Shown: piece after piece, positions 1-64,000 of the stretch
Layout of the letters: the number at the start of each line of letters is the position of its first letter
How positions within the stretch are numbered: position 1 is the stretch's first letter
Source: a virus
Taxonomy: Duplodnaviria; Caudoviricetes
Reading direction: 5' to 3' (one strand)
DNA: 64,000 nucleotides
Virus record (IMG/VR): IMGVR_UViG_2919380674_000001
Span: 15,963 to 79,962 of that record
The notes under the pieces: generated by a model
Databases searched by the model: none
Told to the model about the DNA's origin: nothing
What the model saw: the letters and a program-made list of their open reading frames with translations, nothing else
Program-made: the position numbers and the translations under genes

Positions 1-127
1 CGGCTATCTGTTGGTTTACAGCACTCGGTGCTGGGTCATTGTTGAGGTCGCGCAGGTATTCCATGAAGGCGAATAGCCGCATGTTTTTCGCCATCGCCCA
101 CACCGTGGCTTTATCCATCTCACCCAT
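1..127 (-). CDS. Partial hypothetical protein running off the left edge (MGEMDKATVWAMAKNMRLFAF...)
   Basis: AGGAG RBS on the - strand before the ATG at 127; frame stays open to the window edge; absent from the ORF track. Confidence 0.4.
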   Translation of the reverse strand, partial: MGEMDKATVWAMAKNMRLFAFMEYLRDLNNDPAPSAVNQQIA

Positions 128-201
128 ATCTCCTGCTCGCCCGCGCTGCACTGTTTGTCTGCAGGGTATACCCGGCATCTCGGGAAGCAATTTTCATGAC
201 A

Positions 202-315
202 CCCGTCCGGATTAGGTGGTGCTCGAGGGCGTATGTGCGAGAGCCCCAAAGCTCAGTGACCACAAACCCATCCTGGGGGTTAACTCCTTGAAGGTTTGTG
301 GCCTACCACTGAGAG
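202..315 (+). promoter_or_regulatory. Phage-specific bipartite motif, copy 1
   Basis: CCCGTCCGGATT-N11-GAGGGCGTATG followed by GGGGTTAACTC-N11-GTGGCCT..ACTGAGAG; recurs at 8315 and 36805. Confidence 0.6.
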
Positions 316-374
316 TCGCTCGCACCAATCGGTGCACCTTTCGTCTATTTGGCTCTCAGAACAGGAGCCTTGTT

Positions 375-1157
375 ATGGGAAACACCATTCAAACCTTTAC
401 CAATGACCGTTTTGGGCAGGTACGTAGCTTCGCCGCCGATGATCAGACGTGGTTCATCGCCGCCGATATCTGCCAAGCCCTCGAGCTAACGAACCCATCG
501 GTTGCTGTCTCGCGTCTCGACGATGATGAGAAGGCTAAGTTCAACTTAGGGTTCTCCGGCGGTGCCACATGGTGCGTCAACGAACCCGGCCTTTACGGGC
601 TGATCATGGCATCACGCAAACCAGAAGCCCGAGCATTCAAGCGTTGGGTCACCCACGAGGTGCTGCCATCGATCCGCCACCGTGGCCTGTATGCCACTGA
701 TGAGCTGGTCACTAATCCTGAAGCGCTCCTCAAAGTGCTTGATGCCTACGTCGCGGAGCGCCGCAAAACCGCAGAGCTCACGTTGCAGAATCTTGCGCAA
801 GCTCAAGCCTTGGCTGAAGCGAAACCGAAACTGTCCTACTACGACATGGTACTCAAAGCCAAGGACGCTCTTCCGATAACGGTGATTGCGAAGGATTATG
901 GGCTTTCTGGTCGCAAGCTCAACCAGCTCCTGCACAAACTCGGTATCCAGTACAAGCAATCGGGCGTGTGGCTGCTCTACGCCCAGCACGCTGGCAACGG
1001 TTACACCGACACCAAAACTCATGTCATTGACGACGGTAATCGCACCCGGATTCACACCTACTGGACACAGAAAGGCCGCTTGTTCATCTACGAGGCTCTC
1101 AAGAACCAGCTCAGCATTCTGCCGGTCATTGAGCGTGAGGGCCAGGTGCAAGCATGA
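375..1157 (+). CDS. Phage antirepressor (BRO-N + ANT/KilAC domains)
   Basis: WFIAADICQAL, VNEPGLY, FKRWVTHEVLPSIR and C-terminal WTQKGRLFIY; AGGAG before ATG 375. Confidence 0.9.
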   Translation: MGNTIQTFTNDRFGQVRSFAADDQTWFIAADICQALELTNPSVAVSRLDDDEKAKFNLGFSGGATWCVNEPGLYGLIMASRKPEARAFKRWVTHEVLPSIRHRGLYATDELVTNPEALLKVLDAYVAERRKTAELTLQNLAQAQALAEAKPKLSYYDMVLKAKDALPITVIAKDYGLSGRKLNQLLHKLGIQYKQSGVWLLYAQHAGNGYTDTKTHVIDDGNRTRIHTYWTQKGRLFIYEALKNQLSILPVIEREGQVQA

Positions 1158-1591
1158 CCGTCACGACTCTTGATATTGGGTTTTCGAAGAAGAACACCGA
1201 AGGCTATCTGGACCTGACAAGCTACCACGCTTTGAAGAAGCTCCAGCGCGAGCAGTTTGGCTACCGCCCGCTCGTCTATATCTGCTCACCGTATTCGGGC
1301 GACACGCAGGCGAACGTTGAGCTCGCCCGCCAATTCTGCGAGCTCGCAGTAGCAGCAGGCAAGATCCCGTTCGCCCCGCATCTGTTATTTCCGCAGTTCA
1401 TGGACGACGCCGATTCTGATCAGCGTGAGTTGGCGATGTTCTTCAATAGGGTGCTGCTCGCCAAATGCGAAGCCCTGTGGGCATACGTCGGACACGTCAG
1501 CCCTGGTATGCGCCTGGAAATTGGGTGGGCACGCGACCTCGAGTTGCCGATTAAGTATTTCGATTCTGATTTCAAGGAGGTCATGCCATGA
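1154..1591 (+). CDS. DUF4406-like phage protein (nucleoside deoxyribosyltransferase-like fold)
   Basis: LVYICSPYSGD, PFAPHLLFPQF, SPGMRLEI motifs. Confidence 0.75.
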   Translation: MTVTTLDIGFSKKNTEGYLDLTSYHALKKLQREQFGYRPLVYICSPYSGDTQANVELARQFCELAVAAGKIPFAPHLLFPQFMDDADSDQRELAMFFNRVLLAKCEALWAYVGHVSPGMRLEIGWARDLELPIKYFDSDFKEVMP

Positions 1592-3849
1592 CCACGCCTT
1601 TCACCTTGTACGCCGCAAATGTGAGCGGCGTGCAGAACAATAACCGCTACCCGAACAAACACACCATCGCCGACGCGGCATCCCTAGTGGCGGTTGCTGG
1701 CTTTGATCATGTGGCCGCAACCTATGTGAATGACCGTCGCTCAACTGCAACGTTCATGTCTTCGGATTGCGTGGTGATGGATATCGACAACGACCATACA
1801 GAAACCCAGGCCGAGTGGATTACACCCGAGAAGGTCGCTGAGGTGATGTCTGGTGTGGAGTTTATGACCGCGACTTCCCGCAACCACATGAAGCCGAAGG
1901 GCGTGCTTTCGGCGCGGCCGCGTTTCCATGTCTACTTCCCAATCCACACGATCACGAACGCGGACGACTATGCGGGGCTCAAGCACCGCCTCGCATCACG
2001 GTTCTCCTTCTTCGATCGCAACGCTCTCGACGCAGGAAGGTTCATCTACGGGGCGTCGAACGCGGTAGTGACGGTGCATGAAGGCGACCAGATCCTCGAT
2101 GCCTGGCTCGATAACGCTGACGAGATCGACGTATTCGCCACCTTCGATGCTTCCACTCTTGTGATTGGTGAAGGGTCACGCAACGCTACGCTCTCGCGCT
2201 TCGCAGGCAGGGTGCTCATCCGCTACGGGCAGACCGACCAGGCACGTGACTTGTTCGACCGTAAAGCGAATCTATGCGAACCACCACTCAGTGACAGCGA
2301 GCTGACGACGATTTGGAACTCGGCGTGCCGGTTCGCCGCCAAGGTCGCAGCCAACCCCGACTACCTGCCGCCCGAGGCGTATGCGCAGTTGACCACGTTG
2401 AAGCCGGAGGATTTCACTGACGTCGGCCAAGCCATGGTCCTCGCCAGTGAGTATGCGAATCGGATCTGTTACTCGCCTGCGACAGCGTGGATGGTTTACG
2501 AAGGCGGGGTGTGGGAGGAAAACGAACCTAAAGTCCAACACGTCGTACAAGAACTGACCACCCGCCAGTTAGAGCAAGTCGATGCTGAGCTGGAGGCGAT
2601 CAGTCAACGCGCCAGCGAGCTCGGGGTGACGGCGATGCTCGTGGCCATGACCAAAGCTAAAGCTCTCGGCATGTTTACACCTGAGCAGGCGCGGGTGTAT
2701 CGGGAGCTGACGGCGGCCCAAGAGTGGCAGAAGTTCATCTACAAATGCCGCTCAGACCGCACGATCCAGGCGGTCATGCGCCAAGCCCGACCCCTCGCCC
2801 TCATCAATCCCGAAGTGCTCGACGCTGACGCGTATTTGTTCAATACGCCCTCAGGAACGTTTGATCTGCGGGACGGGAGTAGGCGTGAGCATGACCCAGC
2901 GGACATGCTGACCAAGCAAACCGCAACCGACCCCTCCGACGAGGGAGCACAGGTCTGGCGTGATTCCCTCGAGCTGACCTTCGGCGGCGATGCCGAGCTG
3001 ATCGCCTACGTCCAACGCGTCTGCGGGCTGGCCGCGATTGGCAAAGTTCTCATCGAAGCCCTCATCATCGCCTACGGGGATGGAAACAACGGTAAGTCGA
3101 CGTTTTGGAACACCATCGCCCGCGTCCTCGGCTCCTATTCGGAGACCATCTCGGCGGAGGTGCTGATTGCGGGGAAGAAGAACAACGCCAAGCACGAAAT
3201 GGCAGAAACCCGAGCCCGCCGCCTCCTGATCGCTGGCGAGAACGATGAGGGCGTGCGTCTATCGACCTCGTCGACGAAGCAGCTGGCCTCGACGGATAAG
3301 ATCGCAGCGGAGAAGAAATACAAAGATCCCTTCTCCTTCACACCCTCCCACACCCTCGTGCTCTACACAAACCACCTGCCCAAGGTCGGGGCGATGGATA
3401 CCGGTATCTGGAGGCGCCTTGTCGTCATCCCCTTCACCCAAACCATCCAGCCCAGTGTGGATGTGAAGAACTATGCCGACCACCTCTATACCCACGCAGG
3501 CGGAGCAGTGCTGGCCTGGATTATGGAAGGCGCACGCCTGATCCATGCCGAGAATTACCGGCTCGCCCCACCCGCCTGTGTAGTAGAAGCGTCGGAGAAG
3601 TATCGGGCGGCTAACGATTGGTTCGCCCATTTCCTCGACGAATGCTGCGAGCTCGACCCGGGTCTTGAAGAGAAGTCTGGGGCGCTCTATTCCTCCTACA
3701 GGGCTTGGGCGCTTAGCCGTAGCGAGTACGTGCGCTCAACGAGTGATTTCTATGCGGCCGTGGAGAAAAACGGCTTCACCTCGCGTCGAAACAATCGCGG
3801 AAAACTCATCCGAGGACTTCGCTTGCTTGACGAATTCGAGCTCAACTAA
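1588..3849 (+). CDS. P4-family primase/helicase (PriCT, D5_N, SF3 helicase)
   Basis: EGSRNATL, Walker A GDGNNGKST, NHLP, GIWRRLVVIPF. Confidence 0.9.
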   Translation: MTTPFTLYAANVSGVQNNNRYPNKHTIADAASLVAVAGFDHVAATYVNDRRSTATFMSSDCVVMDIDNDHTETQAEWITPEKVAEVMSGVEFMTATSRNHMKPKGVLSARPRFHVYFPIHTITNADDYAGLKHRLASRFSFFDRNALDAGRFIYGASNAVVTVHEGDQILDAWLDNADEIDVFATFDASTLVIGEGSRNATLSRFAGRVLIRYGQTDQARDLFDRKANLCEPPLSDSELTTIWNSACRFAAKVAANPDYLPPEAYAQLTTLKPEDFTDVGQAMVLASEYANRICYSPATAWMVYEGGVWEENEPKVQHVVQELTTRQLEQVDAELEAISQRASELGVTAMLVAMTKAKALGMFTPEQARVYRELTAAQEWQKFIYKCRSDRTIQAVMRQARPLALINPEVLDADAYLFNTPSGTFDLRDGSRREHDPADMLTKQTATDPSDEGAQVWRDSLELTFGGDAELIAYVQRVCGLAAIGKVLIEALIIAYGDGNNGKSTFWNTIARVLGSYSETISAEVLIAGKKNNAKHEMAETRARRLLIAGENDEGVRLSTSSTKQLASTDKIAAEKKYKDPFSFTPSHTLVLYTNHLPKVGAMDTGIWRRLVVIPFTQTIQPSVDVKNYADHLYTHAGGAVLAWIMEGARLIHAENYRLAPPACVVEASEKYRAANDWFAHFLDECCELDPGLEEKSGALYSSYRAWALSRSEYVRSTSDFYAAVEKNGFTSRRNNRGKLIRGLRLLDEFELN

Positions 3850-3853
3850 CGAC

Positions 3854-3956
3854 GGGTGTGTTGGTCGTGTACGTCGGTACTAGCCCTTTATATAGAAGCC
3901 AAAAAAATACTTCTATATAGAGGTTTAGAACTAGACCTACATGACCAACACAACCC
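3854..3956. repeat. ~100-bp imperfect palindrome after the primase (candidate origin)
   Basis: Outer arms GGGTGTGTTGGTCGTGTACGTC / GACCTACATGACCAACACAACCC; inner arms TATATAGAAG / CTTCTATATA around an A tract. Confidence 0.55.
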
Positions 3957-3977
3957 TTGACAACTCAAGGAAAAGTC

Positions 3978-4256
3978 ATGAATGAAAGAACAATCGAAGC
4001 TCAGCTTAAGAAAGCCATTGGAGACATCGGTGGCTTGTGCTGGAAGCTTGTCTGCCCTGGAACCACGGGTGTACCTGACCGGATATGCCTGATGAGAAAC
4101 CGCGTAGTTTTCGTTGAGCTCAAAGCACCAGGCAAACAACCACGCCCAATCCAACAGCATCGGATGAACCAACTGCGCGACCAGGGATTCCAGACCTTCG
4201 TTGTCGATTCGGTTGACGGGATCGAGGAGGTGCTTGATGCACTACACGCCGCATAA
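3978..4256 (+). CDS. VRR-NUC domain nuclease
   Basis: GVPDRI...FVELKAPG..PRPIQ. Confidence 0.9.
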   Translation: MNERTIEAQLKKAIGDIGGLCWKLVCPGTTGVPDRICLMRNRVVFVELKAPGKQPRPIQQHRMNQLRDQGFQTFVVDSVDGIEEVLDALHAA

Positions 4257-5610
4257 CTACCAACGCCAGGCGACCGATTTCATCATCGACCATCACGAGG
4301 CGGCGATCTTTCTTGGGATGGGTTTGGGCAAATCGGTGATCACGTTGACGGCGATCTGGCAGCTCATGCTCGACTATTTCACCATCCACCGCGTCCTCCT
4401 CATCGCTCCATTACGCGTCGCGCGAGACACTTGGCCTGCAGAAATCGCGAAGTGGGATCACCTGCGAGGTTTGACCGTATCGGTCGCTGTTGGCACCAAA
4501 CAAGACCGGCTGGACGCTCTCGCGGCGTCTGCGATGGTGACCATCATCAATCGCGAAAACATCCCATGGCTCATTAGCCAGCTTGGGAGTGCGTGGCCGT
4601 TCGACATGGTCATCATCGACGAACTGTCCAGCTTCAAGAACCATCGTGCGAAGAGGTTCACTGCGCTGGTGAAAATGCGCCCATACGTTAAACGCTGGGT
4701 TGGCCTGACCGGAACGCCAGCGTCGAACGGGCTGATGGATGTGTGGGCTGGGTTCCGTCTTCTCGACGGCGGCGAGCGTTTGGGCCGTTTCATTACTCGT
4801 TATCGTGAGCGGTGGTTTGTGCCCGATAAGCGCAATGGGATGCAGGTCTTCACCTATAAGCCCCGTGTGGGTGCTGAGGATGAGATCTATGGGGCGATTG
4901 GTGACATGACGTTGTCGATGCGAACCACCGACCACCTCCAACTCCCGCCGTTGACGGTCACGACCACGCCCGTCACGTTGGAGCCGAAAGAACGCAAGGT
5001 CTACGAGCAACTCAAGGCAGACCTCGTCCTCGACCTTGATGAGGCGACGGTTGATGCCGCGAACGCCGCAGCTTTGTCCGGAAAGCTACTCCAACTCGCG
5101 AGCGGCGCGATCTACACCGGCGAGGGTGACTGGGCTTCTGTGCATGAGCGCAAGCTCGACGCTCTAGAAGACCTCATCGAGGCAGCCAACGGCAACCCAC
5201 TGCTCGTGGCCTACTGGTTTACCCATGACCGCGAACGCATCGTCTCCCGGTTCCCGCAGGCTCGCGAACTCAAAACAAGCGCGGATATCGAAGCGTGGAA
5301 TCGCGGAGAAGTCACGTTCGGACTGATTCACCCCGCGTCGGCCGGCCACGGGCTGAACCTCCAGAGCGGTGGGCATCTGCTGGTGTGGTTCTCGTTGACG
5401 TGGAGTCTCGAGCTCTATCAACAGACGAACGCCAGGCTTTATCGGCAAGGGCAATCCGAACCTGTGACGATCACGCACCTGATCTCTGAAGGGACGCTCG
5501 ATGAAGTCGTGCTCAAAGCCCTTGATGCGAAAGATGCTACGCAGGCTGCGTTGATCGACGCGGTCACAGCAGAAATCACAACCACTGAAAGGACAAGCTC
5601 ATGCATGTGA
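4237..5610 (+). CDS. SNF2-family helicase
   Basis: MGLGKS, IIDELS, LTGTP, SAGHGLNLQ, QTNARLYRQGQ. Confidence 0.9.
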   Translation: MHYTPHNYQRQATDFIIDHHEAAIFLGMGLGKSVITLTAIWQLMLDYFTIHRVLLIAPLRVARDTWPAEIAKWDHLRGLTVSVAVGTKQDRLDALAASAMVTIINRENIPWLISQLGSAWPFDMVIIDELSSFKNHRAKRFTALVKMRPYVKRWVGLTGTPASNGLMDVWAGFRLLDGGERLGRFITRYRERWFVPDKRNGMQVFTYKPRVGAEDEIYGAIGDMTLSMRTTDHLQLPPLTVTTTPVTLEPKERKVYEQLKADLVLDLDEATVDAANAAALSGKLLQLASGAIYTGEGDWASVHERKLDALEDLIEAANGNPLLVAYWFTHDRERIVSRFPQARELKTSADIEAWNRGEVTFGLIHPASAGHGLNLQSGGHLLVWFSLTWSLELYQQTNARLYRQGQSEPVTITHLISEGTLDEVVLKALDAKDATQAALIDAVTAEITTTERTSSCM

Positions 5611-6059
5611 TGACGAAATACCTCGACACAAGGAAAGCCGCGATTGCAGCCCTGCAGGATTATGCGGTGATGGAACAGATCATCGAGAGTACCGACGAGC
5701 AGATCAAGGCCGCCTATGCTGATGCGGCCAGCCCAGCATCCCCGCGCATGGACGGCACACCACCATCTGGCGATCTGCATGCGTCCGAGAACAGGATCGT
5801 GGCCACGATTGAACGCATCGACACTTACAAGGCTCGCTACGCTGAGGCTCGTCAGTACATGGACTGGTTCCTGCCCGCATGGGAGATCCTCTCCGGGGAT
5901 GACCGGCTGGTGTTGGAGGCGTTCTTCCTCGGCGAGGGCACACAAGATGAGGCCGTGCAGCAGATCTGTAACCACTTCTACGTCGAGCGCACCACCGCTT
6001 ACCAGAAGAAGTCGCGTGCCTTGGCTCGGCTTGCGACTGCGCTGTACGGCCGTTTGTGA
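5601..6059 (+). CDS. Phage protein, possible late transcriptional activator (ArpU/RinA-like position)
   Basis: Lies between helicase and HNH; C-terminal sigma region-4-like helix pattern. Confidence 0.5.
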   Translation: MHVMTKYLDTRKAAIAALQDYAVMEQIIESTDEQIKAAYADAASPASPRMDGTPPSGDLHASENRIVATIERIDTYKARYAEARQYMDWFLPAWEILSGDDRLVLEAFFLGEGTQDEAVQQICNHFYVERTTAYQKKSRALARLATALYGRL

Positions 6060-6219
6060 GGGTTTTTCGCCTTTGCGCCAAAAGGTGTCAAGAACAGCGG
6101 ATGCATTTGCCTGTTTCGGCCTGCAATACTGTAGGTGGTTGAAAAGTAGGAGAAGCCCCAAGAACCCACACACACGGGAATCTTGGGGCTTCACCACATC
6201 CAGTGGGAAGGAGCCAGCG

Positions 6220-6597
6220 ATGCCGGTCAAACCAGCCTCTCCATGCTCATATCCTGGCTGCCCTGAACTGACCCGTGAACGCTTCTGCGAGGCCCATGCC
6301 AAGGCTGAGGATGCTCGGTATCGGAAGTATCAGCGTGATCCGAAGATTAACCGCCGCTACGGCTCACGGTGGCGCAAGATTCGCGCCGCCTACGTCGCAG
6401 CCCATCCGCTCTGCGAAGACTGCCTAGAGCAAGGCAAGTACACGCCTGTGCAAGAGGTTCACCACGTTCTCCCGCTCGAACACGGCGGCACCCACGACTT
6501 TGAGAACCTTCGCTCGCTGTGCAAGCCCTGCCACTCTCGCCAGAGCGCGCTCGATGATGACCGGTGGCGGCAACAATCTCGGGTCTACACCTACTGA
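6220..6597 (+). CDS. HNH endonuclease (packaging-associated)
   Basis: HPLCEDC, EVHHVLPL..GGTHD..NL..LCKPCH; AAGGAG before ATG 6220. Confidence 0.9.
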   Translation: MPVKPASPCSYPGCPELTRERFCEAHAKAEDARYRKYQRDPKINRRYGSRWRKIRAAYVAAHPLCEDCLEQGKYTPVQEVHHVLPLEHGGTHDFENLRSLCKPCHSRQSALDDDRWRQQSRVYTY

Positions 6598-6696
6598 CGA
6601 GCGCGCGTTGCCCGCTGTCGCGTCAAAGTTCTGGAACCTCAAAGATGCCCATCTTGATGGTGTTCGTTGGACACGGGGCAATGTCGAAAGCCTGGT

Positions 6697-6790
6697 GAGG
6701 GGTTGGGGCCTCTCGATCTCTACGGCCTTCGGAGGGGTCAGCGGGCGGGGCCAACCGTGCATAAAGTTTCTGAATCAAACAGGGTATTAA
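6697..6790. other. Candidate cos region
   Basis: G-rich non-coding stretch directly after HNH, the usual cos position in HNH-terS phages; positional inference only. Confidence 0.3.
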
Positions 6791-6825
6791 CCTGTACTGA
6801 ACCCCAATTCTTGGACAGTGTGATT

Positions 6826-7674
6826 CTATCCGATGGTGGTTAGTGCGTGTTGCCGGTATTCGTTTGGGGTCATCCCTCCGAGCCGTTCTTGTATACGCCC
6901 AGTGTTGTACCACTGTATGTACTCGTCAATCGCTGCGCGTAGCTCGCTGATGGAAACGAATGAGTCATTGTTGAACATTTCTTCTTTCAAGTGAGAAAAG
7001 AAGTTCTCCATCACGGAGTTATCGTAACAATTGCCCTTACGGCTCATGGATTGAACGCACTGATGCTCAACTAGCTGACTGATCCATGACTGGTGCTGAT
7101 AGTGATAACCCTGATCAGTATGAACAAGAACACCTTCAGGATCACCCGCTACACGAAAAGCCTTTTTCAGGCTCAACGCGGACACTTTCGTTGTAGGAGA
7201 CACCGAAAGAGTGTGAGCAAGAATCGAATGATCACACAAATCCATCACCGGAGACAAATACAGCTTCTGTCCCGAGATCTGGAACTGGGTAATATCGGAG
7301 ACCCATTGTTGATTCGGCTTTTCCGTGGCAAACCGCCGATCTAAATGATTATCAGCCCGACGTGACGTTGTACCGCGGTAAGAGTTGTAACACTTACGCT
7401 TCCTCGTTTTAGAGCGTAAACCGAGCTGCCTCATCAACTTAGCAACAAGCTTGCGCGACACACACCACCCATCGCGCAGCAGCTGAAGCCGCACACGGCG
7501 ATAACCATAACGCTGATGGCTTTTATCGAAAATCTTCCGAATCGCCTGTTTCAACTTCACATGCCGGTCCTGAGCCTGCATCTGCCCCAGCTGATAATAG
7601 AATGTCGATCGCGCCAGATTGGCTACCTGTAACAGTACCGGCAACGGGTATTCAGATCTGACAGTGGCAACCAC
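6826..7674 (-). CDS. IS3 transposase OrfB (DDE)
   Basis: YGYRR, WVSDIT, HTDQG, SMSRKGNCYDNSVMENFF. Confidence 0.95.
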   Translation of the reverse strand: MVATVRSEYPLPVLLQVANLARSTFYYQLGQMQAQDRHVKLKQAIRKIFDKSHQRYGYRRVRLQLLRDGWCVSRKLVAKLMRQLGLRSKTRKRKCYNSYRGTTSRRADNHLDRRFATEKPNQQWVSDITQFQISGQKLYLSPVMDLCDHSILAHTLSVSPTTKVSALSLKKAFRVAGDPEGVLVHTDQGYHYQHQSWISQLVEHQCVQSMSRKGNCYDNSVMENFFSHLKEEMFNNDSFVSISELRAAIDEYIQWYNTGRIQERLGGMTPNEYRQHALTTIG

Positions 7675-7682
7675 ACGGGTTT

Positions 7683-8183
7683 TCAGCCTTGCCCCTGCTC
7701 CCTCAGATCTCGTAATTTTTTCAAATACGCTACCTCTGCTTTTAACCTCGTATTCTCCTCAATCAACGCAGCATCCGGAACCATCGCGCGCCTCTCGGGA
7801 TCAGGGCTAGCGATTAACGTTTTCGGCTTCCTGCCACGCCTTTTCGGGCGTAAGCCCTCATCGCCAGCTAAACGCCACACCCGCACCCAGGAATACACGA
7901 TATCAACCGAAGAAAAATTGAACTCTGCCGCCAGCTGCGTCGCGGTCTCGCCAGCAAGAAAGCGAGCAACAATCGAGCGCTTGAACTCCCACGAGTAAAC
8001 AGCTTTCGTATCACGTGCCACAAGCGCCATTCTCCCATGGAGAGCCCACCTGTCATAAAGAAGATTCACCGGCCGAAACGGCAACCCAAGTTTTCTCGCT
8101 GTGGCTCGAGAGCCATACCCCGCCTCAAACGAATCAACAGCCGCCGCTCGCTGCTCCACCGACAACGAACTATCAGGACGCAT
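7683..8183 (-). CDS. IS3 transposase OrfA (HTH)
   Basis: HTH repeats and C-terminal LKAEVAYLKKL zipper. Confidence 0.85.
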   Translation of the reverse strand: MRPDSSLSVEQRAAAVDSFEAGYGSRATARKLGLPFRPVNLLYDRWALHGRMALVARDTKAVYSWEFKRSIVARFLAGETATQLAAEFNFSSVDIVYSWVRVWRLAGDEGLRPKRRGRKPKTLIASPDPERRAMVPDAALIEENTRLKAEVAYLKKLRDLREQGQG

Positions 8184-8314
8184 AACACCCCCAACCCTAA
8201 AACTGAACAAATAAACATCCAACTTTCAGGGTTCAGTACAACCTTTCAAGTTTCGTTGGCAGTTCTGCAAAGAGGCGAAGTGCCGTCAAGTTTTTCTCAG
8301 ATTTCCTTTTCGTG

Positions 8315-8350
8315 CCCGTCCGGATTTGGGCTTTCTTGAGGACGTATATG
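8315..8350 (+). promoter_or_regulatory. Phage-specific bipartite motif, copy 2
   Basis: CCCGTCCGGATT-N11-GAGGACGTATATG upstream of the gene at 8464. Confidence 0.55.
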
Positions 8351-8463
8351 CGAAGGCGATGAGTAGCAGGGGTGATAAAACGCCTTGCTTTGAAGCCTTC
8401 CTTGTAGGCGAGTAATCCTGCTCGCCTTGTGAAAACACGACATGTTTCCTGAAGGAGGAAATA

Positions 8464-10809
8464 ATGACCGATCAAATGGTATTAGCGACACAAAAATGGT
8501 TGAACGAAACCTATCGGAGCAGAACAGGATTCGGCTCGGTTGAAGAGACGGGGAAAACAGGATGGGCAACAATTTACGCGCTCATTCGTGCATTACAGAT
8601 CGAACTAGGGATTACGGCAACCGCGAACAATTTCGGTTCTGGAACACAATCACGTTTCAAGAACCGCTGGCCAAACGGCATTCGCCAGACTGGTAACGAT
8701 GACAAAGTATATGGGATTATTCAAGGAGCTTTGTGGTGTAAAGGCTACCCGGCTGAATACGGTGGAATCACTACCAAGTTCACCGATAATGTGGCAAGCT
8801 CGATTCGACGGATGAAGTCCGATATTGGGCTGTCTGACACGAGCGCCACGGTTGATCTCGAGATGATGATGGCGCTGCTGTCAATGAAACAGTTCCGTCT
8901 ACTTGCAGCTTATGGTGGCAAAACGACTATCCGCACTGCGCAACAAGCCATCAACCGAAATTACAAGAATTACACGGGGATCGTCCCGACCGATGGATTA
9001 TATAGCCGTGAAATGAATAAGGCGCTAATCCAGGTTCTCCAATCCCTACAAGGCTTTACCCCAACGCAGGCTACTGGCAACTTTGGTTCAGGAACACGGT
9101 CTCGGCTTCGTACCATTTCTTCTGGCACAAGCCAATGGGTGTGGCTTGCGAGCGTAGCACTCGTGTGTAACGGCTACCAGATCACTCCAACCGAATCATG
9201 GTCATCCACTCTTACAGCTACGATTCGCAAGTTCCAACAAGACTATGCTCTGCCCGTTACTGGCGTTGTCGATCCAACCACATGGATGAGCCTGCTTACC
9301 TCCAAAGGAGATCCTGACCGTGACTGCGTAGCGTGTGATACGCGCTTCGAAATCACTGAAGAACTTGCTCAGTATCTTAAAGCTGATGGATACCAGATTG
9401 TTGGCCGCTATTTGACTGAGCCAGGAATGGGAGTATTGAAACCAGAAAATTATTTCAAGGCGTTGAGACCAGGCGAGCTCGAACGCATTGTCAAGCATGG
9501 GTTGAAGTACTTCCCGATTTTCCAAGAATACTCAACCAAGCTCACTCATTTCACTGTTGACAACGGACACCGTCACGCGAAAGAAGCACAAGATGCTGCT
9601 CAACGCCTTGGCGTGCCACCAACAATCATTTACTTCGCTGTCGACTACGATGCCACAGACCCTGAAGTGACCAGCCACATCCTTCCGTACTTCGAAGCAG
9701 TCGCTCAAAGCCTGGGCGGAGGATACCGAGTAGGGATCTATGCCTCACGAAACATCTGCACCCGCGTATCACAAGCAGGCTACGCAGCAGCGTCCTTTGT
9801 TTCAGACATGTCCACAGGCTTTTCAGGAAACCTAGGATTCCCGATTCCTGAAAACTGGGTATTCGACCAATTCCACGAAATCAGCGGATACCGAGGAAAA
9901 TGGGACCTCGATCGCGTCGCATACTCGCGAGCAGCCACTGTATGCTCGACTGTTGAACGCAATTATGCGGCTTCTGATCCGCTACTGAATTGGGTTAAAG
10001 AGACAGAAAGTCAATGTCTCGCAGCAATGAGTGGATTTATGAATCCCGCTGCACCATACAAAGGATTTGTAGGAGAATTTATTCTCGAATGGTTGCGTAA
10101 GCCAGAATATTGGTCGCAAGGACAATTTGCTCCAATCTTGTGGAAGACGTACACCCCTGAGATTGCACTACCTGCAGAATTGGTTTCAGCGCGTCTAGTT
10201 TGTGCTGAGGTATGCGGCAAACAGCCAACGATTAAAGGAACTTTGTCAGAACGAGATATCGCCCACATGGCCGCAACGACTTTAGGATATTTGACGTGGG
10301 GAGCTGATTATCCTGTTGACGAATATGGTCTTGGCGATCTTGGCGGATGGCCTTTAGACTTGCTCCAGATATGGGGTCAGTACCAAAATAATGCAAAGTC
10401 TGTCGACCTGTATTCATGGGTTAGTTCCCATCTTGGAAGCCCGCGTGATGGGCAGGGCTTTGGGTACGCTGATGTTCTTGCTGATGCGGACGCATGGTTG
10501 ATAGCTAGGTATATGAAACAGCACTCTGGAGAGCATAGTCTTTCGCAAGCAATGGAAGATACATTCAAAGATAGCGAGACAAATCGGATTAAACGCTTCT
10601 ACAAAGAACGATTCGCTGGTAGTGCCGATAACCTAGTTGCAGCTTTCCAGGTAGTCACGGATGGAATTGATGCCATGGGTTTGACGAACATCGTCGGAAC
10701 GCAACAGTTATTGGAGCTCGCTTCTCATGCAAGCTCTCTTCCCAACGCTGGTGAGGCCGAGATTCTAGCGCGAGCGTACGCAGCATTCCTTGCATCACCC
10801 AACCGCTAA
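8464..10809 (+). CDS. Peptidoglycan-binding + DUF1906 glycoside hydrolase-like protein (YbfG/YkuG-like)
   Basis: DQMVLATQKWLN, GKTGWATIYALIRALQIELGI, IVGRYL, IYFAVDYD, VGIYASRNIC, SDMSTGFSGNLGFPIP; GAAGGAGG RBS. Confidence 0.8.
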   Translation: MTDQMVLATQKWLNETYRSRTGFGSVEETGKTGWATIYALIRALQIELGITATANNFGSGTQSRFKNRWPNGIRQTGNDDKVYGIIQGALWCKGYPAEYGGITTKFTDNVASSIRRMKSDIGLSDTSATVDLEMMMALLSMKQFRLLAAYGGKTTIRTAQQAINRNYKNYTGIVPTDGLYSREMNKALIQVLQSLQGFTPTQATGNFGSGTRSRLRTISSGTSQWVWLASVALVCNGYQITPTESWSSTLTATIRKFQQDYALPVTGVVDPTTWMSLLTSKGDPDRDCVACDTRFEITEELAQYLKADGYQIVGRYLTEPGMGVLKPENYFKALRPGELERIVKHGLKYFPIFQEYSTKLTHFTVDNGHRHAKEAQDAAQRLGVPPTIIYFAVDYDATDPEVTSHILPYFEAVAQSLGGGYRVGIYASRNICTRVSQAGYAAASFVSDMSTGFSGNLGFPIPENWVFDQFHEISGYRGKWDLDRVAYSRAATVCSTVERNYAASDPLLNWVKETESQCLAAMSGFMNPAAPYKGFVGEFILEWLRKPEYWSQGQFAPILWKTYTPEIALPAELVSARLVCAEVCGKQPTIKGTLSERDIAHMAATTLGYLTWGADYPVDEYGLGDLGGWPLDLLQIWGQYQNNAKSVDLYSWVSSHLGSPRDGQGFGYADVLADADAWLIARYMKQHSGEHSLSQAMEDTFKDSETNRIKRFYKERFAGSADNLVAAFQVVTDGIDAMGLTNIVGTQQLLELASHASSLPNAGEAEILARAYAAFLASPNR

Positions 10810-10818
10810 CAGTCCGAT

Positions 10819-10856
10819 GCTTGCCCAGGTAAAACACGCTGATTATCTGGGCAAGC
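10819..10856. terminator. Hairpin between convergent genes
   Basis: GCTTGCCCAG / CTGGGCAAGC arms. Confidence 0.6.
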
Positions 10857-10867
10857 TACCCGACTTT

Positions 10868-11323
10868 TCACGAGCTGAAATATATGAGTCCGTAGACAAA
10901 GTAACCCCACGATGACAAGACGAGCACTGAACACGTCACACACCAGACGATGACCTTCTGAATGATTTTTCGAGTATTACAGTTTACAAGTGTTTCTGTA
11001 TCTTCTTTGCGAAGGATCTCAACAAATCGGATTATTCGGTTCGCAATCCACGACAGGTATCCACAAGCTATCGAAAAAACAAGATATTTTGAGGCGAGAA
11101 CTGTGTAAGTCCAAGATCCTTCACTAAATGGCGAAACAGCCTCAATACTTGGAGCTCCCGAAAGAAATGCTATAACCGCATCATCATTAACATACAGGAA
11201 AGTGACTGGAGCGAAGAAGGCGAGACCAACCCACCATAGTCCTCGACGAACGCGATAAAGCCTCACTAAAATGTGATCCTCATGAATGGAAGATTCCCCA
11301 CTGTGGTGACGCATCGGCGGCAT
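10868..11323 (-). CDS. Membrane protein (3 predicted TM segments), moron
   Basis: GGAGG RBS before ATG 11323; hydrophobic segments; lower GC. Confidence 0.6.
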   Translation of the reverse strand: MPPMRHHSGESSIHEDHILVRLYRVRRGLWWVGLAFFAPVTFLYVNDDAVIAFLSGAPSIEAVSPFSEGSWTYTVLASKYLVFSIACGYLSWIANRIIRFVEILRKEDTETLVNCNTRKIIQKVIVWCVTCSVLVLSSWGYFVYGLIYFSS

Positions 11324-11663
11324 TTCCTCCAAACTAAATTCTAGTTTTGAAATCACATAACTATATTCATACAACACGTTCGCAACTCTTGCGCGTTTCG
11401 TCAAGAGTGGCGACACTGAGATTGACCTTGCTGCAAAGCGATCCGATGTAACTTCTGCCGATTTCATTGAACCAGTGTCAGATACTCAAGCGAAATATCG
11501 CAGACCTCTTAGCTACCGCTGACGAATCATCTATGTAAGACAAACGCGGCAAGAGGTGCTGCAAAAAAGGATAGGCGGGGCAACGAGAGGCGTCTGCGGT
11601 ATCGGATGTGCCCTAACAAAACAATTCTACTCACGGTCGGCAAATACAACATTATGCCTAACC

Positions 11664-11988
11664 TCATGCTGGAAATGGCAAAAACATAGACAGGTTATAC
11701 CTGCGCATAAACAACCCGACTGTTATGAAAACTGTGATGAGAACAAGCAGGAAAACTATCGCTAGGGCAAACAGCTATCCCGCTTTTGAGGAGTAAACCA
11801 ATCAATATTGTCAGCGAACTCAGTTCAAGTAGAGAGACCAGAAAGTCACCTGCTTCATTCACCCTACTGACAAAGTGAAATAGTATAAAAGCGAATAACT
11901 GAGATGATCCTATAAAAGCGCAACATTTGAGGATAGCGACACATGTTTGCGGTAATGAATGCGGCTGCTTAACAGCGTACTCCTTCAT
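11664..11988 (-). pseudogene. Small membrane protein, apparently frameshifted
   Basis: GGAGG RBS then MKEYAVKQ...; the hydrophobic continuation LFALAIVFLLVLITVF lies in another frame. Confidence 0.35.
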
Positions 11989-12054
11989 TTTTTTACCTCC
12001 GTGCCCTTCACACAATGCTACCTGCCCATCCCATAATTTATCTGGAGAAAATTC

Positions 12055-12627
12055 ATGGCAAAAGACGGCACTAACCGGGGCGGTCGCCGCGTCCGTGCGG
12101 GAGCAAAGCCTGACCCGTTGAATGAGAAGCTTAGCTCTGGTCGCCCAGCAACCCGCCTTGAGGATCCGCTGGGTGAGCCTTTTGATTTTGAGGGCGGCGA
12201 TATTGGGGATGGTGCGGTGCTTGCTGGCGAGACGATGCCCGAACCCTCCGACTACCTCTCTGACATTCAGCGTGATGGTAAACCACTCGGTGCTGACCTT
12301 GTCTACCGGGAAACGTGGCAGTGGCTTGATGCTCGTGGTTGTTCCCAGTTCGTCGCACCGCGCCTGATCGAATCCTATGCGCAGGCATTCGCCCGGTATG
12401 TGCAGTGTGAGCAGGCGATCTCGAAATTCGGTCTGCTTGGTAAGCATCCGACGACGGGTGCTGCGATAGCGTCCCCGTTCGTCGCGATGTCACAGAGTTT
12501 TGGTAAGCAGGCGAACGTGTATTGGTATGAGATTTACGAGATTGTTCGTGCTACTTGTACCAGTGATTATTCGGGTGTGGCTCCTGGTGATGAGGTGATG
12601 GAGCAGTTGCTTAAAGCCCGCTCGTAA
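12055..12627 (+). CDS. terS: Terminase small subunit (P27 family)
   Basis: MAKDGTNRGGRRVRAGAKP, KHPTTGAAIASPFVAMSQ. Confidence 0.85.
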   Translation: MAKDGTNRGGRRVRAGAKPDPLNEKLSSGRPATRLEDPLGEPFDFEGGDIGDGAVLAGETMPEPSDYLSDIQRDGKPLGADLVYRETWQWLDARGCSQFVAPRLIESYAQAFARYVQCEQAISKFGLLGKHPTTGAAIASPFVAMSQSFGKQANVYWYEIYEIVRATCTSDYSGVAPGDEVMEQLLKARS

Positions 12628-12632
12628 CCGTC

Positions 12633-12773
12633 TTATTTTTCGTCGTCTTCGTCTTTATTGAAGATGATCTCGTAGATCAGGCCGATAAGGAAGCCAATAC
12701 CTACACATAGAGCGATGTTGTCCAAAAGGACACCAATCGCAGTTCCCATAATCAGGCCAATCCCGATCCCCAT
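12633..12773 (-). CDS. 46-aa glycine-rich membrane peptide, antisense moron
   Basis: GGAGGAG RBS; MGIGIGLIMGTAIGVLLDNIALCVGIGFLIG glycine-zipper pattern. Confidence 0.55.
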   Translation of the reverse strand: MGIGIGLIMGTAIGVLLDNIALCVGIGFLIGLIYEIIFNKDEDDEK

Positions 12774-12855
12774 TGATTCTCCTCCCCGTATTGACGCCGC
12801 TACGTCATCTAGTATCTCCCAAATATTTGTCCGCCCATGGAAAGTGAGTGTGTGT

Positions 12856-14046
12856 ATGTCTATCACGAAGAGTGCTGAGGCTGTGTGTATTGGCCATCCC
12901 GATAAGCTCTGCGACAGAATCGCTGACACGATCCTTGACGATATTCTCTACGAAGACCCCGCCGCCCGCGTCGCTGTCGAGGTCATGGCATCTGGCCACA
13001 AGATTATCGTGACCGGTGAGATCACAACGAAGGTACGTCCGCGTATTCGTGAATCGGTGCGCTACGCGTTGGTGGAGGCTGGTTATGTGCCGTGGAAGTT
13101 CCTTGTCTTCGTTTTCACTCGCCGCCAGTCCCCAGACATCAACGCAGGAGTCACCCGATCGCTCGAGGCGCGCTTTGGTGATGATACCGAGTTCGCGTTG
13201 CAGGGTGCTGGCGATCAAGGAACGGTTTACGGTTACGCCACTGCTGAGACTCCTGAGCGTTTACCGTTGCCGCTTGTTTTGTCGCATGAGATTTGTCGCC
13301 GTCTTGATAATGCTCGTAAGGATGGCACTATTACTGGTATTAAGTCTGATGGTAAGGCGCAGGTGACAGTTCGTTATGACGACGCTGGTAGGCCAGTTGC
13401 AATCGAGACCGTTGTGGTGTCGATCCAACACGATAAAACCAAGGATCTGGATGAGCTCGCGGCTGAGGTGAAAACCCTGATCGTCGCACCTGCCTGTAAG
13501 CCGTACCTGCCGGTCAGCGCTGACACCGAGATTCTGGTGAATCCGTCGGGTGTGTTTACGGTGGGTGGGCCGAAAGCCGACACTGGCCTAACGGGTCGCA
13601 AGCTCATGGTTGATACTTATGGTGGGCTTGCCCCACATGGTGGTGGGGCGTTCTCGGGTAAGGATGCTTCGAAGGTTGACCGGTCGGCTGCATATATGGC
13701 GCGCCTGATCGCTAAAACCATCGTCGATGCAGGTCTTGCTCGCGAGTGTCAGGTGAGTATTAGTTTTGCGATTGGGAAGGCTGACCCGGTTGCTTTCAGT
13801 GTTGACACTCTCGGCACGGGTGAGTACTCCGACGAGATACTCACGGCTGCAGCTTCCGAGGTGTTCTCGTTGCGTCCTGGTGGGATTATTGATGTTTTGA
13901 ATCTTCGTAGACCTTGTTATGTCAGGTGTTCAAGTTATGGGCATTTCGGTCGTGTTGGTTTGCCTTGGGAGAACTCGTTTGTTTATGTTGACGTGCTAGT
14001 AAAGGCGGTGAAGAAGCATGCTCATGAAAACGATGCCAATCGCTGA
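12856..14046 (+). CDS. metK: S-adenosylmethionine synthetase (phage-borne)
   Basis: GHPDKLCD, GAGDQG, DGKAQVT, DTGLTGRK, HGGGAFSGKD. Confidence 0.95.
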   Translation: MSITKSAEAVCIGHPDKLCDRIADTILDDILYEDPAARVAVEVMASGHKIIVTGEITTKVRPRIRESVRYALVEAGYVPWKFLVFVFTRRQSPDINAGVTRSLEARFGDDTEFALQGAGDQGTVYGYATAETPERLPLPLVLSHEICRRLDNARKDGTITGIKSDGKAQVTVRYDDAGRPVAIETVVVSIQHDKTKDLDELAAEVKTLIVAPACKPYLPVSADTEILVNPSGVFTVGGPKADTGLTGRKLMVDTYGGLAPHGGGAFSGKDASKVDRSAAYMARLIAKTIVDAGLARECQVSISFAIGKADPVAFSVDTLGTGEYSDEILTAAASEVFSLRPGGIIDVLNLRRPCYVRCSSYGHFGRVGLPWENSFVYVDVLVKAVKKHAHENDANR

Positions 14047-15268
14047 ACTCACACCTGCTGACTACAATCCGCGTAAGGATCTCCAGCCAGGGGATCCCGA
14101 GTATGAGAAGCTCAAGCGGTCATTGTCCGAGTTTGGTTACGTCGAGCCTGTCATCTGGAACCAAACGACTGGCAACATTGTTGGTGGTCATCAGCGTTTG
14201 AAGGTCCTTGAAGATCTCGGCCACGAGCATGTCGAGGTGATTGTTGTTGAGCTCGATTCGACGCGCGAGAAAGCACTCAATATCGCGTTGAATAAGATTA
14301 GTGGCGAGTGGGACAATGACAAACTCGCACTCTTGATTGCTGATCTTGACGCGAGTGATTTTGATGCTGAGCTCACCGGTTTTGATGAGGCTGAGATTGC
14401 GCAGTTGATTGGTTCGCTCGATGAGGGCGAAGTCGAGGATGACGGTTTCGATCTCACCGCTGCACTTGAAGCGGCTGCGTTCGTGGAGCGTGGGGATGTG
14501 TGGACGGTTGGTCGCCACCGCCTCGTGTGTGGCGACGCCGCCTCGCAAGCGGATGTTGAGCTGTTGATGGATGGCAAGAAAGCCAATCTTGTGTTGACCG
14601 ATCCGCCGTACAATGTCGCCTTCGAATCAGGGTCGGGTTTGTCGATTAAGAACGACAAGATGGATGGCGATAAGTTCTATGACTTCTTGCTATCGGCGTT
14701 TACGAATATGGCTGGGGTGTGTGAGAAAGGCGCGTCCGCTTATGTTTTCCATGCCGACACTGAAGGCTTGAACTTCCGTCGCGCCTTCGCCGAGGCCGGA
14801 TTCTATCTTTCGGGGTGTTGTATCTGGGTTAAAGATTCCCTCGTCCTGGGCCGATCCCCGTATCAGTGGCAGCACGAGCCTGTTCTGTTTGGCTGGGTGA
14901 AGACGGGTAAACACCGGTGGTATACGGATCGCAAGCAGACCACGGTGTGGAATTTTGCTAAGCCACGCAAGAATGCCGATCACCCAACCAGCAAGCCACT
15001 GGATTTGTTGGCGTATCCGATTGGGAACTCGACCCAGGTCAACGCGATAGTGCTCGATATCTTCGCTGGCTCAGGTTCCACGCTCATGGCGTGTGAGGCT
15101 ACCGACCGCATCTGTTATGCGATGGAGCTCGACGAGAAATACGCCTCCGTGATTTTGCGCCGGTATGCCGAACATACAGGGGACGCGGCAGGAATTACCT
15201 GCCTTAGGGGTGGCAGAGAATACGCGTATTTGGATTTGATGCGCGATGTTGATCGGGGTGAATCGTGA
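14018..15268 (+). CDS. ParB-like domain fused to an N6A/N4C DNA methyltransferase
   Basis: YNPR, VGGHQR, TDPPYN, HPTSKP, FAGSGST. Confidence 0.9.
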   Translation: MLMKTMPIAELTPADYNPRKDLQPGDPEYEKLKRSLSEFGYVEPVIWNQTTGNIVGGHQRLKVLEDLGHEHVEVIVVELDSTREKALNIALNKISGEWDNDKLALLIADLDASDFDAELTGFDEAEIAQLIGSLDEGEVEDDGFDLTAALEAAAFVERGDVWTVGRHRLVCGDAASQADVELLMDGKKANLVLTDPPYNVAFESGSGLSIKNDKMDGDKFYDFLLSAFTNMAGVCEKGASAYVFHADTEGLNFRRAFAEAGFYLSGCCIWVKDSLVLGRSPYQWQHEPVLFGWVKTGKHRWYTDRKQTTVWNFAKPRKNADHPTSKPLDLLAYPIGNSTQVNAIVLDIFAGSGSTLMACEATDRICYAMELDEKYASVILRRYAEHTGDAAGITCLRGGREYAYLDLMRDVDRGES

Positions 15269-16776
15269 GTGCTTTGACGTTGGGGTCCTTGTTTGATGGC
15301 TCGGGCGGTTTCCCTTTAGCTGCCAAAATGGTTGGTATCAAACCGATGTGGGCATCTGAGGTAGACCCCTTCGCTATCCGGGTAACTAGGAAAAATCTGC
15401 CTGAAGTGACCCATGTTGGCGATATTAATTTGTTAGATGGTGGCCGGTTACAACCGGTGGATGTGATCACGTTTGGTTCACCTTGTCAGGATTTATCTAT
15501 CGCAGGTAAAAGGAGCGGGATTGAAGGGTCTCGCTCCTCACTGTTTTACCAAGCTGTGCGAATTATTGAAGAAATGAGGCAAGCAACTCATGGTATCTAC
15601 CCAAGATATGCTGTGTGGGAAAACGTGCCAGGCGCATTCTCCTCAAACCACGGGGCCGACTTCGCCGCGGTCTTGCAAGCGTTTATCGAGGTATCCTGCC
15701 AGCAAACGCCACGCATTCCTGTTCCTGAAACCAGCTGGGCAACCAGCGGATACGTCTTGGCAGATGGGGCATCACTTGCATGGCGAGTGCTCGATGCTCA
15801 ATTTTTCGGAGTGCCCCAACGTCGTCGTCGTATCTTCCTTGTCGCAGATTTTGCAGGACAATCCGCACCCGAGATTCTATTTGAGTCCCGAAGCAGCACA
15901 AGGAATCCTGACGCGAGCAAAGAAGAAAAACAAAACCCTGCCCAAGCAATTAGCCCAAGCACTACAGGCAACCGGTGCGGGGCGTTAACTCTTCGTATGC
16001 GTGCCGGTAAGCCAGGCGGTGGTAAAGGGCCGTTGATTCAGCATGACCTTTCAGGCACATTGGGAACTGGTGCTGACCAAGTCTTATTTGAACCTAGCAT
16101 GCAGGTGATGCTTGATTACCATCCCAATGATTCACGCATTGAAATTGGCGACCAGGTAACAAGTCAAACCTTAACTTCACGAATGGGAACAGGAGGTGGA
16201 AATGTTCCACTCCTACTCGACCAACCTGTATACGGTATAAATTCCGTCCACGACAATCGTAAATATGGTGGTGAATGCGGTTACGAAACCACTGTGGCAA
16301 AAACTCTTGATTTAGCTGGCGGTAATCCCGCATGCAATCAAGGCGGAATGATCATACTCGAACCAGTCTATACTTCTTCGAAATCTGATCATTTCACCAG
16401 GGCAACCACAAATGTTGCTGGTGCACTTTTGGCGAGTGATTCACACCAGCCACCCATTGTTGGTAATACAATGCTTCGCCCACGCAAACTCACACCCCTT
16501 GAATGTTCTCGTCTACAAGGATTCCCAGACTATTGGTGTCAAAACCTTGAAAACCTGACTCCTGAAATCGATGAAATCATTTACTGGGAAAACATTTGGA
16601 AACACTGGAACCAGATACGAGCGGTAAAACCGAAAACTCGCAGTCAAATCACTACTTGGCTGAAAACTGAGCCAACTGATTCAGCACAGTACAAACTGTG
16701 GGGAAATGGGGTGGCATTACCAGTAGTGAAATACGTCCTAAACAGACTACAAAAAACAGCCAAAACAACTGGATAA
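15265..16776 (+). CDS. C5-cytosine DNA methyltransferase
   Basis: LFDGSGG, GSPCQDLS, WENVPG, GVPQRRRR, RLQGFPD, GNGV. Confidence 0.92.
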   Translation: MSALTLGSLFDGSGGFPLAAKMVGIKPMWASEVDPFAIRVTRKNLPEVTHVGDINLLDGGRLQPVDVITFGSPCQDLSIAGKRSGIEGSRSSLFYQAVRIIEEMRQATHGIYPRYAVWENVPGAFSSNHGADFAAVLQAFIEVSCQQTPRIPVPETSWATSGYVLADGASLAWRVLDAQFFGVPQRRRRIFLVADFAGQSAPEILFESRSSTRNPDASKEEKQNPAQAISPSTTGNRCGALTLRMRAGKPGGGKGPLIQHDLSGTLGTGADQVLFEPSMQVMLDYHPNDSRIEIGDQVTSQTLTSRMGTGGGNVPLLLDQPVYGINSVHDNRKYGGECGYETTVAKTLDLAGGNPACNQGGMIILEPVYTSSKSDHFTRATTNVAGALLASDSHQPPIVGNTMLRPRKLTPLECSRLQGFPDYWCQNLENLTPEIDEIIYWENIWKHWNQIRAVKPKTRSQITTWLKTEPTDSAQYKLWGNGVALPVVKYVLNRLQKTAKTTG

Positions 16777-16810
16777 GCACGGCACTCTATGGCTGACGCT
16801 TCTATATTTG

Positions 16811-17890
16811 TCAAGCTGCGAGAGTGACTTGTTTGCGGGTTAGTTCTTTGGTGAGGTGCCGGTAGATTTTGCGTGCGAGGTAACGTTTTATCAGCCGAAT
16901 AGTCTCGCGTTTGGTTTTTCCTTCGGCTAGTCGTTTTTCCATGTAAGCGCGGGTCTGGTCATCGTTTCTCAGGCGTACGAGAGCCACGGTATGTAGAGCG
17001 TTATTGAGTGCTCGGTCTCCGCCTCTGTTGAGCCGGTAGCGTACCTTGTTTCCTGACGATGCTGGTATAGGGCTTGTCCCCGCTAGGGCAGCGAAAGCCG
17101 CTTCGCTTTTGACCCTGCCCACGTGGGAGTAAGAGATAATCATTTGCGCGGCGGTGACAGGGCCTACTCCTGGCATTTCAAGTAGTGTTGGGGCTACTAG
17201 TTCAACGAGCATTGCCAGTTGTGCTTGGTTTTCTGCCAGTTGTGTTCGAGCGTCAATGATGGTTTTGGCTAGGCGTTTTGCTTCTTGTTTGGCAACGAGT
17301 ACGTCGATAGCGTCACCGGGTTGTGCCTCAAGTGCGGCGATTTGGTGGATCTGTTTTACCGACAGTGCTCGTCTGGCATCAATGCCAAGGTCTGTACAGC
17401 GGGTCAGAGCTGTCAACGAGTTGATGTTAACGGTTGTGGCACGTGTGAGCTGTTTCCTAGCAGCAACCAGGATACGCAGAGCCTCACGATAATCTCCTTG
17501 TTTTGGGATAGTCAGCTCGGTTTCATCTTTACCAAGAGTCCTAGCGGCGATCTGAAAGGCGTCAATTACATCGTTTTTAGCGAGTTTCTTACGACCCCTT
17601 ACTAACAGGCGTGGGGCTTCAACCACGCGGTAACCTGCCTGCTCTAAAGCAACACGGAACCTAGTGCCATAGGAGGCTGTGCCTTCCATAGATACTAAAA
17701 CCTCACGTAAATCAGCTCTTGTGTGTTTGGTGATCCATTCTTGCGCGCGGACGTGTCCTTGAGAAGTGTTGGCGAACGTCTGACAGACGATTTCAGCACC
17801 TGTGGCGCACTCTAGGATCGATAACACATGGTTTCTGGCGTGTGTATCGACGCCTACGATGAAACGGTAGAGGTGTGCGACAATTGCCAT
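16811..17890 (-). CDS. IS110 transposase/recombinase (DEDD RuvC + Tnp20)
   Basis: VGVDTHA, MEGTASYG, KNDVIDA, PGVGPVTAA, PASSG, NRGGDRALN. Confidence 0.95.
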   Translation of the reverse strand: MAIVAHLYRFIVGVDTHARNHVLSILECATGAEIVCQTFANTSQGHVRAQEWITKHTRADLREVLVSMEGTASYGTRFRVALEQAGYRVVEAPRLLVRGRKKLAKNDVIDAFQIAARTLGKDETELTIPKQGDYREALRILVAARKQLTRATTVNINSLTALTRCTDLGIDARRALSVKQIHQIAALEAQPGDAIDVLVAKQEAKRLAKTIIDARTQLAENQAQLAMLVELVAPTLLEMPGVGPVTAAQMIISYSHVGRVKSEAAFAALAGTSPIPASSGNKVRYRLNRGGDRALNNALHTVALVRLRNDDQTRAYMEKRLAEGKTKRETIRLIKRYLARKIYRHLTKELTRKQVTLAA

Positions 17891-17989
17891 ATGGATTCAA
17901 CCTCCTCGGTTGTTGAAACGTTGGGTTGTTTCTTACCTTGAGGTCTGATCCGGCATCGCGTTCTTAGAGTCGTGTCTAGGACTTGGTTT

Positions 17990-18215
17990 GCTGGCAATAC
18001 TGTGACGAGTCACGCCAACGAAAACTGGCGGACATGCTTCTAATCAAGCCAATACATACCGGCCGGGTCAGACCACAACCCCGGTAGCGGACATGTCAGC
18101 CAAAAAGCACCAGAAACTTTGCTCCCCCTTACAGGGAGATCAATATCTCTGCGCCGGTATATACACGAGTCACGCCACCAGAGCTATGGTCTAATCCTGC
18201 CAGCCGATCCCAGAC
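17990..18215 (-). ncRNA. Predicted IS110 bridge RNA with target- and donor-binding loops
   Basis: Guide-like segments TGTATATAC (18157-18165), TGGCTG (18097-18102), TAGAAGCAT (18034-18042) and TCACAG (18000-18005) match the target and donor; GGCGTGACTCGT and CATGTCCGC are each present twice; RNA ends approximate. Confidence 0.7.
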
Positions 18216-18274
18216 CAGCCACACCCAAAAGTCTCACAGTATGTACATGACCAAACAAGAGAAGGAGCAAGGTC

Positions 18275-18469
18275 ATGAACAGCTTCGAACGCGACAAGCA
18301 AGCCATCCACGACGGTGACACCATCGAGGTAATGCGCCGCCGCAAGGCCGAGATCACCGCCCTAGAAAACAAGCTGGGACGGGAGAAGAACACCTTCCGC
18401 GCCTCCATCATCGTCCACCAGCTCGAAGCCCGCCGGGCCGAATACGCCGCGCTCGACGCCCTGATCTAA
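18275..18469 (+). CDS. Small phage hypothetical protein
   Basis: AAGGAG RBS; followed by a hairpin with T tract at ~18528-18550. Confidence 0.65.
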   Translation: MNSFERDKQAIHDGDTIEVMRRRKAEITALENKLGREKNTFRASIIVHQLEARRAEYAALDALI

Positions 18470-18579
18470 ACCCCAGCACAACGCGCCTGTACCTACATGG
18501 TTTGGGCGCTGTGCTCTGAGAACTTTTCGCCCCGCTTGTTGGGGCTTTTCTTATGCCACTGGAGAGGAGGTGAATCGCG

Positions 18580-20184
18580 ATGCGTCAACTAGACACCTAT
18601 ACGCCAACCCGGTTCATGGCTGACGGCTCAACCTATGACAAGCGCAAAGCCGACTATGCGGTGGCCTTCATCCAAGCCTTGAAGCACACGAAGGGTCGCT
18701 GGTCAGGCAAACCCTTCCAGCTCATTGATTGGCAAGAGCAGATCATCCGTGACCTGTTCGGAACCGTCAAGGCTGACGGGTTTAGGCAGTTCACTACCGC
18801 CTATGTTGAGATCCCTAAGAAGATGGGCAAGTCGGAGCTCGCCGCCGCCGTCGCGCTCCTGCTCACCTGCGGGGATGGTGAAGAACGCGCCGAAGTTTAT
18901 GGGTGCGCTGCAGACCGCCAGCAAGCATCCATTGTGTTCGAGGTCGCGGCTGACATGGTACGCATGAGCCCAGCCCTCTCGAAGCGAGTAAAGATTCTTT
19001 CTTCACAAAAGCGCATTATTTACAAGCCCACCAACTCCTTCTACCAAGTCCTAAGTGCAGAGGCGTACAGCAAGCACGGGTTTAATATCTCCGGGGTCGT
19101 CTTCGACGAACTCCACACCCAACCAAACCGCGCCCTCTTCGACGTCATGACCAAAGGTTCTGGTGATGCTCGCACCCAGCCGTTGTACTTCCTCATCACA
19201 ACAGCGGGTACCGATACACATTCGATTTGTTATGAGCAGCATGAGAAAGCCGAAGACATCCTCGCAGGCAAGAAACATGACCCGACGTTCTATCCAGTGA
19301 TTTACGGGGCGGAGCGCGAAGACGACTGGACGGACGAAAAAGTCTGGGCGAAGGCTAACCCTTCTCTAGGGATCACCGTCCCGATCGAGAAGGTTCGCCA
19401 AGCCTGCACGAGCGCGAAACAAAACCCAGCCGAAGAAAACACCTTCCGACAACTTCGCCTCAACCAGTGGGTCAAACAAAGCGTGCGGTGGATGCCCATG
19501 CACATCTGGAACGCTAACAACGCACCTGTTGGTCTGTCCGATTTGGAGGGGCATGTGTGTTACGGCGGGCTTGATCTAGCCTCGACGACAGATATCACGG
19601 CGTTCGTGCTCGTCTTCCCACCCGAAACCGGTGATGAAGCGTATGTGATTGCGCCGTGGTTTTGGATACCTGAAGACAACCTCAAACTAAGGGTTTCCCG
19701 TGACCACGTGCCCTACGACCTATGGCAGCAGCAAGGCTACCTAAATACCACGGAAGGTAACGTCGTCCACTACGGCGCGATCGAAACCTTCATTGAACAG
19801 CTAGGTGAACGGTTTGATATTCGTGAGATTGCGTTCGACCGGTGGGGAGCAGTCCAAATGAGCCAAAACCTCGAAGCCTCAGGTTTCACCGTTGTCCCGT
19901 TCGGGCAAGGCTTCAAAGACATGAGCCCGCCCTCGAAGGAGCTGATGAAACTCGCACTCGAAGGACGCCTAGCGCACGGCGGGCACCCGGTGCTGTCATG
20001 GATGGTCGACAACATTCACGTGCGTACCGACCCGGCAGGCAACATCAAACCTGACAAACAAAAGAGCACCGAGAAGATCGACGGCGTGGTCGCAACCATC
20101 ATGGCCCTCGACCGCGCCATCCGAAACGGCACCGGACACATCAGCGGAAGTGTTTATGACGAGCGCGGATTGTTAGTATTTTGA
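18580..20184 (+). CDS. terL: Terminase large subunit
   Basis: EIPKKMGKSE, VFDELH, ITTAG, GGLDLAST, KIDGVVA. Confidence 0.95.
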   Translation: MRQLDTYTPTRFMADGSTYDKRKADYAVAFIQALKHTKGRWSGKPFQLIDWQEQIIRDLFGTVKADGFRQFTTAYVEIPKKMGKSELAAAVALLLTCGDGEERAEVYGCAADRQQASIVFEVAADMVRMSPALSKRVKILSSQKRIIYKPTNSFYQVLSAEAYSKHGFNISGVVFDELHTQPNRALFDVMTKGSGDARTQPLYFLITTAGTDTHSICYEQHEKAEDILAGKKHDPTFYPVIYGAEREDDWTDEKVWAKANPSLGITVPIEKVRQACTSAKQNPAEENTFRQLRLNQWVKQSVRWMPMHIWNANNAPVGLSDLEGHVCYGGLDLASTTDITAFVLVFPPETGDEAYVIAPWFWIPEDNLKLRVSRDHVPYDLWQQQGYLNTTEGNVVHYGAIETFIEQLGERFDIREIAFDRWGAVQMSQNLEASGFTVVPFGQGFKDMSPPSKELMKLALEGRLAHGGHPVLSWMVDNIHVRTDPAGNIKPDKQKSTEKIDGVVATIMALDRAIRNGTGHISGSVYDERGLLVF

Positions 20185-20365
20185 ATTCCAAATCAATATG
20201 CTTGTTGACTGTGCGAATGAAGAGTGCGTTAGAATAACGCTAACACTTTAAGCAACAAGGAAGTTGTGTAATAGTGTGTTGTTCCGTGGCGGACATCAAT
20301 ACTCACTGTGGGGCAGATGTTGCCAGAGCAAAATCATGTAATGAAGCATGCTAAGGAGAAATATT

Positions 20366-20926
20366 ATGACAGCTAAAACAGCGATTATAGCAGCTATCAC
20401 GAGTGCTACCCTCTCTATGTCAAGCGTAGGAGTCGCAACAGCTGCAGATATAAATACTGTAGGTGGAGGAAATACTGAAGTCTCTGTAATGAACTCCGAT
20501 ATAGCTTCGAGCCAGGAATTAGAGCAACTTGCGCAAGAGCTAGAAAATATTTTTGCTACATATTTGTCTCAGAATGATGCAGGACGTTGGTATGTCACTG
20601 AGGCGGGGTATATGTCGCATGTCAATAAAGCGGATCTTGAAGTGATAGCAGCAAGATTGAATGGCGAGCCATTTGTCAATAATACTGCTATTCAAACTAG
20701 ATCCAGCGATTACACAAAATGCGTAATTGATGTTACAGGGCTTGGAGCTATTGCGGGATTATTTACTGGAGCTTTTACCAAGCTAATCGAAAGACAACTT
20801 TGGAAGGAAGCTGCTCTTTATATCGTTAAAATTGTAGGGAAAAATGCAATTAAAGGCGGCGTTGTAGGTCTTGCTGCATCATTGGCTGCATCTGCTATTT
20901 GGTGTGCGACTCCGTGGTCGCGGTAG
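20366..20926 (+). CDS. Secreted bacteriocin-like precursor (resembles streptococcin A-M57 / dysgalacticin / corynicin JK family)
   Basis: Sec signal peptide; C-terminal amphipathic domain bracketed by two Cys, with WKEAALYIVKIVGKNAIKGGVVGLAASLA; low GC. Confidence 0.65.
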   Translation: MTAKTAIIAAITSATLSMSSVGVATAADINTVGGGNTEVSVMNSDIASSQELEQLAQELENIFATYLSQNDAGRWYVTEAGYMSHVNKADLEVIAARLNGEPFVNNTAIQTRSSDYTKCVIDVTGLGAIAGLFTGAFTKLIERQLWKEAALYIVKIVGKNAIKGGVVGLAASLAASAIWCATPWSR

Positions 20927-20951
20927 TGAAACGGGAGGGAGGAAGATTCTC

Positions 20952-21149
20952 ATGTCACAGAAGCTCCGATACGTTTTACAGGCGGTTGTATGTACAGCAT
21001 TGATCGGTCTCTTATTTTTTATTGGTACCTTGACTTCTGAGTTTTTTAACGACATAGTGCACGAGAATATGGCTGCAGTTGTGGTGATCTCGGTGGTATT
21101 TCCCGCAGTTACCATGTATTTAAAGTACGACTCCGAGAAACAAAAGTAG
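20952..21149 (+). CDS. Small 2-TM protein, putative immunity
   Basis: GGAGG RBS; directly downstream of the precursor; hairpin follows at 21166-21202. Confidence 0.55.
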   Translation: MSQKLRYVLQAVVCTALIGLLFFIGTLTSEFFNDIVHENMAAVVVISVVFPAVTMYLKYDSEKQK

Positions 21150-21235
21150 TATTTTCTTCCATTGGAATTGCCCTTCACATTTCCCAAGGTTGAAGGGCAA
21201 TTTCATGTTGTCAGCTTTAGAGAGGCTGGTTTCTT

Positions 21236-22540
21236 GTGAGTTTTCTGAATTGGCTGCGTGGCGACACCACCCGCGTTACTGAGGATCGCGCGATTGGCTC
21301 GGGTTATAGCTTTTTCTTCGGGGCTGCGTCGTCTGGTCGTCCGGTGACTGAGCGTAGCGCGATGCAGTTGACTGCCGTGTATTCGTGTGTGCGGATTTTG
21401 GCTGAGGCGGTCGCGGGTTTGCCGTTGCATGTTTACCGGCAGAGTGCTGATGGGGCGAAGGTGAAGGCGCTCGATCATCCGCTCTATAGGTTGTTGCATG
21501 ATGAGCCGAACCTGGAGATGACGTCCTTCGTGTTCCGTGAAACGTTGATGACTCACTTGTTGTTGTGGGGTAATGCGTTTGCTCAGGTGATTCGTAATGG
21601 TCGTGATGAGGTTATCGGCTTGTATCCGCTTATGCCAAACAGAATGACCGTGGGCAGAGATGAGCAAGGTCGTTTGTATTATGAGTATCAGCGTACATGG
21701 GATGAACCAAGTGGCAGGTTCGAAACTGTACGCCTGTCACCGCATGAAGTGTTACATATTCCAGGGTTGGGTTTTGACGGCCTGGTCGGCTACAGCCCGA
21801 TTGCGATGGCAAAAAACGCTATCGGCTTGGCTCAAGCGACGGAGGATTATGGTGCGAGCTTTTTCGCGAATGGTGCGGCTCCCGGTGGCGTGTTGGAGCA
21901 TCCAGGAACAATCAAAGACCCAGCTCGCGTCCGCGAATCATGGCAGTCGACGTTCGGCGGAGCGAGGAACGGCAACAAGATCGCCGTGCTGGAAGAGGGC
22001 ATGAAATACACGCCCATCAGCGTCTCACCTGAGCAGGCCCAGTTTTTGGAGACGAGAAAGTTTCAGATCAACGAAATTGCTCGAATCTTCCGTATTCCGC
22101 CGCACATGATTGGCGACCTCGAAAAATCCTCGTTTTCCAATATTGAGCAGCAATCGCTCGAGTTCGTGAAGTACACGCTGGATCCGTGGGTGATCCGCTT
22201 CGAACAAGCCATCAGCAAAACCCTCCTTGCTGAGCGTGAGAAACCACAGGTGTATGTGAAGTTTAATCTTGAAGGCTTGCTGCGTGGGGATTATAAGTCG
22301 CGGATGGATGGGTATGCGGTGGCGCGGCAGAACGGGTGGATGAGCGCTAACGATATCCGCGAGTTAGAAAACCTCGACCGCATCAGCATCGAGGCAGGCG
22401 GTGACCTCTATTTGGTGAACGGGAACATGCTCCCGCTCGGGCTTGCTGGAGCCTACGCGCAGACAACCGCATCTGAACCAGAGCCTGAACTGGCCCAGGA
22501 ACCTTCGAGTAACGAGCTTCCCTTAAGGAGGAGGATATGA
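21236..22540 (+). CDS. Portal protein (HK97 family)
   Basis: AVYSCVRILAE, LLLWGNAF, EIARIFRIPPHMIG. Confidence 0.95.
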   Translation: MSFLNWLRGDTTRVTEDRAIGSGYSFFFGAASSGRPVTERSAMQLTAVYSCVRILAEAVAGLPLHVYRQSADGAKVKALDHPLYRLLHDEPNLEMTSFVFRETLMTHLLLWGNAFAQVIRNGRDEVIGLYPLMPNRMTVGRDEQGRLYYEYQRTWDEPSGRFETVRLSPHEVLHIPGLGFDGLVGYSPIAMAKNAIGLAQATEDYGASFFANGAAPGGVLEHPGTIKDPARVRESWQSTFGGARNGNKIAVLEEGMKYTPISVSPEQAQFLETRKFQINEIARIFRIPPHMIGDLEKSSFSNIEQQSLEFVKYTLDPWVIRFEQAISKTLLAEREKPQVYVKFNLEGLLRGDYKSRMDGYAVARQNGWMSANDIRELENLDRISIEAGGDLYLVNGNMLPLGLAGAYAQTTASEPEPELAQEPSSNELPLRRRI

Positions 22541-23427
22541 GACGTTTTTGGAACTGGCTCACCCCCGAGCCAAACAATTCTGACCCGGACGCGACAAGTG
22601 TCCGGGTTTTGCGTATTAGCGGCACGATCGCTGAAGAGTCCTGGTTCGATGACGACATCACACCCAGTATCTTCGCCCAAGAACTGAACGCCGGTTCTGG
22701 TCCGGTGACGATCTGGCTCAACAGCCCCGGAGGGGACGTGGTGGCTGCGGCGCAGATCTACAACATGCTCATCGACTACCCAGGCGAGGTGACCGTCAAT
22801 ATTGATGGTATCGCCGCGTCTGCTGCGTCTGTGATTGCAATGGCAGCATCTACTGTGGCTATGTCGCCGGTGTCGATGTTGATGATTCATAACCCGGCGA
22901 CGATGGCGGTCGGTGATAAGGATGAACTTGCACGTGCAATGAACATGCTTGATTCGGTCAAAGAATCAATCCTGAATGCATATCAGGAAAAGACGAACCT
23001 GAGTCGGGCGAAGTTGTCGAAGCTCATGGACGCTGAGACGTGGATGGATGCTCGTGCTGCGATCGATATGGGTTTTGCCGATGAACTTCTCACCGGCCAA
23101 CGCGACCCAATGTTTGCGGTCTCGCCTGAGAAGCCCGACGACCCGGATGACGATGAGGACGAGGGCGACTCCCCAAAGGAACCCGAAGAGTCTGACGTGG
23201 ACGATGAGGACTATGAGCTGAAGCATCCACTGTTCCCGCCTAAGAACGTGGGGCAAGGCACGGTGTTTTCCCGCCGCGCCTTCGAACAAAACCTCGTCGC
23301 ACACCTGACCGTCACCTCGCCGCCGTCGAAGCCGGTGCGTCCACCGCGCCCTGCTATTACTCCCGCTGTGCCTGTTGGTCGGCGGGTTTGTGATTTGTAC
23401 GCCGCATTGATCAATCAACCCCACTGA
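22537..23427 (+). CDS. ClpP-type prohead protease
   Basis: NSPGGDV, GIAASAAS, MIHNP, ETWM. Confidence 0.92.
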   Translation: MRRFWNWLTPEPNNSDPDATSVRVLRISGTIAEESWFDDDITPSIFAQELNAGSGPVTIWLNSPGGDVVAAAQIYNMLIDYPGEVTVNIDGIAASAASVIAMAASTVAMSPVSMLMIHNPATMAVGDKDELARAMNMLDSVKESILNAYQEKTNLSRAKLSKLMDAETWMDARAAIDMGFADELLTGQRDPMFAVSPEKPDDPDDDEDEGDSPKEPEESDVDDEDYELKHPLFPPKNVGQGTVFSRRAFEQNLVAHLTVTSPPSKPVRPPRPAITPAVPVGRRVCDLYAALINQPH

Positions 23428-23439
23428 AAGGAACCACTA

Positions 23440-24666
23440 ATGACTACCTCTATGACTGTTTCTGACCTTCGCACCAAGCGCTCAGATGTGTGGGAGAAGG
23501 CGAAGGCCTTCCTTGACGAGCGCCGCGACACCACCACCGGTTGCCTGTCAGCTGAAGATGATCAGGCTTACGCGAAGATGGAAGCCGAAATCGATCGACT
23601 CACCAACGAGATCGCACGCTCCGAACGAGCCCTGCGCCGCGACGCCGACCTCGCCAAGGCAACCAACACGCCGCTCACCTCAATGCCAGGCATGAACCCT
23701 GACGATGAAGCCAAGCCGACTGCACCTCGAGCAACCGCCTCGTACAAACGGGCGTTTTGGGATGCCATGCGACTGAACATCTCACCGATGGAAGTACGCA
23801 ACGCCCTCTCCGAAGGCGTAGACACTGAGGGCGGCTACTTGGTACCTGACGAGTTCGAACGCACACTGATCTCCTCACTGGAAGATCAAAACATCATGCG
23901 CTCCTTGGCGAAGGTCATTCAAACCACCTCAGGTGATCGCAAGATCCCGGTCGTCTCTACCCACGGCACCGCAGGCTGGCTCGATGAAGGCAAGCCGTAT
24001 ACGGAATCTGATGAAGCCTTCACGCAGGTGACGCTGAGCGCGTTTAAGCTCGGCACCTTCCTCAAAATCAGCGAGGAGCTGCTCAACGACGCCGCGTTCG
24101 ACGTCGAGCAGTACCTGGCGGCGGAGTTTGCTCGCCGTATCGGCGCTGCCGAAGAAGAAGCTTTCCTCACCGGGGACGGGAAAGGTAAGCCCACCGGCAT
24201 CTTCGCAGCCACTGGTGGTGGTGAGAAGGCTGTGACCACGGGTAAGGCAACCGATATTACGGCTGATGAACTCATCGACCTGCACTATAGCCTGCGCGGC
24301 CCGTATCGCAAGAACGCAGTGTGGCTGATGAACGACTCCACCGTGAAAACCATCCGCAAGCTCAAGGACGGCAACGGTCAATATCTGTGGCAGCCAGCCC
24401 TGACCGCAGGAACCCCAGACCTTGTCCTTGGCCGCCCGGTCCACACGAGCACCTTCGTGCCTGAAATCAAGGCTGGTGCCTCGACGGTGGCTTTCGGTGA
24501 CTTGTCGTATTACTGGATTGCCGACCGACAGGGCCGCTCGTTCAAGCGGCTAAACGAATTGTTCGCAACCACCGGGCAGGTCGGCTTCCTAGCCTCGCAA
24601 CGTCTGGACGGGAAGCTCGTCCTGCCTGAAGCAGTGAAGCTATTGACCCAAAAGGCAGGAGCATAA
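23440..24666 (+). CDS. Major capsid protein (HK97 fold)
   Basis: EGGYLVPDEFE, GDGKGKPTG, KLKDGNGQYLWQP. Confidence 0.93.
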   Translation: MTTSMTVSDLRTKRSDVWEKAKAFLDERRDTTTGCLSAEDDQAYAKMEAEIDRLTNEIARSERALRRDADLAKATNTPLTSMPGMNPDDEAKPTAPRATASYKRAFWDAMRLNISPMEVRNALSEGVDTEGGYLVPDEFERTLISSLEDQNIMRSLAKVIQTTSGDRKIPVVSTHGTAGWLDEGKPYTESDEAFTQVTLSAFKLGTFLKISEELLNDAAFDVEQYLAAEFARRIGAAEEEAFLTGDGKGKPTGIFAATGGGEKAVTTGKATDITADELIDLHYSLRGPYRKNAVWLMNDSTVKTIRKLKDGNGQYLWQPALTAGTPDLVLGRPVHTSTFVPEIKAGASTVAFGDLSYYWIADRQGRSFKRLNELFATTGQVGFLASQRLDGKLVLPEAVKLLTQKAGA

Positions 24667-24698
24667 CCGACCCCGCACATGGAGAGGAGGTGGCCGCA

Positions 24699-25016
24699 AT
24701 GACCACGGTTGATTTGGTTGCGCAGGTGAAGGCGAACCTGCTCATCACCTTCGATGATGACGATCAATTGATCGGCGCGCTGATCAACTCGGCCACCTCC
24801 TACGCCTGCTCCTACCAACACCTTGATGAGGGCTACTACGAGACCCACGACATGTCTGGGGCAACCAGGCAGGGCATTGTCATGCTCGCCTCCCATTTTT
24901 ATGAGTCTCGTGATGGTTCCACGGCAGGGTTTTGGGCAGATAAGCCGGATGCGGCGCGGGCGGTGTGGAACGCCGTTAACAACCTGCTACGCCTGGACCG
25001 TGAATGGAAAGTCTAA
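24699..25016 (+). CDS. Head-tail connector (gp6-like)
   Basis: VKANL...DDD.LI..LI; HFYESR; gene order. Confidence 0.85.
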   Translation: MTTVDLVAQVKANLLITFDDDDQLIGALINSATSYACSYQHLDEGYYETHDMSGATRQGIVMLASHFYESRDGSTAGFWADKPDAARAVWNAVNNLLRLDREWKV

Positions 25017-25030
25017 GAAAAGGAACATTC

Positions 25031-25369
25031 ATGGCTTCTCTTGGATCCATGACCACCACCATCGACCTTATACAGCCAAGGGTTATCCGCGATAAGGCGG
25101 GGTTCACCACCACGCGCGATGAAGTGAAGGCGACGGTGCGGGCGCAGATCGAGGTGCGGCACGCATCGAGCGCGTGGGTGAACCGGGCAGCGTACTCAAA
25201 GGCCGACGTCCTCTTCCGCATCAGATCTTTTCCCGGACTGTCCGTGACCACTGATATGGAGATCAGTGGCCCGGATGGGCGGTATGTGATCGACGCCGTC
25301 GAGGTCATCGGTAGATACGTGGAGATTCTTGCCCACCAGACCACGCCCGAAGGAGACGCCCATGGCTAG
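25031..25369 (+). CDS. Head closure / head-tail adaptor
   Basis: Gene order; FRIR motif. Confidence 0.75.
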   Translation: MASLGSMTTTIDLIQPRVIRDKAGFTTTRDEVKATVRAQIEVRHASSAWVNRAAYSKADVLFRIRSFPGLSVTTDMEISGPDGRYVIDAVEVIGRYVEILAHQTTPEGDAHG

Positions 25370-25799
25370 AGTTCAGATTCGCTTGCCGAACGCGTTCATT
25401 GATTCCCTCAACGCCGCCAGCCGTGTACTGGAGTATTCAGCTGATGAGGTACTCAAGGCGGGAGCCGCCGTAGTCGAGCCGCGTATGCGAGCAAACCTCA
25501 CGAGCGTAATCGGCCGGAACACCAAACAGACATCACGCTCGACAGGGCAACTACTCGCAGCACTGGGCACAACGAGCGTGAAGGTGAACAGTCGAGGTGA
25601 TCACAACATTAAGGTCGGCTTCGCTGAAAACCGGCGTGACAGCAAAGCGAATGCGTTGATCGCCAACGTCCTCGAACACGGCCGCAGCAATCAGCCTGCA
25701 CGCCCGTTCCTTGCACCCACACGGTCGCAAACACGGCGTGGTGCAATCGAGGCCATGAAAACGACGCTCACGGCGCGGATCGAGCAGGTGAGACAATGA
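25362..25799 (+). CDS. HK97 gp10-like protein
   Basis: RSTGQL, LEHGRSNQPARPFLAP. Confidence 0.85.
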   Translation: MARVQIRLPNAFIDSLNAASRVLEYSADEVLKAGAAVVEPRMRANLTSVIGRNTKQTSRSTGQLLAALGTTSVKVNSRGDHNIKVGFAENRRDSKANALIANVLEHGRSNQPARPFLAPTRSQTRRGAIEAMKTTLTARIEQVRQ

Positions 25800-26140
25800 C
25801 CGCATTACTAGAACAGCTCACGAATATTGCTGACAAGCTCGACCTACCATTCGAAATCGGCTTGTTTACTACAACACCAGCGCCAGATACGTATCTGGTA
25901 ACAACACCACTGGCTGACGTGTTGGACGTGTTCGCCGACAACCAGCCCAGCGTTGAGGTTGAGGAAGTCCGCCTCGCACTCTTCACTCGCGGAAACTATC
26001 TCGACCTGCGTAGCCGCATTACCCGCGCCCTGCTCGACACTGGACTGACGATCATTGCCCGTACCTATGTCGGCTTCGAAGCGGATACCGGATTTCACCA
26101 TTACGCGATAGATGTCGCAACCCACCACACCTACACATGA
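25796..26140 (+). CDS. Tail completion/terminator protein
   Basis: Gene order; EADTGFHHYAIDV. Confidence 0.7.
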   Translation: MTALLEQLTNIADKLDLPFEIGLFTTTPAPDTYLVTTPLADVLDVFADNQPSVEVEEVRLALFTRGNYLDLRSRITRALLDTGLTIIARTYVGFEADTGFHHYAIDVATHHTYT

Positions 26141-26153
26141 AGGAGCATTACTC

Positions 26154-26750
26154 ATGGCGACTATTGGTTTAGACAAGCTCTACTACGCCACCATCACTGA
26201 AAACCCCGACACGGGCGAGGAGACCTACGCCAAACCCAAACCCCTCGCCAAAGCCATCTCCGCAGAACTCAGTGTTGAGGTCGCTGAAGCGATTCTGTAT
26301 GCCGATGACGGGCCGAGTGAGATCGTCAAGGAATTCAAATCCGGCACCCTGACTTTGGGTATTGACGATCTGGGTGGTGAAGCAGCCGCAGCCTTGACGG
26401 GTGCGACCGTGGATTCCAACGGGGTGCTCATCTCCGCTTCCGAGGACGGCGGGGCTCCGGTGGCGATCGGTTTCCGAGCCGCACGCTCTACGGGGAAGTA
26501 TCAGTATTTCTGGCTGTACCGGGTCAAGTTCGCCCTGCCCACCGAAACCCTGGCAACTAAAGCCGACTCGATTACGTTCTCGACACCCTCGATTGAGGGC
26601 ACGATTTTGCGGCGTAACAAACCCGATAGTAAGGGGCGTCATCCGTGGAAGGCAGAAGTGCTAGAGGGCGCAACCGGCGTCAAGCCCGAGACGATCACGA
26701 ACTGGTATGCCCAGGTTTATGAACCCGCCAGCACCACATCTGAAGCCTAA
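26154..26750 (+). CDS. Major tail protein (phi13 family)
   Basis: MATIGLDKLYYA, LYADDG, WLYRVKF. Confidence 0.9.
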   Translation: MATIGLDKLYYATITENPDTGEETYAKPKPLAKAISAELSVEVAEAILYADDGPSEIVKEFKSGTLTLGIDDLGGEAAAALTGATVDSNGVLISASEDGGAPVAIGFRAARSTGKYQYFWLYRVKFALPTETLATKADSITFSTPSIEGTILRRNKPDSKGRHPWKAEVLEGATGVKPETITNWYAQVYEPASTTSEA

Positions 26751-26762
26751 GGAGCATGAGCC

Positions 26763-27179
26763 ATGACAACCAAGAAGAAGACTGAATCAGTTGTTGACCC
26801 AGGGCGCTCCGCCACTGTCAGCATCGGCGGTACCGACTGCGAGCTTGTCTTGACGACGAAAGCCACGCGGCTGATCGCTGAGCGTTACGGCGGGCTCGAA
26901 CATCTGGGTAACGCCCTGGAAATCTCCGACGATCTGGGCAAGACGCTCGGTGAGGTGATTTGGTTGATCACGCTGCTGGTCAACCAGTCCATCCAGATAC
27001 ACAACCTGCGCCACCCAGACGACAAGCGCCCAGAGTTGACCGAGGACGAGGTTGAACTACTCACTGTGCCTGCTGATCTGGCGGATTATCGTGGCGCGAT
27101 CGCCGAAGCCCTCCAGCGCGGAACACGACGAGACATCCTTACCGAGCCAGCCCCAAAAGCACCAGCAGCGGACGCATAG
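26763..27179 (+). CDS. Tail assembly chaperone
   Basis: Lies between major tail and tape measure; slippery C CCA AAA near the 3' end. Confidence 0.8.
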   Translation: MTTKKKTESVVDPGRSATVSIGGTDCELVLTTKATRLIAERYGGLEHLGNALEISDDLGKTLGEVIWLITLLVNQSIQIHNLRHPDDKRPELTEDEVELLTVPADLADYRGAIAEALQRGTRRDILTEPAPKAPAADA

Positions 27180-27373
27180 TCGAAACCGACAATGCCGTGT
27201 TCACGCGGCTGACATATATCGGCATGGCTCACCTTCACCTATCGCGGGTGGAGGTGGGCTTAACCGTGTTTGGGGAACTCTTGGATCTGGTCGACTGCTG
27301 GCGACTCGAAACCGGCAGAGCCCAACCGCTACGTCAATGGTTCATCGACGACGTGATTCCTGCCGGGATCTAG
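27152..27373 (+). CDS. -1 frameshift extension of the tail assembly chaperone
   Basis: CCCAAAA at 27152-27158; the -1 frame is open to TAG 27373 (…FTRLTYIG…WFIDDVIPAGI). Confidence 0.75.
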   Translation, partial: PKSTSSGRIVETDNAVFTRLTYIGMAHLHLSRVEVGLTVFGELLDLVDCWRLETGRAQPLRQWFIDDVIPAGI

Positions 27374-27987
27374 ATACTATTCCAGTGGGCTTTTAGTTCG
27401 TGAGCGAATTGTGTGGGCATTGATTGATGCCATTGATGACCCGCGTCTGGCACAACGATGAGGCGGGCTGGTGGGATCTGTTGGCTGATGGTGCGGGCGG
27501 CAGGAAGATTCGCGCGGTCTTTCACACCGCACGCAATCGTTGTTGGAACCGTGATATTTCCAAGCTCTGGCTCGAAATCAATGGCTGATATTTGACGCAG
27601 GATTTCCAGCAACTGTTGCTTGGAAATCTATGGTGGGCACACGAGACGCTCAGGCAAGACTCGCATGAGAACGCTTTGAATGCGCATCAATGCTTTAGGC
27701 GGGCGTGCTTGAGGAGCTGAAAGAAACAGGGAGCGAACCATGTGCGGGTGCCGAATTGCCAGATCAAGACCCATAACCGCGCCAAGAGATAGCCCAACCA
27801 CGTCGACTGGATCATTCAGTGACGCGGCGAGTTCGTCCGTGCGCTCATGTAACGACCATGGCGTTCCTGATGGCTGATCGACAACAGTGGGCGTGAGCGC
27901 GTCAATGCTCTCGAACTCGTTGATGACGCCATTCCAGGCTTGCGGGGTCTCGCCGAGTCCGTGGAGGAAAAGTACCGGAGTGCTCAT
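27370..27987 (-). pseudogene. Alpha/beta hydrolase with one in-frame amber stop
   Basis: FLHGLG, GLSLG nucleophile elbow, GVKD, DAGH; TAG at 27628-27630 is in frame with the downstream half. Confidence 0.75.
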
Positions 27988-28184
27988 CGCTGCAAACCAC
28001 GAGTGGCAAGATGCCACGCTACAAGCCCGATCGCACATATTGCGAAACCTGCTGCATTAGCGACGCCCGTGACGGGATGCACGACACCGCTCATCCACAA
28101 AACAGCGAAAACGACCGTACCGATGACGAGTAAAGCAAACAACGGCCATACCCACCGGCGATTAGTTACAAAATTGGCCCACAC
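27984..28184 (-). CDS. Small 2-TM protein coupled to the hydrolase
   Basis: GAGGAGG RBS; ATGA overlap with the hydrolase start. Confidence 0.6.
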   Translation of the reverse strand: MWANFVTNRRWVWPLFALLVIGTVVFAVLWMSGVVHPVTGVANAAGFAICAIGLVAWHLATRGLQR

Positions 28185-28243
28185 GATTCCTCCTCATCCT
28201 CTAGCCAATTTTAAACCCCAGCAACACGAAGGAATACAGACCT

Positions 28244-30922
28244 ATGGCTGACTCCAGTTTTGGTTTGAAGATCGGGCTTGAGGGTGAGCGTGAGTTCAAG
28301 CGCGCGATCACGGATATTAACCGTGAGATGCGAGTGCTCGGCTCGGAGATGAAGCTCGTAGCCTCCTCGTTCGATAAGAACGACCAGTCCGCCGAAGCCC
28401 TCACCGCCCGTAACCAAGTGCTGGGCAAAGAAATCGAAGCTCAAAAAGCCAAGATCGAGACCCTACGCGCCGCACTCGAAAACTCCGCCACGAGCTTTGG
28501 TGAGAACGATAGCCGGACGAAGAACTGGCAAATCCAGCTCAACAACGCAGGCGCTGAACTCAACCGGCTCGAAAGTGAACTCAAATCGAATAATGACGCC
28601 CTGTCGGATTTCGGGGACGAAGCAGACGGTGCCGGTGACGATGCTAAAGACGCCGCCAAGGACGCGGGCAAACTCGAGGGCGCAGTCGATGATCTCGGCG
28701 ACGAGATGGACACCACCAGCTCCAAGACCCGCATTTTCGGCGACGTGTTGAAAGCGAACCTCGCCTCCGAAGCCATCATCGCCGGAGTCAAAGGTATCGG
28801 GCATGCGATCGCCTCGATCGGTCGCGGCATGGCCGAAGCCTTGAAAGAGGGCGTGGAATACAACGCCCGCATGGAGCAATACTCCACGTCCTTCACCACG
28901 ATGCTCGGCGACCAAGCCAAAGCCCAACAGCTCGTCAACGATCTGAAAGTCCAGGCGGCGAAGACTCCGTTTGGTATGGAGGACCTCGCGGGCAACATGC
29001 AAACCCTCCTGAGCTTCGGCATGAGCCTGGAGGATGCGAAAAAGCACCTCAACGAAATCGGCGACATCTCCCAAGGAGATGCGGTGAAGATGGAATCGCT
29101 GACCCTTGCCTTCGCCCAAATGTCCTCGACCGGCAAACTCACGGGTCAGGACTTGCTGCAGATGATCAACGCCGGATTCAACCCCCTCGAAGAGATCAGC
29201 CGCAAGACCGGCAAGAGTATTGGTGAGCTCAAGGAGGAAATGGCCAACGGCGCAATCAACGCTGACATGGTTGCGGACGCGTTTGCTTCTGCCACGGCTG
29301 AGGGCGGCCGCTTCTACGGGGCTATGGACGCCCAATCCCAAACCTTCAGCGGGCAGCTCGCAACAATGCAGGACGGGATCGAAAACCTCAAAGGCCTCCT
29401 CGCAGGCGGAGTCTCTGAGGCGTTGGCTGGGTCGGTGATGCCGATGGTCAACGGCTGGATCGACGAACTCACCGCGGCGTTCGAAGAAGGCGGAACACCC
29501 GCCCTCATCGACACCCTCGGCACCGTCTTACAGGAAGCCCTAGCGTTTATTGCTGAGCAGTTGCCGATGGTGGTCGAGACCGGCATGTCCATCCTCACCG
29601 CCCTGTTAGAAGGCATCATCGAGGTGCTCCCGCAGGTGGCCGAGACGGCGGTGACGCTGATCATCGCTTTAGTAGAAGCAATCATCGAAACGTTGCCGTC
29701 TTTGTTGGAGGCGGCGATTCAGATCATCGCCACCCTCGTCTCTGGCATCAGCGAAGCACTACCGGAACTGGTTCCGGCTGCGGTGGAGATGCTCATGGCT
29801 TTAGTGCAGGGCCTGGTCGATAACCTCCCGTTGCTTCTTGATGCGGCGTTGCAGCTCATCACCGGCCTGGCAGAGGGACTCATCGCAGCGATCCCCGTCA
29901 TCATCGAAGCCCTCCCACAGATCATCACCGGCATAGTGACCTTCCTCGTCGGGGCGATTCCACAAATCATCGAAGCAGGAATCCAACTACTCACCGCCTT
30001 GATCGGGGCGCTGCCTCAGATCATCACAGCAATCGTCGCAGCACTCCCACAGATTATTACTGCGATCGTGGGCGGCGTGGTCGGCGCAATCCCACAACTG
30101 ATCCAAGCAGGCATTCAGTTGTTGACGGCGTTGATTGGGGCGCTACCGCAGATCATCACGACGATCGTGGCCGCGCTCCCGCAGATTATCGGAGCTATTG
30201 TGTCGGCGATTGGTGGGGCTATCCCGCAACTCGTCCAAGCAGGCATCCAACTCTTGACCGCGTTGGTACGAAACCTGCCGCAGATCATTTCCACAATCGT
30301 CGCAGCAATCCCATCGATTATTTCTGGGATTGTGTCTGCTGTTGGGCAGGGCGTGTGGCAGATGGTGGAGGCGGGTAAGAACCTCGTCTACGGCCTGTGG
30401 AATGGCATCCAAGGCTTGGCGGGCTGGTTGTGGAATCGGGTCTCGAACTGGGCAAGCGGGATATGGGACTCGATCACCGGCTTCTTCGGCATCCATTCAC
30501 CGTCACGCAAGATGGCGTGGGCAGGACAGATGCTCGTTGAAGGCCTCGCAGGATCCATCCGCACGGACGGCAACAAAGCCGTCACCGCCGCTACTGGTTT
30601 AGCTAGGGACACGATAGACGCCTTCGCCGACCTTGAAGACGGGCTGAGCGTCCCGATCGAGACGATGGCAGACCTGCAGGTACCTGCCGTTGACCTCACC
30701 CCACAACCCATAGCTATCAGTCGCGATACGAGTGGCGGTGCTGATAGTGATCGTGTGGATGTCGCTGGGATCGTGGACGCGACTGCGAAGCGGATCCTCG
30801 GCTCGCTCGACATTAGCGTGACGTTGTCGGATGGGACGCTGGTGGGCAAGCTCGCACCCGCTCTCGACAAGCAACTCGCGCGCCTTGATCGGCGGCAGAC
30901 TGTGATGGCAGGAGGCTACTGA
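28244..30922 (+). CDS. Tape measure protein
   Basis: MADSSFGLKIGLEGE, AAKTPF, repeated LPQII units, FFGIHSPS. Confidence 0.93.
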   Translation: MADSSFGLKIGLEGEREFKRAITDINREMRVLGSEMKLVASSFDKNDQSAEALTARNQVLGKEIEAQKAKIETLRAALENSATSFGENDSRTKNWQIQLNNAGAELNRLESELKSNNDALSDFGDEADGAGDDAKDAAKDAGKLEGAVDDLGDEMDTTSSKTRIFGDVLKANLASEAIIAGVKGIGHAIASIGRGMAEALKEGVEYNARMEQYSTSFTTMLGDQAKAQQLVNDLKVQAAKTPFGMEDLAGNMQTLLSFGMSLEDAKKHLNEIGDISQGDAVKMESLTLAFAQMSSTGKLTGQDLLQMINAGFNPLEEISRKTGKSIGELKEEMANGAINADMVADAFASATAEGGRFYGAMDAQSQTFSGQLATMQDGIENLKGLLAGGVSEALAGSVMPMVNGWIDELTAAFEEGGTPALIDTLGTVLQEALAFIAEQLPMVVETGMSILTALLEGIIEVLPQVAETAVTLIIALVEAIIETLPSLLEAAIQIIATLVSGISEALPELVPAAVEMLMALVQGLVDNLPLLLDAALQLITGLAEGLIAAIPVIIEALPQIITGIVTFLVGAIPQIIEAGIQLLTALIGALPQIITAIVAALPQIITAIVGGVVGAIPQLIQAGIQLLTALIGALPQIITTIVAALPQIIGAIVSAIGGAIPQLVQAGIQLLTALVRNLPQIISTIVAAIPSIISGIVSAVGQGVWQMVEAGKNLVYGLWNGIQGLAGWLWNRVSNWASGIWDSITGFFGIHSPSRKMAWAGQMLVEGLAGSIRTDGNKAVTAATGLARDTIDAFADLEDGLSVPIETMADLQVPAVDLTPQPIAISRDTSGGADSDRVDVAGIVDATAKRILGSLDISVTLSDGTLVGKLAPALDKQLARLDRRQTVMAGGY

Positions 30923-30924
30923 TC

Positions 30925-31617
30925 ATGTTTGGCTTCACCCTGAACAACACGGTGACTTCGGCGTCGCTTGGTCTGCGACTCACGGCACCGGTGGCGATTC
31001 CAGCAGCCGTCCGCGCGGTGGATGATATTGAGGTCGAAGGAAGAGCAGGTACCCTCACGCGCTTCACGGGCTGGGAGGATACCGAGATCGAGCTTGAGCT
31101 CGCCGTGTCTATCCGTGACGGGCTACACCAGTATAGACAGGCTTCTCACGAGCTGACGGGCGCGTCCATGATCGCGTTCACTGGTGAGTCGGGTGTGTAT
31201 CGGAAGGTTAAGCACTGCGAAGTTGGCGAGCTGCGCCGGGAGCTGTCGGGGTGGGGTTTCTTCACCGTGCGCCTGACCTGCCAACCCTTCACTTACCTGA
31301 CTGAGGGCTTGAAGTCGGTAACGATGTCGGAGTCGGGGACGATCACCAACCCCGGCCTACTCGATGCCGATCCGATCATCACCGTTACTGGCACCGGGGC
31401 GCTCTCGCTGACGATCAATGCGCGCGTCTATCACGTGAATTCGCCAGCAGGTTCCGTCACGCTCGACAGCGCGCGTCTCGTCGCACACGTATCTGGTCGC
31501 GTGCAGACCGATGCGCTCACCGACGCCTTCCCAACCTTTAAGCCTGGTTTGAATCGGATCACTCTCGGCACCGGCATCAGCAAGATCGTGATCACGCCGA
31601 ACTGGCGCAACCCCTAA
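30925..31617 (+). CDS. Distal tail protein
   Basis: Follows tape measure; VEGRAG, CQPF, ITNPG, PGLNRI. Confidence 0.8.
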   Translation: MFGFTLNNTVTSASLGLRLTAPVAIPAAVRAVDDIEVEGRAGTLTRFTGWEDTEIELELAVSIRDGLHQYRQASHELTGASMIAFTGESGVYRKVKHCEVGELRRELSGWGFFTVRLTCQPFTYLTEGLKSVTMSESGTITNPGLLDADPIITVTGTGALSLTINARVYHVNSPAGSVTLDSARLVAHVSGRVQTDALTDAFPTFKPGLNRITLGTGISKIVITPNWRNP

Positions 31618-31689
31618 CACCCAACTCACGCAAGTTCCGATGGTCATCCCTTCGTGGGGTGGCCGCTATTTTTGTTTGGAAGGCTCCTC

Positions 31690-34521
31690 ATGATTACGGT
31701 TCACGACCGCACCGCCACCACATTCACCACCACCGGTCTCGGCGTCCTCGACCGGGAAATCATCAACCCGATCGTGGTCGAGGAACTCGGCGGCGAATTC
31801 TCCCTGACCTTCACCTACCCAGCAGATGGACCTGCAGCCCAGCACCTGACGCTGGAGAACATTGTGGCAGCGCCCGTGCCAGGACTGGAGCAACGTCAAG
31901 GTTTCCGCATCTCCGAGGTTGTCACCACCCTTGACGGCATGCTCGAAGTGAGCGCGTTTCATGTCTTCTATGATCTGGCGGAGAACCTCATCGCCGACAC
32001 CTACGTGGTCAACAAGACCGCCAAGAGCGCACTCACTCAGATTCTTGGCGCGGCAAACACGAAACACGGGTTTACTGTTACCTCATCGGATACGGTGACG
32101 CGGGCATCGGCGCGGATCGTGCGCATGCCCATCGCCGCCGCTCTCATGGATGCGGGCGAGGACAACACGCTCATCTCGCGTTGGGGCGGCGAGCTTACGC
32201 GTAATAACTGGCTGATCCATCACACGCCCATGCGCGGAGCCAACCACGGGGTGGTGATTCGTGACCGCAAGAACCTCACCGGCTTCGAATCATCCATTGA
32301 TTTTTCGACGGTGGTGACGCGGATTCTTCCGGTCGGCTACAACGGCCTGCTCTTGCCTGAGCTCTATGTGGATTCGCCGAAGTTGGGCGATTATGTGGTG
32401 CCGCGTATCCGCGTCATCCGCTACGGACAAGTCAAAGCCATCACCGACACGGACAATCCGCGCGAAGGCGAACTCCCACTCGACCAAGCCCACTCTGAGC
32501 TGCGCCGACTAGCAGCAGCAGAATTCAGCGCAAGACATGTCGATGAGCCGTCCGCTTCGTACAAGATCCGCTTCACTGACCTTTCACAAACCCGTGAATA
32601 CGCAGACCTCGCGCGGCTCGAAACCATCGAAATTGGCGACACCGTGACCGTCCGCCACAGTGATCTTGGTGTTGCGCTGACGGCACGGGTCGTGGCATAC
32701 AAATACAACCCACTCACAGGCCAGTACATTTCGGTCGAACTGGGTTCTACCGCTCGGAAGTTCACGTCCGTCACCCGCCAAGTCAAGATCGCCATCAATA
32801 CGGCGGTGGCTGCGTCGAATGCGGCCGGATTCGCGTTGGCTAGTGCGGATGGGAAGAACACCAACCACTACGGCAGCATCCAGCCCGCCACCGCGCAGCT
32901 GGGTGACACATGGTTTAAAAGCAACGGCGAAACCACAGAAATCTGGATCTACCGGCTCACCGACACCGGACAGCCCGGCTGGGTCGCCCTCGCCACCGAT
33001 CTGAATCATGCCCAGGTTCAGGCTGAACTCGACGCCGCCCGCGCAGAGGTCAACCACGCCCTCGCCGCCGCACAAGACGCACAAACCGCCGCCGATGCTG
33101 TCGCCACTCAGATAGCTTCGGCGCAGGTCGATATTGACCAGGCCAAGACCGCAGCCGCTGGTGCTACCCGGTTGGCGCAGGATGCTCACAATATTGCGGT
33201 TACCTCGGATGGGCGGCTCACGGTTGCCGTTGTTGACCCGAGCGTAGCGGACGCGGCTGGCAGGCCAGAGGGCGCGCTGTGGCAAGTGCGCGTAGACGGA
33301 GTGATCGCCCGCCAATATCTCCTCACCAACAACCAATGGGAACAAACACCGGTGGGTGCCGCGATGATTGGGTCGAAAGCGATCAGCCAAGCACACATCG
33401 CAGATGCCGCCATCGGCACCGCACAAATCGCTGATGCCGCGATCACCGACGCGAAAATCGCCAACCTGTCAGCGAGCAAGATCACCACCGGCTACCTGGC
33501 AGCGGCACGCATTCAGGCTGGATCCATCACCTCGGACAAGCTGACGATCGCCAATGGGTTTATTACGAATGCGATGATCAAGGATGCGGCGATCACGGAT
33601 GCGAAGGTTGGCAGCCTATCGGCGAACAAGATTACGACCGGTACTTTATCGGCTGCACGCATCGCAGCAGGGTCCATTACCTCCGATAAGCTGACGATCG
33701 CTAACGGTTTTATCCAGTCCGCGATGATCAAAGACGCTGCGGTCACATCGGCCAAAATTGCTTCGCTGGATGCTGGGAAGATCACCACCGGGACGTTGTC
33801 GGCGGCTCGGATTGGGGCGCGCTCGATTACGGCCGACAAGCTCGCCACCAACGCCATCCAAGTAGGGCTGGCAGGCTGGACGCAATCTATCAGGATTAGC
33901 CCATATCAAATCGCTTGGTATAACGGGGACACGCTGGAAGGCAAGATCACGAGTGCTGGGATGCAGTTTTGGTACGGAACCCGCTATATCGGCGAGTTCG
34001 CACGCAGAGCCCATAAAGATAAGCCCGATGTGCAAGGCATCGTAGGCCAGCTCGCCTATAAAGGCGACTACGTTGCCTGGACCTACCAAGACACCGAAGG
34101 CGGCAACTACTACACGTGCCTGACCCTTGACCCGAAAGGCTTGTTTTACGGCAAAGCCGGAATCCACCTCGGCTCCGACCTGCGTACTGGTGGTTACAAG
34201 TTCTACACCACCGGTTCACGCTACGTCACCTTGCAAGACTGCACGCTCACAGGCAGCGGCACGCACTCGGGCTGGGTGGGACAAAGCGGGCTGTCGAAAA
34301 TCGTCTTCCACACCTACGACCTGATGGTCGTCACCAACGGTTCGTATTACAACATGACCCGCCTGTTCGATCGCACCAAGGATTTGATGAGCCGAGTGAA
34401 TTCACTGATCTCGCTCCTTAACCACGGATGGATCACCACCATTTCACGCTCAGGAACAAACATTACTTGGCAGTACTACTCCAACACCGGCCTATCTACC
34501 ATGTCTACCAACCTCGCATAA
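31690..34521 (+). CDS. Tail spike / endopeptidase-type minor tail protein with fibre repeats
   Basis: HVFYDL, KNLTG, IGDTV; ~50-aa repeats ITDAKI..LSA.KITTG.L.AARI.AGSITSDKL. Confidence 0.85.
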   Translation: MITVHDRTATTFTTTGLGVLDREIINPIVVEELGGEFSLTFTYPADGPAAQHLTLENIVAAPVPGLEQRQGFRISEVVTTLDGMLEVSAFHVFYDLAENLIADTYVVNKTAKSALTQILGAANTKHGFTVTSSDTVTRASARIVRMPIAAALMDAGEDNTLISRWGGELTRNNWLIHHTPMRGANHGVVIRDRKNLTGFESSIDFSTVVTRILPVGYNGLLLPELYVDSPKLGDYVVPRIRVIRYGQVKAITDTDNPREGELPLDQAHSELRRLAAAEFSARHVDEPSASYKIRFTDLSQTREYADLARLETIEIGDTVTVRHSDLGVALTARVVAYKYNPLTGQYISVELGSTARKFTSVTRQVKIAINTAVAASNAAGFALASADGKNTNHYGSIQPATAQLGDTWFKSNGETTEIWIYRLTDTGQPGWVALATDLNHAQVQAELDAARAEVNHALAAAQDAQTAADAVATQIASAQVDIDQAKTAAAGATRLAQDAHNIAVTSDGRLTVAVVDPSVADAAGRPEGALWQVRVDGVIARQYLLTNNQWEQTPVGAAMIGSKAISQAHIADAAIGTAQIADAAITDAKIANLSASKITTGYLAAARIQAGSITSDKLTIANGFITNAMIKDAAITDAKVGSLSANKITTGTLSAARIAAGSITSDKLTIANGFIQSAMIKDAAVTSAKIASLDAGKITTGTLSAARIGARSITADKLATNAIQVGLAGWTQSIRISPYQIAWYNGDTLEGKITSAGMQFWYGTRYIGEFARRAHKDKPDVQGIVGQLAYKGDYVAWTYQDTEGGNYYTCLTLDPKGLFYGKAGIHLGSDLRTGGYKFYTTGSRYVTLQDCTLTGSGTHSGWVGQSGLSKIVFHTYDLMVVTNGSYYNMTRLFDRTKDLMSRVNSLISLLNHGWITTISRSGTNITWQYYSNTGLSTMSTNLA

Positions 34522-34536
34522 GGAAAGGAAACATCC

Positions 34537-34959
34537 ATGGAAATCATGATCGCCAACCAGCATCTACAACCCATCGCAGACCTACTCACCAGCATGCCCT
34601 TGAAGTCCGCGCAGTCTCGTGCCCGCTCGAAACTGCTCACCTTGGTGAAGGAGGCGATTGCCCGGTTCGGGGAAGACGAATACGACCTCGTCACCGCCTA
34701 CGCCACGCTCGACGAGCACGGCCGCCCAGTATTCGCAGAAGACGGAACCTTCGCCCTCGCCAACCCCGAGAAAGCTGGTGAGTTCCTCGATGCCCGCCAA
34801 GCACTACTCGCCTCGGTCGCTGAAGTCTCTGGCCCGACCTACGACGGCCACGACAAGGACGTGAAAGCACTTCTTGATGGCTATGACGGTGAGCTGTCTG
34901 GCGAAGCGGCCGAGGCCTACGACGTCCTCTACGACGCCATCACCAAGGACAACACATGA
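34537..34959 (+). CDS. Phage protein (DUF1617-like)
   Basis: LKSAQSRARSKL motif; AAGGAAAGGA RBS. Confidence 0.6.
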   Translation: MEIMIANQHLQPIADLLTSMPLKSAQSRARSKLLTLVKEAIARFGEDEYDLVTAYATLDEHGRPVFAEDGTFALANPEKAGEFLDARQALLASVAEVSGPTYDGHDKDVKALLDGYDGELSGEAAEAYDVLYDAITKDNT

Positions 34960-35177
34960 GCGCCGAGGAAGAAAAGAGCAAAGAACTCACCGAAGTCTCC
35001 GCTGATGAGTCAACGCCTGACGATGAGGTGCAGTTGCCGATCGTCCCAATTGAATCCGATGCCACGCCTGCACCACCAGCAGAAACCATCGAAACCCACG
35101 AACTCCCAGCACCCAAGGCGGGGTCGTTCGACTTGAGTCTGCCGATCTTGGAGGTCTTGACTGACCCGACCATGTAA
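34956..35177 (+). CDS. Acidic hypothetical protein
   Basis: ATGA coupling; AAGGA RBS. Confidence 0.55.
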   Translation: MSAEEEKSKELTEVSADESTPDDEVQLPIVPIESDATPAPPAETIETHELPAPKAGSFDLSLPILEVLTDPTM

Positions 35178-35261
35178 ATCGCTGCGCTACACCAATTTTT
35201 GATGCCTTCACCCCAGATGGGTGTGGGCAATTTTTTATGCCCACAGAAAGGAATCATTCCC

Positions 35262-35717
35262 ATGTCTCTTCACGCCATCTGGCATGCCATCCAAACCGGC
35301 CTCGCCGGTGTCGGTGCTTGGCTCGCCGCCTACCTTGGAGGCCTCGACGGCCTCGTCTATGCCCTGATTGTTTTCGCTATCGCCGACTACATCACCGGCG
35401 TGCTGGCCGCCATCAATGAGCGTCGCCTCAGCTCATCCGTCGGTTTTAGGGGTATCAGCCGCAAGATCCTCATCTTCACTCTCGTCGGACTCGCCCATTT
35501 GATCGACGTCCACGTTCTCGGTGCACCCGGTGTGCTTCGTGCGGCGGTCATTTTCTTCTACCTGTCCAACGAAGGCATCTCGCTGATGGAGAACGCCACC
35601 CGGCTCGGCCTGCCTGTCCCTGCCCAAATGCGTGGGGCGCTCGATGCGATCGCTAACCGCGCCGAAACAAGACCCTCATTGACCGAAACGACCACTGAAA
35701 ACACAAAGGAGAACTAG
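35262..35717 (+). CDS. Holin (phage_holin_4_1 type)
   Basis: DYITGV, LSSSVGFRGI, FFYLSNEGISLMEN. Confidence 0.9.
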   Translation: MSLHAIWHAIQTGLAGVGAWLAAYLGGLDGLVYALIVFAIADYITGVLAAINERRLSSSVGFRGISRKILIFTLVGLAHLIDVHVLGAPGVLRAAVIFFYLSNEGISLMENATRLGLPVPAQMRGALDAIANRAETRPSLTETTTENTKEN

Positions 35718-35719
35718 TC

Positions 35720-36697
35720 ATGAAGAATTGGCTCGCGCTTGAGGCTGACATCGACCTCATCATGAACAAGCACTATACACCCGGCAGGAACGGTCGGCGG
35801 ATCGATAAGGTGATCATCCACCACAACGCCGGAAACCTCACGATTCGTGGCTGCTATGACGTGTGGCAGTCCCGTCCAGCGTCGGCCCACTACCAAGTCC
35901 AATCCGACGGACGCATCGGCCAGTTGGTGTGGGACCGGGATACCGCCTGGCATGCAGGAAACTGGGTAGCCAACACCACCTCCATCGGCATCGAACACGC
36001 CGACATGACTAGTGATTCATGGGCTGTGTCGGAGGCGTGCCTTGATAACGGCGCACACCTCGTGGCCGCGATCTGCAAGTTCTACGGTCTTGGCCGCCCG
36101 GCGTGGGGGAAGAACGTGTTCGGACACAAGGACTTCTCTGCGACTGCTTGCCCGGCATCTCTTGCTGGCTCCCAGCACGCGGCATACATGGCCCGCGCCC
36201 AGTCTTGGTATGACCAGATGACCGGTAGCGCACCAGCACCTGCTCCTGCAGCGCCGAACATCGATGCCCTCGCAGATGCGGTTATTCGTGGCGAGTACGG
36301 CAACGGGGACGAGCGCAAGCGTCGCCTCGGAGCGAACTATGCGGCTGTTCAGGCTCGCGTGAATGAGAAGCTTTCCGGCAACGCGCCCACGCCAACACCC
36401 GCACCAGCACCAGCCACACCGAACATCGACGCATTGGCTGACGCTGTCATTCGCGGCGAGTACGGCAACGGGGATGAGCGCAAGCGACGCCTCGGAGCCA
36501 ACTACGCCGCCGTCCAACAGCGAGTCAACGAAAAGCTCTCCGGCCGAACGCCCGCGAAGCCCGCCGCACCCAACATCGATGCCCTCGCTGACGCCGTGAT
36601 CCGTGGCGACTACGGCAACGGTGAAGAGCGTAAGCGCCGCCTCGGAAACCTTTACGGTGCGGTGCAGGCGCGAGTCAATGCCAAGCTCGGCTACTAA
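35720..36697 (+). CDS. Endolysin: Amidase_2 + three Cpl-7 (CW_7) repeats
   Basis: IIHHNA, SAHY, AWHAG, IGIEH, GHKDFSATACP; three copies of IDALADAVIRG.YGNG.ERKRRLG. Confidence 0.93.
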   Translation: MKNWLALEADIDLIMNKHYTPGRNGRRIDKVIIHHNAGNLTIRGCYDVWQSRPASAHYQVQSDGRIGQLVWDRDTAWHAGNWVANTTSIGIEHADMTSDSWAVSEACLDNGAHLVAAICKFYGLGRPAWGKNVFGHKDFSATACPASLAGSQHAAYMARAQSWYDQMTGSAPAPAPAAPNIDALADAVIRGEYGNGDERKRRLGANYAAVQARVNEKLSGNAPTPTPAPAPATPNIDALADAVIRGEYGNGDERKRRLGANYAAVQQRVNEKLSGRTPAKPAAPNIDALADAVIRGDYGNGEERKRRLGNLYGAVQARVNAKLGY

Positions 36698-36722
36698 CCC
36701 CGCACGCCCCTGTGGCGTATTG

Positions 36723-36783
36723 AAGCCCCGTCATCACTGTGACTTCCCGGATTCTCGGGGAGCAGTTCATGGCGGGGCTTTTC
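36723..36783 (+). terminator. Rho-independent terminator of the late operon
   Basis: AAGCCCCGTCAT / ATGGCGGGGCTT arms followed by Ts. Confidence 0.65.
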
Positions 36784-36804
36784 ATCATTCTTGAGGCTTT
36801 CTTA

Positions 36805-36906
36805 CCCGTCCGGATTCGCAGGTGCCCGAGGGCGTATGGGCAGAAGGCTCACAACACCTCGGTTGAGGGGTTAACTCGGCACACATTCGTGGCCTTCTAC
36901 TGAGAG
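36805..36906 (+). promoter_or_regulatory. Phage-specific bipartite motif, copy 3
   Basis: Same two N11-spaced modules as at 202-315. Confidence 0.6.
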
Positions 36907-36916
36907 GAGGCCAGTG

Positions 36917-37330
36917 ATGGCGTTAGACGAGAGAGAAAAACAAGCAGCCAGGCGCATGCGCTTGGGCGGGCTCGGGTATAAGGCGATCGCTGCACGTCTT
37001 GCGGTCAGCCGCGACCAGATCCGCGCCTACGTCACCCGCACAGGTATCGAACCAACAGCGAAAGCTGACCCTGATGGGCGCTGGTGCCGCTGGTGCGGAA
37101 TCAAACTGCCGCAACGCGCGGATGGGAAGAAACCATCATTTTGCTGTAGCGAGCATCGGCGGGCCTTCTGGCATACCCACCCAGAAGCAGGCACCCGTAA
37201 CGCCTTCTATGAGTTCACGTGCGCCTACTGTGGTGAGGGGTTCGAGGCGTATGGGAATGCGGGGCGTAAGTACTGCTGCCATGCCTGCTACATCCGCCAC
37301 CGGTTCGGCACCAAGGGTGGCAGTCGATGA
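36917..37330 (+). CDS. HTH + Cys-rich zinc-finger protein of the recombinase module
   Basis: GLGYKAIA HTH; CRWCG, FCCSEHR, CAYCG, KYCCHACY. Confidence 0.75.
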   Translation: MALDEREKQAARRMRLGGLGYKAIAARLAVSRDQIRAYVTRTGIEPTAKADPDGRWCRWCGIKLPQRADGKKPSFCCSEHRRAFWHTHPEAGTRNAFYEFTCAYCGEGFEAYGNAGRKYCCHACYIRHRFGTKGGSR

Positions 37331-37515
37331 CAAAGAGCGTGTTTGATGCCGAGGTTGATCTAGCCAGGGTTGTGGGGTTCATTGATCGGCTCACTGACAC
37401 TGGTGCACTGACCGACAGTGAAGCCCGCGTGGTGTTGACTCGTGTGGCGGGGGAATTTCCTGCTGTTGTTGGTGGGCTGATTTTGCGGGTTCGACTGGAT
37501 AAAACGCGGGTTTAG
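37327..37515 (+). CDS. Small SHOCT-like protein
   Basis: ATGA coupling; LTDTGALTDSE; counterpart at 52199-52399. Confidence 0.55.
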   Translation: MTKSVFDAEVDLARVVGFIDRLTDTGALTDSEARVVLTRVAGEFPAVVGGLILRVRLDKTRV

Positions 37516-37588
37516 AGCGTAGATGGATACAACCAGCTGAACCCCTTATTTATTAGGGGAAACGAGCAGTGTAAGGAGATTGAGATAC

Positions 37589-38836
37589 ATGGGTGAGATG
37601 AGGGTGATCCCGGCGAGACCAGCACGGCCGCAGCGGTTGAGGGTAGCGGCCTACGCGCGGGTGTCCACTGAGCACGAACGGCAATTGTCGTCGATCGCCG
37701 CCCAGGTGTCGTACTACTCCCATCTGATTCAATCCACCCCTGGGTGGGACTATGTCGGGGTGTTTATCGACGAAGGTATTACCGGCACCTCCACCAAGCA
37801 TCGCGATGGATTCAAACGCCTCATGGACACCGCTAGGGCAGGCGGCATTGACGTTATTTTGACGAAGTCGATCTCGCGCCTTGCCCGCAACACTGTCGAT
37901 CTGCTTGATGCGGTGCGCGAGCTGAAAGCCCTCGGGGTGGCGGTGCGTTTCGAACGCGAACAGATCGACACCCTCAGCGCTGACGGGGAACTCCTACTGA
38001 CGCTGCTGGCATCGTTTGTGCAGGAAGAATCTCGATCCATGTCAAAGAACGTCAAGTGGGGGATCAGGAAGAAATACGCCGACGGGTCAGTGCATTCGCG
38101 CCAACCCTACGGCTACCAATATTTAGGTGGCGACCTGGTCATCATTGAGGCCGAAGCCAAGATTATCAGAAGGATATTCGCGGAGTTCCTCGCAGGCATC
38201 TCACCCGAAGCCACCGCCACCCGGCTCAACGCTGAAGGGGTCAAGCCCAGGCGGGGAGCCAAGTTTCGTGGGAAGACGATCCGCAAATGGCTCGAAAACG
38301 AAATCTACACAGGCCGCGCGGTGCTGCAAAAGTATTACCGTCCAAACGTTGCAGAATCGAACTGTCATACCAACACAGGTGAGCTGCCCCGCTATCTTGT
38401 CGACGAATCCCACCCGGCCATCATCGACCAAACCACGTTCGACGCCGTCCAAGCCGAACTTGTCCGCCGCAGGCACCTTGGACGTGGAGCCACACCCTCA
38501 GGTGGCACGACCGGGCTCACCTCACGGATCGAATGCTTTGTCTGTGGCAGGTTCTATCACCGACGAACTAAGACAGGCCGCCACCGTTCTTACAAGTTCT
38601 GGTGGTGCGAAACCGCAACCAAAGGCAAAGGCAACCCCTGCCACGCACCCCAAATCCGAGAAACCCGCCTCACCCGGATCTGCACCCATGTGCTCGGCTT
38701 CGATGCCTGGGACGACGACACGGCTCTGACCAGCCTGGCGAAGATCGTCGTCAACCCGGATCGCACGCTCACCATCCACACCACCCGCACCGAAACGCCA
38801 GTGACGGTGAAGCTGGACGAGAGGAGCACACGGTGA
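37589..38836 (+). CDS. Large serine recombinase A
   Basis: VAAYARVST, DEGITGT, KSISRLARN; zinc ribbon. Confidence 0.92.
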   Translation: MGEMRVIPARPARPQRLRVAAYARVSTEHERQLSSIAAQVSYYSHLIQSTPGWDYVGVFIDEGITGTSTKHRDGFKRLMDTARAGGIDVILTKSISRLARNTVDLLDAVRELKALGVAVRFEREQIDTLSADGELLLTLLASFVQEESRSMSKNVKWGIRKKYADGSVHSRQPYGYQYLGGDLVIIEAEAKIIRRIFAEFLAGISPEATATRLNAEGVKPRRGAKFRGKTIRKWLENEIYTGRAVLQKYYRPNVAESNCHTNTGELPRYLVDESHPAIIDQTTFDAVQAELVRRRHLGRGATPSGGTTGLTSRIECFVCGRFYHRRTKTGRHRSYKFWWCETATKGKGNPCHAPQIRETRLTRICTHVLGFDAWDDDTALTSLAKIVVNPDRTLTIHTTRTETPVTVKLDERSTR

Positions 38837-40413
38837 CCACGACGCAGATTCGGCGGAAGCGGGTCACCGCGATCCCAGCCACGAAAACACCCGGCCACGC
38901 TACGGTGCTGGGTGTTCAGCGTCGGCGTAGAGTGGCGGCCTACGCGCGGGTATCCACCGAAGCTGAGGAACAAGCCTCCTCCTACGAGGCACAGATCGAC
39001 TACTACACCCACTACATCCAATCCCGCACCGAGTGGGAATTCGCAGGTATGTATGCCGACGAAGGCATCACCGGCACGAGCACGAAACACCGCGAAGGCT
39101 TCAAAACCATGATCGCCGACGCCCTGGCAGGCAAAATCGACCTCATCCTCACCAAGAGTGTGTCCCGGTTTGCTCGCAACACCGTCGACTCCTTGACCAC
39201 CGTGCGCAAGCTCAAAGACGCAGGCGTGGAGGTCTACTTCGAAAAAGAAAACATCTGGACACTCGATTCCAAAGGCGAACTGCTCATCACCATCATGTCC
39301 AGCCTGGCGCAAGAAGAATCCCGCTCAATTTCCGAGAACGTCACCTGGGGCCACCGTAAACGCTTCGCCGACGGGAAAATCATGGTCCCCTACGCTTCAC
39401 TGTTGGGCTACAAGAAAGGCGATGACGGAAACCTCGCCATCGACGAAACCCAAGCCCCGATCGTGCGGCGCATCTACGCCACCTTCCTAGAAGGCGCAAC
39501 ACCTCAAACCATCGCCAAAGAACTCACCGCTGATCAGATTCCTACACCGCGTGGCAAACAAATCTGGTCGCCATCCACTGTGCGATCGATCCTGACCAAC
39601 GAGAAATACAAAGGCGACGCGCTGCTCCAAAAGAGCTTCACTACCGACTTCCTGACCAAAACCATGAAAGTCAACGAAGGCGAAGTACCCCAGTACTACG
39701 TCACCGGCAACCACGAACCCATCATCACCCCAGCCACCTGGGACGTGGTCCAAGCAGAACTCGCCCGCCGCGCAGGCAAAGGCACCTCCAATACCCACCC
39801 CTTTGCCAACAAGATCACCTGCAGCGAGTGTGGTGGCTCGTTCGGGAGGAAAGTGTGGCACTCCACCAGCAAATACCGCCGCTATATCTGGCGCTGCAAC
39901 AACAAATACAAGAAAATTCATCGTTGCGCGACACCCCACGTCACCGAGGAGCAGATCAAAAACGCCTTCGTCGCCACCCTGGCTGAGCACGTCACCAACA
40001 CTGACGTTCTCGATAACACCATGTGCCTGCTCGACGAAACCGTCTACGACACCCGCGAGTTGGAAACTCAACAGGCCACGCTAGGGGAGCGGATCGAAGA
40101 AACGATCACGCTGATGAACCAACTCATCACCACCGCAGCAGCCACAACCCACGACCCCGACGACTACGACCGCCACTACCACCAGCTCGAAACCCGACAC
40201 CGCCAACTCGAGACCGAGCACCAGCACATCACCGACAAGATCGACGACCTGCGCCACCGCCGAGCACAAGCCATCAAAGTCCACGTCTACCTCGCCACCC
40301 TGCCACCACTCGCATACAGCGACCAAGCATGGAACACCCTCGTCGACCACGCCATTATCAACACTAATGGAGCCATCAGCGTCATCTTCAAAGACGAACA
40401 ATCGGCCAGCTAA
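38833..40413 (+). CDS. Large serine recombinase B
   Basis: GTG start after AGGAG; AAYARVST, KSVSRFARN, NEKYKGD; zinc ribbon and coiled coil. Confidence 0.93.
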   Translation: MTTTQIRRKRVTAIPATKTPGHATVLGVQRRRRVAAYARVSTEAEEQASSYEAQIDYYTHYIQSRTEWEFAGMYADEGITGTSTKHREGFKTMIADALAGKIDLILTKSVSRFARNTVDSLTTVRKLKDAGVEVYFEKENIWTLDSKGELLITIMSSLAQEESRSISENVTWGHRKRFADGKIMVPYASLLGYKKGDDGNLAIDETQAPIVRRIYATFLEGATPQTIAKELTADQIPTPRGKQIWSPSTVRSILTNEKYKGDALLQKSFTTDFLTKTMKVNEGEVPQYYVTGNHEPIITPATWDVVQAELARRAGKGTSNTHPFANKITCSECGGSFGRKVWHSTSKYRRYIWRCNNKYKKIHRCATPHVTEEQIKNAFVATLAEHVTNTDVLDNTMCLLDETVYDTRELETQQATLGERIEETITLMNQLITTAAATTHDPDDYDRHYHQLETRHRQLETEHQHITDKIDDLRHRRAQAIKVHVYLATLPPLAYSDQAWNTLVDHAIINTNGAISVIFKDEQSAS

Positions 40414-40497
40414 CTCGCTCACAGCAATAAAACCAGCAATTCCTACCCCGTCTTTGGAAAACACCCCCTACCGAATGAATCTGCCCCCAAGCCAGTC

Positions 40498-40549
40498 TTG
40501 TATCAAAATGAACGTGTAAGTAACCATTAGGACGCTCATTTTGATACAA
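40498..40549. other. att-like site 1 (52 bp)
   Basis: TTGTATCAAAATGAACGT-N16-ACGCTCATTTTGATACAA, a 17/18 inverted repeat; central AC at 40523-40524. Confidence 0.75.
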
Positions 40550-40730
40550 AGTATCGAGGTGAGCGTCTTTTGTTGTGCGGGCGGTGTTGGTGCTTGTCAG
40601 GGCGGTATTGGTGGTTGTTTTGAGGCGGTTCTTGCCCTGTCTTTGGGGCGTTTGGTGAGGGGTTGCGGCGGGGTTTTCGACCCCTTTTGCCGTCGGTTTA
40701 CGTGGCGTGGAGTGGTCGGTCCTTGTTGCC

Positions 40731-40842
40731 GCTAAAAAGTACGAGTTCCGCTAAAAAGTATGGGGTGTCGCTGAAAAGTATGGCTTGGTGCTAAAAGGTT
40801 TGGGTAAGCGTTAAAAAGTATGGGTCTGTGCCGAAGTTTGGG
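40731..40842 (+). repeat. Phased ~20-bp repeats (GCTAAAAAGTATGG), six copies
   Basis: Units start at 40731, 40750, 40770, 40790, 40810 and 40830. Confidence 0.75.
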
Positions 40843-41073
40843 TCGGGAATGAGAGTGGATTGGATACAAAGTTAGTTTCGACTTTGGTGCGATTTGCTGA
40901 AGCTTATGGCTTGTGAGCACAGCAAAAGGATGATTCCGCAGGTTAGCGCTTAGTGCGTTGATGCGTGTGAAGAACTTGAGCCAGTTCGGACTAACGCTGG
41001 CATAAATAGCCAACTCCCCCTTACAAAGAAGTATGGGAGTAACGTCGAAAAGTATGGATAGCACCGAAGGTTG

Positions 41074-42201
41074 TCAACATTCCTCCGGTGCCCATACGGT
41101 GAGAGCTACAGACGTGTCTGAGACCAGCTTCTTACGTGGTCGGTCAACAACAATTGCGACAGAGTGCTTGGCGCGGGTTACTGCGACGTAGAATGAACAG
41201 GCGCTTTTGTCGTCGAGCTGCTGGTTCTTAAGGCAGAAATCCTGAATGGACTTCGTTGCGAGGATCATTACGCGTTCATAGGTGCGCCCTTTGGCGACCC
41301 CGAAGTTGATGGGGTGAAGCGCAGCTTGATCTTTCCACGATGCTTTTGAGTGGCGCAGGATGGTTGGCGCAAAGGCGGTGTAGTAACTTTCAAGGTCTTG
41401 TTTGGCTACAAGAAAGACGCCGTTATGAGATGAGCTCTCGTGCATCAACGATATGGTTGGAGCAAATTCGAGGCTTGCAGGAAAGATGGTGTCTGAGAAT
41501 TCAGCAATAGCCTGGTTGAACCGATACGTTTCGGTTTTTTCTGTGATTTGTAGACATCCTTGCTTCTCGAACGCTCGATACCAATGGACAAGGTTTTGAC
41601 GGTCTGCGCCTTTGTTCCTGTTTGATGACAGGCTACTGTCGAGTAGTGATTGGCGGCTGTCTCCCACAATTAGGCATCGAACATTTTCCTGCTTGAGGAG
41701 CTGGGCGATGACATCTAAGCCGCTACGGCTGATATCCTGGGCTTCATCGATAAGTATTTCGTCATATATTTGTGAGAGACGATTCTCTACAAGGCCATTA
41801 GCCTTGAGCATGATCTGTGTGGCAAGTTCTTCCAGATGATCTTTGTAAACGAGCCCATTTGTGGTGAAGTATCTCTGTGGGTCGGTTTTCTTTATGTACC
41901 GAATCTTTGCACGCGCTTCACCGGCATCAAAGATGAAACCATTGATCCTCTGCTTGGGGAACGCTAAGGGCAAGTAGGGACGGACTACGTGATGTAGGAG
42001 AAAGGCGTACCAGCCTTCTATCTCGGGGAAACGTCCAGATTGCGTAGTGCTAGTTTTAAGACGTCCTTCAATCTCGTCTTGACCGGCGAGTGTTAACGTG
42101 AGAATCAATCTCCGTGTATCGGCTTTCTCTTGTGCACAGTGGTCAATGATGTGCTGAGTCTTTCCCGACCCTGCACATGCATGAATGAAATGGTGCTTCA
42201 T
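41074..42201 (-). CDS. gajB: UvrD-like helicase, Gabija GajB
   Basis: ACAGSGKT, IDEAQD, VGDSRQ, AKGRTY, YVAVTRAK; coupled to an OLD nuclease. Confidence 0.8.
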   Translation of the reverse strand: MKHHFIHACAGSGKTQHIIDHCAQEKADTRRLILTLTLAGQDEIEGRLKTSTTQSGRFPEIEGWYAFLLHHVVRPYLPLAFPKQRINGFIFDAGEARAKIRYIKKTDPQRYFTTNGLVYKDHLEELATQIMLKANGLVENRLSQIYDEILIDEAQDISRSGLDVIAQLLKQENVRCLIVGDSRQSLLDSSLSSNRNKGADRQNLVHWYRAFEKQGCLQITEKTETYRFNQAIAEFSDTIFPASLEFAPTISLMHESSSHNGVFLVAKQDLESYYTAFAPTILRHSKASWKDQAALHPINFGVAKGRTYERVMILATKSIQDFCLKNQQLDDKSACSFYVAVTRAKHSVAIVVDRPRKKLVSDTSVALTVWAPEEC

Positions 42202-43832
42202 GGCTGCGCCTCGATTATTTTCTCGATGGCCATGAACGCTTCTTTGAAATACTCAGGTGGATTCAAGGTGTGATCCGATTCTGCGATTGCCAAAGCCGAC
42301 TTAGTTTTATTTCCATTCTTTTGCATCCATAGCGCAATGGGATCTAACCTGACATTTGGGAAAATTTGTTTCAACAAAGCGTTGTTTCCTGCGCTTTCAA
42401 TTTGGGGTTCAAGCGTGTTTCCCAAGTCTGGGTGGCCGACGAAGATGTAGCGCTTTCCTTTTTCGAGATAATCTCTAAAGCTATTTTGCCAATGCTCTAT
42501 GGAATGCCCATCGTTATCTCTAAGGGCAAACAGCGGTTTGTGCAGTAATTTGGCCAGCTCGAAACATCTTTTGAAAGAGACACCGTTAACTGCCATGACA
42601 TCAACTCCGCAGTCCAGAGGTTCTCGCCCGAAATAGTCATGAAAGAACCTATTAAAGATGATTTCGTCTGATGGTCCCTCGACGACGACCATGAGGTCCG
42701 CGAGGATCAATCGAAGTGTGTCAAATCCGGAGAGTTTTTGAAAATATTGAATTGTTTCGCTTTCAAGGGACTCGAATCGAGCTGGATGCCCATTGGAGAT
42801 CAAAGTGATTTGGTTGAGTCCAAGTCGGTTAAGAATATAGGAGCTATGGGTTGTAATGAATACTTGTCGGCCGTGAGAAGCCTCTTGGATGTAGGAAATG
42901 AGCTGACGCATCCGAGTATGGCTGAGGTGATTCTCTGGTTCCTCGACAAAGATGAGACTGCTCTCATTAGCGTTTCGCCCTAACGCAAGAATCGTTTTCG
43001 CCACAGACTGGTTTCCTTGTCCTGCCATTGACAGCGGCACGGAATCAATGTCTGGAATCAAAGTGCTTTCCCATGAAGCCGACCGTGATTGGTCGACTTG
43101 CAAACCAACCACTGCCCCAGGGATTGAGTGGCTTTCATCACAGAGCGTGCTGTTCAACTCCTGCAGAACATCGCGGCCGAGCGTTGCACGGAGTTTTCGG
43201 TGCTCAACAGACACTTTGCTCCGGTCCTTGGAATCAAGCCGTGTCTCAAGAATTTGTCTCGTGTAATAGTTGATACCGCGTTCGGATTGGATTGTGCGAC
43301 TGTCGATTAGCGAAACAATCAGGTCTTTCGGTCGACGCAAGACTGGAAATCCTGCAAAACTTAGCCATTCGACTATGTAATATTCGGCTGGCAGGATTTC
43401 AGGGCAGTCCTCTTGTTTGACATACTCGTTGAGCTCTTGCGTGTATTCGGGATCGGGATGTGCCCATATGGAGAGGCCTACAGAATCTTCGTTTGCCATG
43501 TTATTGACGCCCCGGAGCTTCTGTAGCTCTCCCTTCTCTGTATCGAAGTAAACATCGATACGGAATTCAGGAGCAGTTTGGTAATTACGGTCAAGAGGGT
43601 CTTTAGAGAAGAACTCACTCACCAGTTGTTGATTGAACCAATACGGGTTGAGGTAATCTGTAGCTCGCGTACCATTGACGTGTCCGGTGAGTGCCAGTGT
43701 TATCGCTTCGATAAGTGTTGACTTGCCAGCTTCGTTTCCGCCAACGATGATGTTGGTTCCAGGTGTGGGTTCAAACGTAAACTCTCTGAATCTCCGATAA
43801 CCAAGTATTTGTACCTTCGATAGTATTGTCAC
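42198..43832 (-). CDS. gajA: OLD-family ABC-ATPase/TOPRIM nuclease, Gabija GajA
   Basis: GGNEAGKST, EEPENHL, TTHSS, VVEGPSD, RDND. Confidence 0.82.
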   Translation of the reverse strand: MTILSKVQILGYRRFREFTFEPTPGTNIIVGGNEAGKSTLIEAITLALTGHVNGTRATDYLNPYWFNQQLVSEFFSKDPLDRNYQTAPEFRIDVYFDTEKGELQKLRGVNNMANEDSVGLSIWAHPDPEYTQELNEYVKQEDCPEILPAEYYIVEWLSFAGFPVLRRPKDLIVSLIDSRTIQSERGINYYTRQILETRLDSKDRSKVSVEHRKLRATLGRDVLQELNSTLCDESHSIPGAVVGLQVDQSRSASWESTLIPDIDSVPLSMAGQGNQSVAKTILALGRNANESSLIFVEEPENHLSHTRMRQLISYIQEASHGRQVFITTHSSYILNRLGLNQITLISNGHPARFESLESETIQYFQKLSGFDTLRLILADLMVVVEGPSDEIIFNRFFHDYFGREPLDCGVDVMAVNGVSFKRCFELAKLLHKPLFALRDNDGHSIEHWQNSFRDYLEKGKRYIFVGHPDLGNTLEPQIESAGNNALLKQIFPNVRLDPIALWMQKNGNKTKSALAIAESDHTLNPPEYFKEAFMAIEKIIEAQP

Positions 43833-46801
43833 TGCGCTACCACCTGTTTGATGAGTGCGACGATGTCGTCGTGCTTGAGCTGTGGTGCGAACTGGACGTT
43901 GATGTTCTCGTCGCTGATGGAATCGAAGAATTTCTTGGCTGCCTTGAACCGTAGCTTCTCTGACTCGCGTAGGTCGGATTGGGCGTTGACGTCTTTTGTC
44001 TCGATGACGAAGTTCAGTGACATTTTGCCGTCTGCGCCTTTGAGTACGTACATGAAGTCTGGGCTTGTAGTACCACCGAAATAGACAGGGACACGAATGG
44101 ATCGCCTGGGGATCTTGCCGTAGACGACGACTTCGTCGAGCGCGTCGGAGTCTTGGATGTTGTCCTTTTCTTTCGGCGAGTCGTAGACGAACGCGTCGTA
44201 GAGGAACTTGTTTGGCACTTTCGCGCTGGTATCACGGTAGATGCCGATGTTGCCCTGGACGATGTCTCGTAGCGGCTTCCCGTCTGGTTCGGTCAGTGCT
44301 GTGGCTCCTAGTGGCGCGTCGATGCGCGTGTAGGAGAAGCGGTTGATGAACTCGCGTTGCATCCATTCATGGAACTGTGCGACGAATTTGGCGAGCGTAG
44401 CCTTATTGAAAAATTCCTCCGGCAACGGGTGCTTGGCGTTGTAGCGCACAAGACCGGCATTGATCGCCCGGATAGGCAAATAAGTCTGTAGGTAGGCAGC
44501 TTTGAGCCAGTCTCCATAGGTGAGCGTGTCATCGACGGAGAACACAGCCTTAGTTGATGCCTTTGCAACGAGCCCGCCATCATTGTCATGCTCGATTGTC
44601 TCTTGCATGAACCGCCTCACCTGAGCGGTGTAGATTCCTGAGTCCAAAATGTCGTCGATACAGCTGTCGATTTCTTGCTCAGTGAGGTTGTCGAGCCGCA
44701 GGTAATACTTGGCATTCACGGTCTCCCACAAGTCTTTAAGCTCGGCGTAACGCCCAGAGCGGATACCCACTTTGGTTTTGGTCTTGTTCGTCACCACCTT
44801 ATCGGGCTTGAGTTTGCCCACATTGAACTGCGGATAAGACTCCAACAGTTCTGATTCTCTTCCCTCAATAATGTTTTTGTCCGTATCGACAAATCCAGCC
44901 TGTAAGAGGCGAATAAACAAGTCGGTTTCTATAATTCCGAGCTCTGCCGCGACCTTGGGCAGGAGTTCCTTCACTGACGGTGTTGCCACTGTAGCGTCAG
45001 AGTTGATCTCGCCAATTAGCGCGTTTGCAAACGACTTCTCGGTGTAGTCGATCAGGTAGGTGAGGTAGAACTGTTCGTTTGCAAGCCGTGTACCGTTCAC
45101 GTCTACAGGCAAGCGCAGACCGCGTCCGACTTCTTGAAGCTTGGAAATCTCTGAGCCCGAGGAACGGAGTTTGACGATCTGGAAGACGTTCGGGTTATCC
45201 CACCCCTCACGCAGCGTCCACTTCGAGAAAACGAAGCGCATCGTATTGGGTGTGCCATCCGGATTCGTGAAAGAGAGCAACGCCTGCTTGTCTCGCAGGA
45301 TTTGATCAACCTCAGCTTGGATCACTTCATCACTCGAAGAATTATCCGCCGCAAAGTAGCCGCCATTCGTTGCCGTCACATCCGTCAGTGACGCACGCAG
45401 ATAGGCAGCGTACTCCTTTCCGACTGTGGATGCGTCGTTCTTGTGTTCCTCAATCTGCTCGTTCAGTTTCGCGGTGAGAAGTTCATGGAACCGTGCACGC
45501 AGATGTCCTGGCCCATCCTCACCACGGTAGGATTCAATCGAGTCGATGAAAAACAGTGTGAGTGTTTTAACCTTGGTGGAGCGACGGAAATTTTCCCACT
45601 CGGCTTCGAAGTGATTATCGAGCGCTTGTTTCATCATCAAGCTCTGGTACGTCTCTGAATACACACGGCTAGCCACAATATCGCCCGTCGCGAGGATTTG
45701 CCCGTTCGACAACGTAACACCGGATTTGATCAACGTGTTCTCGGTCTTGCCCACACCCTCAACTGTGAGACCAGCGAAATCGCCATCGACATCGCCCAGG
45801 GATTCACCTACTCGCAGCGTGATGGACTTGCCGGTATCGAGGTTATTGAACGTGACACTCTTCGGTTTTGAGCGCGACATACTAGTGAGCTTAAGCCGCA
45901 CGGACTCACCGCCGTCATCTTGCGGGTACTGTATCGCCACACCCTTAACGAGTTGCTCGTTGAACGCCTCAATCGACCCGAGGTTAAACACAAGATTGTT
46001 GTAATCCGTCGCCCCTGATTTATCTAACTTCGGGAATGTTGCACCGAACCGGAAGATAGCTTGTGGTTGGATCTGCTCAAGCAGCACTTGATAGGCCTTG
46101 TTCTCGCGGCGGAACCTGTGCGGCTCGTCAATGATCACCACTGGGCGGGTCATCGCCAATGCCTCATACGGTTGGCTCGACATGCCCAGCACTGTATGGT
46201 CGTACACGGTTGCCATCGTCGCTTTCGACTGCAACATCCCGTCCGTCATCAACAACGCGCTAATACGGCCTTTCGCTAAGCGGGAGGTCTGCACGAAATT
46301 TGAAATCGCCGAGGGGAACATCTTGCGGCCCTTGCGTCGCTTCTGTGGATCAAGCACCTCCAGATCCAACTTATAGCGACCACCGTAGGTGTCATCAAAG
46401 TACTGGCGGGCGTAGTCCGCTTTCATGAACGACCGGGTACCTTCTTTGATCGGCGTCGAGGGCACCAGAATGATGAACTTGTGGAACCCGTAAAGCCGGT
46501 TCAGCTCAAACATCAACTGCGTGTACACCAAGGTTTTACCAGTACCAGTCTCCATCTTGATATCCACGCCCAGCACACCATCATCGCTGCGGGTACGCCA
46601 CGCGCGCGGCACAGCCGCCACCCCGTCAACAGCCCCAGCCTGTATCTGCGCGATGTTATGTGCAATCTGCGGATTACTCACCTCAAAAACCGGATTCGCT
46701 TCCGCAGGACTAGTGAAGCTCAAATCAACACCAGCGAATACACCAGTCGCCGCTTTCAACGCACGCTGTTGATGCTCAAGGGTTTGAAGCCTAATCTGCA
46801 T
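43829..46801 (-). CDS. res: Type III restriction endonuclease subunit
   Basis: METGTGKT, IDEPH, LREGWDNPNVFQI, QEVGRGLR, SPDF..IETK. Confidence 0.93.
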   Translation of the reverse strand: MQIRLQTLEHQQRALKAATGVFAGVDLSFTSPAEANPVFEVSNPQIAHNIAQIQAGAVDGVAAVPRAWRTRSDDGVLGVDIKMETGTGKTLVYTQLMFELNRLYGFHKFIILVPSTPIKEGTRSFMKADYARQYFDDTYGGRYKLDLEVLDPQKRRKGRKMFPSAISNFVQTSRLAKGRISALLMTDGMLQSKATMATVYDHTVLGMSSQPYEALAMTRPVVIIDEPHRFRRENKAYQVLLEQIQPQAIFRFGATFPKLDKSGATDYNNLVFNLGSIEAFNEQLVKGVAIQYPQDDGGESVRLKLTSMSRSKPKSVTFNNLDTGKSITLRVGESLGDVDGDFAGLTVEGVGKTENTLIKSGVTLSNGQILATGDIVASRVYSETYQSLMMKQALDNHFEAEWENFRRSTKVKTLTLFFIDSIESYRGEDGPGHLRARFHELLTAKLNEQIEEHKNDASTVGKEYAAYLRASLTDVTATNGGYFAADNSSSDEVIQAEVDQILRDKQALLSFTNPDGTPNTMRFVFSKWTLREGWDNPNVFQIVKLRSSGSEISKLQEVGRGLRLPVDVNGTRLANEQFYLTYLIDYTEKSFANALIGEINSDATVATPSVKELLPKVAAELGIIETDLFIRLLQAGFVDTDKNIIEGRESELLESYPQFNVGKLKPDKVVTNKTKTKVGIRSGRYAELKDLWETVNAKYYLRLDNLTEQEIDSCIDDILDSGIYTAQVRRFMQETIEHDNDGGLVAKASTKAVFSVDDTLTYGDWLKAAYLQTYLPIRAINAGLVRYNAKHPLPEEFFNKATLAKFVAQFHEWMQREFINRFSYTRIDAPLGATALTEPDGKPLRDIVQGNIGIYRDTSAKVPNKFLYDAFVYDSPKEKDNIQDSDALDEVVVYGKIPRRSIRVPVYFGGTTSPDFMYVLKGADGKMSLNFVIETKDVNAQSDLRESEKLRFKAAKKFFDSISDENINVQFAPQLKHDDIVALIKQVVAQ

Positions 46802-46805
46802 CGCC

Positions 46806-48689
46806 CTACAGCCTCTCAATCACAGACACGATACGACCAGATTTCAGCACCGAGAGGTTTTTCTTCAACTCATGCATCACCGAAAACGTCACTGAATACC
46901 CAAACACCACAACCCGAGAAACCGCAAGATCCCCGTTCTCAAGCAGGCGAACAAGCTCCACCACGTCATCACTCGTCAAACCCGGAGAGATGATATAAGC
47001 AGAATCTCCGCACACATCCAGCTCGTAGCTCTCCAGCCGCACTTTCTCAGCAGAGGTTGTTAGCCCGTAACCGTCCTTCACCAACCACGTCGCCAACACA
47101 GTGTCATGCCCGGGCGTACCGTTCAGGTCGAATTTTGAGACATAATCCCCAGCTAGCAACGTACCGTCCTGCTTCGGATCAAACGTCAGCAGATCATCAA
47201 GAACCTGCCCAGACGGCTCCTCCAAACGATACAAGCGGAACCCATAATCAATATCCGCACCAGTCTCACCCTTAATCTTCGCAGCAGCACGCTTAATCCG
47301 CTCACGACCAATCTCGTCAATCGTGCGGTAACCAGCATCATAAGCAGGTTTCTTAGGATCAATACACTCTGGCAATTGAACGAGAATAAAGCGACGATTA
47401 CCATTATCTTCAGCGTTGAGTTGCATCAAAGCATCAGCTGTTGTTCCAGAGCCAGAGAAGAAATCCATTATCACAGCTGAGGAGTCCCAGTGGAGTGAGA
47501 TTAGATATTTAACTAGAGCAGTCGGTTTTGGCTGTGAGAACACCTTATCTGAATTAAGTAGAGCCGCAAGTTCCTTTGTCCCATGGCTGTTATATCCCAC
47601 GTCTTCAGTTCGCAAAAGGGCGTCGCCAGGCTGTCCTTCCTGTACTGTCCACAAGTACCGCTTAGCAGAAGGATTGCCGTCTTTGGAGAAAACAATCTGT
47701 CCGGTCGCCTCCATCGATCTGAGCGTTTCTTCTGAGTACCTTGGGAAAGATCCTTCTGGTGCTGTCCAGATAATCCCATTCTTAAAGGTGTACGTGTACG
47801 GCTTCGCATAGTTTCGTGCGTAGATCGGATCTAATTTATATGGCCCTTTACCGTCCTGGTCATCACGGTTGTATGCCTTTGATTTGTCGTACTTTGCGCG
47901 CAGTCGAAACCGATCGTCGCTAACGTATGTATCCCTATTTGTGAGGCTAACTACGACAAAATCTGTATTTTCATTCATATCTTCGGAACTATTGCGAACG
48001 GTATGCAAAGCTTTTCGAGTAAGCGTTGCGACTGCATTTTGTTCTCCGAAAATCTCATCGCAGAGTAGTCTCAGATTCGCAAGTTCATTGTTGTCGATAC
48101 TGATGAATATGACTCCATCGTCGGAAAGCAACTGTTTAGCGAGCTGGAGACGCGGATACATGAAGGTGAGCCACGCGGAATGTGAGGACTTGCCTTGAAG
48201 GTCAAGTACTCGTTCTGCTTCGTCTTCGCTGAGACCGATCTTGTCGACAAGCTGTGCAGATGTGAATCCGAAGTCGTCGTTGTAGATGAACCCATCGGAG
48301 CCTGTGTTGTAGGGCGGGTCGATGTAGATGCACTTGACTTTGCCTGCATAGGAGCCGAGCAGGTGTTTGAGGGCGTCGAGGTTGTCGCCGACGATATAGA
48401 GGTTTTCGGAGTCCTTGTTTTCCGGTTGGCTATTGTGCTCTAGATCTGGAACGACAACAGTTTCAGTCTCAGTGGAAGTTAGATACTTGGCATAGGATTT
48501 ACCAAGGAATTTCAGTTCGTAGCCCTCTTTAGTAAGGTTTACCCCCCCCCGCGTGAGGCAGGCTTGGAATTTATCGAGCATAAACTCGCCGTCTTTGTCG
48601 AAATACTCTGGCAGTGTTGCACGCAGCCGCTCGATGTCAAATTCGTTCGGGGTAACGGTTTCGTTGTATTCGTGAGCGTCACGGATCAT
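46806..48689 (-). CDS. mod: Type III methyltransferase subunit (m6A)
   Basis: GDNLDALK, IYIDPPYNTG, WLTFMYPRL, DFFSGSGTT. Confidence 0.93.
   Translation of the reverse strand: MIRDAHEYNETVTPNEFDIERLRATLPEYFDKDGEFMLDKFQACLTRGGVNLTKEGYELKFLGKSYAKYLTSTETETVVVPDLEHNSQPENKDSENLYIVGDNLDALKHLLGSYAGKVKCIYIDPPYNTGSDGFIYNDDFGFTSAQLVDKIGLSEDEAERVLDLQGKSSHSAWLTFMYPRLQLAKQLLSDDGVIFISIDNNELANLRLLCDEIFGEQNAVATLTRKALHTVRNSSEDMNENTDFVVVSLTNRDTYVSDDRFRLRAKYDKSKAYNRDDQDGKGPYKLDPIYARNYAKPYTYTFKNGIIWTAPEGSFPRYSEETLRSMEATGQIVFSKDGNPSAKRYLWTVQEGQPGDALLRTEDVGYNSHGTKELAALLNSDKVFSQPKPTALVKYLISLHWDSSAVIMDFFSGSGTTADALMQLNAEDNGNRRFILVQLPECIDPKKPAYDAGYRTIDEIGRERIKRAAAKIKGETGADIDYGFRLYRLEEPSGQVLDDLLTFDPKQDGTLLAGDYVSKFDLNGTPGHDTVLATWLVKDGYGLTTSAEKVRLESYELDVCGDSAYIISPGLTSDDVVELVRLLENGDLAVSRVVVFGYSVTFSVMHELKKNLSVLKSGRIVSVIERL
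48542..48550 (-). repeat. G9 homopolymer inside the 5' end of mod
   Basis: C9 on the + strand; encodes R-G-G-V in frame. Confidence 0.8.
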
Positions 48690-48940
48690 TGTGCGATCTC
48701 CTGTTCGTTTGGGACGACTTCGCAGATGTCGTTTATGTCGCATTCTAGGGCGGTGCAGATCCTGGCGAGGACGTCTGTGGTGACGTTGCCATCACGTCCT
48801 AGTTTGGCGATGGTGGCTGGTGATAGGCCGGTTGCGTGGCGTAGGTCTTCTCGGGTCATGTCGCGGTCGATGAGGAGTTTCCACAAGGGTTTGGAGGTGA
48901 TGGTCAATTGGGTTCGGCTCCTTGTGTGGTGGTTGTTCAA
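48686..48940 (-). CDS. XRE/HTH_26 transcriptional regulator
   Basis: KPLWKLLIDRDM, LSPATIAKLG, VLARICTALECDINDI; ATGA overlap with mod. Confidence 0.88.
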   Translation of the reverse strand: MNNHHTRSRTQLTITSKPLWKLLIDRDMTREDLRHATGLSPATIAKLGRDGNVTTDVLARICTALECDINDICEVVPNEQEIAQ

Positions 48941-49112
48941 GGTCGAGGCTGGTGCTTGGTTTGCAACTACACCGGGTCACCGTGAACGTGAAGGCCTTAC
49001 TCACATGCTACCGCTTGGCACTGACTTTAAGCTGTTTGACACCTGACGGGTCGAGTTACTCGTCTCACAACCCTGATTGCTCCACATGAGTGGTTTGCAC
49101 CCACAATCAGCC

Positions 49113-49164
49113 TTGTATCAAAATGAACGTCTAAGTAACTAACTGCCTGCTGGTGTTGATACAA
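49113..49164. other. att-like site 2 (52 bp)
   Basis: Left half matches site 1 at 26 of 27 nt, up to the central AC (49138-49139); the site ends in TTGATACAA. Confidence 0.75.
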
Positions 49165-49196
49165 TTTCGCGCCAGCAGGTTTTGTTTTGTGAGAGT

Positions 49197-49268
49197 GCGC
49201 CAAAATTTTCTTGTTTGCGCCAAAATCGGGGTTGCGCGTAAAAGTTGGCTTTGGTGCGTAAAAGTTGG
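49197..49268 (+). repeat. Phased ~20-bp repeats (GCGYMAAA), four copies
   Basis: Units start at 49197, 49217, 49236 and 49256. Confidence 0.65.
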
Positions 49269-49298
49269 GTTGAGTAGGGCGCTTATGGGCATAAAAGA

Positions 49299-49328
49299 AA
49301 GGCCAGTAGCGAGGGTGCTACTGGCCTT
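49299..49328 (-). terminator. Terminator after the recombinase
   Basis: AAGGCCAGTAGC / GCTACTGGCCTT arms with a T tract on the - strand. Confidence 0.75.
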
Positions 49329-49352
49329 AAATGATTCTGCTCTTCAGTTGGG

Positions 49353-50906
49353 TTACTGGGCTCCAATCTCGGTGCCGTCTTTAAACATCACGGCTGCGTG
49401 CCCGTCAGGGGTGATGTTGATTCGTTGGCACAGGGCGTGAAAAGTGGCGGGGCCGAATTCTCCTGCTGTATCTAGGTCGGTGAGGGTGCGGCGATATTTG
49501 GCAAGTTCGGCTTTGAGTCCTTTGCGCCGCTCAATCTCAGCTTGGGTAGCGTTGTAGGCGTCGATTGCTTGTTGTTGTCTTGCTTCGAGCTGGGCGAAAG
49601 CGTGCTGGTATTCGCTCTGGTCTTGCGCCTGGGTGGCGTTGGCGCTGATGGCTTGCCGGATGAGTTTGGTGCAGGCCTCGATCTCAGCTGCTTGTGTGAT
49701 AGCGGTTGCCTCTAGCTCGGTGGTGTCGGTGAGCGTGGTTTCGAGCAAGTCCCAGTCGATGAGGTTGCGGCGTTTAAGCAAGGTGGCAAGCGCGGTTAGA
49801 AAGATATGTTCGAGTTGCTTATCACGCAGGATGGGCATTTGGGCGGGATGTGGGCTGCGGCATTTGTGGTTGCATTGCCAGATCACGGTTTTGTAGGCAT
49901 CGGTGGAATGCCAGGTTTTGCTCCCGTAAGTGCGTCCGCAGTGGGTGCAGAAGATCTTGCCGGTAAAGACGCGTTCTCTTCTGCCGATGCCGCGCGCATT
50001 GAATTCGGCTTGGGCAAGCTCCCACGTTTCGGGATCAATGATGGCTGGGTGTGAGCCGGTCACATAGTATTGGGGTACCTCGCCTTCGTTGATCTTTTTG
50101 GTTTTGGTGAGGAAGTCGACGGTGAACGTCTTTTGCAGGAGCGCGTCACCTTTGTATTTTTCGTTGGTGAGGATGGGTTGGATGGTGGTGTGGCTCCAGC
50201 GGGTTTTGCCACGCGGGGTGAGCACGCCGTCAGTATCGAGCGCGGCGGCGATTTGTGGGATGCTCATGCCTTCAAGGTAGTGGCGGTAGATCCGGCGCAC
50301 GGTTTCGGCCTGTTCGGGGTTAATAACCGGGCTACCGTCTGAGCCGCGCTTGTAGCCGAGGAAGTTTTTGAAGGGCATATTTACTTTCCCGTCGGAGAAG
50401 CGTTTGCGCTGTCCCCAGGTGACGTTCTCGCTAATAGAGCGTGATTCTTTTTGGGCAAGGCTGGACATGATGGTGATCAAGAGTTCGCCTTTAGAATCGA
50501 GTGTCCAGATGTTTTCTTTTTCGAAGAACACCTCCACACCCTTATCTTTCAAGGCGCGGACGGTGGTGAGGGAGTCGACGGTGTTGCGAGCAAACCGGCT
50601 GACGCTTTTTGTGACGATCAGGTCGATTCTGCCGCTCAGGGCGTCGGTGACCATCTGGTTGAAGCCGTCGCGGTGTTTGATGCTCGTGCCGCTGATGCCT
50701 TCGTCAGTGTAGATACCTGCATACTGCCAGCCGTCGTGGGAGCGAATATAGTGCTCGTAGTAATCCACCTGGGCGGCATAAGAGTTGGCTTGGTCAGCAT
50801 CATCTGTGGAGACGCGGGCATAGCCTGCGACCCGGCGGATGTTGGGCAGGGCGTGGTTGCCAGAGTGTAGGGGTTTGGTTGCTGGGATCGCGGTGATTTT
50901 TGGCAT
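49353..50906 (-). CDS. Large serine recombinase B'
   Basis: AGYARVST, KSVSRFARN, NEKYKGD; paralogue of 38833-40413. Confidence 0.92.
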   Translation of the reverse strand: MPKITAIPATKPLHSGNHALPNIRRVAGYARVSTDDADQANSYAAQVDYYEHYIRSHDGWQYAGIYTDEGISGTSIKHRDGFNQMVTDALSGRIDLIVTKSVSRFARNTVDSLTTVRALKDKGVEVFFEKENIWTLDSKGELLITIMSSLAQKESRSISENVTWGQRKRFSDGKVNMPFKNFLGYKRGSDGSPVINPEQAETVRRIYRHYLEGMSIPQIAAALDTDGVLTPRGKTRWSHTTIQPILTNEKYKGDALLQKTFTVDFLTKTKKINEGEVPQYYVTGSHPAIIDPETWELAQAEFNARGIGRRERVFTGKIFCTHCGRTYGSKTWHSTDAYKTVIWQCNHKCRSPHPAQMPILRDKQLEHIFLTALATLLKRRNLIDWDLLETTLTDTTELEATAITQAAEIEACTKLIRQAISANATQAQDQSEYQHAFAQLEARQQQAIDAYNATQAEIERRKGLKAELAKYRRTLTDLDTAGEFGPATFHALCQRINITPDGHAAVMFKDGTEIGAQ

Positions 50907-52156
50907 CAGTGGTTCACCTCCAATCCAGTGCGGTAATCAATTGTCGTGCTTCTCCCGTCGGTGTGGTGGATGGTGAGGAGCCAATCGGGCGTAGCTTCAA
51001 TGCGCTCAACCTGTTCAATGACGGTTTTGTCATCCGAATCGGCTAGATCCAAGGCGGTGCAGATGATGGCGCGTATCTTTTCCTCGCGGAGTTGGTGGGC
51101 TTTGCATGGATTGCCGTGGCCTTTGGTGGCGGTTTCGCACCACCAGTACTTGTATTCTCCATGGGCTTGTTTCCTGGTGCGGCGCTGATAGTGCTTGCCA
51201 CGTTGGGTGCAGGTGATGCGGTGGGTGAGTGCTCCGGTGCCTCCCGTGGGGGTCAGGCCACGCCCGCCGGATGCTCTACGTTTTGCCAGTTCTGTCTGTA
51301 CCGCGTCAAAGGTTTTGCGGTCGATGATTGGTGGGTGGGAGTCTTCTATCAGGTATTTGGTGAGTTGGCCTGTGTTGGGGCTGCTGGTGCTTTTGCCGAC
51401 GTGTGCTCGATAGTGTTTTTGGCAGATTGCATCGCCTGTGTAGGTTTCGTTTTCTAGCCATTGACGGGTCACGGATGCTCTAAACTTGCCGCCGCCACGC
51501 GAGCGTAGCCCCTCAGCATTGAGCGTGTCGACGGTTTTCTCAGGGCTAATGCCTTTGAGGAATTCATCGAATACGCGGCGCACAATCACGGCTTCTTCTT
51601 CAACGATGTCGAGCTGGCCGTGGTGGTAGCGGTATCCGTAGGGGTGGCGCGAATGCAACAGCTCATCCTTGTACTTTTTTCTGATTCCCCACTTCGCGTT
51701 AGCCGAGATAGATTCGGATTCAGTTTGCGCGAACGAGGCTAGTAAAGTGAGGAGGATTTCGCCTTCAGCGTTGGCGGTGTCAAGGTGCTCGCGTTCGAAA
51801 CGCACCGATACACCAGCAGCAGATAGTTCACGCACGGTTTCGAGGAGGTCGACGGTGTTACGGGCGAAGCGGGAGATGGATTTGGTGAGGATAATGTCGA
51901 TACTCCCTGCGAGTGCTTGCTCGATCATCTGGTTGAACTCGCCACGCCCCGTGGTAGATGTACCTGTCGTTGCGTAGTCGCTGTAGACGCCAGCGTATTC
52001 CCAGCCCGGCGTTGAGCTGATGAGCTGGTTGTAGTAGGAGACTTGCGCGGAGAAGGAATGAGTGAGACGTTCCGATTCGCGTGAGACCCGCACGTAGGCC
52101 GCCACCCGCAGGCGTTTGGTGAGTGCGGGGCGTGGGGGTAGTTTGTGGATCTCCAT
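50906..52156 (-). CDS. Large serine recombinase A'
   Basis: AAYVRVS, KSISRFARN; paralogue of 37589-38836. Confidence 0.9.
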   Translation of the reverse strand: MEIHKLPPRPALTKRLRVAAYVRVSRESERLTHSFSAQVSYYNQLISSTPGWEYAGVYSDYATTGTSTTGRGEFNQMIEQALAGSIDIILTKSISRFARNTVDLLETVRELSAAGVSVRFEREHLDTANAEGEILLTLLASFAQTESESISANAKWGIRKKYKDELLHSRHPYGYRYHHGQLDIVEEEAVIVRRVFDEFLKGISPEKTVDTLNAEGLRSRGGGKFRASVTRQWLENETYTGDAICQKHYRAHVGKSTSSPNTGQLTKYLIEDSHPPIIDRKTFDAVQTELAKRRASGGRGLTPTGGTGALTHRITCTQRGKHYQRRTRKQAHGEYKYWWCETATKGHGNPCKAHQLREEKIRAIICTALDLADSDDKTVIEQVERIEATPDWLLTIHHTDGRSTTIDYRTGLEVNH

Positions 52157-52198
52157 TCTTGCTTCCTTTTGGATCAATATCGGTGTATTTCCTTGCTT

Positions 52199-52399
52199 CT
52201 ATACATCACTCTGTTCGCGCCATTTATCCAGTTGCTGTGGCAATAACAGCGCCATAATCGCAGGCTGATACGAACCGATGAGAGCCTCTCGTACCCGCTG
52301 ATAATCAGCCTGAAAGATAGCACCAGCTACGCGGAGTTTTTCGGCATGTGCGAGCGTGACCCTGCAGACTGCCTCATGGTTCATCTGAATCGCTTTCAT
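52199..52399 (-). CDS. Small SHOCT-like protein
   Basis: MKAIQMNHEA...; same position as 37327-37515. Confidence 0.5.
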   Translation of the reverse strand: MKAIQMNHEAVCRVTLAHAEKLRVAGAIFQADYQRVREALIGSYQPAIMALLLPQQLDKWREQSDV

Positions 52400-52584
52400 G
52401 CCGTGCCCCTGTGGGTAACGTAGCAGGCATGAGTGCAGTACTTTCGGGTCTTGTTGCCGTAGGCAGTGAATGTGGTTGCGCAGCCAGCGCAGGTAAAGGT
52501 GTAGATAGCAGTGCGCCTTTTCGCGCCTCAGGGTGTGCTTTCCACCAGGCACGCCGATGCTCCTCACTAAAAAACACGGTTTCT
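52396..52584 (-). pseudogene. 3' half of the zinc-finger gene
   Basis: EEHRRAWWKAHPE, then in a shifted frame YTFTCAGCATTFTAYGNKTRKYCTHACY; matches 36917-37330. Confidence 0.75.
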
Positions 52585-53580
52585 CATCAGCCGAGAGCAG
52601 AGTTTTGTGATGGCTTGTTCCCGCCTGATGACCCACGGGTCGAGCGTGTACTTCACAAACTCCAAGCTCTGCTGCTCAATATTGCTAAAAGAGCTTTTCT
52701 CTAAATCGCCGACCATGTGCGGAGGGATACGGAAAATCCGGGCAATCTCGTTGATCTGAAACTTCCGTGTCTCGAGAAACTGTGCCTGCTCAGGCGAAAT
52801 CCCTATCGGGGTGTATGTCATGCCCTCCTCAAGCACCGCAATCTTATTGCTGTTCCTAGCTCCACCGAAGGTCTGCTGCCAGGACTCACGGGCTGGATCT
52901 TTGATCATGCCAGGATGCTCGAGCACACCACCAGGAGCCGCACCATTAGCAAAAAATGAAGCCCCGTATTCTTCGGTGGCGATAGCAAGCCCGATAGCGT
53001 TTTTCGCCATCGCAATCGGCGAATAACCCACCAAACCATCAAAACCAAGATCTGGAATATGGAGCACATCCGCCGCAGTCAAGGTGACTTTACGGGGCTG
53101 ATCCACATTGGGTTCGTCGCCAGTGCGAGTATAGACGTACTCAAGCTCACCGTTATCGTTCCTGCCTACTTGCATCCGGTTCGGCATCAACGGATACAAC
53201 CCGAGTACCTCGCCCTTACCATTCCTAATGACTTGGGCGTAGGCGTTACCCCAGAGCAGCAAGTGTGTCATAAGGGTCTCACGGAAGACGAAGCTGGTCA
53301 TTTCAGGGTTCGGCTCATCATGCAACAACACATACAACGGATGCTCCAAGGCTTTGCTCCGTCTGCCGTCGTCCTCGTAGCGATACACGTGCAACGGCAA
53401 ACCAGCAATCGCCTCACTCAAGATCCGCACGCACGCATAGACCGCAGTCATCTGCATCGCCGAGCGTTCCGTCACCGGCTTACCCGCAGAGGTGGGGCCG
53501 AACATAAACGAATATGACGACCCAATCGTGTGATTCTCGAATAATTTCGATTTAGGGCGTAGCAAATTCAAGAGTCTCAC
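52567..53580 (-). pseudogene. Portal gene, 3'-truncated
   Basis: Matches portal 21236-22540 up to EQAITK/LLSADEKP, then fuses to the zinc-finger relic. Confidence 0.85.
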
Positions 53581-53768
53581 GTATATCTCCCTAAGCTGTG
53601 TATAAAGAACTGATGCCCCTAACACAGCCAATAAGGCAGTAAGGAGCACCAGCTCAAAAATTGTTCAGTTATCGACAGTAAGACGATTTACCTAGACATA
53701 CGGAAACTCCCTGAACTCCATTACTCGGCATCGGTTCTTAGTCGTAGATAAGCTGCTTCGAAATGACA

Positions 53769-53960
53769 TTATTCGTCAATTCCTTTTTTCTGGCGAAAAT
53801 ACCCAATGCCTAAAACTGTCACTCCAAGCAACAGTGATGGAAAAGCAATACTCAGCACTGTACGTAAAGGGAAAATAACCAGAGCTAACAAAGAAAACAG
53901 GCAAACAACCAATGCAAAAGTCAGTAGGCCGACCAACAGTTCATGCATAGTACGCGGCAT
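53769..53960 (-). CDS. Small 2-TM putative immunity protein
   Basis: TAATG coupling to the upstream precursor; hydrophobic with a basic tail. Confidence 0.6.
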   Translation of the reverse strand: MPRTMHELLVGLLTFALVVCLFSLLALVIFPLRTVLSIAFPSLLLGVTVLGIGYFRQKKGIDE

Positions 53961-54607
53961 TAGGCTCTCCACCAATTCCATGCCTCTTTTGCGGCACAAC
54001 CGACAGCGTAAACGCCTAACCATGCAGCAAATCCTGCTGGAGTTGACTTAATGATTTGCTTAAGAACAATATCGCCACCCTTTTTAGTGATCTCTTTCTT
54101 AGCATAACGCTTAAGTAAATCAGCGACTTTGTTCCAAGACTTTTCGTAAATGTATTTACCAAATAGATTGTAATCAATTTGGAAGGGTGAAAAACCAAGA
54201 ACTCCCGTCACCACACATGATCCGAACGAACCCCAGCTGCGATCTGAATGTGCATCTACATACGGATTGTCGGAAGCTCCATTTAGTGAGTTAACGATAA
54301 GAGTAAGCTGCTCAGAACTTCCACCAAAACCATATTCAGCAGCCAGTCTTTCGTCTATAACGAACTTCGCTCCATCATGCTTGATGACATCACGAAATAG
54401 CACCACAAAACTATCTGCTGTGGCATCAGCGAATTCCTCAATTTCAGATTCTGTAAGCGAGCTGTCCCACTCTGCATTATGAAGCTGTGATGCAACGGTA
54501 GTAGAATGCTGCGCTTCTGTAGCATTTGCAACTCCGACTACTGTAAACGATAGTGTAAGGGTGCAAATACTTGCTGTTGCTAACTGTGCAACTTTACGTA
54601 GTTTCAC
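53960..54607 (-). CDS. Secreted bacteriocin-like precursor (SA-M57/dysgalacticin-like)
   Basis: Signal peptide ending VANA; DRSWGSFGSC...KSWNKVA...GFAAWLGVYAVGC; AAGGAG RBS. Confidence 0.62.
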   Translation of the reverse strand: MKLRKVAQLATASICTLTLSFTVVGVANATEAQHSTTVASQLHNAEWDSSLTESEIEEFADATADSFVVLFRDVIKHDGAKFVIDERLAAEYGFGGSSEQLTLIVNSLNGASDNPYVDAHSDRSWGSFGSCVVTGVLGFSPFQIDYNLFGKYIYEKSWNKVADLLKRYAKKEITKKGGDIVLKQIIKSTPAGFAAWLGVYAVGCAAKEAWNWWRA

Positions 54608-54688
54608 CTTCGTACTCCTTTTGTCATGTCACATCATTATGACCCGTTCACAACACAGTAATTTAATATGTGCTGCAATCCCCTCTTT

Positions 54689-54746
54689 GGATACTGCTAG
54701 TTAAGCATTTCTTGCTAGTGCTACAACACCGATAAATGTCAGGGTG
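54689..54746 (-). promoter_or_regulatory. Conserved cassette promoter with one palindromic box
   Basis: CCGATAAATGTCAG at 54729-54742 within a block shared with 56279-56340 and 59904-59983. Confidence 0.75.
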
Positions 54747-54748
54747 TG

Positions 54749-54973
54749 CTAAATAAACAACAGCCCGCGCTCGTCATACACCGATTCGCTAGCCTCGTCG
54801 CCGTTTCGAATCGCTCGGTCTAACGCCATGATGAGTGCGACGATGCCGTCGATTTTCTCGGTGGACTTGGCTTTATCGGGCTTGATGTTGCCTGCCGGGT
54901 TTTGCCGCACCGTAATGTTGTCTGCCATCCACGCCAATACTGGGTGACCGCCGTGCGTGATCCTGCCTTCTAA
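54749..54973 (-). pseudogene. Orphan 3' fragment of terminase large subunit
   Basis: LEGRITHGGHPVLAWMADN...VYDERGLLFI. Confidence 0.9.
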
Positions 54974-54985
54974 TAGTATTAGAAC

Positions 54986-55033
54986 TAGCTAGTGGGTGAC
55001 CCCAAGTTATTCGCTGGGGTCACCCACTAGCTA
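54986..55033. terminator. 19-bp perfect hairpin after the cassette
   Basis: TAGCTAGTGGGTGACCCCA / TGGGGTCACCCACTAGCTA. Confidence 0.75.
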
Positions 55034-55068
55034 TAAATAATAGTTAAGTGCGCGGGGGAGCTGCTTGA

Positions 55069-55257
55069 CTACGCAGGGTCTCTAGGCCGCAAAAGCACCA
55101 TTGCAGCAATGCATGTTAGAGAAACCAACGCCCACCCCCGTCCATAAAGAAAAGTAAGCGGGACAGACACAGTAGCAACGGTTCCAAGAACGGTGATCGC
55201 TATAACTTTCCAAACCCTATAGAAAGATCGCTTCAGATTAGTAGTAATCAGCTTCAT
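55069..55257 (-). CDS. Small 2-TM putative immunity protein
   Basis: GAGG RBS directly after the precursor stop; MKLITTNLKRSFYRVWKVIAITV. Confidence 0.6.
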   Translation of the reverse strand: MKLITTNLKRSFYRVWKVIAITVLGTVATVSVPLTFLYGRGWALVSLTCIAAMVLLRPRDPA

Positions 55258-55267
55258 TTCCAATCCT

Positions 55268-56185
55268 CTACAGCTGAAAACATCCAACTACTGCCGCCAT
55301 GCCACCAGCGCCGAGGGTGGCATAACCGCCAATACACGCTGCGCAGACGACTTTAGACGCTGTGGGTTCTGGAAATGCACAAGCGCCTGCGCACGCAGCA
55401 GCAATGGCCCATGCCGCTATCCCACCAACGCCCGTTGCCGCAGCCAAACATGCCGCGATTTTCCCTATAGACCGCTCCTGACTCAGGCTTGCTGCAGCCT
55501 CATCTGCCTTAGCCTTTAGATTCTGCATTTCCAGTTTCATTGCATCGTTATCAATGAATTTAACTCCAAGATCTTTGGATCGGATAAACTTCCCATCCAC
55601 CCACTGCTCCATCCACAGGTTGCCGTTTTCCCCTTCAAAGTAGAGCGTCTCGGCGTAGTTGGAAATAGCACCGTTTTCTTCATAGACAACAGTAAAATTA
55701 CTAATTGGGCTATAACCTTCAACAGGGATAGCAACAGTCGTGAACACTCTACCTTGTTTTTGCATTTTCAAAGCCACTGCAGCGTCGAAGTTTAGCTGCT
55801 CCACTGTCGAGGAGATTTCAATCTTTTTCAAGGAAGCATCCTGCTTAACGCGATTAAGCGCGACCTCCCGCTGAGTTCCAATAAGTTCGCTTGATCTGTC
55901 TGGTGCGTTTTCAGTGATTGAGCATTGGGGACTTTGGGGGTCACGTTGCTCCGTAGTTCCTATGTGCATCGCAGAAACTGCATACCCATCTCGAGACATA
56001 TGCGAAGAATAGTTAGTATCGAAAGTCCGGTTTAACACGCGACCTATAGATTCAGCCACCTCCGCATGAGCGGGTTTCGCAGGTATGGTTTCCGCACCGG
56101 AAGCAAAACCAGTGGCACCCAGAACAAGAGCCCCAGTAGTGATCAACGTTACGCTTGCATAAAAGAATTGTTTCGTGGATCTCAT
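55268..56185 (-). CDS. Secreted precursor with a Cys-rich hydrophobic C-terminal bacteriocin-like domain
   Basis: Signal peptide; long pro-region; QER-SIGKIAACL...AAACAGAC...VCAACIG...GCFQL (6 Cys). Confidence 0.6.
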   Translation of the reverse strand: MRSTKQFFYASVTLITTGALVLGATGFASGAETIPAKPAHAEVAESIGRVLNRTFDTNYSSHMSRDGYAVSAMHIGTTEQRDPQSPQCSITENAPDRSSELIGTQREVALNRVKQDASLKKIEISSTVEQLNFDAAVALKMQKQGRVFTTVAIPVEGYSPISNFTVVYEENGAISNYAETLYFEGENGNLWMEQWVDGKFIRSKDLGVKFIDNDAMKLEMQNLKAKADEAAASLSQERSIGKIAACLAAATGVGGIAAWAIAAACAGACAFPEPTASKVVCAACIGGYATLGAGGMAAVVGCFQL

Positions 56186-56278
56186 CTTTGTTTCCTTTTG
56201 TCATACCACCGTTGGTGATGGGCTGTGCAGCTTGGGAATATGGGCTGCGATCTCCTCTTAGGATACTAATAGGTAACC

Positions 56279-56340
56279 ATTTCTTGCTAGTGCTACAACA
56301 CCGATAAATGTCAGGGTGCGACCCTGACACATATCGGTGT
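56279..56340. promoter_or_regulatory. Divergent promoter with a double palindromic box
   Basis: ACACCGATAAATGTCAGGGT-GCG-ACCCTGACACATATCGGTGT, an 18/20 inverted repeat. Confidence 0.8.
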
Positions 56341-56408
56341 CGAAAAGCCATAGCAGGCTAGTAAGTTCGAAGAGTACAAGAAAAAGCGGACGATGTAGAA
56401 AGGGTGCG

Positions 56409-56626
56409 GTGACAGAAATGGTAGGATTGACGCGGAGAGCTAGTTCTCGTTTGATGGCTCTAGTAGTTGCTGGGCTGTTGGGTTTGGGGTGGCTATCCCA
56501 CCGAGCACGGTTGTGCTTGCTAGCGAACTAGAAACCACCACAACAAGCGTTGCAACAGTCAAAGCATACTATGGTAACCTGTTGTGTACGTTACTTCCTA
56601 AACTGCCTGGTTGCAAGAAAAACTAG
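56409..56626 (+). pseudogene. Candidate secreted signalling-peptide precursor, split by a 1-nt frameshift in GGGG (56486-56489)
   Basis: GAAAGGG RBS + GTG; adding one G gives a 72-aa peptide with signal sequence and ...YYGNLLCTLLPKLPGCKKN, whose stop abuts the kinase start. Confidence 0.6.
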
Positions 56627-56628
56627 TG

Positions 56629-57765
56629 ATGTTCAAAGTCATTAAGCGCCATCTATACCCGCGCGCAAGCAGCTATAAGCTAGCCTATTTACTAACTGCT
56701 GCACTTATTATGATTTTTGAACTCATTATTCATCTCTCACCTCCCTTTTTCGACACTTCAACTATCTGGGTTTTAGCTTTCCTCTGTATAGCACTAGCTG
56801 CAGCCCCTTGGCTAGGAACTATTGGCGATTTATTTTTTTCCCTTGCTTATATCGCGATAGGGTTGGCTGAATTTGATTCATCGCTGTCATTTCCGACATT
56901 CGGCATTACCTTGATCGTGGCCGTATGGATCATAAATCACCATACGATCAGAGCCTCCATACTACTTGGCGGTGTGGCACTGCTGTCCTTGTGGCAAAAT
57001 GATGACCTCCCATTCCAGCTAGTTAGTGAAATCCTCGTGGCAGTGTTGGTTTTTACTATTGCTTTACTGCTCCGATCCTCATTCGACAAGGCCAGCGAAT
57101 CTGAGCGCGAGATTTCCAATGCACGTCGAGCATCACGCGAAGCAGTAGCCTCAATCCGAACCGAATTGGCTGCCCAGTTACATGACACGATTGCGAAGGA
57201 TCTTGCTCAAGTGGCCATATTGGTGCAGAACATGGCTGCAGCGCATCCTGAGCTTGCTGACGAGATTGATCCGATCACAAATATTACCCAGGGTGCTTCT
57301 CGCCGGTTACGTCCAATGATTATGGATCTGAACCAAACCGTGGCTGCGCCGAGTTTTCGGGTAGCGGTGACAGAATCCGCAGTGATGTTACGCTCCCGCA
57401 GCATGGTGTTGAAGGTGGAGATGGCGGCTGATATTGACCATTTGCTTTCTCGTCAGGCTTTGCTCACAGCGTCACTGTTTGTGCGTGAGACCGCCACGAA
57501 TGTGTTGAAATATGGGCAATCCTCGACCAGTGTCGAGCTTTATGTGGATCTTGAGGGGAGCGAGCTGGCGTTAATGATGAGGAACCAGATTAGCACCGAG
57601 CCGATCGATCGCACGCTCACTGGTGGGTTTGGGTTAGCCAATTTGCAATCCCGGATTGAGAGCGAGGGCGGGCGTATGAGTTTCACTTCTACCGGTGCCC
57701 GCTGGATTATTAGCGCTGCTATTCCTAACCTCAATCCTAGCATTACAGGAGGTAGCGATGAGTGA
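56629..57765 (+). CDS. Membrane sensor histidine kinase (HisKA_3, NarX/DesK type)
   Basis: Multi-TM N-terminus; ELAAQLHDTIA H-box; ETATNVLKYG N-box; GGFGLANL G2-box. Confidence 0.9.
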   Translation: MFKVIKRHLYPRASSYKLAYLLTAALIMIFELIIHLSPPFFDTSTIWVLAFLCIALAAAPWLGTIGDLFFSLAYIAIGLAEFDSSLSFPTFGITLIVAVWIINHHTIRASILLGGVALLSLWQNDDLPFQLVSEILVAVLVFTIALLLRSSFDKASESEREISNARRASREAVASIRTELAAQLHDTIAKDLAQVAILVQNMAAAHPELADEIDPITNITQGASRRLRPMIMDLNQTVAAPSFRVAVTESAVMLRSRSMVLKVEMAADIDHLLSRQALLTASLFVRETATNVLKYGQSSTSVELYVDLEGSELALMMRNQISTEPIDRTLTGGFGLANLQSRIESEGGRMSFTSTGARWIISAAIPNLNPSITGGSDE

Positions 57766-58417
57766 GGATATTCGCGTCCTACTGGCCGATGATGATCAGA
57801 TCATTCGTGATGGCCTAGCTAATTTGTTGAACCTACAAGATGGAATTACGGTGGTAACAGCCGTGGAAAACGGGCGCGCGGCACTACACGTCTTAGCTGA
57901 ACATCGAGTAGACGTGGCACTGCTGGATGTGGATATGCCTGTTCTTGACGGTATTAGGACCGCGAAAGAAATCGGGCGAATGTACCCCAATATTGCTGTG
58001 GTGATGCTGACCGCATTCGAGCACGAAGACTCACTCGCACAATCCTTAGCAAGTAATGTGCGCGGGTTTCTCACCAAAGACATTCTAGCCCCTGAGCTTG
58101 CCCAGTTAATTAAACAAGCCCACAGTGGTCAGCGTGTGTTCGGACCGCGCCCCACCCAGATACTCGCAGAATCTTATATGGTATACAGTAAAAACGATCC
58201 TACCTATGACGATTTCCGCCAAAAAGTAGAGCAGCTCCCAAACTATCTACGCTCCGTATTCGATTTGCTCATCCAAGCCCTACCCAACAAGATCATCGCC
58301 CGAGAGCTTGGGATTACTGAAGCTACCGCACGTTCGTACATTTCTGAACTCTTCACAGCTACCGGCTTTACCAATCGAGGTGAACTCACCGTCACTGCCG
58401 TCAAAGCTGGATACTAA
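57758..58417 (+). CDS. NarL/LuxR-family response regulator
   Basis: LLADDD, LLDVDMPVLDG, LTAF, FLTK; C-terminal NKIIARELGITEATARSYIS. Confidence 0.93.
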   Translation: MSEDIRVLLADDDQIIRDGLANLLNLQDGITVVTAVENGRAALHVLAEHRVDVALLDVDMPVLDGIRTAKEIGRMYPNIAVVMLTAFEHEDSLAQSLASNVRGFLTKDILAPELAQLIKQAHSGQRVFGPRPTQILAESYMVYSKNDPTYDDFRQKVEQLPNYLRSVFDLLIQALPNKIIARELGITEATARSYISELFTATGFTNRGELTVTAVKAGY

Positions 58418-58591
58418 TCTGTCAAGCATACGAGCTGGAGGGTACAAGCCAACTTGAACCCGCCAGCCGAAGAAGAAACAAAACAGTATTAATTACGATC
58501 GTTATTCCGTTTCCTTACGAAGGATCAATGTTTTCGGAATAGCCAGTACCGCTGCTGCGAGCATGATGAACTCGGCATAAGCTTATAGAGA

Positions 58592-58627
58592 AGAGTCCCT
58601 CAGAATTGTGCGATCCTGAGGGACTCT
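58592..58627. terminator. Hairpin between the convergent regulator and cassette
   Basis: AGAGTCCCTCAG / CTGAGGGACTCT. Confidence 0.7.
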
Positions 58628-58781
58628 AGGGTATAGGAGATGCCTACATTACATTTCTAGATTGCGTTCCAATTTGATCCGTTTCTGTTTAACCGAGATA
58701 GGCAAACGTACACAGTAAGACGTAGATCTTACCAGTGTAATGATTTTGGAATATAAACTTAGTTAAACTCGTTATTGATAC

Positions 58782-59108
58782 TTACACCCCTCTTTGTTTT
58801 TCGCGATAGTTTCGCCCGTAAATATATGCCACCATGATGATGAGTATTGTAAACCGAGTCCAAGAGGAATTTTGAATGGTAATCAAACCGATTGTGGAAG
58901 CCATATACAGTAGTGACCAGAAAACCTCAGAGAGACTTTCTTGAAAACGTCTGTAGATACTCCACACCGCAGTGGCAGTGAGAATTGCAATCATTGCTAG
59001 ATTGTGAAATTCATTCCATTTGGAGGTGGTCAAGTCGCTTGCAAGAAAGATCAGGGATGATGCCCACAACATCTCAGGGACTATTGCACTAGCACTAGTC
59101 TTGTTCAT
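58782..59108 (-). CDS. 4-TM putative immunity protein
   Basis: Starts 20 nt downstream of the precursor; hydrophobic with a basic tail. Confidence 0.58.
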   Translation of the reverse strand: MNKTSASAIVPEMLWASSLIFLASDLTTSKWNEFHNLAMIAILTATAVWSIYRRFQESLSEVFWSLLYMASTIGLITIQNSSWTRFTILIIMVAYIYGRNYREKQRGV

Positions 59109-59128
59109 TTCAATATACCCCCATCGAA

Positions 59129-59824
59129 TTACTCGCCTTCGATTTCCACAGTGATTGGTGGGATTGCCCAATCAGAGTAGAAGGTAATACCTTTACCTTG
59201 ATGAAGAGCCCCAACTACTTTCGCGGCAATATTTGCGAAAAATTGTCCACCTAAAACAGCAGTTGCGATGCCTGCTACCGTTCCGAGTGGGCCGGCAAGT
59301 GATGTCAATAATGGCCAAACAGCAGCAACAGCTGCAGGTCCTGCTTCAGCTGCAGTTGCCAAGAATGCAAATGTTCCGGCTTGTAAATCAGCATTGGAGA
59401 TGTGAAAGAGGCGGGCTGCACGATCACTACTGGATGTTGAGGTTCTTTCAATGATGTTTATTGCTGGTGCTTGACCAGAAGCAAAACTATGAAGAAGTTT
59501 CACTTGGTCAGCGGTAAAATGGTATTCGTCATGCAGCTCTACATCTGTTGCGGTGATAGAGAACTTTCCTGGTGCGGTAATGCTGCTTTTCAGCACAGGA
59601 TTTGCTTGTGCTATTTTTGCTGCAAATTCTATTGCTTGGGCTTCTGTGAGTGTGATTGATTCAGTTGGAGTTACGTCCTTGTCAAGCTCAGATAACGAAG
59701 TAATGTGAATCGCATTTAAACTATTCGACAGATTGGCAGCGTTCGCAATACCTGTTACCGAAACAGATAACGCGATCGTGCATATACTAGCAACCGTAAA
59801 TTGTGCAATTCTGTGTAGTTTCAT
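59129..59824 (-). CDS. Secreted precursor with a Gly/Ala-rich hydrophobic C-terminal domain (bacteriocin-like)
   Basis: Signal peptide closely similar to that of 53960-54607; AEAGPAAVAAVWPLLTSLAGPLGTVAGIATAVLGG; GAAAGGA RBS. Confidence 0.55.
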   Translation of the reverse strand: MKLHRIAQFTVASICTIALSVSVTGIANAANLSNSLNAIHITSLSELDKDVTPTESITLTEAQAIEFAAKIAQANPVLKSSITAPGKFSITATDVELHDEYHFTADQVKLLHSFASGQAPAINIIERTSTSSSDRAARLFHISNADLQAGTFAFLATAAEAGPAAVAAVWPLLTSLAGPLGTVAGIATAVLGGQFFANIAAKVVGALHQGKGITFYSDWAIPPITVEIEGE

Positions 59825-59903
59825 AATAATGTTTCCTTTCGTCATACCACCGTTGGTGGCGGGTTACGCAGCTTGGGGATATGGGATGCAATCTCCTCTT
59901 AGA

Positions 59904-59983
59904 GATACTGCTAGTTAAGCATTTCTTGCTAGTGCTACAACACCGATAAATGTCAGGGTGCGACCCTGATATTCGTCAGGGTG
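59904..59983 (-). promoter_or_regulatory. Conserved cassette promoter with two palindromic boxes
   Basis: CCGATAAATGTCAG (59943-59956) and CTGATATTCGTCAG (59966-59979) with a 9-bp spacer; directly after the terL stop. Confidence 0.78.
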
Positions 59984-59985
59984 TG

Positions 59986-61596
59986 CTAAATAAACAACAG
60001 TCCGCGCTCGTCATAGACTGACTCGGCGTCATCGTCGCCGCCGTTTCTGAGTGCCCGGTCGAGCGCCATGATGAGGGCGACGATGCCGTCGATTTTCTCG
60101 GTGGATTTGGCTTTGTCGGGTTTGATGTTGCCTGCGGGGTCTTGCCGGACGGTGATGTTGTCTGCCATCCACGCGAGCACCGGGTGCCCGCCATGCGCCA
60201 ATCGGCCTTCGAGGGCTAGTTTCATCAGTTCCTTCGAGGGTGGGCTCATGTCTTTAAATCCCTGCCCGAAAGGAACAACAGTGAAGCCGAGTCCTTCGAG
60301 GTTCTGCGACATTTGGACGGCGCCCCACCTGTCGTAGGCGATTTCCCTGATGTTGTATCTGAGGTCGAGTTGTTCGATTTCGTGCTCGATATGGTCGTAG
60401 TGCACGACGTTGCCCTCAGTCGTTTCGAGAAAGCCTTGCCGGTGCCACAGGTCATAAGGGACGTGATCCCTTGCTACGCGCAGATCCAATGTGTCTTCTG
60501 GAAGCCACAGCTTCGGCAGAATCCAATACGGCTCGTCCGGCTCGATGGGCGGGAACACCAAAACGAATGCCGTAATGTCGCTTGTGGATGACAGGTCGAG
60601 TCCGCCGTAACAAACCCGCCCTTCGAGAGCTTTATCGTCTACGGGTGCGTTGTTTTGGTTCCAGACGTTCATGGGCATCCAGCGCACTTCTTGCTTCACC
60701 CACTGATTGAGCCTGAGCTGCCTGAAAGAGTTTTCTTCGGCGGGGTTTTGCTTCGCGGACTCGCACGCATCACGCACCTTGTCGAGGGTGACGGTGATGC
60801 CAAGGGAGGGGTTGGCTTTGCGCCACACCTGCTCGTCTGTCCAGTCCTCGTTCATGTCGGCACCGTAGATGACGGGATAGAACCTGGGGTCGTGCTTTTT
60901 GCCTGCCAGGATGTCGAGGGCTTTCTGATGCTGCTCGTAGCAAATACTGTGGGTGTCCGAACCGGCCGTAGTGATGAGGAAATAGAGCGGCTGGGTTCTC
61001 GCGTCACCGGAGCCTTTCGTCATCACATCAAACAGCTTGCGGTTCGGCTGGGTGTGTAGTTCATCGAAGACCACGCCTGAGATGTTGAACCCGTGCTTGG
61101 AGTAGGCTTCAGCGGAAAGCACCTGGTAGAAGCTGTTGGTTGGGGTGTAGATGATGCGTTTTTGGGAGCGTAGGATTTTCACACGTTTCGCTAATGGTGG
61201 GCACATGCGCACCATGTCTGCTGCCACTTCGAACACGATTGAGGCTTGCTGCCGATCCGCCGCGCACCCGTACACCTCGGCACGTTCCTCACCGTCAGCG
61301 CAGGTGAGTAGCAGTGCGATAGCGGCGGCGAGTTCGCTCTTGCCTTGCTTCTTCGGTATTTCCACATACGCTTGGGTGAATTGGCGGTATCCGTCGGGTT
61401 TGAGGGTGCCGAACAGGTCGCGGATTATTTGTTCCTGCCAGCCCAGCAGCTCGAAACGTTTGCCAGCCCAGCGGCCTTTCGTATGTGTGAGCGCCTCGAT
61501 GAACGCTACCGCATAATCCGCTGCCCGCTTATCGTAATGGGAGGAGGGCGCGGCGAAGCGAGTGGGCACGTATTGCTCAAGTTTGCGCATCGCCAT
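59986..61596 (-). CDS. terL: Terminase large subunit (second element)
   Basis: EIPKKQGKSE, VFDELH, GGLDLSST; paralogue of 18580-20184. Confidence 0.95.
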   Translation of the reverse strand: MAMRKLEQYVPTRFAAPSSHYDKRAADYAVAFIEALTHTKGRWAGKRFELLGWQEQIIRDLFGTLKPDGYRQFTQAYVEIPKKQGKSELAAAIALLLTCADGEERAEVYGCAADRQQASIVFEVAADMVRMCPPLAKRVKILRSQKRIIYTPTNSFYQVLSAEAYSKHGFNISGVVFDELHTQPNRKLFDVMTKGSGDARTQPLYFLITTAGSDTHSICYEQHQKALDILAGKKHDPRFYPVIYGADMNEDWTDEQVWRKANPSLGITVTLDKVRDACESAKQNPAEENSFRQLRLNQWVKQEVRWMPMNVWNQNNAPVDDKALEGRVCYGGLDLSSTSDITAFVLVFPPIEPDEPYWILPKLWLPEDTLDLRVARDHVPYDLWHRQGFLETTEGNVVHYDHIEHEIEQLDLRYNIREIAYDRWGAVQMSQNLEGLGFTVVPFGQGFKDMSPPSKELMKLALEGRLAHGGHPVLAWMADNITVRQDPAGNIKPDKAKSTEKIDGIVALIMALDRALRNGGDDDAESVYDERGLLFI

Positions 61597-61669
61597 ACTG
61601 TTGGTCTCCTTCCGGGGCGTGAATAAAAGCCCAACCGTCAGTGGGGTTGGGCTCTACCTGGCTGGCTGT

Positions 61670-61966
61670 TTAGTTGTTGATCTGGTTCATGACCCAGGCG
61701 ATGGCGTGTCCGGCGTCTTGGAAGTATTCGTCGGTCTCAGCGATCAATCCGAGTGCGCATTCGTTAAAGCCTCGGGAGTTCGGGCCGAACCCTGGGATTG
61801 GTTCTTCCAGGGCGATGTAGAGGCGGGCGGTGTTGCCTTGTTTGCCTTTGCCCATGTTCACCCAGTTGGTTGCGATGACGTGAGTGCCGTATTGGATGAC
61901 CGCGCCGAAGCTGTTGGTGTTCATTTGCAGGTATTCCATCGTCACCTTGGTCTCGTTGGTTTCCAT
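61670..61966 (-). CDS. Phage hypothetical protein upstream of terL
   Basis: GAAAGGG RBS; followed by a hairpin at 61628-61653; same slot as 18275-18469. Confidence 0.6.
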   Translation of the reverse strand: METNETKVTMEYLQMNTNSFGAVIQYGTHVIATNWVNMGKGKQGNTARLYIALEEPIPGFGPNSRGFNECALGLIAETDEYFQDAGHAIAWVMNQINN

Positions 61967-62019
61967 TGTCGTTGCCGCCCTTTCCCGTTTGGCTGGTTTT
62001 GTTTTGGTATGTATATACT

Positions 62020-62451
62020 GTGAATCCCAATCCAAAATATGGGGTAGAAAAGACAAAGATCTTCTGGGATGCAGATTGCACTAATTTCGCCTCACAGATT
62101 CTTCTTGCTGGTGGAGTTGGCATGGACACCTACAACGATGTTTACAAGGGTTGGTGGTGGAAAGGTAAAGGCAACCGATCCGTGTCATGGATTAATGCCA
62201 ATACTTTCAAAAACTATATGGGAAGCGGATACAGCACGCGATCATGGCGTTCATTTGTGTCAAACGTCCGGTCAGGAGATTTCATAGGTGTCGATTTTGG
62301 CAACGATGGATCGGTGGATCATATCGGGTTCGTTTATTCAAAGAGTGGAAGCAGACTACGAATCGCGCAGCACACGCGAAATTACCTTGACTGGAACGGT
62401 GATTGGCCAGATTCCGACAATGAAGGGAAGTACTATCGTGTGCGGCGATAA
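62020..62451 (+). pseudogene. 5'-truncated putative amidase (Amidase_6-like) domain
   Basis: NPKY...DCTNFASQILLAGG...DHIGFV...IAQHT; no native N-terminus. Confidence 0.75.
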
Positions 62452-62458
62452 CGGCTTT

Positions 62459-62860
62459 ATGCGGCGCTTGCCTAGAATCCAACTGTGGACCATCGGCACG
62501 TTAAGCGCCGCAGGAATTATTGCTCTTGCATACGGCTGGTCTCTGCAGTCTGATCCTTACGTGTTGGCAATTCTACTGTTACTTTATGGCGGATTTCTGC
62601 CCTTAATCGTTATTGCTTTCACCTTCGTGAAGAAGATGGGAATTAAGCAGCGGGTTACAGTTTTCGGGTGTTGCTTGTTGATGTGCGTTACTGCGTTGCT
62701 GTTCGGATTTTTCGGGGAAGAGATTGTAGCTTCTGCCGGTATTGGTATGGTTAGTTATATGTTTTGGCCGGGACGGGAAATCAATCTTGGCCTCAGCCTT
62801 GTGTCTATAGTTTTGTGCATGGGAATCACACTGTTGCAGTACTTGCGCGAACATAGCTAA
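62459..62860 (+). CDS. 4-TM protein, putative immunity
   Basis: Directly follows the amidase; hydrophobic. Confidence 0.55.
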   Translation: MRRLPRIQLWTIGTLSAAGIIALAYGWSLQSDPYVLAILLLLYGGFLPLIVIAFTFVKKMGIKQRVTVFGCCLLMCVTALLFGFFGEEIVASAGIGMVSYMFWPGREINLGLSLVSIVLCMGITLLQYLREHS

Positions 62861-62936
62861 TCCGACAAAGCAAACGAATGCAGCCGATTTTCAATACAGG
62901 CTGAACTTATGTATGCTTTAAACATCTGGAGGTTAA

Positions 62937-63122
62937 ATGATTAAATTCTTTAAAGCGTTTGCACCAATTTTTACCATTAGCTATCTCCTGCTGGTCGCTG
63001 TTATATCTTTACTTGAATATTACATGCTAGTACTCACCGACGGGCATATCTGGCTAATGGCATTACCCGTTCCGCTAATTCTATCTATCGGGTTTGGGCT
63101 TCGAGAAAGAAATGGTAAATAA
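62937..63122 (+). CDS. Small 2-TM protein (orphan immunity-like)
   Basis: GGAGG RBS; hydrophobic with a basic tail. Confidence 0.6.
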   Translation: MIKFFKAFAPIFTISYLLLVAVISLLEYYMLVLTDGHIWLMALPVPLILSIGFGLRERNGK

Positions 63123-63169
63123 TTCGGCTATTCCCGAGACTGTGCTGCTTCGGCTAGACAGGGAGGAAT

Positions 63170-63430
63170 AACAATTACTACACACAGGGCGCGGCTGTCA
63201 CTGATGCTGGAGTAAGCATTAACGGTACTTTTTACACTCAGGAAGATTTAGCGAAGCATTTGAACATGCAATTTTATTGGCAGGTGAGCAGCATTCCGGA
63301 GTGATTACTCGAGCGGTTATTGCTGCTGCGGGTATCTATTTCATTCCGGGTATTGGAGAAATCGCAATTACAGTCACGGAGGCTATTTTAATAGCTGGCG
63401 GAACCGTCGCGGTGGGTACATGGCAGTGGA
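63170..63430 (+). pseudogene. Degraded secreted toxin-like gene
   Basis: VSINGTFYTQEDL, then in another frame VITRAVIAAAGIYFIPGIGEIAI...AVGTW. Confidence 0.4.
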
Positions 63431-63513
63431 TTCCTGCACACAGTGGATCTGCTCGCGCAGCGCAACGGTTTGTTCGTCAAACATCACGGCAGCGATGGAA
63501 AAGTCACGCTGCT

Positions 63514-63597
63514 CTAAATCCCGACCGGAATGATTTCATCGATAGTGACGATTCGGCGGGGTTTGGTGGTGAATTTTTCTTCATAGTGCTCAGCGGC
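63514..63597 (-). pseudogene. 3' relic of a tail-chaperone frameshift extension
   Basis: KPRRIVTIDEIIPVGI* resembles QPLRQWFIDDVIPAGI* ending at 27373. Confidence 0.5.
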
Positions 63598-63682
63598 TTA
63601 TTTGCAGTGAAAATTAGGATATGACGCACTTGTATTGTTGAGGGGTAATGTTGGCGGCAAGATTCCTGTTGCGCTTTTAGGG

Positions 63683-64000
63683 CTATTGTGTGATACCGGC
63701 TTTGATGGCGGTGATGGCGAGTTCGCCTCTGGTTGCACAGCCGGTATGGGTGAGGATATCAGAGACGTAGGAGCGCACTGTCGTTTCTCTGAGACCAGTC
63801 TGCTGGGCAATGTTTTTGTTCGCGAGGGCTTTCAGCAGCAGGTGGAACGTGGGGCGCAGGTGCTCTGGCAGAGTGTCTACTGCGATAATAAAGTTTGCGT
63901 ATTGTTCTCGGTTTTATTGGTTTTGTGCGTAGGAGTCAGTGAGAATTTCGGTGGGTATGGGTGCCATCACTCGCTGGCCGGCATGGGCTTTCCGGATTAG
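63683..64000 (-). pseudogene. Second NarL-type response regulator (3' part) with an internal stop; runs off the window edge
   Basis: LIRKAHAGQRVMAPIPTEIL...NKNIAQQTGLRETTVRSYVSDIL...RGELAITAIKAG aligns with 57758-58417; TAA at 63914-63916. Confidence 0.8.

What the first reader, a model, noticed from the sequence alone, without database searches (positions are those of the whole stretch)
40498..49164. Defence cassette precisely bounded by two 52-bp att-like sites
Seen: both sites run TTGTATCAA...TTGATACAA over exactly 52 bp, in direct orientation. Their shared sequence (26/27 nt) stops exactly at the central AC dinucleotide, as expected for a serine-recombinase crossover. Recombination would release an 8615-bp circle carrying HTH-mod-res-gajA-gajB and no recombinase of its own. 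Inference: a non-autonomous, SCC-like defence cassette mobilised in trans by the flanking phage recombinases, or tandem accretion at one att site.
Basis: partly seen in the sequence, partly recalled or inferred. Interest (0 to 1): 0.75.

Follow-up and report, generated by a model that had tools for sequence, protein, structure and literature searches.

The report
Recombinase-less defence cassette in prophage array
An 8.6-kb block of anti-phage genes lies between two genuine serine-recombinase docking sites, as one unit in a head-to-tail stack of mobile elements behind an alanine tRNA gene; this is a known way for bacteria to stack, and possibly pass on, gene cassettes.

Summary
Both 52-bp sites exist at 40498-40549 and 49113-49164. 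They are 8,615 bp apart and share 26/27 nt up to a central AC.

They are real large-serine-recombinase (LSR) recombination joints. An empty/occupied site pair (G001/G004) and contigs of three other organisms all break homology at that AC.

Both sites are internal element-to-element junctions, not attL/attR. They belong to a head-to-tail array that starts at tRNA-Ala(ggc), 16.5 kb upstream of the window:
- a 4.2-kb ABC-F unit
- phage 1 (52.8 kb, LSR pair)
- the cassette (HTH, Type III mod and res, GajA, GajB; no recombinase)
- an inverted phage-2-type remnant (LSR pair)

The cassette belongs to neither phage and has its own arms.

Small recombinase-less units bounded by the same sites occur in other actinobacterial genera. 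Their cargo includes arsenic resistance, Type IIG R-M and ABC ATPases. One arsenic unit is 91% identical between two genera, exactly from core to core, at different targets.

Tandem accretion is therefore well supported. Present-day excision as an 8,615-bp circle is plausible but not shown.

This is a phage-driven variant of a known kind: cis-mobilizable elements (CIMEs) in accretion arrays, SCC-like defence cassettes, and Dehalococcoides ssrA islands.

The parts
37580..38836 (+). recA1, the shorter LSR of phage 1's pair (418 aa)
   Evidence: Pfam Resolvase + Recombinase + Zn_ribbon_recom. It is 58% identical to recA2 and 87% identical to the G004 prophage homolog.
38833..40413 (+). recB1, the longer LSR of phage 1's pair. 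The ORF list gives 38602-40413. The likely start is the GTG at 38833, which overlaps the recA1 stop as GTGA.
   Evidence: Pfam domains. The GTGA overlap is read from the sequence. Homologs in G003 and G004 are 517 and 528 aa.
40498..40549 (+). Site A: phage 1 arm P (40498-40522), core AC (40523-40524), cassette arm P' (40525-40549)
   Evidence: Contigs of X3, X4 and X7 that carry the phage-1-type recombinase end match up to 40526 and then run on unlike the window. An X3 contig joins a tRNA 3' end to 40523-40550.
40529..40569 (+). Terminator hairpin formed by the P' arm
   Evidence: 19-pair terminator-like hairpin. RNA fold -26.5 kcal/mol, z = -6.5.
40550..40845 (+). Cassette left (P') arm, with CGCTAAAAAGTATGG-type repeats at 40742-40783
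   Evidence: 40523-40845 is 87.7% identical to the DNA directly after the tmRNA gene of the same genome, g216172-216493. It is 81-83% identical to a G002 arm. The repeats are family D14.
40732..41064 (-). 110-aa ORF of unknown function, possibly not a gene because it overlaps the arm repeats
   Evidence: No Pfam, PADLOC or NCBIfam hit.
41074..42201 (-). gajB (UvrD-like helicase of Gabija)
   Evidence: PADLOC GajB, E = 6.9e-96. Pfam UvrD-helicase.
42198..43832 (-). gajA (ATPase-TOPRIM nuclease of Gabija)
   Evidence: PADLOC GajA, E = 2.6e-155. Pfam AAA_15 + OLD-like TOPRIM.
43829..46819 (-). Type III restriction subunit (res)
   Evidence: PADLOC REase_III, E = 1.7e-254. Pfam ResIII + RE_endonuc.
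46806..48743 (-). Type III methyltransferase (mod)
   Evidence: PADLOC MTase_III, E = 2.3e-173. Pfam N6_N4_Mtase + EcoP15I C-terminal domain.
48686..48940 (-). XRE/Cro-type HTH regulator, first gene of the operon
   Evidence: Pfam HTH_26, E = 2.5e-19. 48705-48922 is 87.6% identical to an HTH gene in the tmRNA-linked element.
48941..49093 (.). Spacer unique to this cassette; presumed operon promoter region (inferred)
   Evidence: No match in the own genome or in any locus fetched.
49094..49112 (+). Short remnant of the conserved P arm, holding one TGCACCCA-type repeat
   Evidence: Alignment of eight P arms. The cassette shares only about 45 nt, site included, with the others.
49113..49164 (+). 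Site B: cassette arm P (49113-49137), core AC (49138-49139), recombinase-proximal arm of the phage-2 type (49140-49164)
   Evidence: In G014 and G015 the same right half directly follows tmRNA. In G014 it continues into recB2/recA2 and late phage genes, 80% identical to 49138-52561.
49145..49180 (+). Terminator hairpin formed by the phage-2-type arm
   Evidence: RNA fold -22.8 kcal/mol, z = -4.5. G002 has compensatory stem changes.
49353..50906 (-). recB2, the longer LSR of the phage-2-type remnant
   Evidence: Pfam domains. 51.6% identical to recB1 and 86-87% to the G014 homolog.
50906..52177 (-). recA2, the shorter LSR of the phage-2-type remnant
   Evidence: Pfam domains. 58% identical to recA1.
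52567..53649 (-). Portal gene of the phage-2-type remnant. It is 360 aa, against 434 aa in phage 1 and 478 aa in G002. It lies directly next to the recombinases, so head, tail and lysis genes are missing.
   Evidence: Pfam Phage_portal. Inverted repeats to phage 1. G002 homolog.

Best explanation
**What it is.** The 8,615-bp segment is a recombinase-less cargo unit. It resembles a CIME (cis-mobilizable element: a unit that has lost its own integration genes but kept both att sites) or a pseudo-SCC cassette. It lies inside a head-to-tail accretion array of LSR elements at tRNA-Ala(ggc).

**The array, in order.**
- tRNA-Ala(ggc)-AC-P'
- a 4.2-kb ABC-F unit with LSR fragments
- a junction at g4127
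- phage 1 (52.8 kb) ending in recA1/recB1
- site A
- the cassette
- site B
- a phage-2-type remnant beginning with recB2/recA2 in inverted orientation

**The sites.** Each site is 25 nt + AC + 25 nt. Strand exchange happened at the AC.
- Site A joins phage 1's recombinase-proximal arm to the cassette's own P' arm.
- Site B joins the cassette's own P arm to the recombinase-proximal arm of the phage-2 type.
- The phage-2 type integrates with opposite polarity because its core reads GT in phage orientation.

**How it formed (inferred).** A cassette-bearing element sat at the tRNA first. Phage 1 then integrated into its tRNA-side junction, and the phage-2 type into its distal junction.

**Origin of the unit (inferred).** It probably descends from a larger LSR element by internal deletion.

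**Function.** It is a defence operon: XRE-type HTH, Type III R-M and Gabija.

**Present-day mobility.** I put about 40% on the unit still being movable, either alone as a circle or together with a neighbour, by the flanking LSR pairs acting in trans.

**Shown versus inferred.** Shown: the sites, the AC crossover, the array, the cassette's independence from both phages, and the existence and spread of sister units. Inferred: the order of events, the deletion origin and current mobility.
For: **Crossover at the AC.**
- The G001 empty tmRNA site equals the G004 tmRNA left half plus the right half of the G004 attR. A 46-kb prophage lies between the G004 sites, and its LSR pair is 87% and 84% identical to recA1/recB1.
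- In X3, X4 and X7 (three organisms, three studies) the long contig with the phage-1-type recombinase end matches 36700-40526 and then diverges.
- X3 also has a tRNA 3' end joined to 40523-40550.

**The array.**
- Site A's right half, from the AC on, follows tmRNA, tRNA-Ala(tgc) and tRNA-Ala(ggc) in the own genome.
- The contig ends overlap by 22.7 kb, which places tRNA-Ala(ggc) 16.5 kb upstream of the window.
- The genes after that tRNA run into phage 1.

**The cassette is not part of phage 1.** P-AC is followed by host-type hairpin flanks in G003, G004, X3 and X7.

**The cassette is not part of phage 2.** In G014 the phage-2 arm is joined directly to tmRNA.

**The cassette has its own arms.** The left arm has a 324-nt match at 88%. 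The right arm is the exact 25-nt P half plus about 20 nt.

**Sister units.**
- 5 of 29 loci holding the exact 27-nt P-AC have a P' half within 6 kb upstream. 4 of those have no LSR and 1 has only a zinc-ribbon fragment.
- The arsenic unit is 90.9% identical over 3,476 nt between a Mobiluncus MAG and Actinomyces urinae. The match runs core to core, the flanks are unrelated and the targets differ.
- The L126 and L116 units differ by loss of the LSR-fragment segment at one locus.
- 4 of the 29 loci are P-AC-P' junctions like site A.

**Precedent.** CcrAB excises recombinase-less defence cassettes lying between internal att sites (PMC11470126; abstract and passages read).
Against: - No contig of the four runs laid bridges A to B or shows a circle joint. 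These were contigs, which drop rare forms.
- No second copy of this cassette bounded by these sites was found. Its 5-gene block occurs in other genera without any such half-site within 16-20 kb, so the cargo travels by other routes too.
- The cassette keeps only about 20 nt of the conserved P arm beyond the site and has no LSR relic, so neither origin is proven.
- Both sites are arm/arm (attP-type). In phiC31- or Bxb1-type systems integrase alone recombines only attP x attB (recalled knowledge; consistent with the abstracts listed).
- The array's right end (P-AC-host) was not found.
- The g4127 junction belongs to a diverged site subfamily, 12/25 identical to the P consensus by my count, so the left boundary of phage 1 is less secure.
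- In A. urinae and G002 a site-B-like right half is followed by non-recombinase DNA. The half may therefore also exist as native attB' DNA. For G000 I rely on its contiguity with the phage-2 recombinases.
Confidence: 0.8

Rival explanations
1. Active SCC-like cassette. The flanking phage LSR pairs recombine site A with site B. This releases an 8,615-bp circle carrying a regenerated P-AC-P' site, which can re-integrate elsewhere.
For: - Both sites are complete 52-bp sites with intact cores.
- Two intact-looking LSR pairs flank the cassette.
- The arsenic unit moved as a precise core-to-core unit between genera and targets.
- CcrAB does this for middle cassettes in SCC arrays (PMC11470126).
- In run X4, two alternative continuations follow the same P half: one is P-AC-P' and the other is a different right half.
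Against: - No circle or empty joint was seen.
- attP-type x attP-type is not a canonical LSR reaction (recalled).
- No other copy of this cassette is known with these ends.
- The 0 hits for the attP-type pattern in viral contigs say nothing either way.
Confidence: 0.35
2. Inter-locus exchange. The cassette originally lay behind the tmRNA gene. It was joined to phage 1 by LSR recombination between phage 1's attR at tRNA-Ala(ggc) and an attL at tmRNA. On this reading it arrived by chromosomal rearrangement, not by integration.
For: - The cassette's left arm and its HTH gene have their closest relatives (88%) directly behind the tmRNA gene of the same genome.
- attL x attR is a canonical LSR + RDF reaction (recalled).
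- The site-B-type half follows tmRNA in G014 and G015.
Against: - 88% identity is too low for a recent exchange within one genome.
- The tmRNA still carries its own complete P' arm and element.
- Such an exchange between direct sites 150 kb apart would delete the interval between them.
Confidence: 0.1
3. The cassette is simply the cargo (moron) region of phage 1 or of the phage-2 type, and one of the sites is an internal duplicate.
For: - Defence genes do sit in the att-proximal arm of the related prophages at tmRNA and tRNA-Ala(ggc).
- The cassette genes are co-oriented with the phage-2 remnant.
Against: - Phage-1-type prophages in G003, G004, X3 and X7 end at P-AC and continue into host DNA.
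- The phage-2 type in G014 begins at its arm, directly after tmRNA.
- Homology breaks exactly at the AC on both sides.
Confidence: 0.03
4. The repeat is a dispersed terminator or REP-like sequence unrelated to recombination, and its bounding of the cassette is coincidence.
For: - The right halves form strong terminator hairpins.
- The 18-mer occurs 8 times in the genome.
Against: - Every copy sits at a tRNA/tmRNA end or at an element boundary.
- An empty/occupied site pair and contig breakpoints map to the AC.
- The control pattern gives 0 matches.
Confidence: 0.01

Closest known systems
SCC composite islands with ccr-less, SCC-like defence cassettes in staphylococci (Hossain, Aslan & Hatoum-Aslan 2024, PMC11470126; abstract and passages read)
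   Same: - Two LSR genes in tandem.
- Head-to-tail arrays with internal att sites.
- Recombinase-less cassettes carrying R-M and other defence systems, shown there to excise singly or together when CcrAB is supplied.
   Different: - The recombinases here score 63-141 bits against CcrA/B/C cut-offs of 700-900.
- The target is tRNA-Ala/tmRNA, not rlmH.
- The recombinases are carried by temperate phages with structural and lysis genes, not by an SCC.
- Excision is not demonstrated here.
CIMEs (cis-mobilizable elements) and site-specific accretion. Pavlovic 2004 and Bellanger 2011 are known to me only as cited in Guedon et al. 2017, PMC5704250 (passages read).
   Same: A unit that has lost integration and transfer genes but keeps both att sites, standing in tandem with an autonomous element of the same site specificity. 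The three-step model of integration, decay and integration of a newcomer into a resident att site fits this array.
   Different: - Those systems use tyrosine integrases of ICEs/IMEs and conjugative transfer.
- Here the partners are prophages with paired serine recombinases, and any transfer route is unknown.
Dehalococcoides ssrA-specific genomic islands (McMurdie et al. 2011, PMC3146451; passages read)
   Same: - Tandem islands behind the tmRNA gene.
- A CcrB-family large serine recombinase plus a second, smaller serine recombinase.
- 15 islands without an integration module, proposed there to be cis-mobilizable.
   Different: - The boundaries there are 20-bp direct repeats of the ssrA end. 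Here they are 52-bp quasi-palindromic arm/arm junctions that share only the core with the tRNA.
- The cargo there is dehalogenases, and the elements are not phages.
Phage LSR attP/attB systems (phiC31, Bxb1, A118, SPbeta SprA). The features are recalled; abstracts were seen in the listing.
   Same: Sites of about 50 bp with imperfect dyad symmetry and a non-palindromic central dinucleotide that sets polarity. The recombinase gene lies next to attP.
   Different: - Those phages have a single integrase and strict attP x attB selectivity.
- Here there are two paralogous LSRs per phage, several tRNA-type targets and arrays with attP-type internal junctions.
- Paired LSRs at phage ends also occur in deposited Streptococcus prophages (two places per record).

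Membership tests
Large-serine-recombinase attachment site | Site of about 40-50 bp with imperfect dyad symmetry around a non-palindromic central dinucleotide | tested here: met
   25 + AC + 25. Site A is 38/52 self-complementary and site B 30/52.
Large-serine-recombinase attachment site | Crossover maps to the central dinucleotide when empty and occupied sites are compared | tested here: met
   G001 empty tmRNA site against G004 attL/attR. The X3, X4 and X7 contigs diverge at 40526, and the X3 attL starts at 40523.
Large-serine-recombinase attachment site | An LSR gene (Resolvase + Recombinase + zinc ribbon) lies adjacent | tested here: met
   recB1 ends 85 nt before site A and recB2 ends 189 nt after site B.
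Large-serine-recombinase attachment site | The recombinase binds and recombines the site | not testable with these tools
   Needs an in vivo or in vitro assay.
SCC / pseudo-SCC elements | CcrA/CcrB or CcrC recombinases | tested here: not met
   NCBIfam scores are 63-141 bits against cut-offs of 700-900.
SCC / pseudo-SCC elements | Integration at the 3' end of rlmH (orfX) | tested here: not met
   The targets are tRNA-Ala(ggc), tRNA-Ala(tgc) and tmRNA.
SCC / pseudo-SCC elements | Recombinase-less cassettes between internal att sites of a tandem array served by a paired LSR | tested here: met
CIME in an accretion array | Lacks its own integration and transfer genes but keeps both att sites | tested here: met
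   No LSR hit inside the cassette. Both 52-bp sites are complete.
CIME in an accretion array | Stands in tandem with an autonomous element of the same att specificity | tested here: met
   Phage 1 has open LSR frames and late genes. Its P half is 24/25 identical to the cassette's.
CIME in an accretion array | Derived by decay of a complete element | tested here: inconclusive
   The cassette holds no relic. The sister units L126 and L116 show such a loss.
CIME in an accretion array | Mobilised in cis or in trans | not testable with these tools
   No joint was seen in the contigs of four runs. The arsenic unit's core-to-core homology across genera is indirect evidence for the family, not for this unit.
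Gabija | GajA (ATPase-TOPRIM) followed by GajB (UvrD-like helicase) | tested here: met
   PADLOC GajA E = 2.6e-155 and GajB E = 6.9e-96, in adjacent overlapping genes.
Type III restriction-modification | Adjacent Mod methyltransferase and Res helicase-nuclease | tested here: met
   PADLOC MTase_III E = 2.3e-173 and REase_III E = 1.7e-254.
Phage satellite (PICI-like) | Own integrase, replication and phage-interference or packaging genes | tested here: not met
   The cassette holds only HTH, R-M, Gabija and one unknown ORF.

The most novel reading that the evidence does not exclude
Temperate phages of Actinomycetota that carry two LSRs may run an SCC-like cassette economy. Recombinase-less cargo units carrying Gabija + R-M, Type IIG R-M, arsenic resistance or ABC-F ATPases all end in the same 52-bp site. 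The 27-nt half of that site is letter-perfect from Corynebacterium and Cutibacterium to Actinomyces, Mobiluncus and Brevibacterium. On this reading, the units are inserted, stacked and moved between tRNA-Ala and tmRNA targets, and between genera, by phage recombinases acting in trans. Phages would then be distributing the host's anti-phage genes.
Probability: 0.3. Interest if true: 0.7.

Novelty: new variant of a known kind. Interest (0 to 1): 0.5.

Why it matters
The finding shows a concrete route by which defence operons can be stacked and exchanged next to prophages. Units with standard ends are docked at tRNA-type genes by serine recombinases they do not encode.

If the units are still mobile, phage-borne recombinases would spread anti-phage systems and other cargo, such as arsenic resistance and ABC-F ATPases, across several actinobacterial orders that include skin, mucosal and animal-associated genera.

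The exact conservation of the half-site also offers a simple sequence handle for finding such cassettes in genomes. The natural arm/arm junctions could be used to test the site-pair rules of paired LSRs.

Tried and rejected
- **Viral contigs.** The site-A-type (attP-like) pattern gave 0 hits in viral contigs. This proves nothing.
- **Laid runs.** The contigs of X3, X4, X7 and X9 gave no contig bridging site A to site B and no cover of the cassette interior apart from a short HTH piece. Contigs drop rare forms, so this is no evidence against excision.
- **Right end of the array.** I searched with 9-mers and with TGCACCCA clusters. Only the known arms were found.
- **Synteny test.** I asked whether site B's right half is native tmRNA-downstream DNA. 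The G002 flank beyond its site has no match in G000, which is uninformative.
- **Readings I held and dropped.** I first read site B's right half as host attB' DNA. Before that I considered a chromosomal inversion to explain the inverted phage 2. Both were dropped when G014 showed that the phage-2 type integrates with its recombinase-proximal arm next to tmRNA.
- **Earlier notes.** Look-ups by place and by sequence returned nothing.
- **Technical failures.** aragorn fed through stdin found no tRNAs and was repeated from a file.
- **Not run.** I sent no complex prediction for the LSR pair, because paralogous recombinases would pass by likeness alone.

Full report
**Observation.** Site A (40498-40549) and site B (49113-49164) are present as described.
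- Each is 52 bp, beginning TTGTATCAA and ending TTGATACAA.
- They are direct repeats 8,615 bp apart (family D10: 57 nt at 79% identity).
- Their first 27 nt differ at one position, and identity ends after an AC that is the exact centre (25 + AC + 25).
- The 18-nt core occurs three times in the window at up to 3 mismatches, against 0.05 expected; 0 of 100 shuffles reached three. The third copy is the inverted right arm of site A, which is 38/52 self-complementary. Site B is 30/52.

**Gene content.** On the minus strand between the sites lie a 110-aa ORF with no hits, GajB, GajA, Type III Res, Type III Mod and an XRE-type HTH.
- tblastn with the four flanking recombinases finds nothing inside.
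- To the left, phage 1 (plus strand: tail, amidase/CW_7 lysin) ends with two LSR genes: recA1 (418 aa) and recB1. The likely recB1 start is the GTG at 38833, which overlaps the recA1 stop.
- To the right lie recB2 and recA2 on the minus strand, then a SHOCT protein, a shortened portal gene and a terminase gene. This is a phage remnant related to phage 1 (66-79% nucleotide identity) but inverted.
- The A-type proteins are 58% identical to each other, the B-type 52%, and A against B 39-45%.

**The sites are recombination joints.**
- In the own genome the 18-mer occurs 8 times, with 0 for the control pattern.
- Site A's right half, from the AC on, directly follows the 3' ends of tmRNA, tRNA-Ala(tgc) and tRNA-Ala(ggc). 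These are three alanine-type acceptor ends, giving ...CTCC-AC-CA[YT]TA[GA]G ACGCTCATTTTGATACAA.
- In the genus, 10 of 15 relatives carry the motif, mostly right after tRNA or tmRNA genes. A conserved arm continues beyond it.
- G004 holds a single 46-kb prophage between tmRNA-AC-P' and P-AC-B'. Its LSR pair is 87% and 84% identical to recA1/recB1.
- G001 has the uninterrupted tmRNA-AC-B' with the same B'. This is an empty/occupied pair that puts the exchange at the AC.
- Contigs of public runs were laid on 36700-52200. In X3, X4 and X7 (three organisms, three studies) the long contig with the phage-1-type recombinase end matches up to 40526 and then runs on unlike the window. In X3 and X7 it continues into a hairpin flank. 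X9 diverges at 40521.
- X3 also has a tRNA 3' end joined to 40523-40550.
- In X4 the contig ends at the branch, and two short unitigs continue from the same P half. One is the P-AC-P' junction and the other has a different right half.

**The array.**
- The contig's ends overlap by 22.7 kb, so tRNA-Ala(ggc) lies 16.5 kb upstream of the window.
- After that tRNA comes a 4.2-kb unit with LSR fragments and an ABC-F-type ATPase.
- Next comes a 52-bp quasi-palindrome with central AC at g4127, preceded by three TGCACCCA repeats.
- Then come a methylase, an ABC-3C system and the early genes of phage 1, which run into the window.
- Measured from core to core, the units are 4,227 bp, 52,832 bp and 8,615 bp.

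**Site B's right half.**
- It is the recombinase-proximal arm of the phage-2 type. In G014 and G015 it follows tmRNA directly.
- In G014 it continues into recB2/recA2 (86-87% and 84% amino-acid identity) and then lysin, tail and head-region homologs over 16.5 kb. This stretch is contiguous with window 49138-52561 at 80% identity.
- The phage-2 type therefore integrates with the opposite polarity. This explains the convergent recombinase pairs without any inversion.
- Both right halves are strong terminator hairpins (z = -6.5 and -4.5), as expected of arms that replace a tRNA's own terminator.

**The cassette is its own unit.**
- Phage-1-type prophages elsewhere end at P-AC and go into host DNA (G003, G004, X3, X7). 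The phage-2 type begins at its arm. So the cassette belongs to neither.
- Its left arm (40523-40845) is 88% identical to the arm behind the tmRNA gene of the same genome. There a decayed prophage carries another Type III R-M, the same HTH gene (88%) and an ABC-3C system before its early genes.
- Its right end keeps the exact 25-nt P half but only about 20 nt of the conserved arm.
- 48941-49093 matches nothing I hold.

**The cargo travels by other routes too.** The 5-gene block in the same order occurs in G008, G101 and G188.
- Res is 75-89% identical, GajA 52-53% and GajB 47-49%.
- There are no such half-sites within 16-20 kb, apart from one 4-mismatch match that looks like chance.
- G040 has a partial block, and G042 has mod and res only.

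**Sister units.** The exact 27-nt P-AC occurs in 9 metagenome contigs and 20 species genomes. The species genomes are titled Corynebacterium, Schaalia, Lawsonella, Mobiluncus, Varibaculum, Arcanobacterium, Actinomyces, Propionimicrobium, Brevibacterium and Cutibacterium. Of these 29 loci:
- 23 continue into diverse hairpin-type flanks;
- 4 continue into a P'-type half, like site A (L101, L120, L122, L129);
- 2 continue into a site-B-type half (L117, L118);
- 11 have an LSR within 6 kb upstream;
- 5 have a P' half within 6 kb upstream, which gives units of 3.4-4.8 kb.

The five small units carry:
- ArsA/ArsD/ArsR-ArsC (L113, L118);
- a Type IIG R-M enzyme (L116, L126; L126 also has an LSR zinc-ribbon fragment);
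- an ABC ATPase (L127).

Further points on these units:
- Four sit at tRNA-Ala(ggc). L113 sits at another target.
- In A. urinae, housekeeping-type genes flank the unit on both sides.
- The arsenic units of L113 and L118 are 90.9% identical over 3,476 nt, from core to core, with unrelated flanks. This is the best evidence that recombinase-less units of this family move as units.
- L126 and L116 share the locus and 95% of the unit, but L116 lacks the LSR-fragment segment. This shows decay in place.

**Mechanism.** The shown facts fit the accretion model reviewed in PMC5704250 (passages): integration, decay to a unit that keeps its att sites, and integration of newcomers into the resident's junctions. 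The order I infer is cassette-bearing element first, then phage 1 into its tRNA-side junction and the phage-2 type into its distal junction.

Whether A x B recombination happens today is open.
- Both are arm/arm sites, which single phage integrases do not pair (recalled).
- However, CcrAB excises middle cassettes of SCC arrays (PMC11470126).
- These phages, like SCC and the Dehalococcoides ssrA islands (PMC3146451), carry two serine recombinases.
- I put about 40% on present-day mobility.

**Comparison and novelty.**
- The recombinases are not Ccr members: 63-141 bits against cut-offs of 700-900.
- Paired LSRs at phage ends are already present in deposited Streptococcus prophages.
- One full-text search (serine recombinase, tRNA-Ala, tmRNA, Actinomyces, Corynebacterium, prophage; 16 papers, 10 listed) showed no title describing this att family. 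I read none of those papers apart from PMC3146451.
- Earlier notes of this scan list several similar serine-recombinase arrays in other genomes. They are unchecked, but they lower the novelty.
- My verdict is a real, well-explained structure: a phage-driven variant of a known kind.

**Open points.**
- The array's distal end is not located.
- The g4127 site and the right halves seen in X4 and behind the G003 tmRNA form a ...GGATACAA subfamily whose relation to phage 1 is unclear.
- Whether the site-B-type half also exists as native attB' DNA (A. urinae, G002) is not settled.

Noticed in passing
G000:C1:1-22734 and 2010308-2033041 (window 1-6272 lies in it): The single contig's two ends overlap by 22,734 nt and are not perfectly identical.
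   Followed up: partly
G000:C1:4127-4178 (12.3 kb upstream of the window): A 52-bp quasi-palindrome (38/52) with central AC, preceded by three TGCACCCA repeats. Its halves (...GAGTAC...GGATACAA) form a subfamily distinct from sites A and B. Similar right halves follow P-AC in run X4 and follow tmRNA in G003.
   Followed up: partly
G000:C1:1295496-1298073 (L011): A 2.5-kb recombinase-less unit behind tRNA-Ala(tgc) carrying an ABC-F-type ATPase (2 x ABC_tran). Its P end lacks the AC core and runs straight into a terminator tail, as if part of the site had been deleted. A 70%-identical ABC-F gene sits in the first unit behind tRNA-Ala(ggc).
   Followed up: partly
window 41074-48940; L078, L082, L084: HTH-mod-res-gajA-gajB is a conserved five-gene operon in several genera of the family, in the same order and outside any site of this kind. 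Type III R-M and Gabija therefore travel as one co-transcribed module.
   Followed up: partly
window 40742-40783, 41036-41057; 49190-49280; G000:C1:216380-216470: The arms next to the sites carry short iterated motifs: CGCTAAAAAGTATGG-type in P' arms, GCGCCAAAAT and GCGTAAAAGTTGG in the phage-2 arm, and TGCACCCA in P arms. These may be binding sites for an accessory or directionality protein.
   Followed up: no
window 54665-54970, 56189-56318, 59830-60210: The phage-2-type remnant holds duplicated pieces, including a terminase 3' fragment (families D3, D4, D7, D8). It also holds a response regulator (57695-58417) with a neighbouring 384-aa ORF. G002 keeps the same genes at 75-99% amino-acid identity, so the layout is conserved rather than random decay.
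   Followed up: partly
G000:C1:1114809-1176899 (L012, L064, L013): A fourth, full-length relative of phage 1 (up to 91% nucleotide identity) sits at tRNA-Gly(ccc). It has a different core (TC) and its LSR pair lies next to the tRNA. This is the same phage backbone with flipped att polarity.
   Followed up: partly
L130 (G002:C1:591000-603000): In G002 the recB2 homolog is split by an insertion of about 6.4 kb that carries a distant LSR-like gene (26-28% identity).
   Followed up: no
run X4, window 40497-40550: Two alternative short unitigs (depths 13.4 and 8.6, against 31.5 for the main contig) continue from the same P half. One is a P-AC-P' junction and the other a different right half. This could reflect integrated and excised forms, or two prophage copies in that isolate.
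   Followed up: no
L101-L129: The 27-nt P half plus core is letter-perfect in genomes titled as ten genera of several actinobacterial orders, far more conserved than the recombinases next to it (64-87% identity to recB1).
   Followed up: partly

Follow-up and report, generated by a model that had tools for sequence, protein, structure and literature searches.

The region at positions 56409-56626 of the window (the whole 64,000-nt stretch of DNA analysed) is a frameshifted gene for a prepeptide of about 72 residues, and it is the first gene of an operon that continues with a histidine kinase and a response regulator. The structure of the gene, the single-base deletion that splits it, the intact alleles found in natural relatives and the conserved order of peptide, kinase and regulator genes are directly observed. 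The intact product is probably a Sec-exported autoinducing peptide, probably closed by a disulfide, in which case this strain would be a signal-null responder, and the recurrence of the peptide-kinase pairing in related bacteria suggests, on comparative sequence grounds, an undescribed family of cell-to-cell signals. The interpretation of the peptide gene given in the original prediction, made from the DNA letters, is supported, with cleavage, disulfide formation, kinase binding and induction of the box promoters as its putative further steps.

The two halves of the gene lie in different frames (Table 1). Frame A, opened by a GTG codon behind a Shine-Dalgarno-like sequence, codes for the positively charged n-region and the hydrophobic core of a signal-like segment and then runs out of frame; the sole ORF listed over this N-terminal part is a 64-aa frame (56337-56531), and the GTG codon is the better placed start. 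Frame B codes for the end of the signal-like segment (VLA followed by SE), a Thr/Ser/Glu-rich spacer, a C-X8-C loop (Cys codons at 56585-56587 and 56612-56614) and a KKN tail, its product ending in ...LLCTLLPKLPGCKKN. It had been proposed that a hidden peptide gene is split between two frames here, with a Thr-rich stretch, a terminal C-X8-C and a stop codon 2 nt before the kinase ATG, and the reading-frame check bore this out: one extra base joins both frames into exactly the predicted peptide, the Thr-rich stretch and the Cys loop are present in frame B, and the distance to the kinase ATG is 2 nt.

Table 1. Features of the peptide locus and its surroundings (coordinates of the window).
Feature	Coordinates	Strand	Details
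Cargo cassette 3	53769-54607	-	215-aa secreted protein (53960-54607) then 84-aa membrane protein (53769-54023)
Box half-site copy	54726-54745	+	about 119 nt upstream of the gene for the 215-aa secreted protein
Cargo cassette 2	55069-56185	-	305-aa secreted protein (55268-56185) then 72-aa membrane protein (55069-55287)
43-bp palindromic box	56298-56340		20-mer ACACCGATAAATGTCAGGGT, 3 nt, inverted copy; 20-nt arms, 90% complementary
Shine-Dalgarno-like GAAAGGG	56398-56404	+	4 nt before the GTG; GAAAGG conserved in G008
Prepeptide gene, 5' part (frame A)	56409-56531	+	GTG start 56409, TAG 56529-56531; 40 aa in this strain
G4 run, site of the 1-nt deletion	56486-56489	+	AGGGG in G001, GGGGG in X2 and X3
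Prepeptide gene, 3' part (frame B)	56489-56626	+	45 aa, TAG 56624-56626
Sensor histidine kinase	56629-57765	+	378 aa; HisKA_3, DesK-like core
NarL/LuxR-type response regulator	57758-58417	+	219 aa; Response_reg 5.9e-26, GerE 2.5e-5
Cargo cassette 1	58782-59845	-	238-aa secreted protein (59129-59845) then 129-aa membrane protein (58782-59171)
Box copy	59940-59982	+	exact 20-mer and degenerate second arm; about 95 nt upstream of the gene for the 238-aa secreted protein

Whether comparable ORFs precede homologous kinases had been set beforehand as the test on which the prediction stood or fell, and they do. An intact ORF of 59-86 aa with a C-X8-C, ending at the kinase start, was found at 12 of the 19 distinct homologous kinase loci of the genus (16 genomes), and also in G355, which belongs to another genus of the same family, and on contig L044, which carries the peptide of a Gardnerella vaginalis record, bringing the number of intact cassettes studied to 14. 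No such peptide lies upstream of L020, L028 and L031, three homologous kinases of full length. The distance from the peptide stop to the kinase start is between -19 and +13 nt in 10 of 11 cassettes, suggesting translational coupling. All members share a basic n-region and a hydrophobic core of 12-17 residues followed by Pro; VLA then SE in the window type corresponds to AFA then SE in G008, and a clear A-x-A is absent in some paralogs (cleavage sites were judged by eye). The spacer is of variable length and low complexity, and conservation is confined to the last 16 residues or so. In the alignment of 18 peptides (A3), the two Cys are the only invariant columns, the loop consensus being C-x-L-F-P-x-L-P-x-C, and their spacing is kept even though the family sequences are only 21-57% identical to the window-type peptide.

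The kinase that follows consists, over its N-terminal 165 residues or so, of hydrophobic helices nearly throughout, joined by short loops (as judged from hydropathy), followed by a DesK-like DHp and catalytic core with the H-box LHDTIAKDL (His185). Its single-sequence score against Pfam HisKA_3 is 18.3 bits, under the cut-off of 24; the profile of the kinase alignment (A4) matches DesK (3gig_A) over positions 165-369 with an E-value of 3.3e-12, and H185, N291, G333 and G335 are invariant in that alignment. The regulator gene overlaps the kinase stop by 8 nt, and its product matches NarL at 3.3e-33, a score under the equivalog cut-off.

Divergence along the operon is uneven. The DNA of the window and that of G008 are 80% identical over the box and the signal segment, 42-62% across the greater part of the exported peptide and sensor domain (one 60-nt bin reaches 72%) and, for the most part, 70-88% in the catalytic core and regulator, with a dip to 49-63% at the junction of these two genes; at the protein level, identity is 38% in the sensor, 71% in the catalytic core and 82% in the regulator. 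Sensor identity was lower than catalytic identity in both pairs measured. The peptide had been expected to co-vary with the sensor domain, and this stands only in part: peptide and sensor share one low-identity block in this orthologous pair, whereas across 11 paralogous cassettes (55 pairs) identity in the 16-aa loop region does not correlate with identity in the sensor (Spearman 0.13, p 0.34; partial 0.04; permutation p 0.38). The shared block could simply reflect the fast evolution of membrane domains and small peptides.

The absence of co-variation among the paralogs, together with the missing A-x-A site in some of them, would also suit an accessory regulator of the kinase, membrane-anchored or secreted, on the model of MgrB for PhoQ or LiaF for LiaS; its Cys pair would report the redox or envelope state. 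MgrB is a small protein that acts on a histidine kinase and has one N-terminal hydrophobic segment and an extracytoplasmic Cys pair important for its function; the small protein described here resembles it in size, hydrophobic segment and Cys pair, and the tight coupling of its gene to the kinase gene would agree with such a role. MgrB, however, is not known to be encoded next to phoQ, and it is an uncleaved membrane protein that serves as an inhibitor in a negative feedback loop, whereas here the gene is coupled to that of the kinase, the hydrophobic core is short (about 12-17 residues) and followed by Pro and small residues, a typical pattern for signal peptides that are cleaved, and conservation is limited to the C-terminal loop, behind a variable spacer of low complexity. 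Moreover, the exported part of the L044 member is better conserved than its N-terminus (40-50% against 18% identity), and the operon has its own box, like autoinduction loops. An accessory regulator is therefore an unlikely reading, and an autoinducing peptide is preferred.

As regards the frameshift, the intact 72-aa ORF, with one more base at the G run, is present in three natural relatives (an Arcanobacterium hippocoleae genome and contigs from two metagenome runs). The close relative G001 is 99% identical to the window over 401 nt and reads GGGTTTAGGGG where the window has GGGTTT-GGGG, leaving the ORF uninterrupted (L016:2639-2854, minus strand), and the contigs of X2 (a bovine gut metagenome) and X3 have a G inserted behind position 56485. 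The extra base, A or G, gives the synonymous Leu codons TTA and TTG. With codons read by eye, the X3 peptide equals that of G001, and the X2 gene has seven amino-acid and six synonymous changes, among them Gly to Phe within the loop. Only 0.26 and 0.37 of the sampled words were present in runs X2 and X3, which were used for contigs at this locus only. Programmed -1 frameshifting was considered and rejected: canonical -1 frameshifting obeys a heptamer rule under which the heptamer at the break (0-frame ggT TTG GGG) is non-canonical, and the relatives simply have one more base.

Three explanations of the frameshift had been offered, namely a sequencing error, a signal-negative allele and a switch, and they fared differently. 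In X1, the probable source run, the insertion has a depth of 0 out of 457.9, and contigs built from 31-letter words match the window and are identical to it over 56298-57250; since these contigs were built independently, an error of the assembly alone is excluded and the break is present in the data. A designed switch is unlikely, given a tract of no more than G4/G5 that is not conserved, since G001 reads AGGGG and G008 lacks the tract. The best fit is a simple loss of function, giving a signal-negative allele. What it has to be weighed against is a systematic sequencing error in a strain that really has the intact gene and thus no signal-null allele. The deletion falls in a homopolymer (G4 against G5), no library type is recorded, X1 probably represents the same data as the assembly, so that their agreement is not independent, and the G001 kinase is itself split by a 1-nt homopolymer difference (T6 against T7) that may be an error too. 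Against this, the X1 contigs have G4 at a word depth of about 458 and nothing for the insertion, and a G4/G5 miscall fixed at such depth is hardly to be expected with accurate reads, so that a sequencing error appears distinctly unlikely.

Between the divergent gene for the 305-aa secreted protein and the peptide operon lies the 43-bp palindrome, a candidate operator of the NarL-type regulator. The 20-mer that forms its arm occurs four times in the 2.03-Mb genome at up to three mismatches, every time at this locus, its copies standing upstream of the operon and of the three secreted-protein genes. As nucleic acid the palindrome would fold at -30.8 kcal/mol, and a DNA site is favoured because the other two box copies are half-sites only. 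In 8 of 12 cassettes the peptide start is preceded, at a distance of 74-241 nt, by related ACCGAC-N4-GTCGGT pairs with up to three mismatches; two of the 12 have none and two more have only weak matches at four mismatches. On contig L044 a near-identical box stands upstream of a secreted-protein gene. Genome-wide, the generic 16-bp ACCGAC-N4-GTCGGT palindrome is not enriched (22 matches against 53-70 in shuffled sequences), a promoter scan gave 6 matches against 9.3 expected with none at the operon, and the Rfam search of 54600-60000 returned one chance-level match, far under the gathering score.

The three neighbouring cassettes, each a gene for a secreted protein followed by one for a small membrane protein, look like bacteriocin-immunity pairs. 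The 305-aa protein of cassette 2 matches no Pfam, PHROG or NCBIfam family, and its Cys/Gly/Ala-rich C-terminal module recurs in 15 unnamed or "hypothetical" proteins; no family was found for cassette 1. In cassette 3, the 215-aa protein matches NF058576 (EntV_fam) over profile positions 11-162 of 162 with an E-value of 2.5e-8 and 34.1 bits against a cut-off of 130, and by this match it would be at most a distant EntV relative. This sub-threshold match is the sole annotation among the cargo proteins. In the two loci examined, such cassettes adjoin prophage remnants. A phage-borne origin is unsupported beyond this adjacency, since the search of viral contigs with the kinase alignment gave 22 pattern matches and no relatives, and blastn of 53700-60000 against a phage collection had a terminase remnant as its sole match (query positions 1050-1264).

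With such neighbours, the peptide might itself be a small Sec-dependent bacteriocin, or a nisin-like combination of bacteriocin and inducer, with the two-component system regulating it or sensing for immunity. In keeping with this would be the small size of the secreted peptide, its Cys pair and cationic tail, the neighbouring box-driven genes of this appearance with their one weak EntV-family match, and the YYGN just before the loop of the window-type peptide, which we take to resemble the class IIa YGNGV motif. The YGNGV motif is named in PMC3546714. However, YYGN is not conserved, G008 having RHPN instead; nothing resembling an immunity or transporter gene separates peptide and kinase; the peptide gene shows translational coupling to the kinase gene in 10 of 11 cassettes; and the mature part is short, its ring being largely hydrophobic. 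All this makes a bacteriocin improbable and leaves a signalling peptide as the preferred reading.

The peptide belongs to no Pfam or NCBIfam family in profile searches, and its named relatives in the databases are all annotated as "hypothetical protein". Among 1.84 billion representative proteins, a profile search gave 16 matches; 12 of these are small (67-108 aa), and all 12 carry C-X8-C; the other four (P0002, P0007, P0010 and P0014; 515-6469 aa, with 7-12 stretches each) were set aside uninspected as low-complexity. A word search of 5.8 billion proteins with the intact peptide found one match among two candidates, a yield so small that the method is too insensitive to define the family. When six-frame translations of the order were searched with the A3 profile, 2 of 401 genomes matched, G000 included; only 15 candidates were scored per genome, so that the result indicates rarity in the sample, not absence. 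The best scores in a protein atlas, 0.82, were to unnamed small secreted proteins of Actinomycetota and serve as leads only. According to cluster records the family has members in Arcanobacterium, Gardnerella vaginalis and Corynebacterium riegelii, and adjacency to a kinase was verified on one Gardnerella-type contig. This missing family, the single word-search homologue and the low atlas scores could be read as a sign that the upstream ORFs are not genes and their C-X8-C tails arise by chance or as a by-product of the kinase 5' leader, a view that is scarcely credible given 14 intact cassettes with invariant Cys spacing at 21-57% identity, against a C-X8-C-X1-8 ending in 195 of the 13,061 six-frame ORFs of 40-120 aa in this genome (1.5%), and given the synonymous and non-synonymous changes in X2 that keep the frame.

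According to the mechanism proposed, the intact prepeptide would leave the cell by means of its N-terminal Sec-type signal segment, with cleavage after VLA. Neither AgrB (PF04647) nor a C39 peptidase (PF03412) was found in G000 (99.8% complete), making the Sec route the simplest one. The two invariant Cys would then be joined into a 10-residue disulfide ring by the oxidation system for exported proteins; G000 has one VKOR and two DsbA-like proteins, and PMC9974433 describes MdbA as the oxidoreductase that acts on exported proteins and is conserved across many Actinobacteria. Afterwards the Thr/Ser/Glu-rich spacer, which is variable, may be trimmed off, and the hydrophobic ring with its basic tail would be sensed by the multi-helix membrane domain of the adjoining DesK-class kinase, which would phosphorylate the NarL-type regulator. 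The regulator would bind the 20-mer boxes and turn on the operon itself (positive feedback) and the three cassettes of secreted and small membrane proteins. In this strain the G5 to G4 deletion ends the prepeptide inside the signal segment; no signal would be made while kinase, regulator and cargo are intact, which is why the strain is regarded as a signal-null responder.

Several known systems resemble the one proposed. As in peptide-pheromone two-component cassettes generally, peptide gene, membrane histidine kinase and response regulator lie in one operon. ComP of Bacillus subtilis belongs to the HisKA_3 class and has a membrane domain of multiple helices, ComA is a NarL-type regulator, and both a polytopic HisKA_3 kinase and a NarL-type regulator are present directly downstream of the peptide gene, which, as in ComQXPA, stands directly upstream of the receptor kinase gene. 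The ComQXPA genes are described as adjacent on one strand (PMC4008528), ComP as sensing a modified 10-residue peptide (PMC8895600) and ComQXPA strains as falling into pherotypes (PMC4408185), to which the low-identity block spanning exported peptide and sensor domain is comparable. There are also differences: no ComQ-like gene was found next to the peptide gene, whose upstream neighbour is the divergent secreted-protein gene; the 18-peptide alignment contains no conserved Trp for prenylation and has the two invariant Cys instead; the ComX leader is removed by ComQ, whereas a Sec-type signal segment is found here; and the hosts of ComQXPA are Bacillota, those of the present system Actinomycetota.

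Agr combines a cyclic, Cys-dependent peptide with a hydrophobic ring, a polytopic membrane kinase, an autoinduction loop and a hypervariable signal and sensor domain. The same combination is proposed here, with a variable signal and sensor; yet Agr has AgrB, which G000 lacks, its ring is a 5-residue thiolactone and not a 10-residue two-Cys disulfide, and it pairs an HPK10 kinase with a LytTR regulator, in contrast to the DesK-like HisKA_3 kinase and NarL-type (GerE) regulator of this operon. In ComCDE, BlpCHR and PlnABCD, repeated promoter boxes drive the operon and nearby bacteriocin-immunity cassettes, and the likeness extends to an unmodified ribosomal peptide encoded with a kinase and a regulator and to the repeated boxes at the operon and at cassettes of bacteriocin-immunity appearance. 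The ComC/BlpC/PlnA type depends on a C39-peptidase exporter, also lacking in G000, no double-glycine leader is present in the A3 alignment, and the kinases and regulators of the double-glycine systems are of other classes. Phr, AimP and PapR peptides are exported by an N-terminal signal peptide, and their active part forms the C-terminal end of the precursor, following a variable spacer; the present peptide may be built likewise, to judge from its signal-like segment and its conservation pattern. Phr, AimP and PapR peptides are re-imported and bind cytosolic TPR receptors, and RRNPP systems have such a receptor encoded alongside, whereas the adjacent genes here are those of a membrane kinase and a NarL-type regulator. 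Enterocin O16 is EntV. Fsr quorum sensing is described as controlling enterocin O16 in Enterococcus faecalis (PMC5454873), a case of a quorum-sensing two-component system in charge of a Sec-exported bacteriocin precursor that recalls the one weak EntV-family match among the cargo; Fsr is, however, an Agr-type system, unlike this one, and that match reaches 34 bits against a cut-off of 130.

Most of the known examples of peptide quorum sensing through two-component systems come from Bacillota, and the available portions of the literature on peptide signalling and histidine kinases in Arcanobacterium, Actinomycetaceae, Gardnerella and Actinobacteria yielded nothing on this peptide family. It is conceivable, although we lean slightly towards doubt, that an undescribed Actinomycetota class of quorum sensing is at hand, with an unmodified, Sec-exported 10-residue disulfide macrocycle formed by MdbA/VKOR, polytopic DesK-class kinases, many specificities per genus, bacteriocin-immunity-like cassettes beside prophage remnants, and natural single-base knock-outs of signal or receptor. 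Such knock-outs, in the signal gene of this strain or in the receptor gene of G001, could be social "cheater" or eavesdropper alleles. Small genes split by a single base escape ORF tracks. If the proposal is true, it would mean a signal chemistry based on a simple disulfide ring, with no need for a processing enzyme of its own, and a directly testable communication system in mucosal actinobacteria, Gardnerella included; the neighbouring cassettes would be candidate loci of regulated antagonism, and the strain itself would be a ready, natural signal-null reporter background.

Directly upstream of the kinase gene, the window carries a small peptide gene split between two reading frames, and these frames bear out the ORFs, the repair point and the stop 2 nt before the kinase ATG that were described in the original prediction. 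With moderate confidence, the product is considered a Sec-exported, disulfide-closed autoinducing peptide for which the DesK-class kinase encoded next to it would serve as sensor; through this kinase it would drive its own operon and three cargo cassettes, each a secreted protein paired with a small membrane protein.

Features of the signalling locus and of its prophage surroundings (window positions)
Feature	Position	Strand	Description
GAAAGGG	56398-56404	+	precedes GTG 56409
Frame A, prepeptide 5' part	GTG 56409 to TAG 56529-56531	+	40 codons: basic n-region, hydrophobic core, then stop
G run	56486-56489	+	where frames A and B meet
Frame B, prepeptide 3' part	56489-56626	+	remainder of signal-like segment, Thr/Ser/Glu-rich stretch, tail ...LLCTLLPKLPGCKKN
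Kinase	56629-57765	+	N-terminal ~165 residues nearly all hydrophobic helices with short loops
Regulator	57758-58417	+	receiver domain and GerE/NarL-type output domain
Palindrome, 43 bp	56298-56340		20-mer ACACCGATAAATGTCAGGGT and its inverted copy
20-mer copies 1-2	within palindrome		between peptide operon and divergent 305-aa gene
20-mer copy	54726		upstream of 215-aa gene
20-mer copy	59940		upstream of 238-aa gene
Cargo cassette	53769-54607	-	215-aa signal-peptide protein, then 84-aa membrane protein
Cargo cassette	55069-56185	-	305-aa signal-peptide protein, then 72-aa membrane protein
Cargo cassette	58782-59845	-	238-aa signal-peptide protein, then 129-aa membrane protein
Large terminase	59986-61596		prophage; one flank of signalling locus
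Partial portal gene	52567-53649		other flank of signalling locus
Duplicate of terminase 3' end	54749-54937		163 nt, 86% identical

The cytoplasmic core of the kinase matches solved DesK structures (E 3.3e-12, positions 165-369) and has the invariant residues His185, Asn291, Gly333 and Gly335; its single-sequence Pfam HisKA_3 score is under the cut-off. Neither AgrB nor a C39 peptidase was found in the genome containing the window (G000), double-glycine leaders are absent from the 18 aligned peptides (as is a conserved Trp), and one VKOR and two DsbA-like thioredoxin-fold proteins are candidates for oxidation in G000, MdbA being described as a conserved oxidoreductase for exported proteins in Actinobacteria (PMC9974433). 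This gene content would make Sec export and disulfide oxidation of the peptide feasible. That the small protein is a MgrB- or LiaF-like accessory protein of the kinase is unlikely.

The window is situated within a complete 2.03-Mb genome. Its closest relative among the genomes compared, Arcanobacterium hippocoleae CP136412.1 (G001; 99% identity over 56300-56700), has a single additional base exactly at the break (GGGTTTAGGGG vs GGGTTT-GGGG in the window), and its uninterrupted ORF encodes naturally the very peptide that the original prediction had obtained by adding one G. When public contigs of three sequencing runs (X1, X2 and X3) were compared over 56250-57250, a G was found inserted behind 56485 in both X2, a bovine gut metagenome with 39 substitutions over 978 nt, and X3. 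By codon reading by eye, the X3 peptide is that of G001, and the X2 peptide keeps the frame with seven amino-acid changes, including Gly to Phe within the loop, and six synonymous ones. Judged from these alignments, the split between frames is a 1-nt deletion. Contigs of X1, the probable source run, lack the insertion and match the window at a word depth of ~458, one of them being identical over 56298-57250, and therefore the frameshift is present in the underlying data. This argues against a sequencing error at the homopolymer, one of the three options first considered and one that concerns the allele only; however, X1 is probably the source and has no library type on record, so that a systematic homopolymer error could still lie behind the agreement, improbable as it is. 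The second option, a designed phase switch, is unlikely, given a tract of only G4/G5 that relatives do not conserve (it reads AGGGG in G001 and is absent from G008, a genome with an orthologous cassette). The third, a signal-negative allele, agrees with what is found: this strain has a loss-of-function deletion in the signal gene, with the reading frames of kinase, regulator and cargo open. The 0-frame at the break (56483-56489) is ggT TTG GGG, from which a -1 slip would give exactly the full-length peptide, but such read-through is speculative because the heptamer is non-canonical. In G001 it is the kinase that is split, into 82 + 318 aa, by a 1-nt homopolymer difference (T6 vs T7 in the window at 56833-56839, where X2 has no indel); this break lies around 3110 of locus L004, where the peptide gene is intact, so that two near-identical loci have different single-base breaks, in the signal gene (window) and in the receptor gene (G001).

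When up to 3 mismatches are allowed, the genome has four copies of the 20-mer, all of them in this locus, and conservation extends over the ~110 nt that separate each box from its minus-strand gene. As RNA, the palindrome is predicted to fold strongly; because two of the three box copies are half-sites only, the sequence favours a candidate DNA-binding site rather than an RNA element. Related paired palindromes (ACCGAC-N4-GTCGGT, up to 3 mismatches) precede the peptide start by 74-241 nt in eight of 12 cassettes, two others having only weak matches (4 mismatches) and two none, and the generic palindrome shows no genome-wide enrichment. An inverted repeat (54977-55042; 28-nt arms, 86% complementary, 10-nt loop) separates the terminase remnant from the 72-aa membrane-protein gene. 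Among the cargo, the 215-aa protein has a sub-threshold match to EntV-family bacteriocins, and no family was matched by the 305-aa and 238-aa proteins in protein-family searches. The Cys/Gly/Ala-rich module at the C-terminus of the 305-aa protein is shared by 15 proteins that are unnamed or 'hypothetical', Corynebacterium sanguinis and C. mycetoides being among their sources. It is rather doubtful that the peptide is a bacteriocin, or a dual bacteriocin-inducer.

The proposed autoinducing peptide was expected to have counterparts before homologous kinases, and small Cys-pair ORFs are indeed present there. Searched with the kinase, the genus (16 genomes) yielded 20 matches at E ≤1e-30; they come from six genomes and represent 19 distinct loci. 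Translation of the 420 nt upstream revealed, at 12 of these loci, an intact small ORF that ends at the kinase start and encodes a hydrophobic segment at its N-terminus and C-X8-C close to its C-terminus. The ORF is frameshifted at one locus (the window itself) and degenerate at another (L034); three full-length kinases are without it (L020, L028, L031), and two truncated kinases miss their 5' end (L021, L033). Against this frequency, among the 13,061 ORFs of 40-120 aa from six-frame translation of this genome, 195 (1.5%) have a C-X8-C-X1-8 ending, which makes it highly improbable that the ORF is non-coding. Peptide stop and kinase start lie -19 to +13 nt apart in 10 of 11 cassettes. Only the two Cys columns are invariant among the 18 aligned peptides; the loop consensus is C-x-L-F-P-x-L-P-x-C, and the short tail behind it is mostly basic.

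A profile of 12 peptides had 16 matches among 1.84 billion representative proteins, 12 of them of 67-108 aa and all C-X8-C; the other four, long and multi-stretch, were set aside uninspected. The named cluster members (A. hippocoleae, Gardnerella vaginalis, Corynebacterium riegelii) are all 'hypothetical protein'. Matches were found in two of 401 genomes sampled evenly from the order, G000 and G355, a genome of another genus of the family, in which a 71-aa ORF ending ...ILCWLTYGRYGCKF overlaps a 384-aa kinase followed by a regulator. On a metagenome contig (L044), the encoded peptide is identical to that of the Gardnerella vaginalis record (P0018); its gene overlaps that of a 383-aa kinase by 16 nt, with a 219-aa regulator next (66% identical to that of the window). 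Beyond the regulator, genes for a secreted protein of 201 aa and a membrane protein of 69 aa are transcribed towards the operon, and ~115 nt before the former there is a box nearly identical to the 20-mer, ACACTGACAAATATCAGGGTG (L044 6080-6100). G000 also contains an intact third cassette (68-aa peptide, 385-aa kinase; G000:C1:1108720-1110069), a second truncated kinase with intact regulator (G000:C1:1293330-1294509) and, just past the window's right end, a fragment of a paralogous kinase (G000:C1:80912-81828) that is interrupted by a TGA, lacks a peptide gene upstream and is preceded by a double palindrome (ACCAACGAATGTCGGT, 7 nt, ACCGACATTCGTCGGT).

Compared with the G008 orthologue, box, promoter and signal segment share 80% DNA identity (61% protein identity for the signal part of the peptide), the exported peptide 44-62% (protein 46%), the kinase sensor domain 42-57% with one 60-nt bin at 72% (protein 38%), the catalytic core 70-88% (protein 71%) and the regulator 70-88%, dipping to 49-63% at the junction with the kinase gene (protein 82%). 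This pattern, from one pair only, is reminiscent of the hypervariable block of signal and receptor in pherotype systems, although membrane domains diverge faster in any case. Between the window and L044, the exported part of the peptide is 40-50% identical and the signal part 18%. The predicted co-variation of peptide and sensor domain did not appear: loop-region and sensor identities are uncorrelated among 11 cassettes (55 pairs; Spearman 0.13, p 0.34; partial 0.04; permutation p 0.38), and co-variation is therefore not demonstrated.

The signalling locus lies between terminase and portal of a prophage remnant (49353-53649, 54749-54957, 59986-61596) that has two tandem serine integrases further along. 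The orthologous cassette of G008 likewise adjoins a split terminase (L042 13205-14944) and has ordinary host genes on its other side, and relatives of the cassette were not found in phage collections; the locus is read as cargo beside decaying prophages, not as a demonstrated phage function. Next to the integrases, a run of large minus-strand genes at 41074-48743 may constitute a restriction or defence island; PHROG matches there are to a helicase, an SbcC-like ATPase, phrog_11902 (function unknown; a 996-aa protein, E 3e-155) and a DNA methyltransferase.

The closest known architecture is that of ComX-ComP-ComA, although the cassette here is without ComQ and without Trp. Agr-like systems have in common a Cys-dependent ring and a polytopic kinase as sensor (here proposed), but no AgrB is present here and the kinase and regulator classes differ; Phr/AimP peptides share Sec export (here predicted), whereas their cytosolic receptor is not part of this system. 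At the level of titles and abstracts, no published work on the C-X8-C peptide family was found, and for disulfide- or Sec-dependent pheromones sensed by histidine kinases only reviews of lactic-acid-bacterium bacteriocins. In the proposed circuit, the peptide would be exported by Sec and closed by its disulfide, the adjacent kinase would sense it, and the NarL-type regulator would act via the boxes on its own operon and on the three cassettes, which have the look of bacteriocin-immunity pairs.
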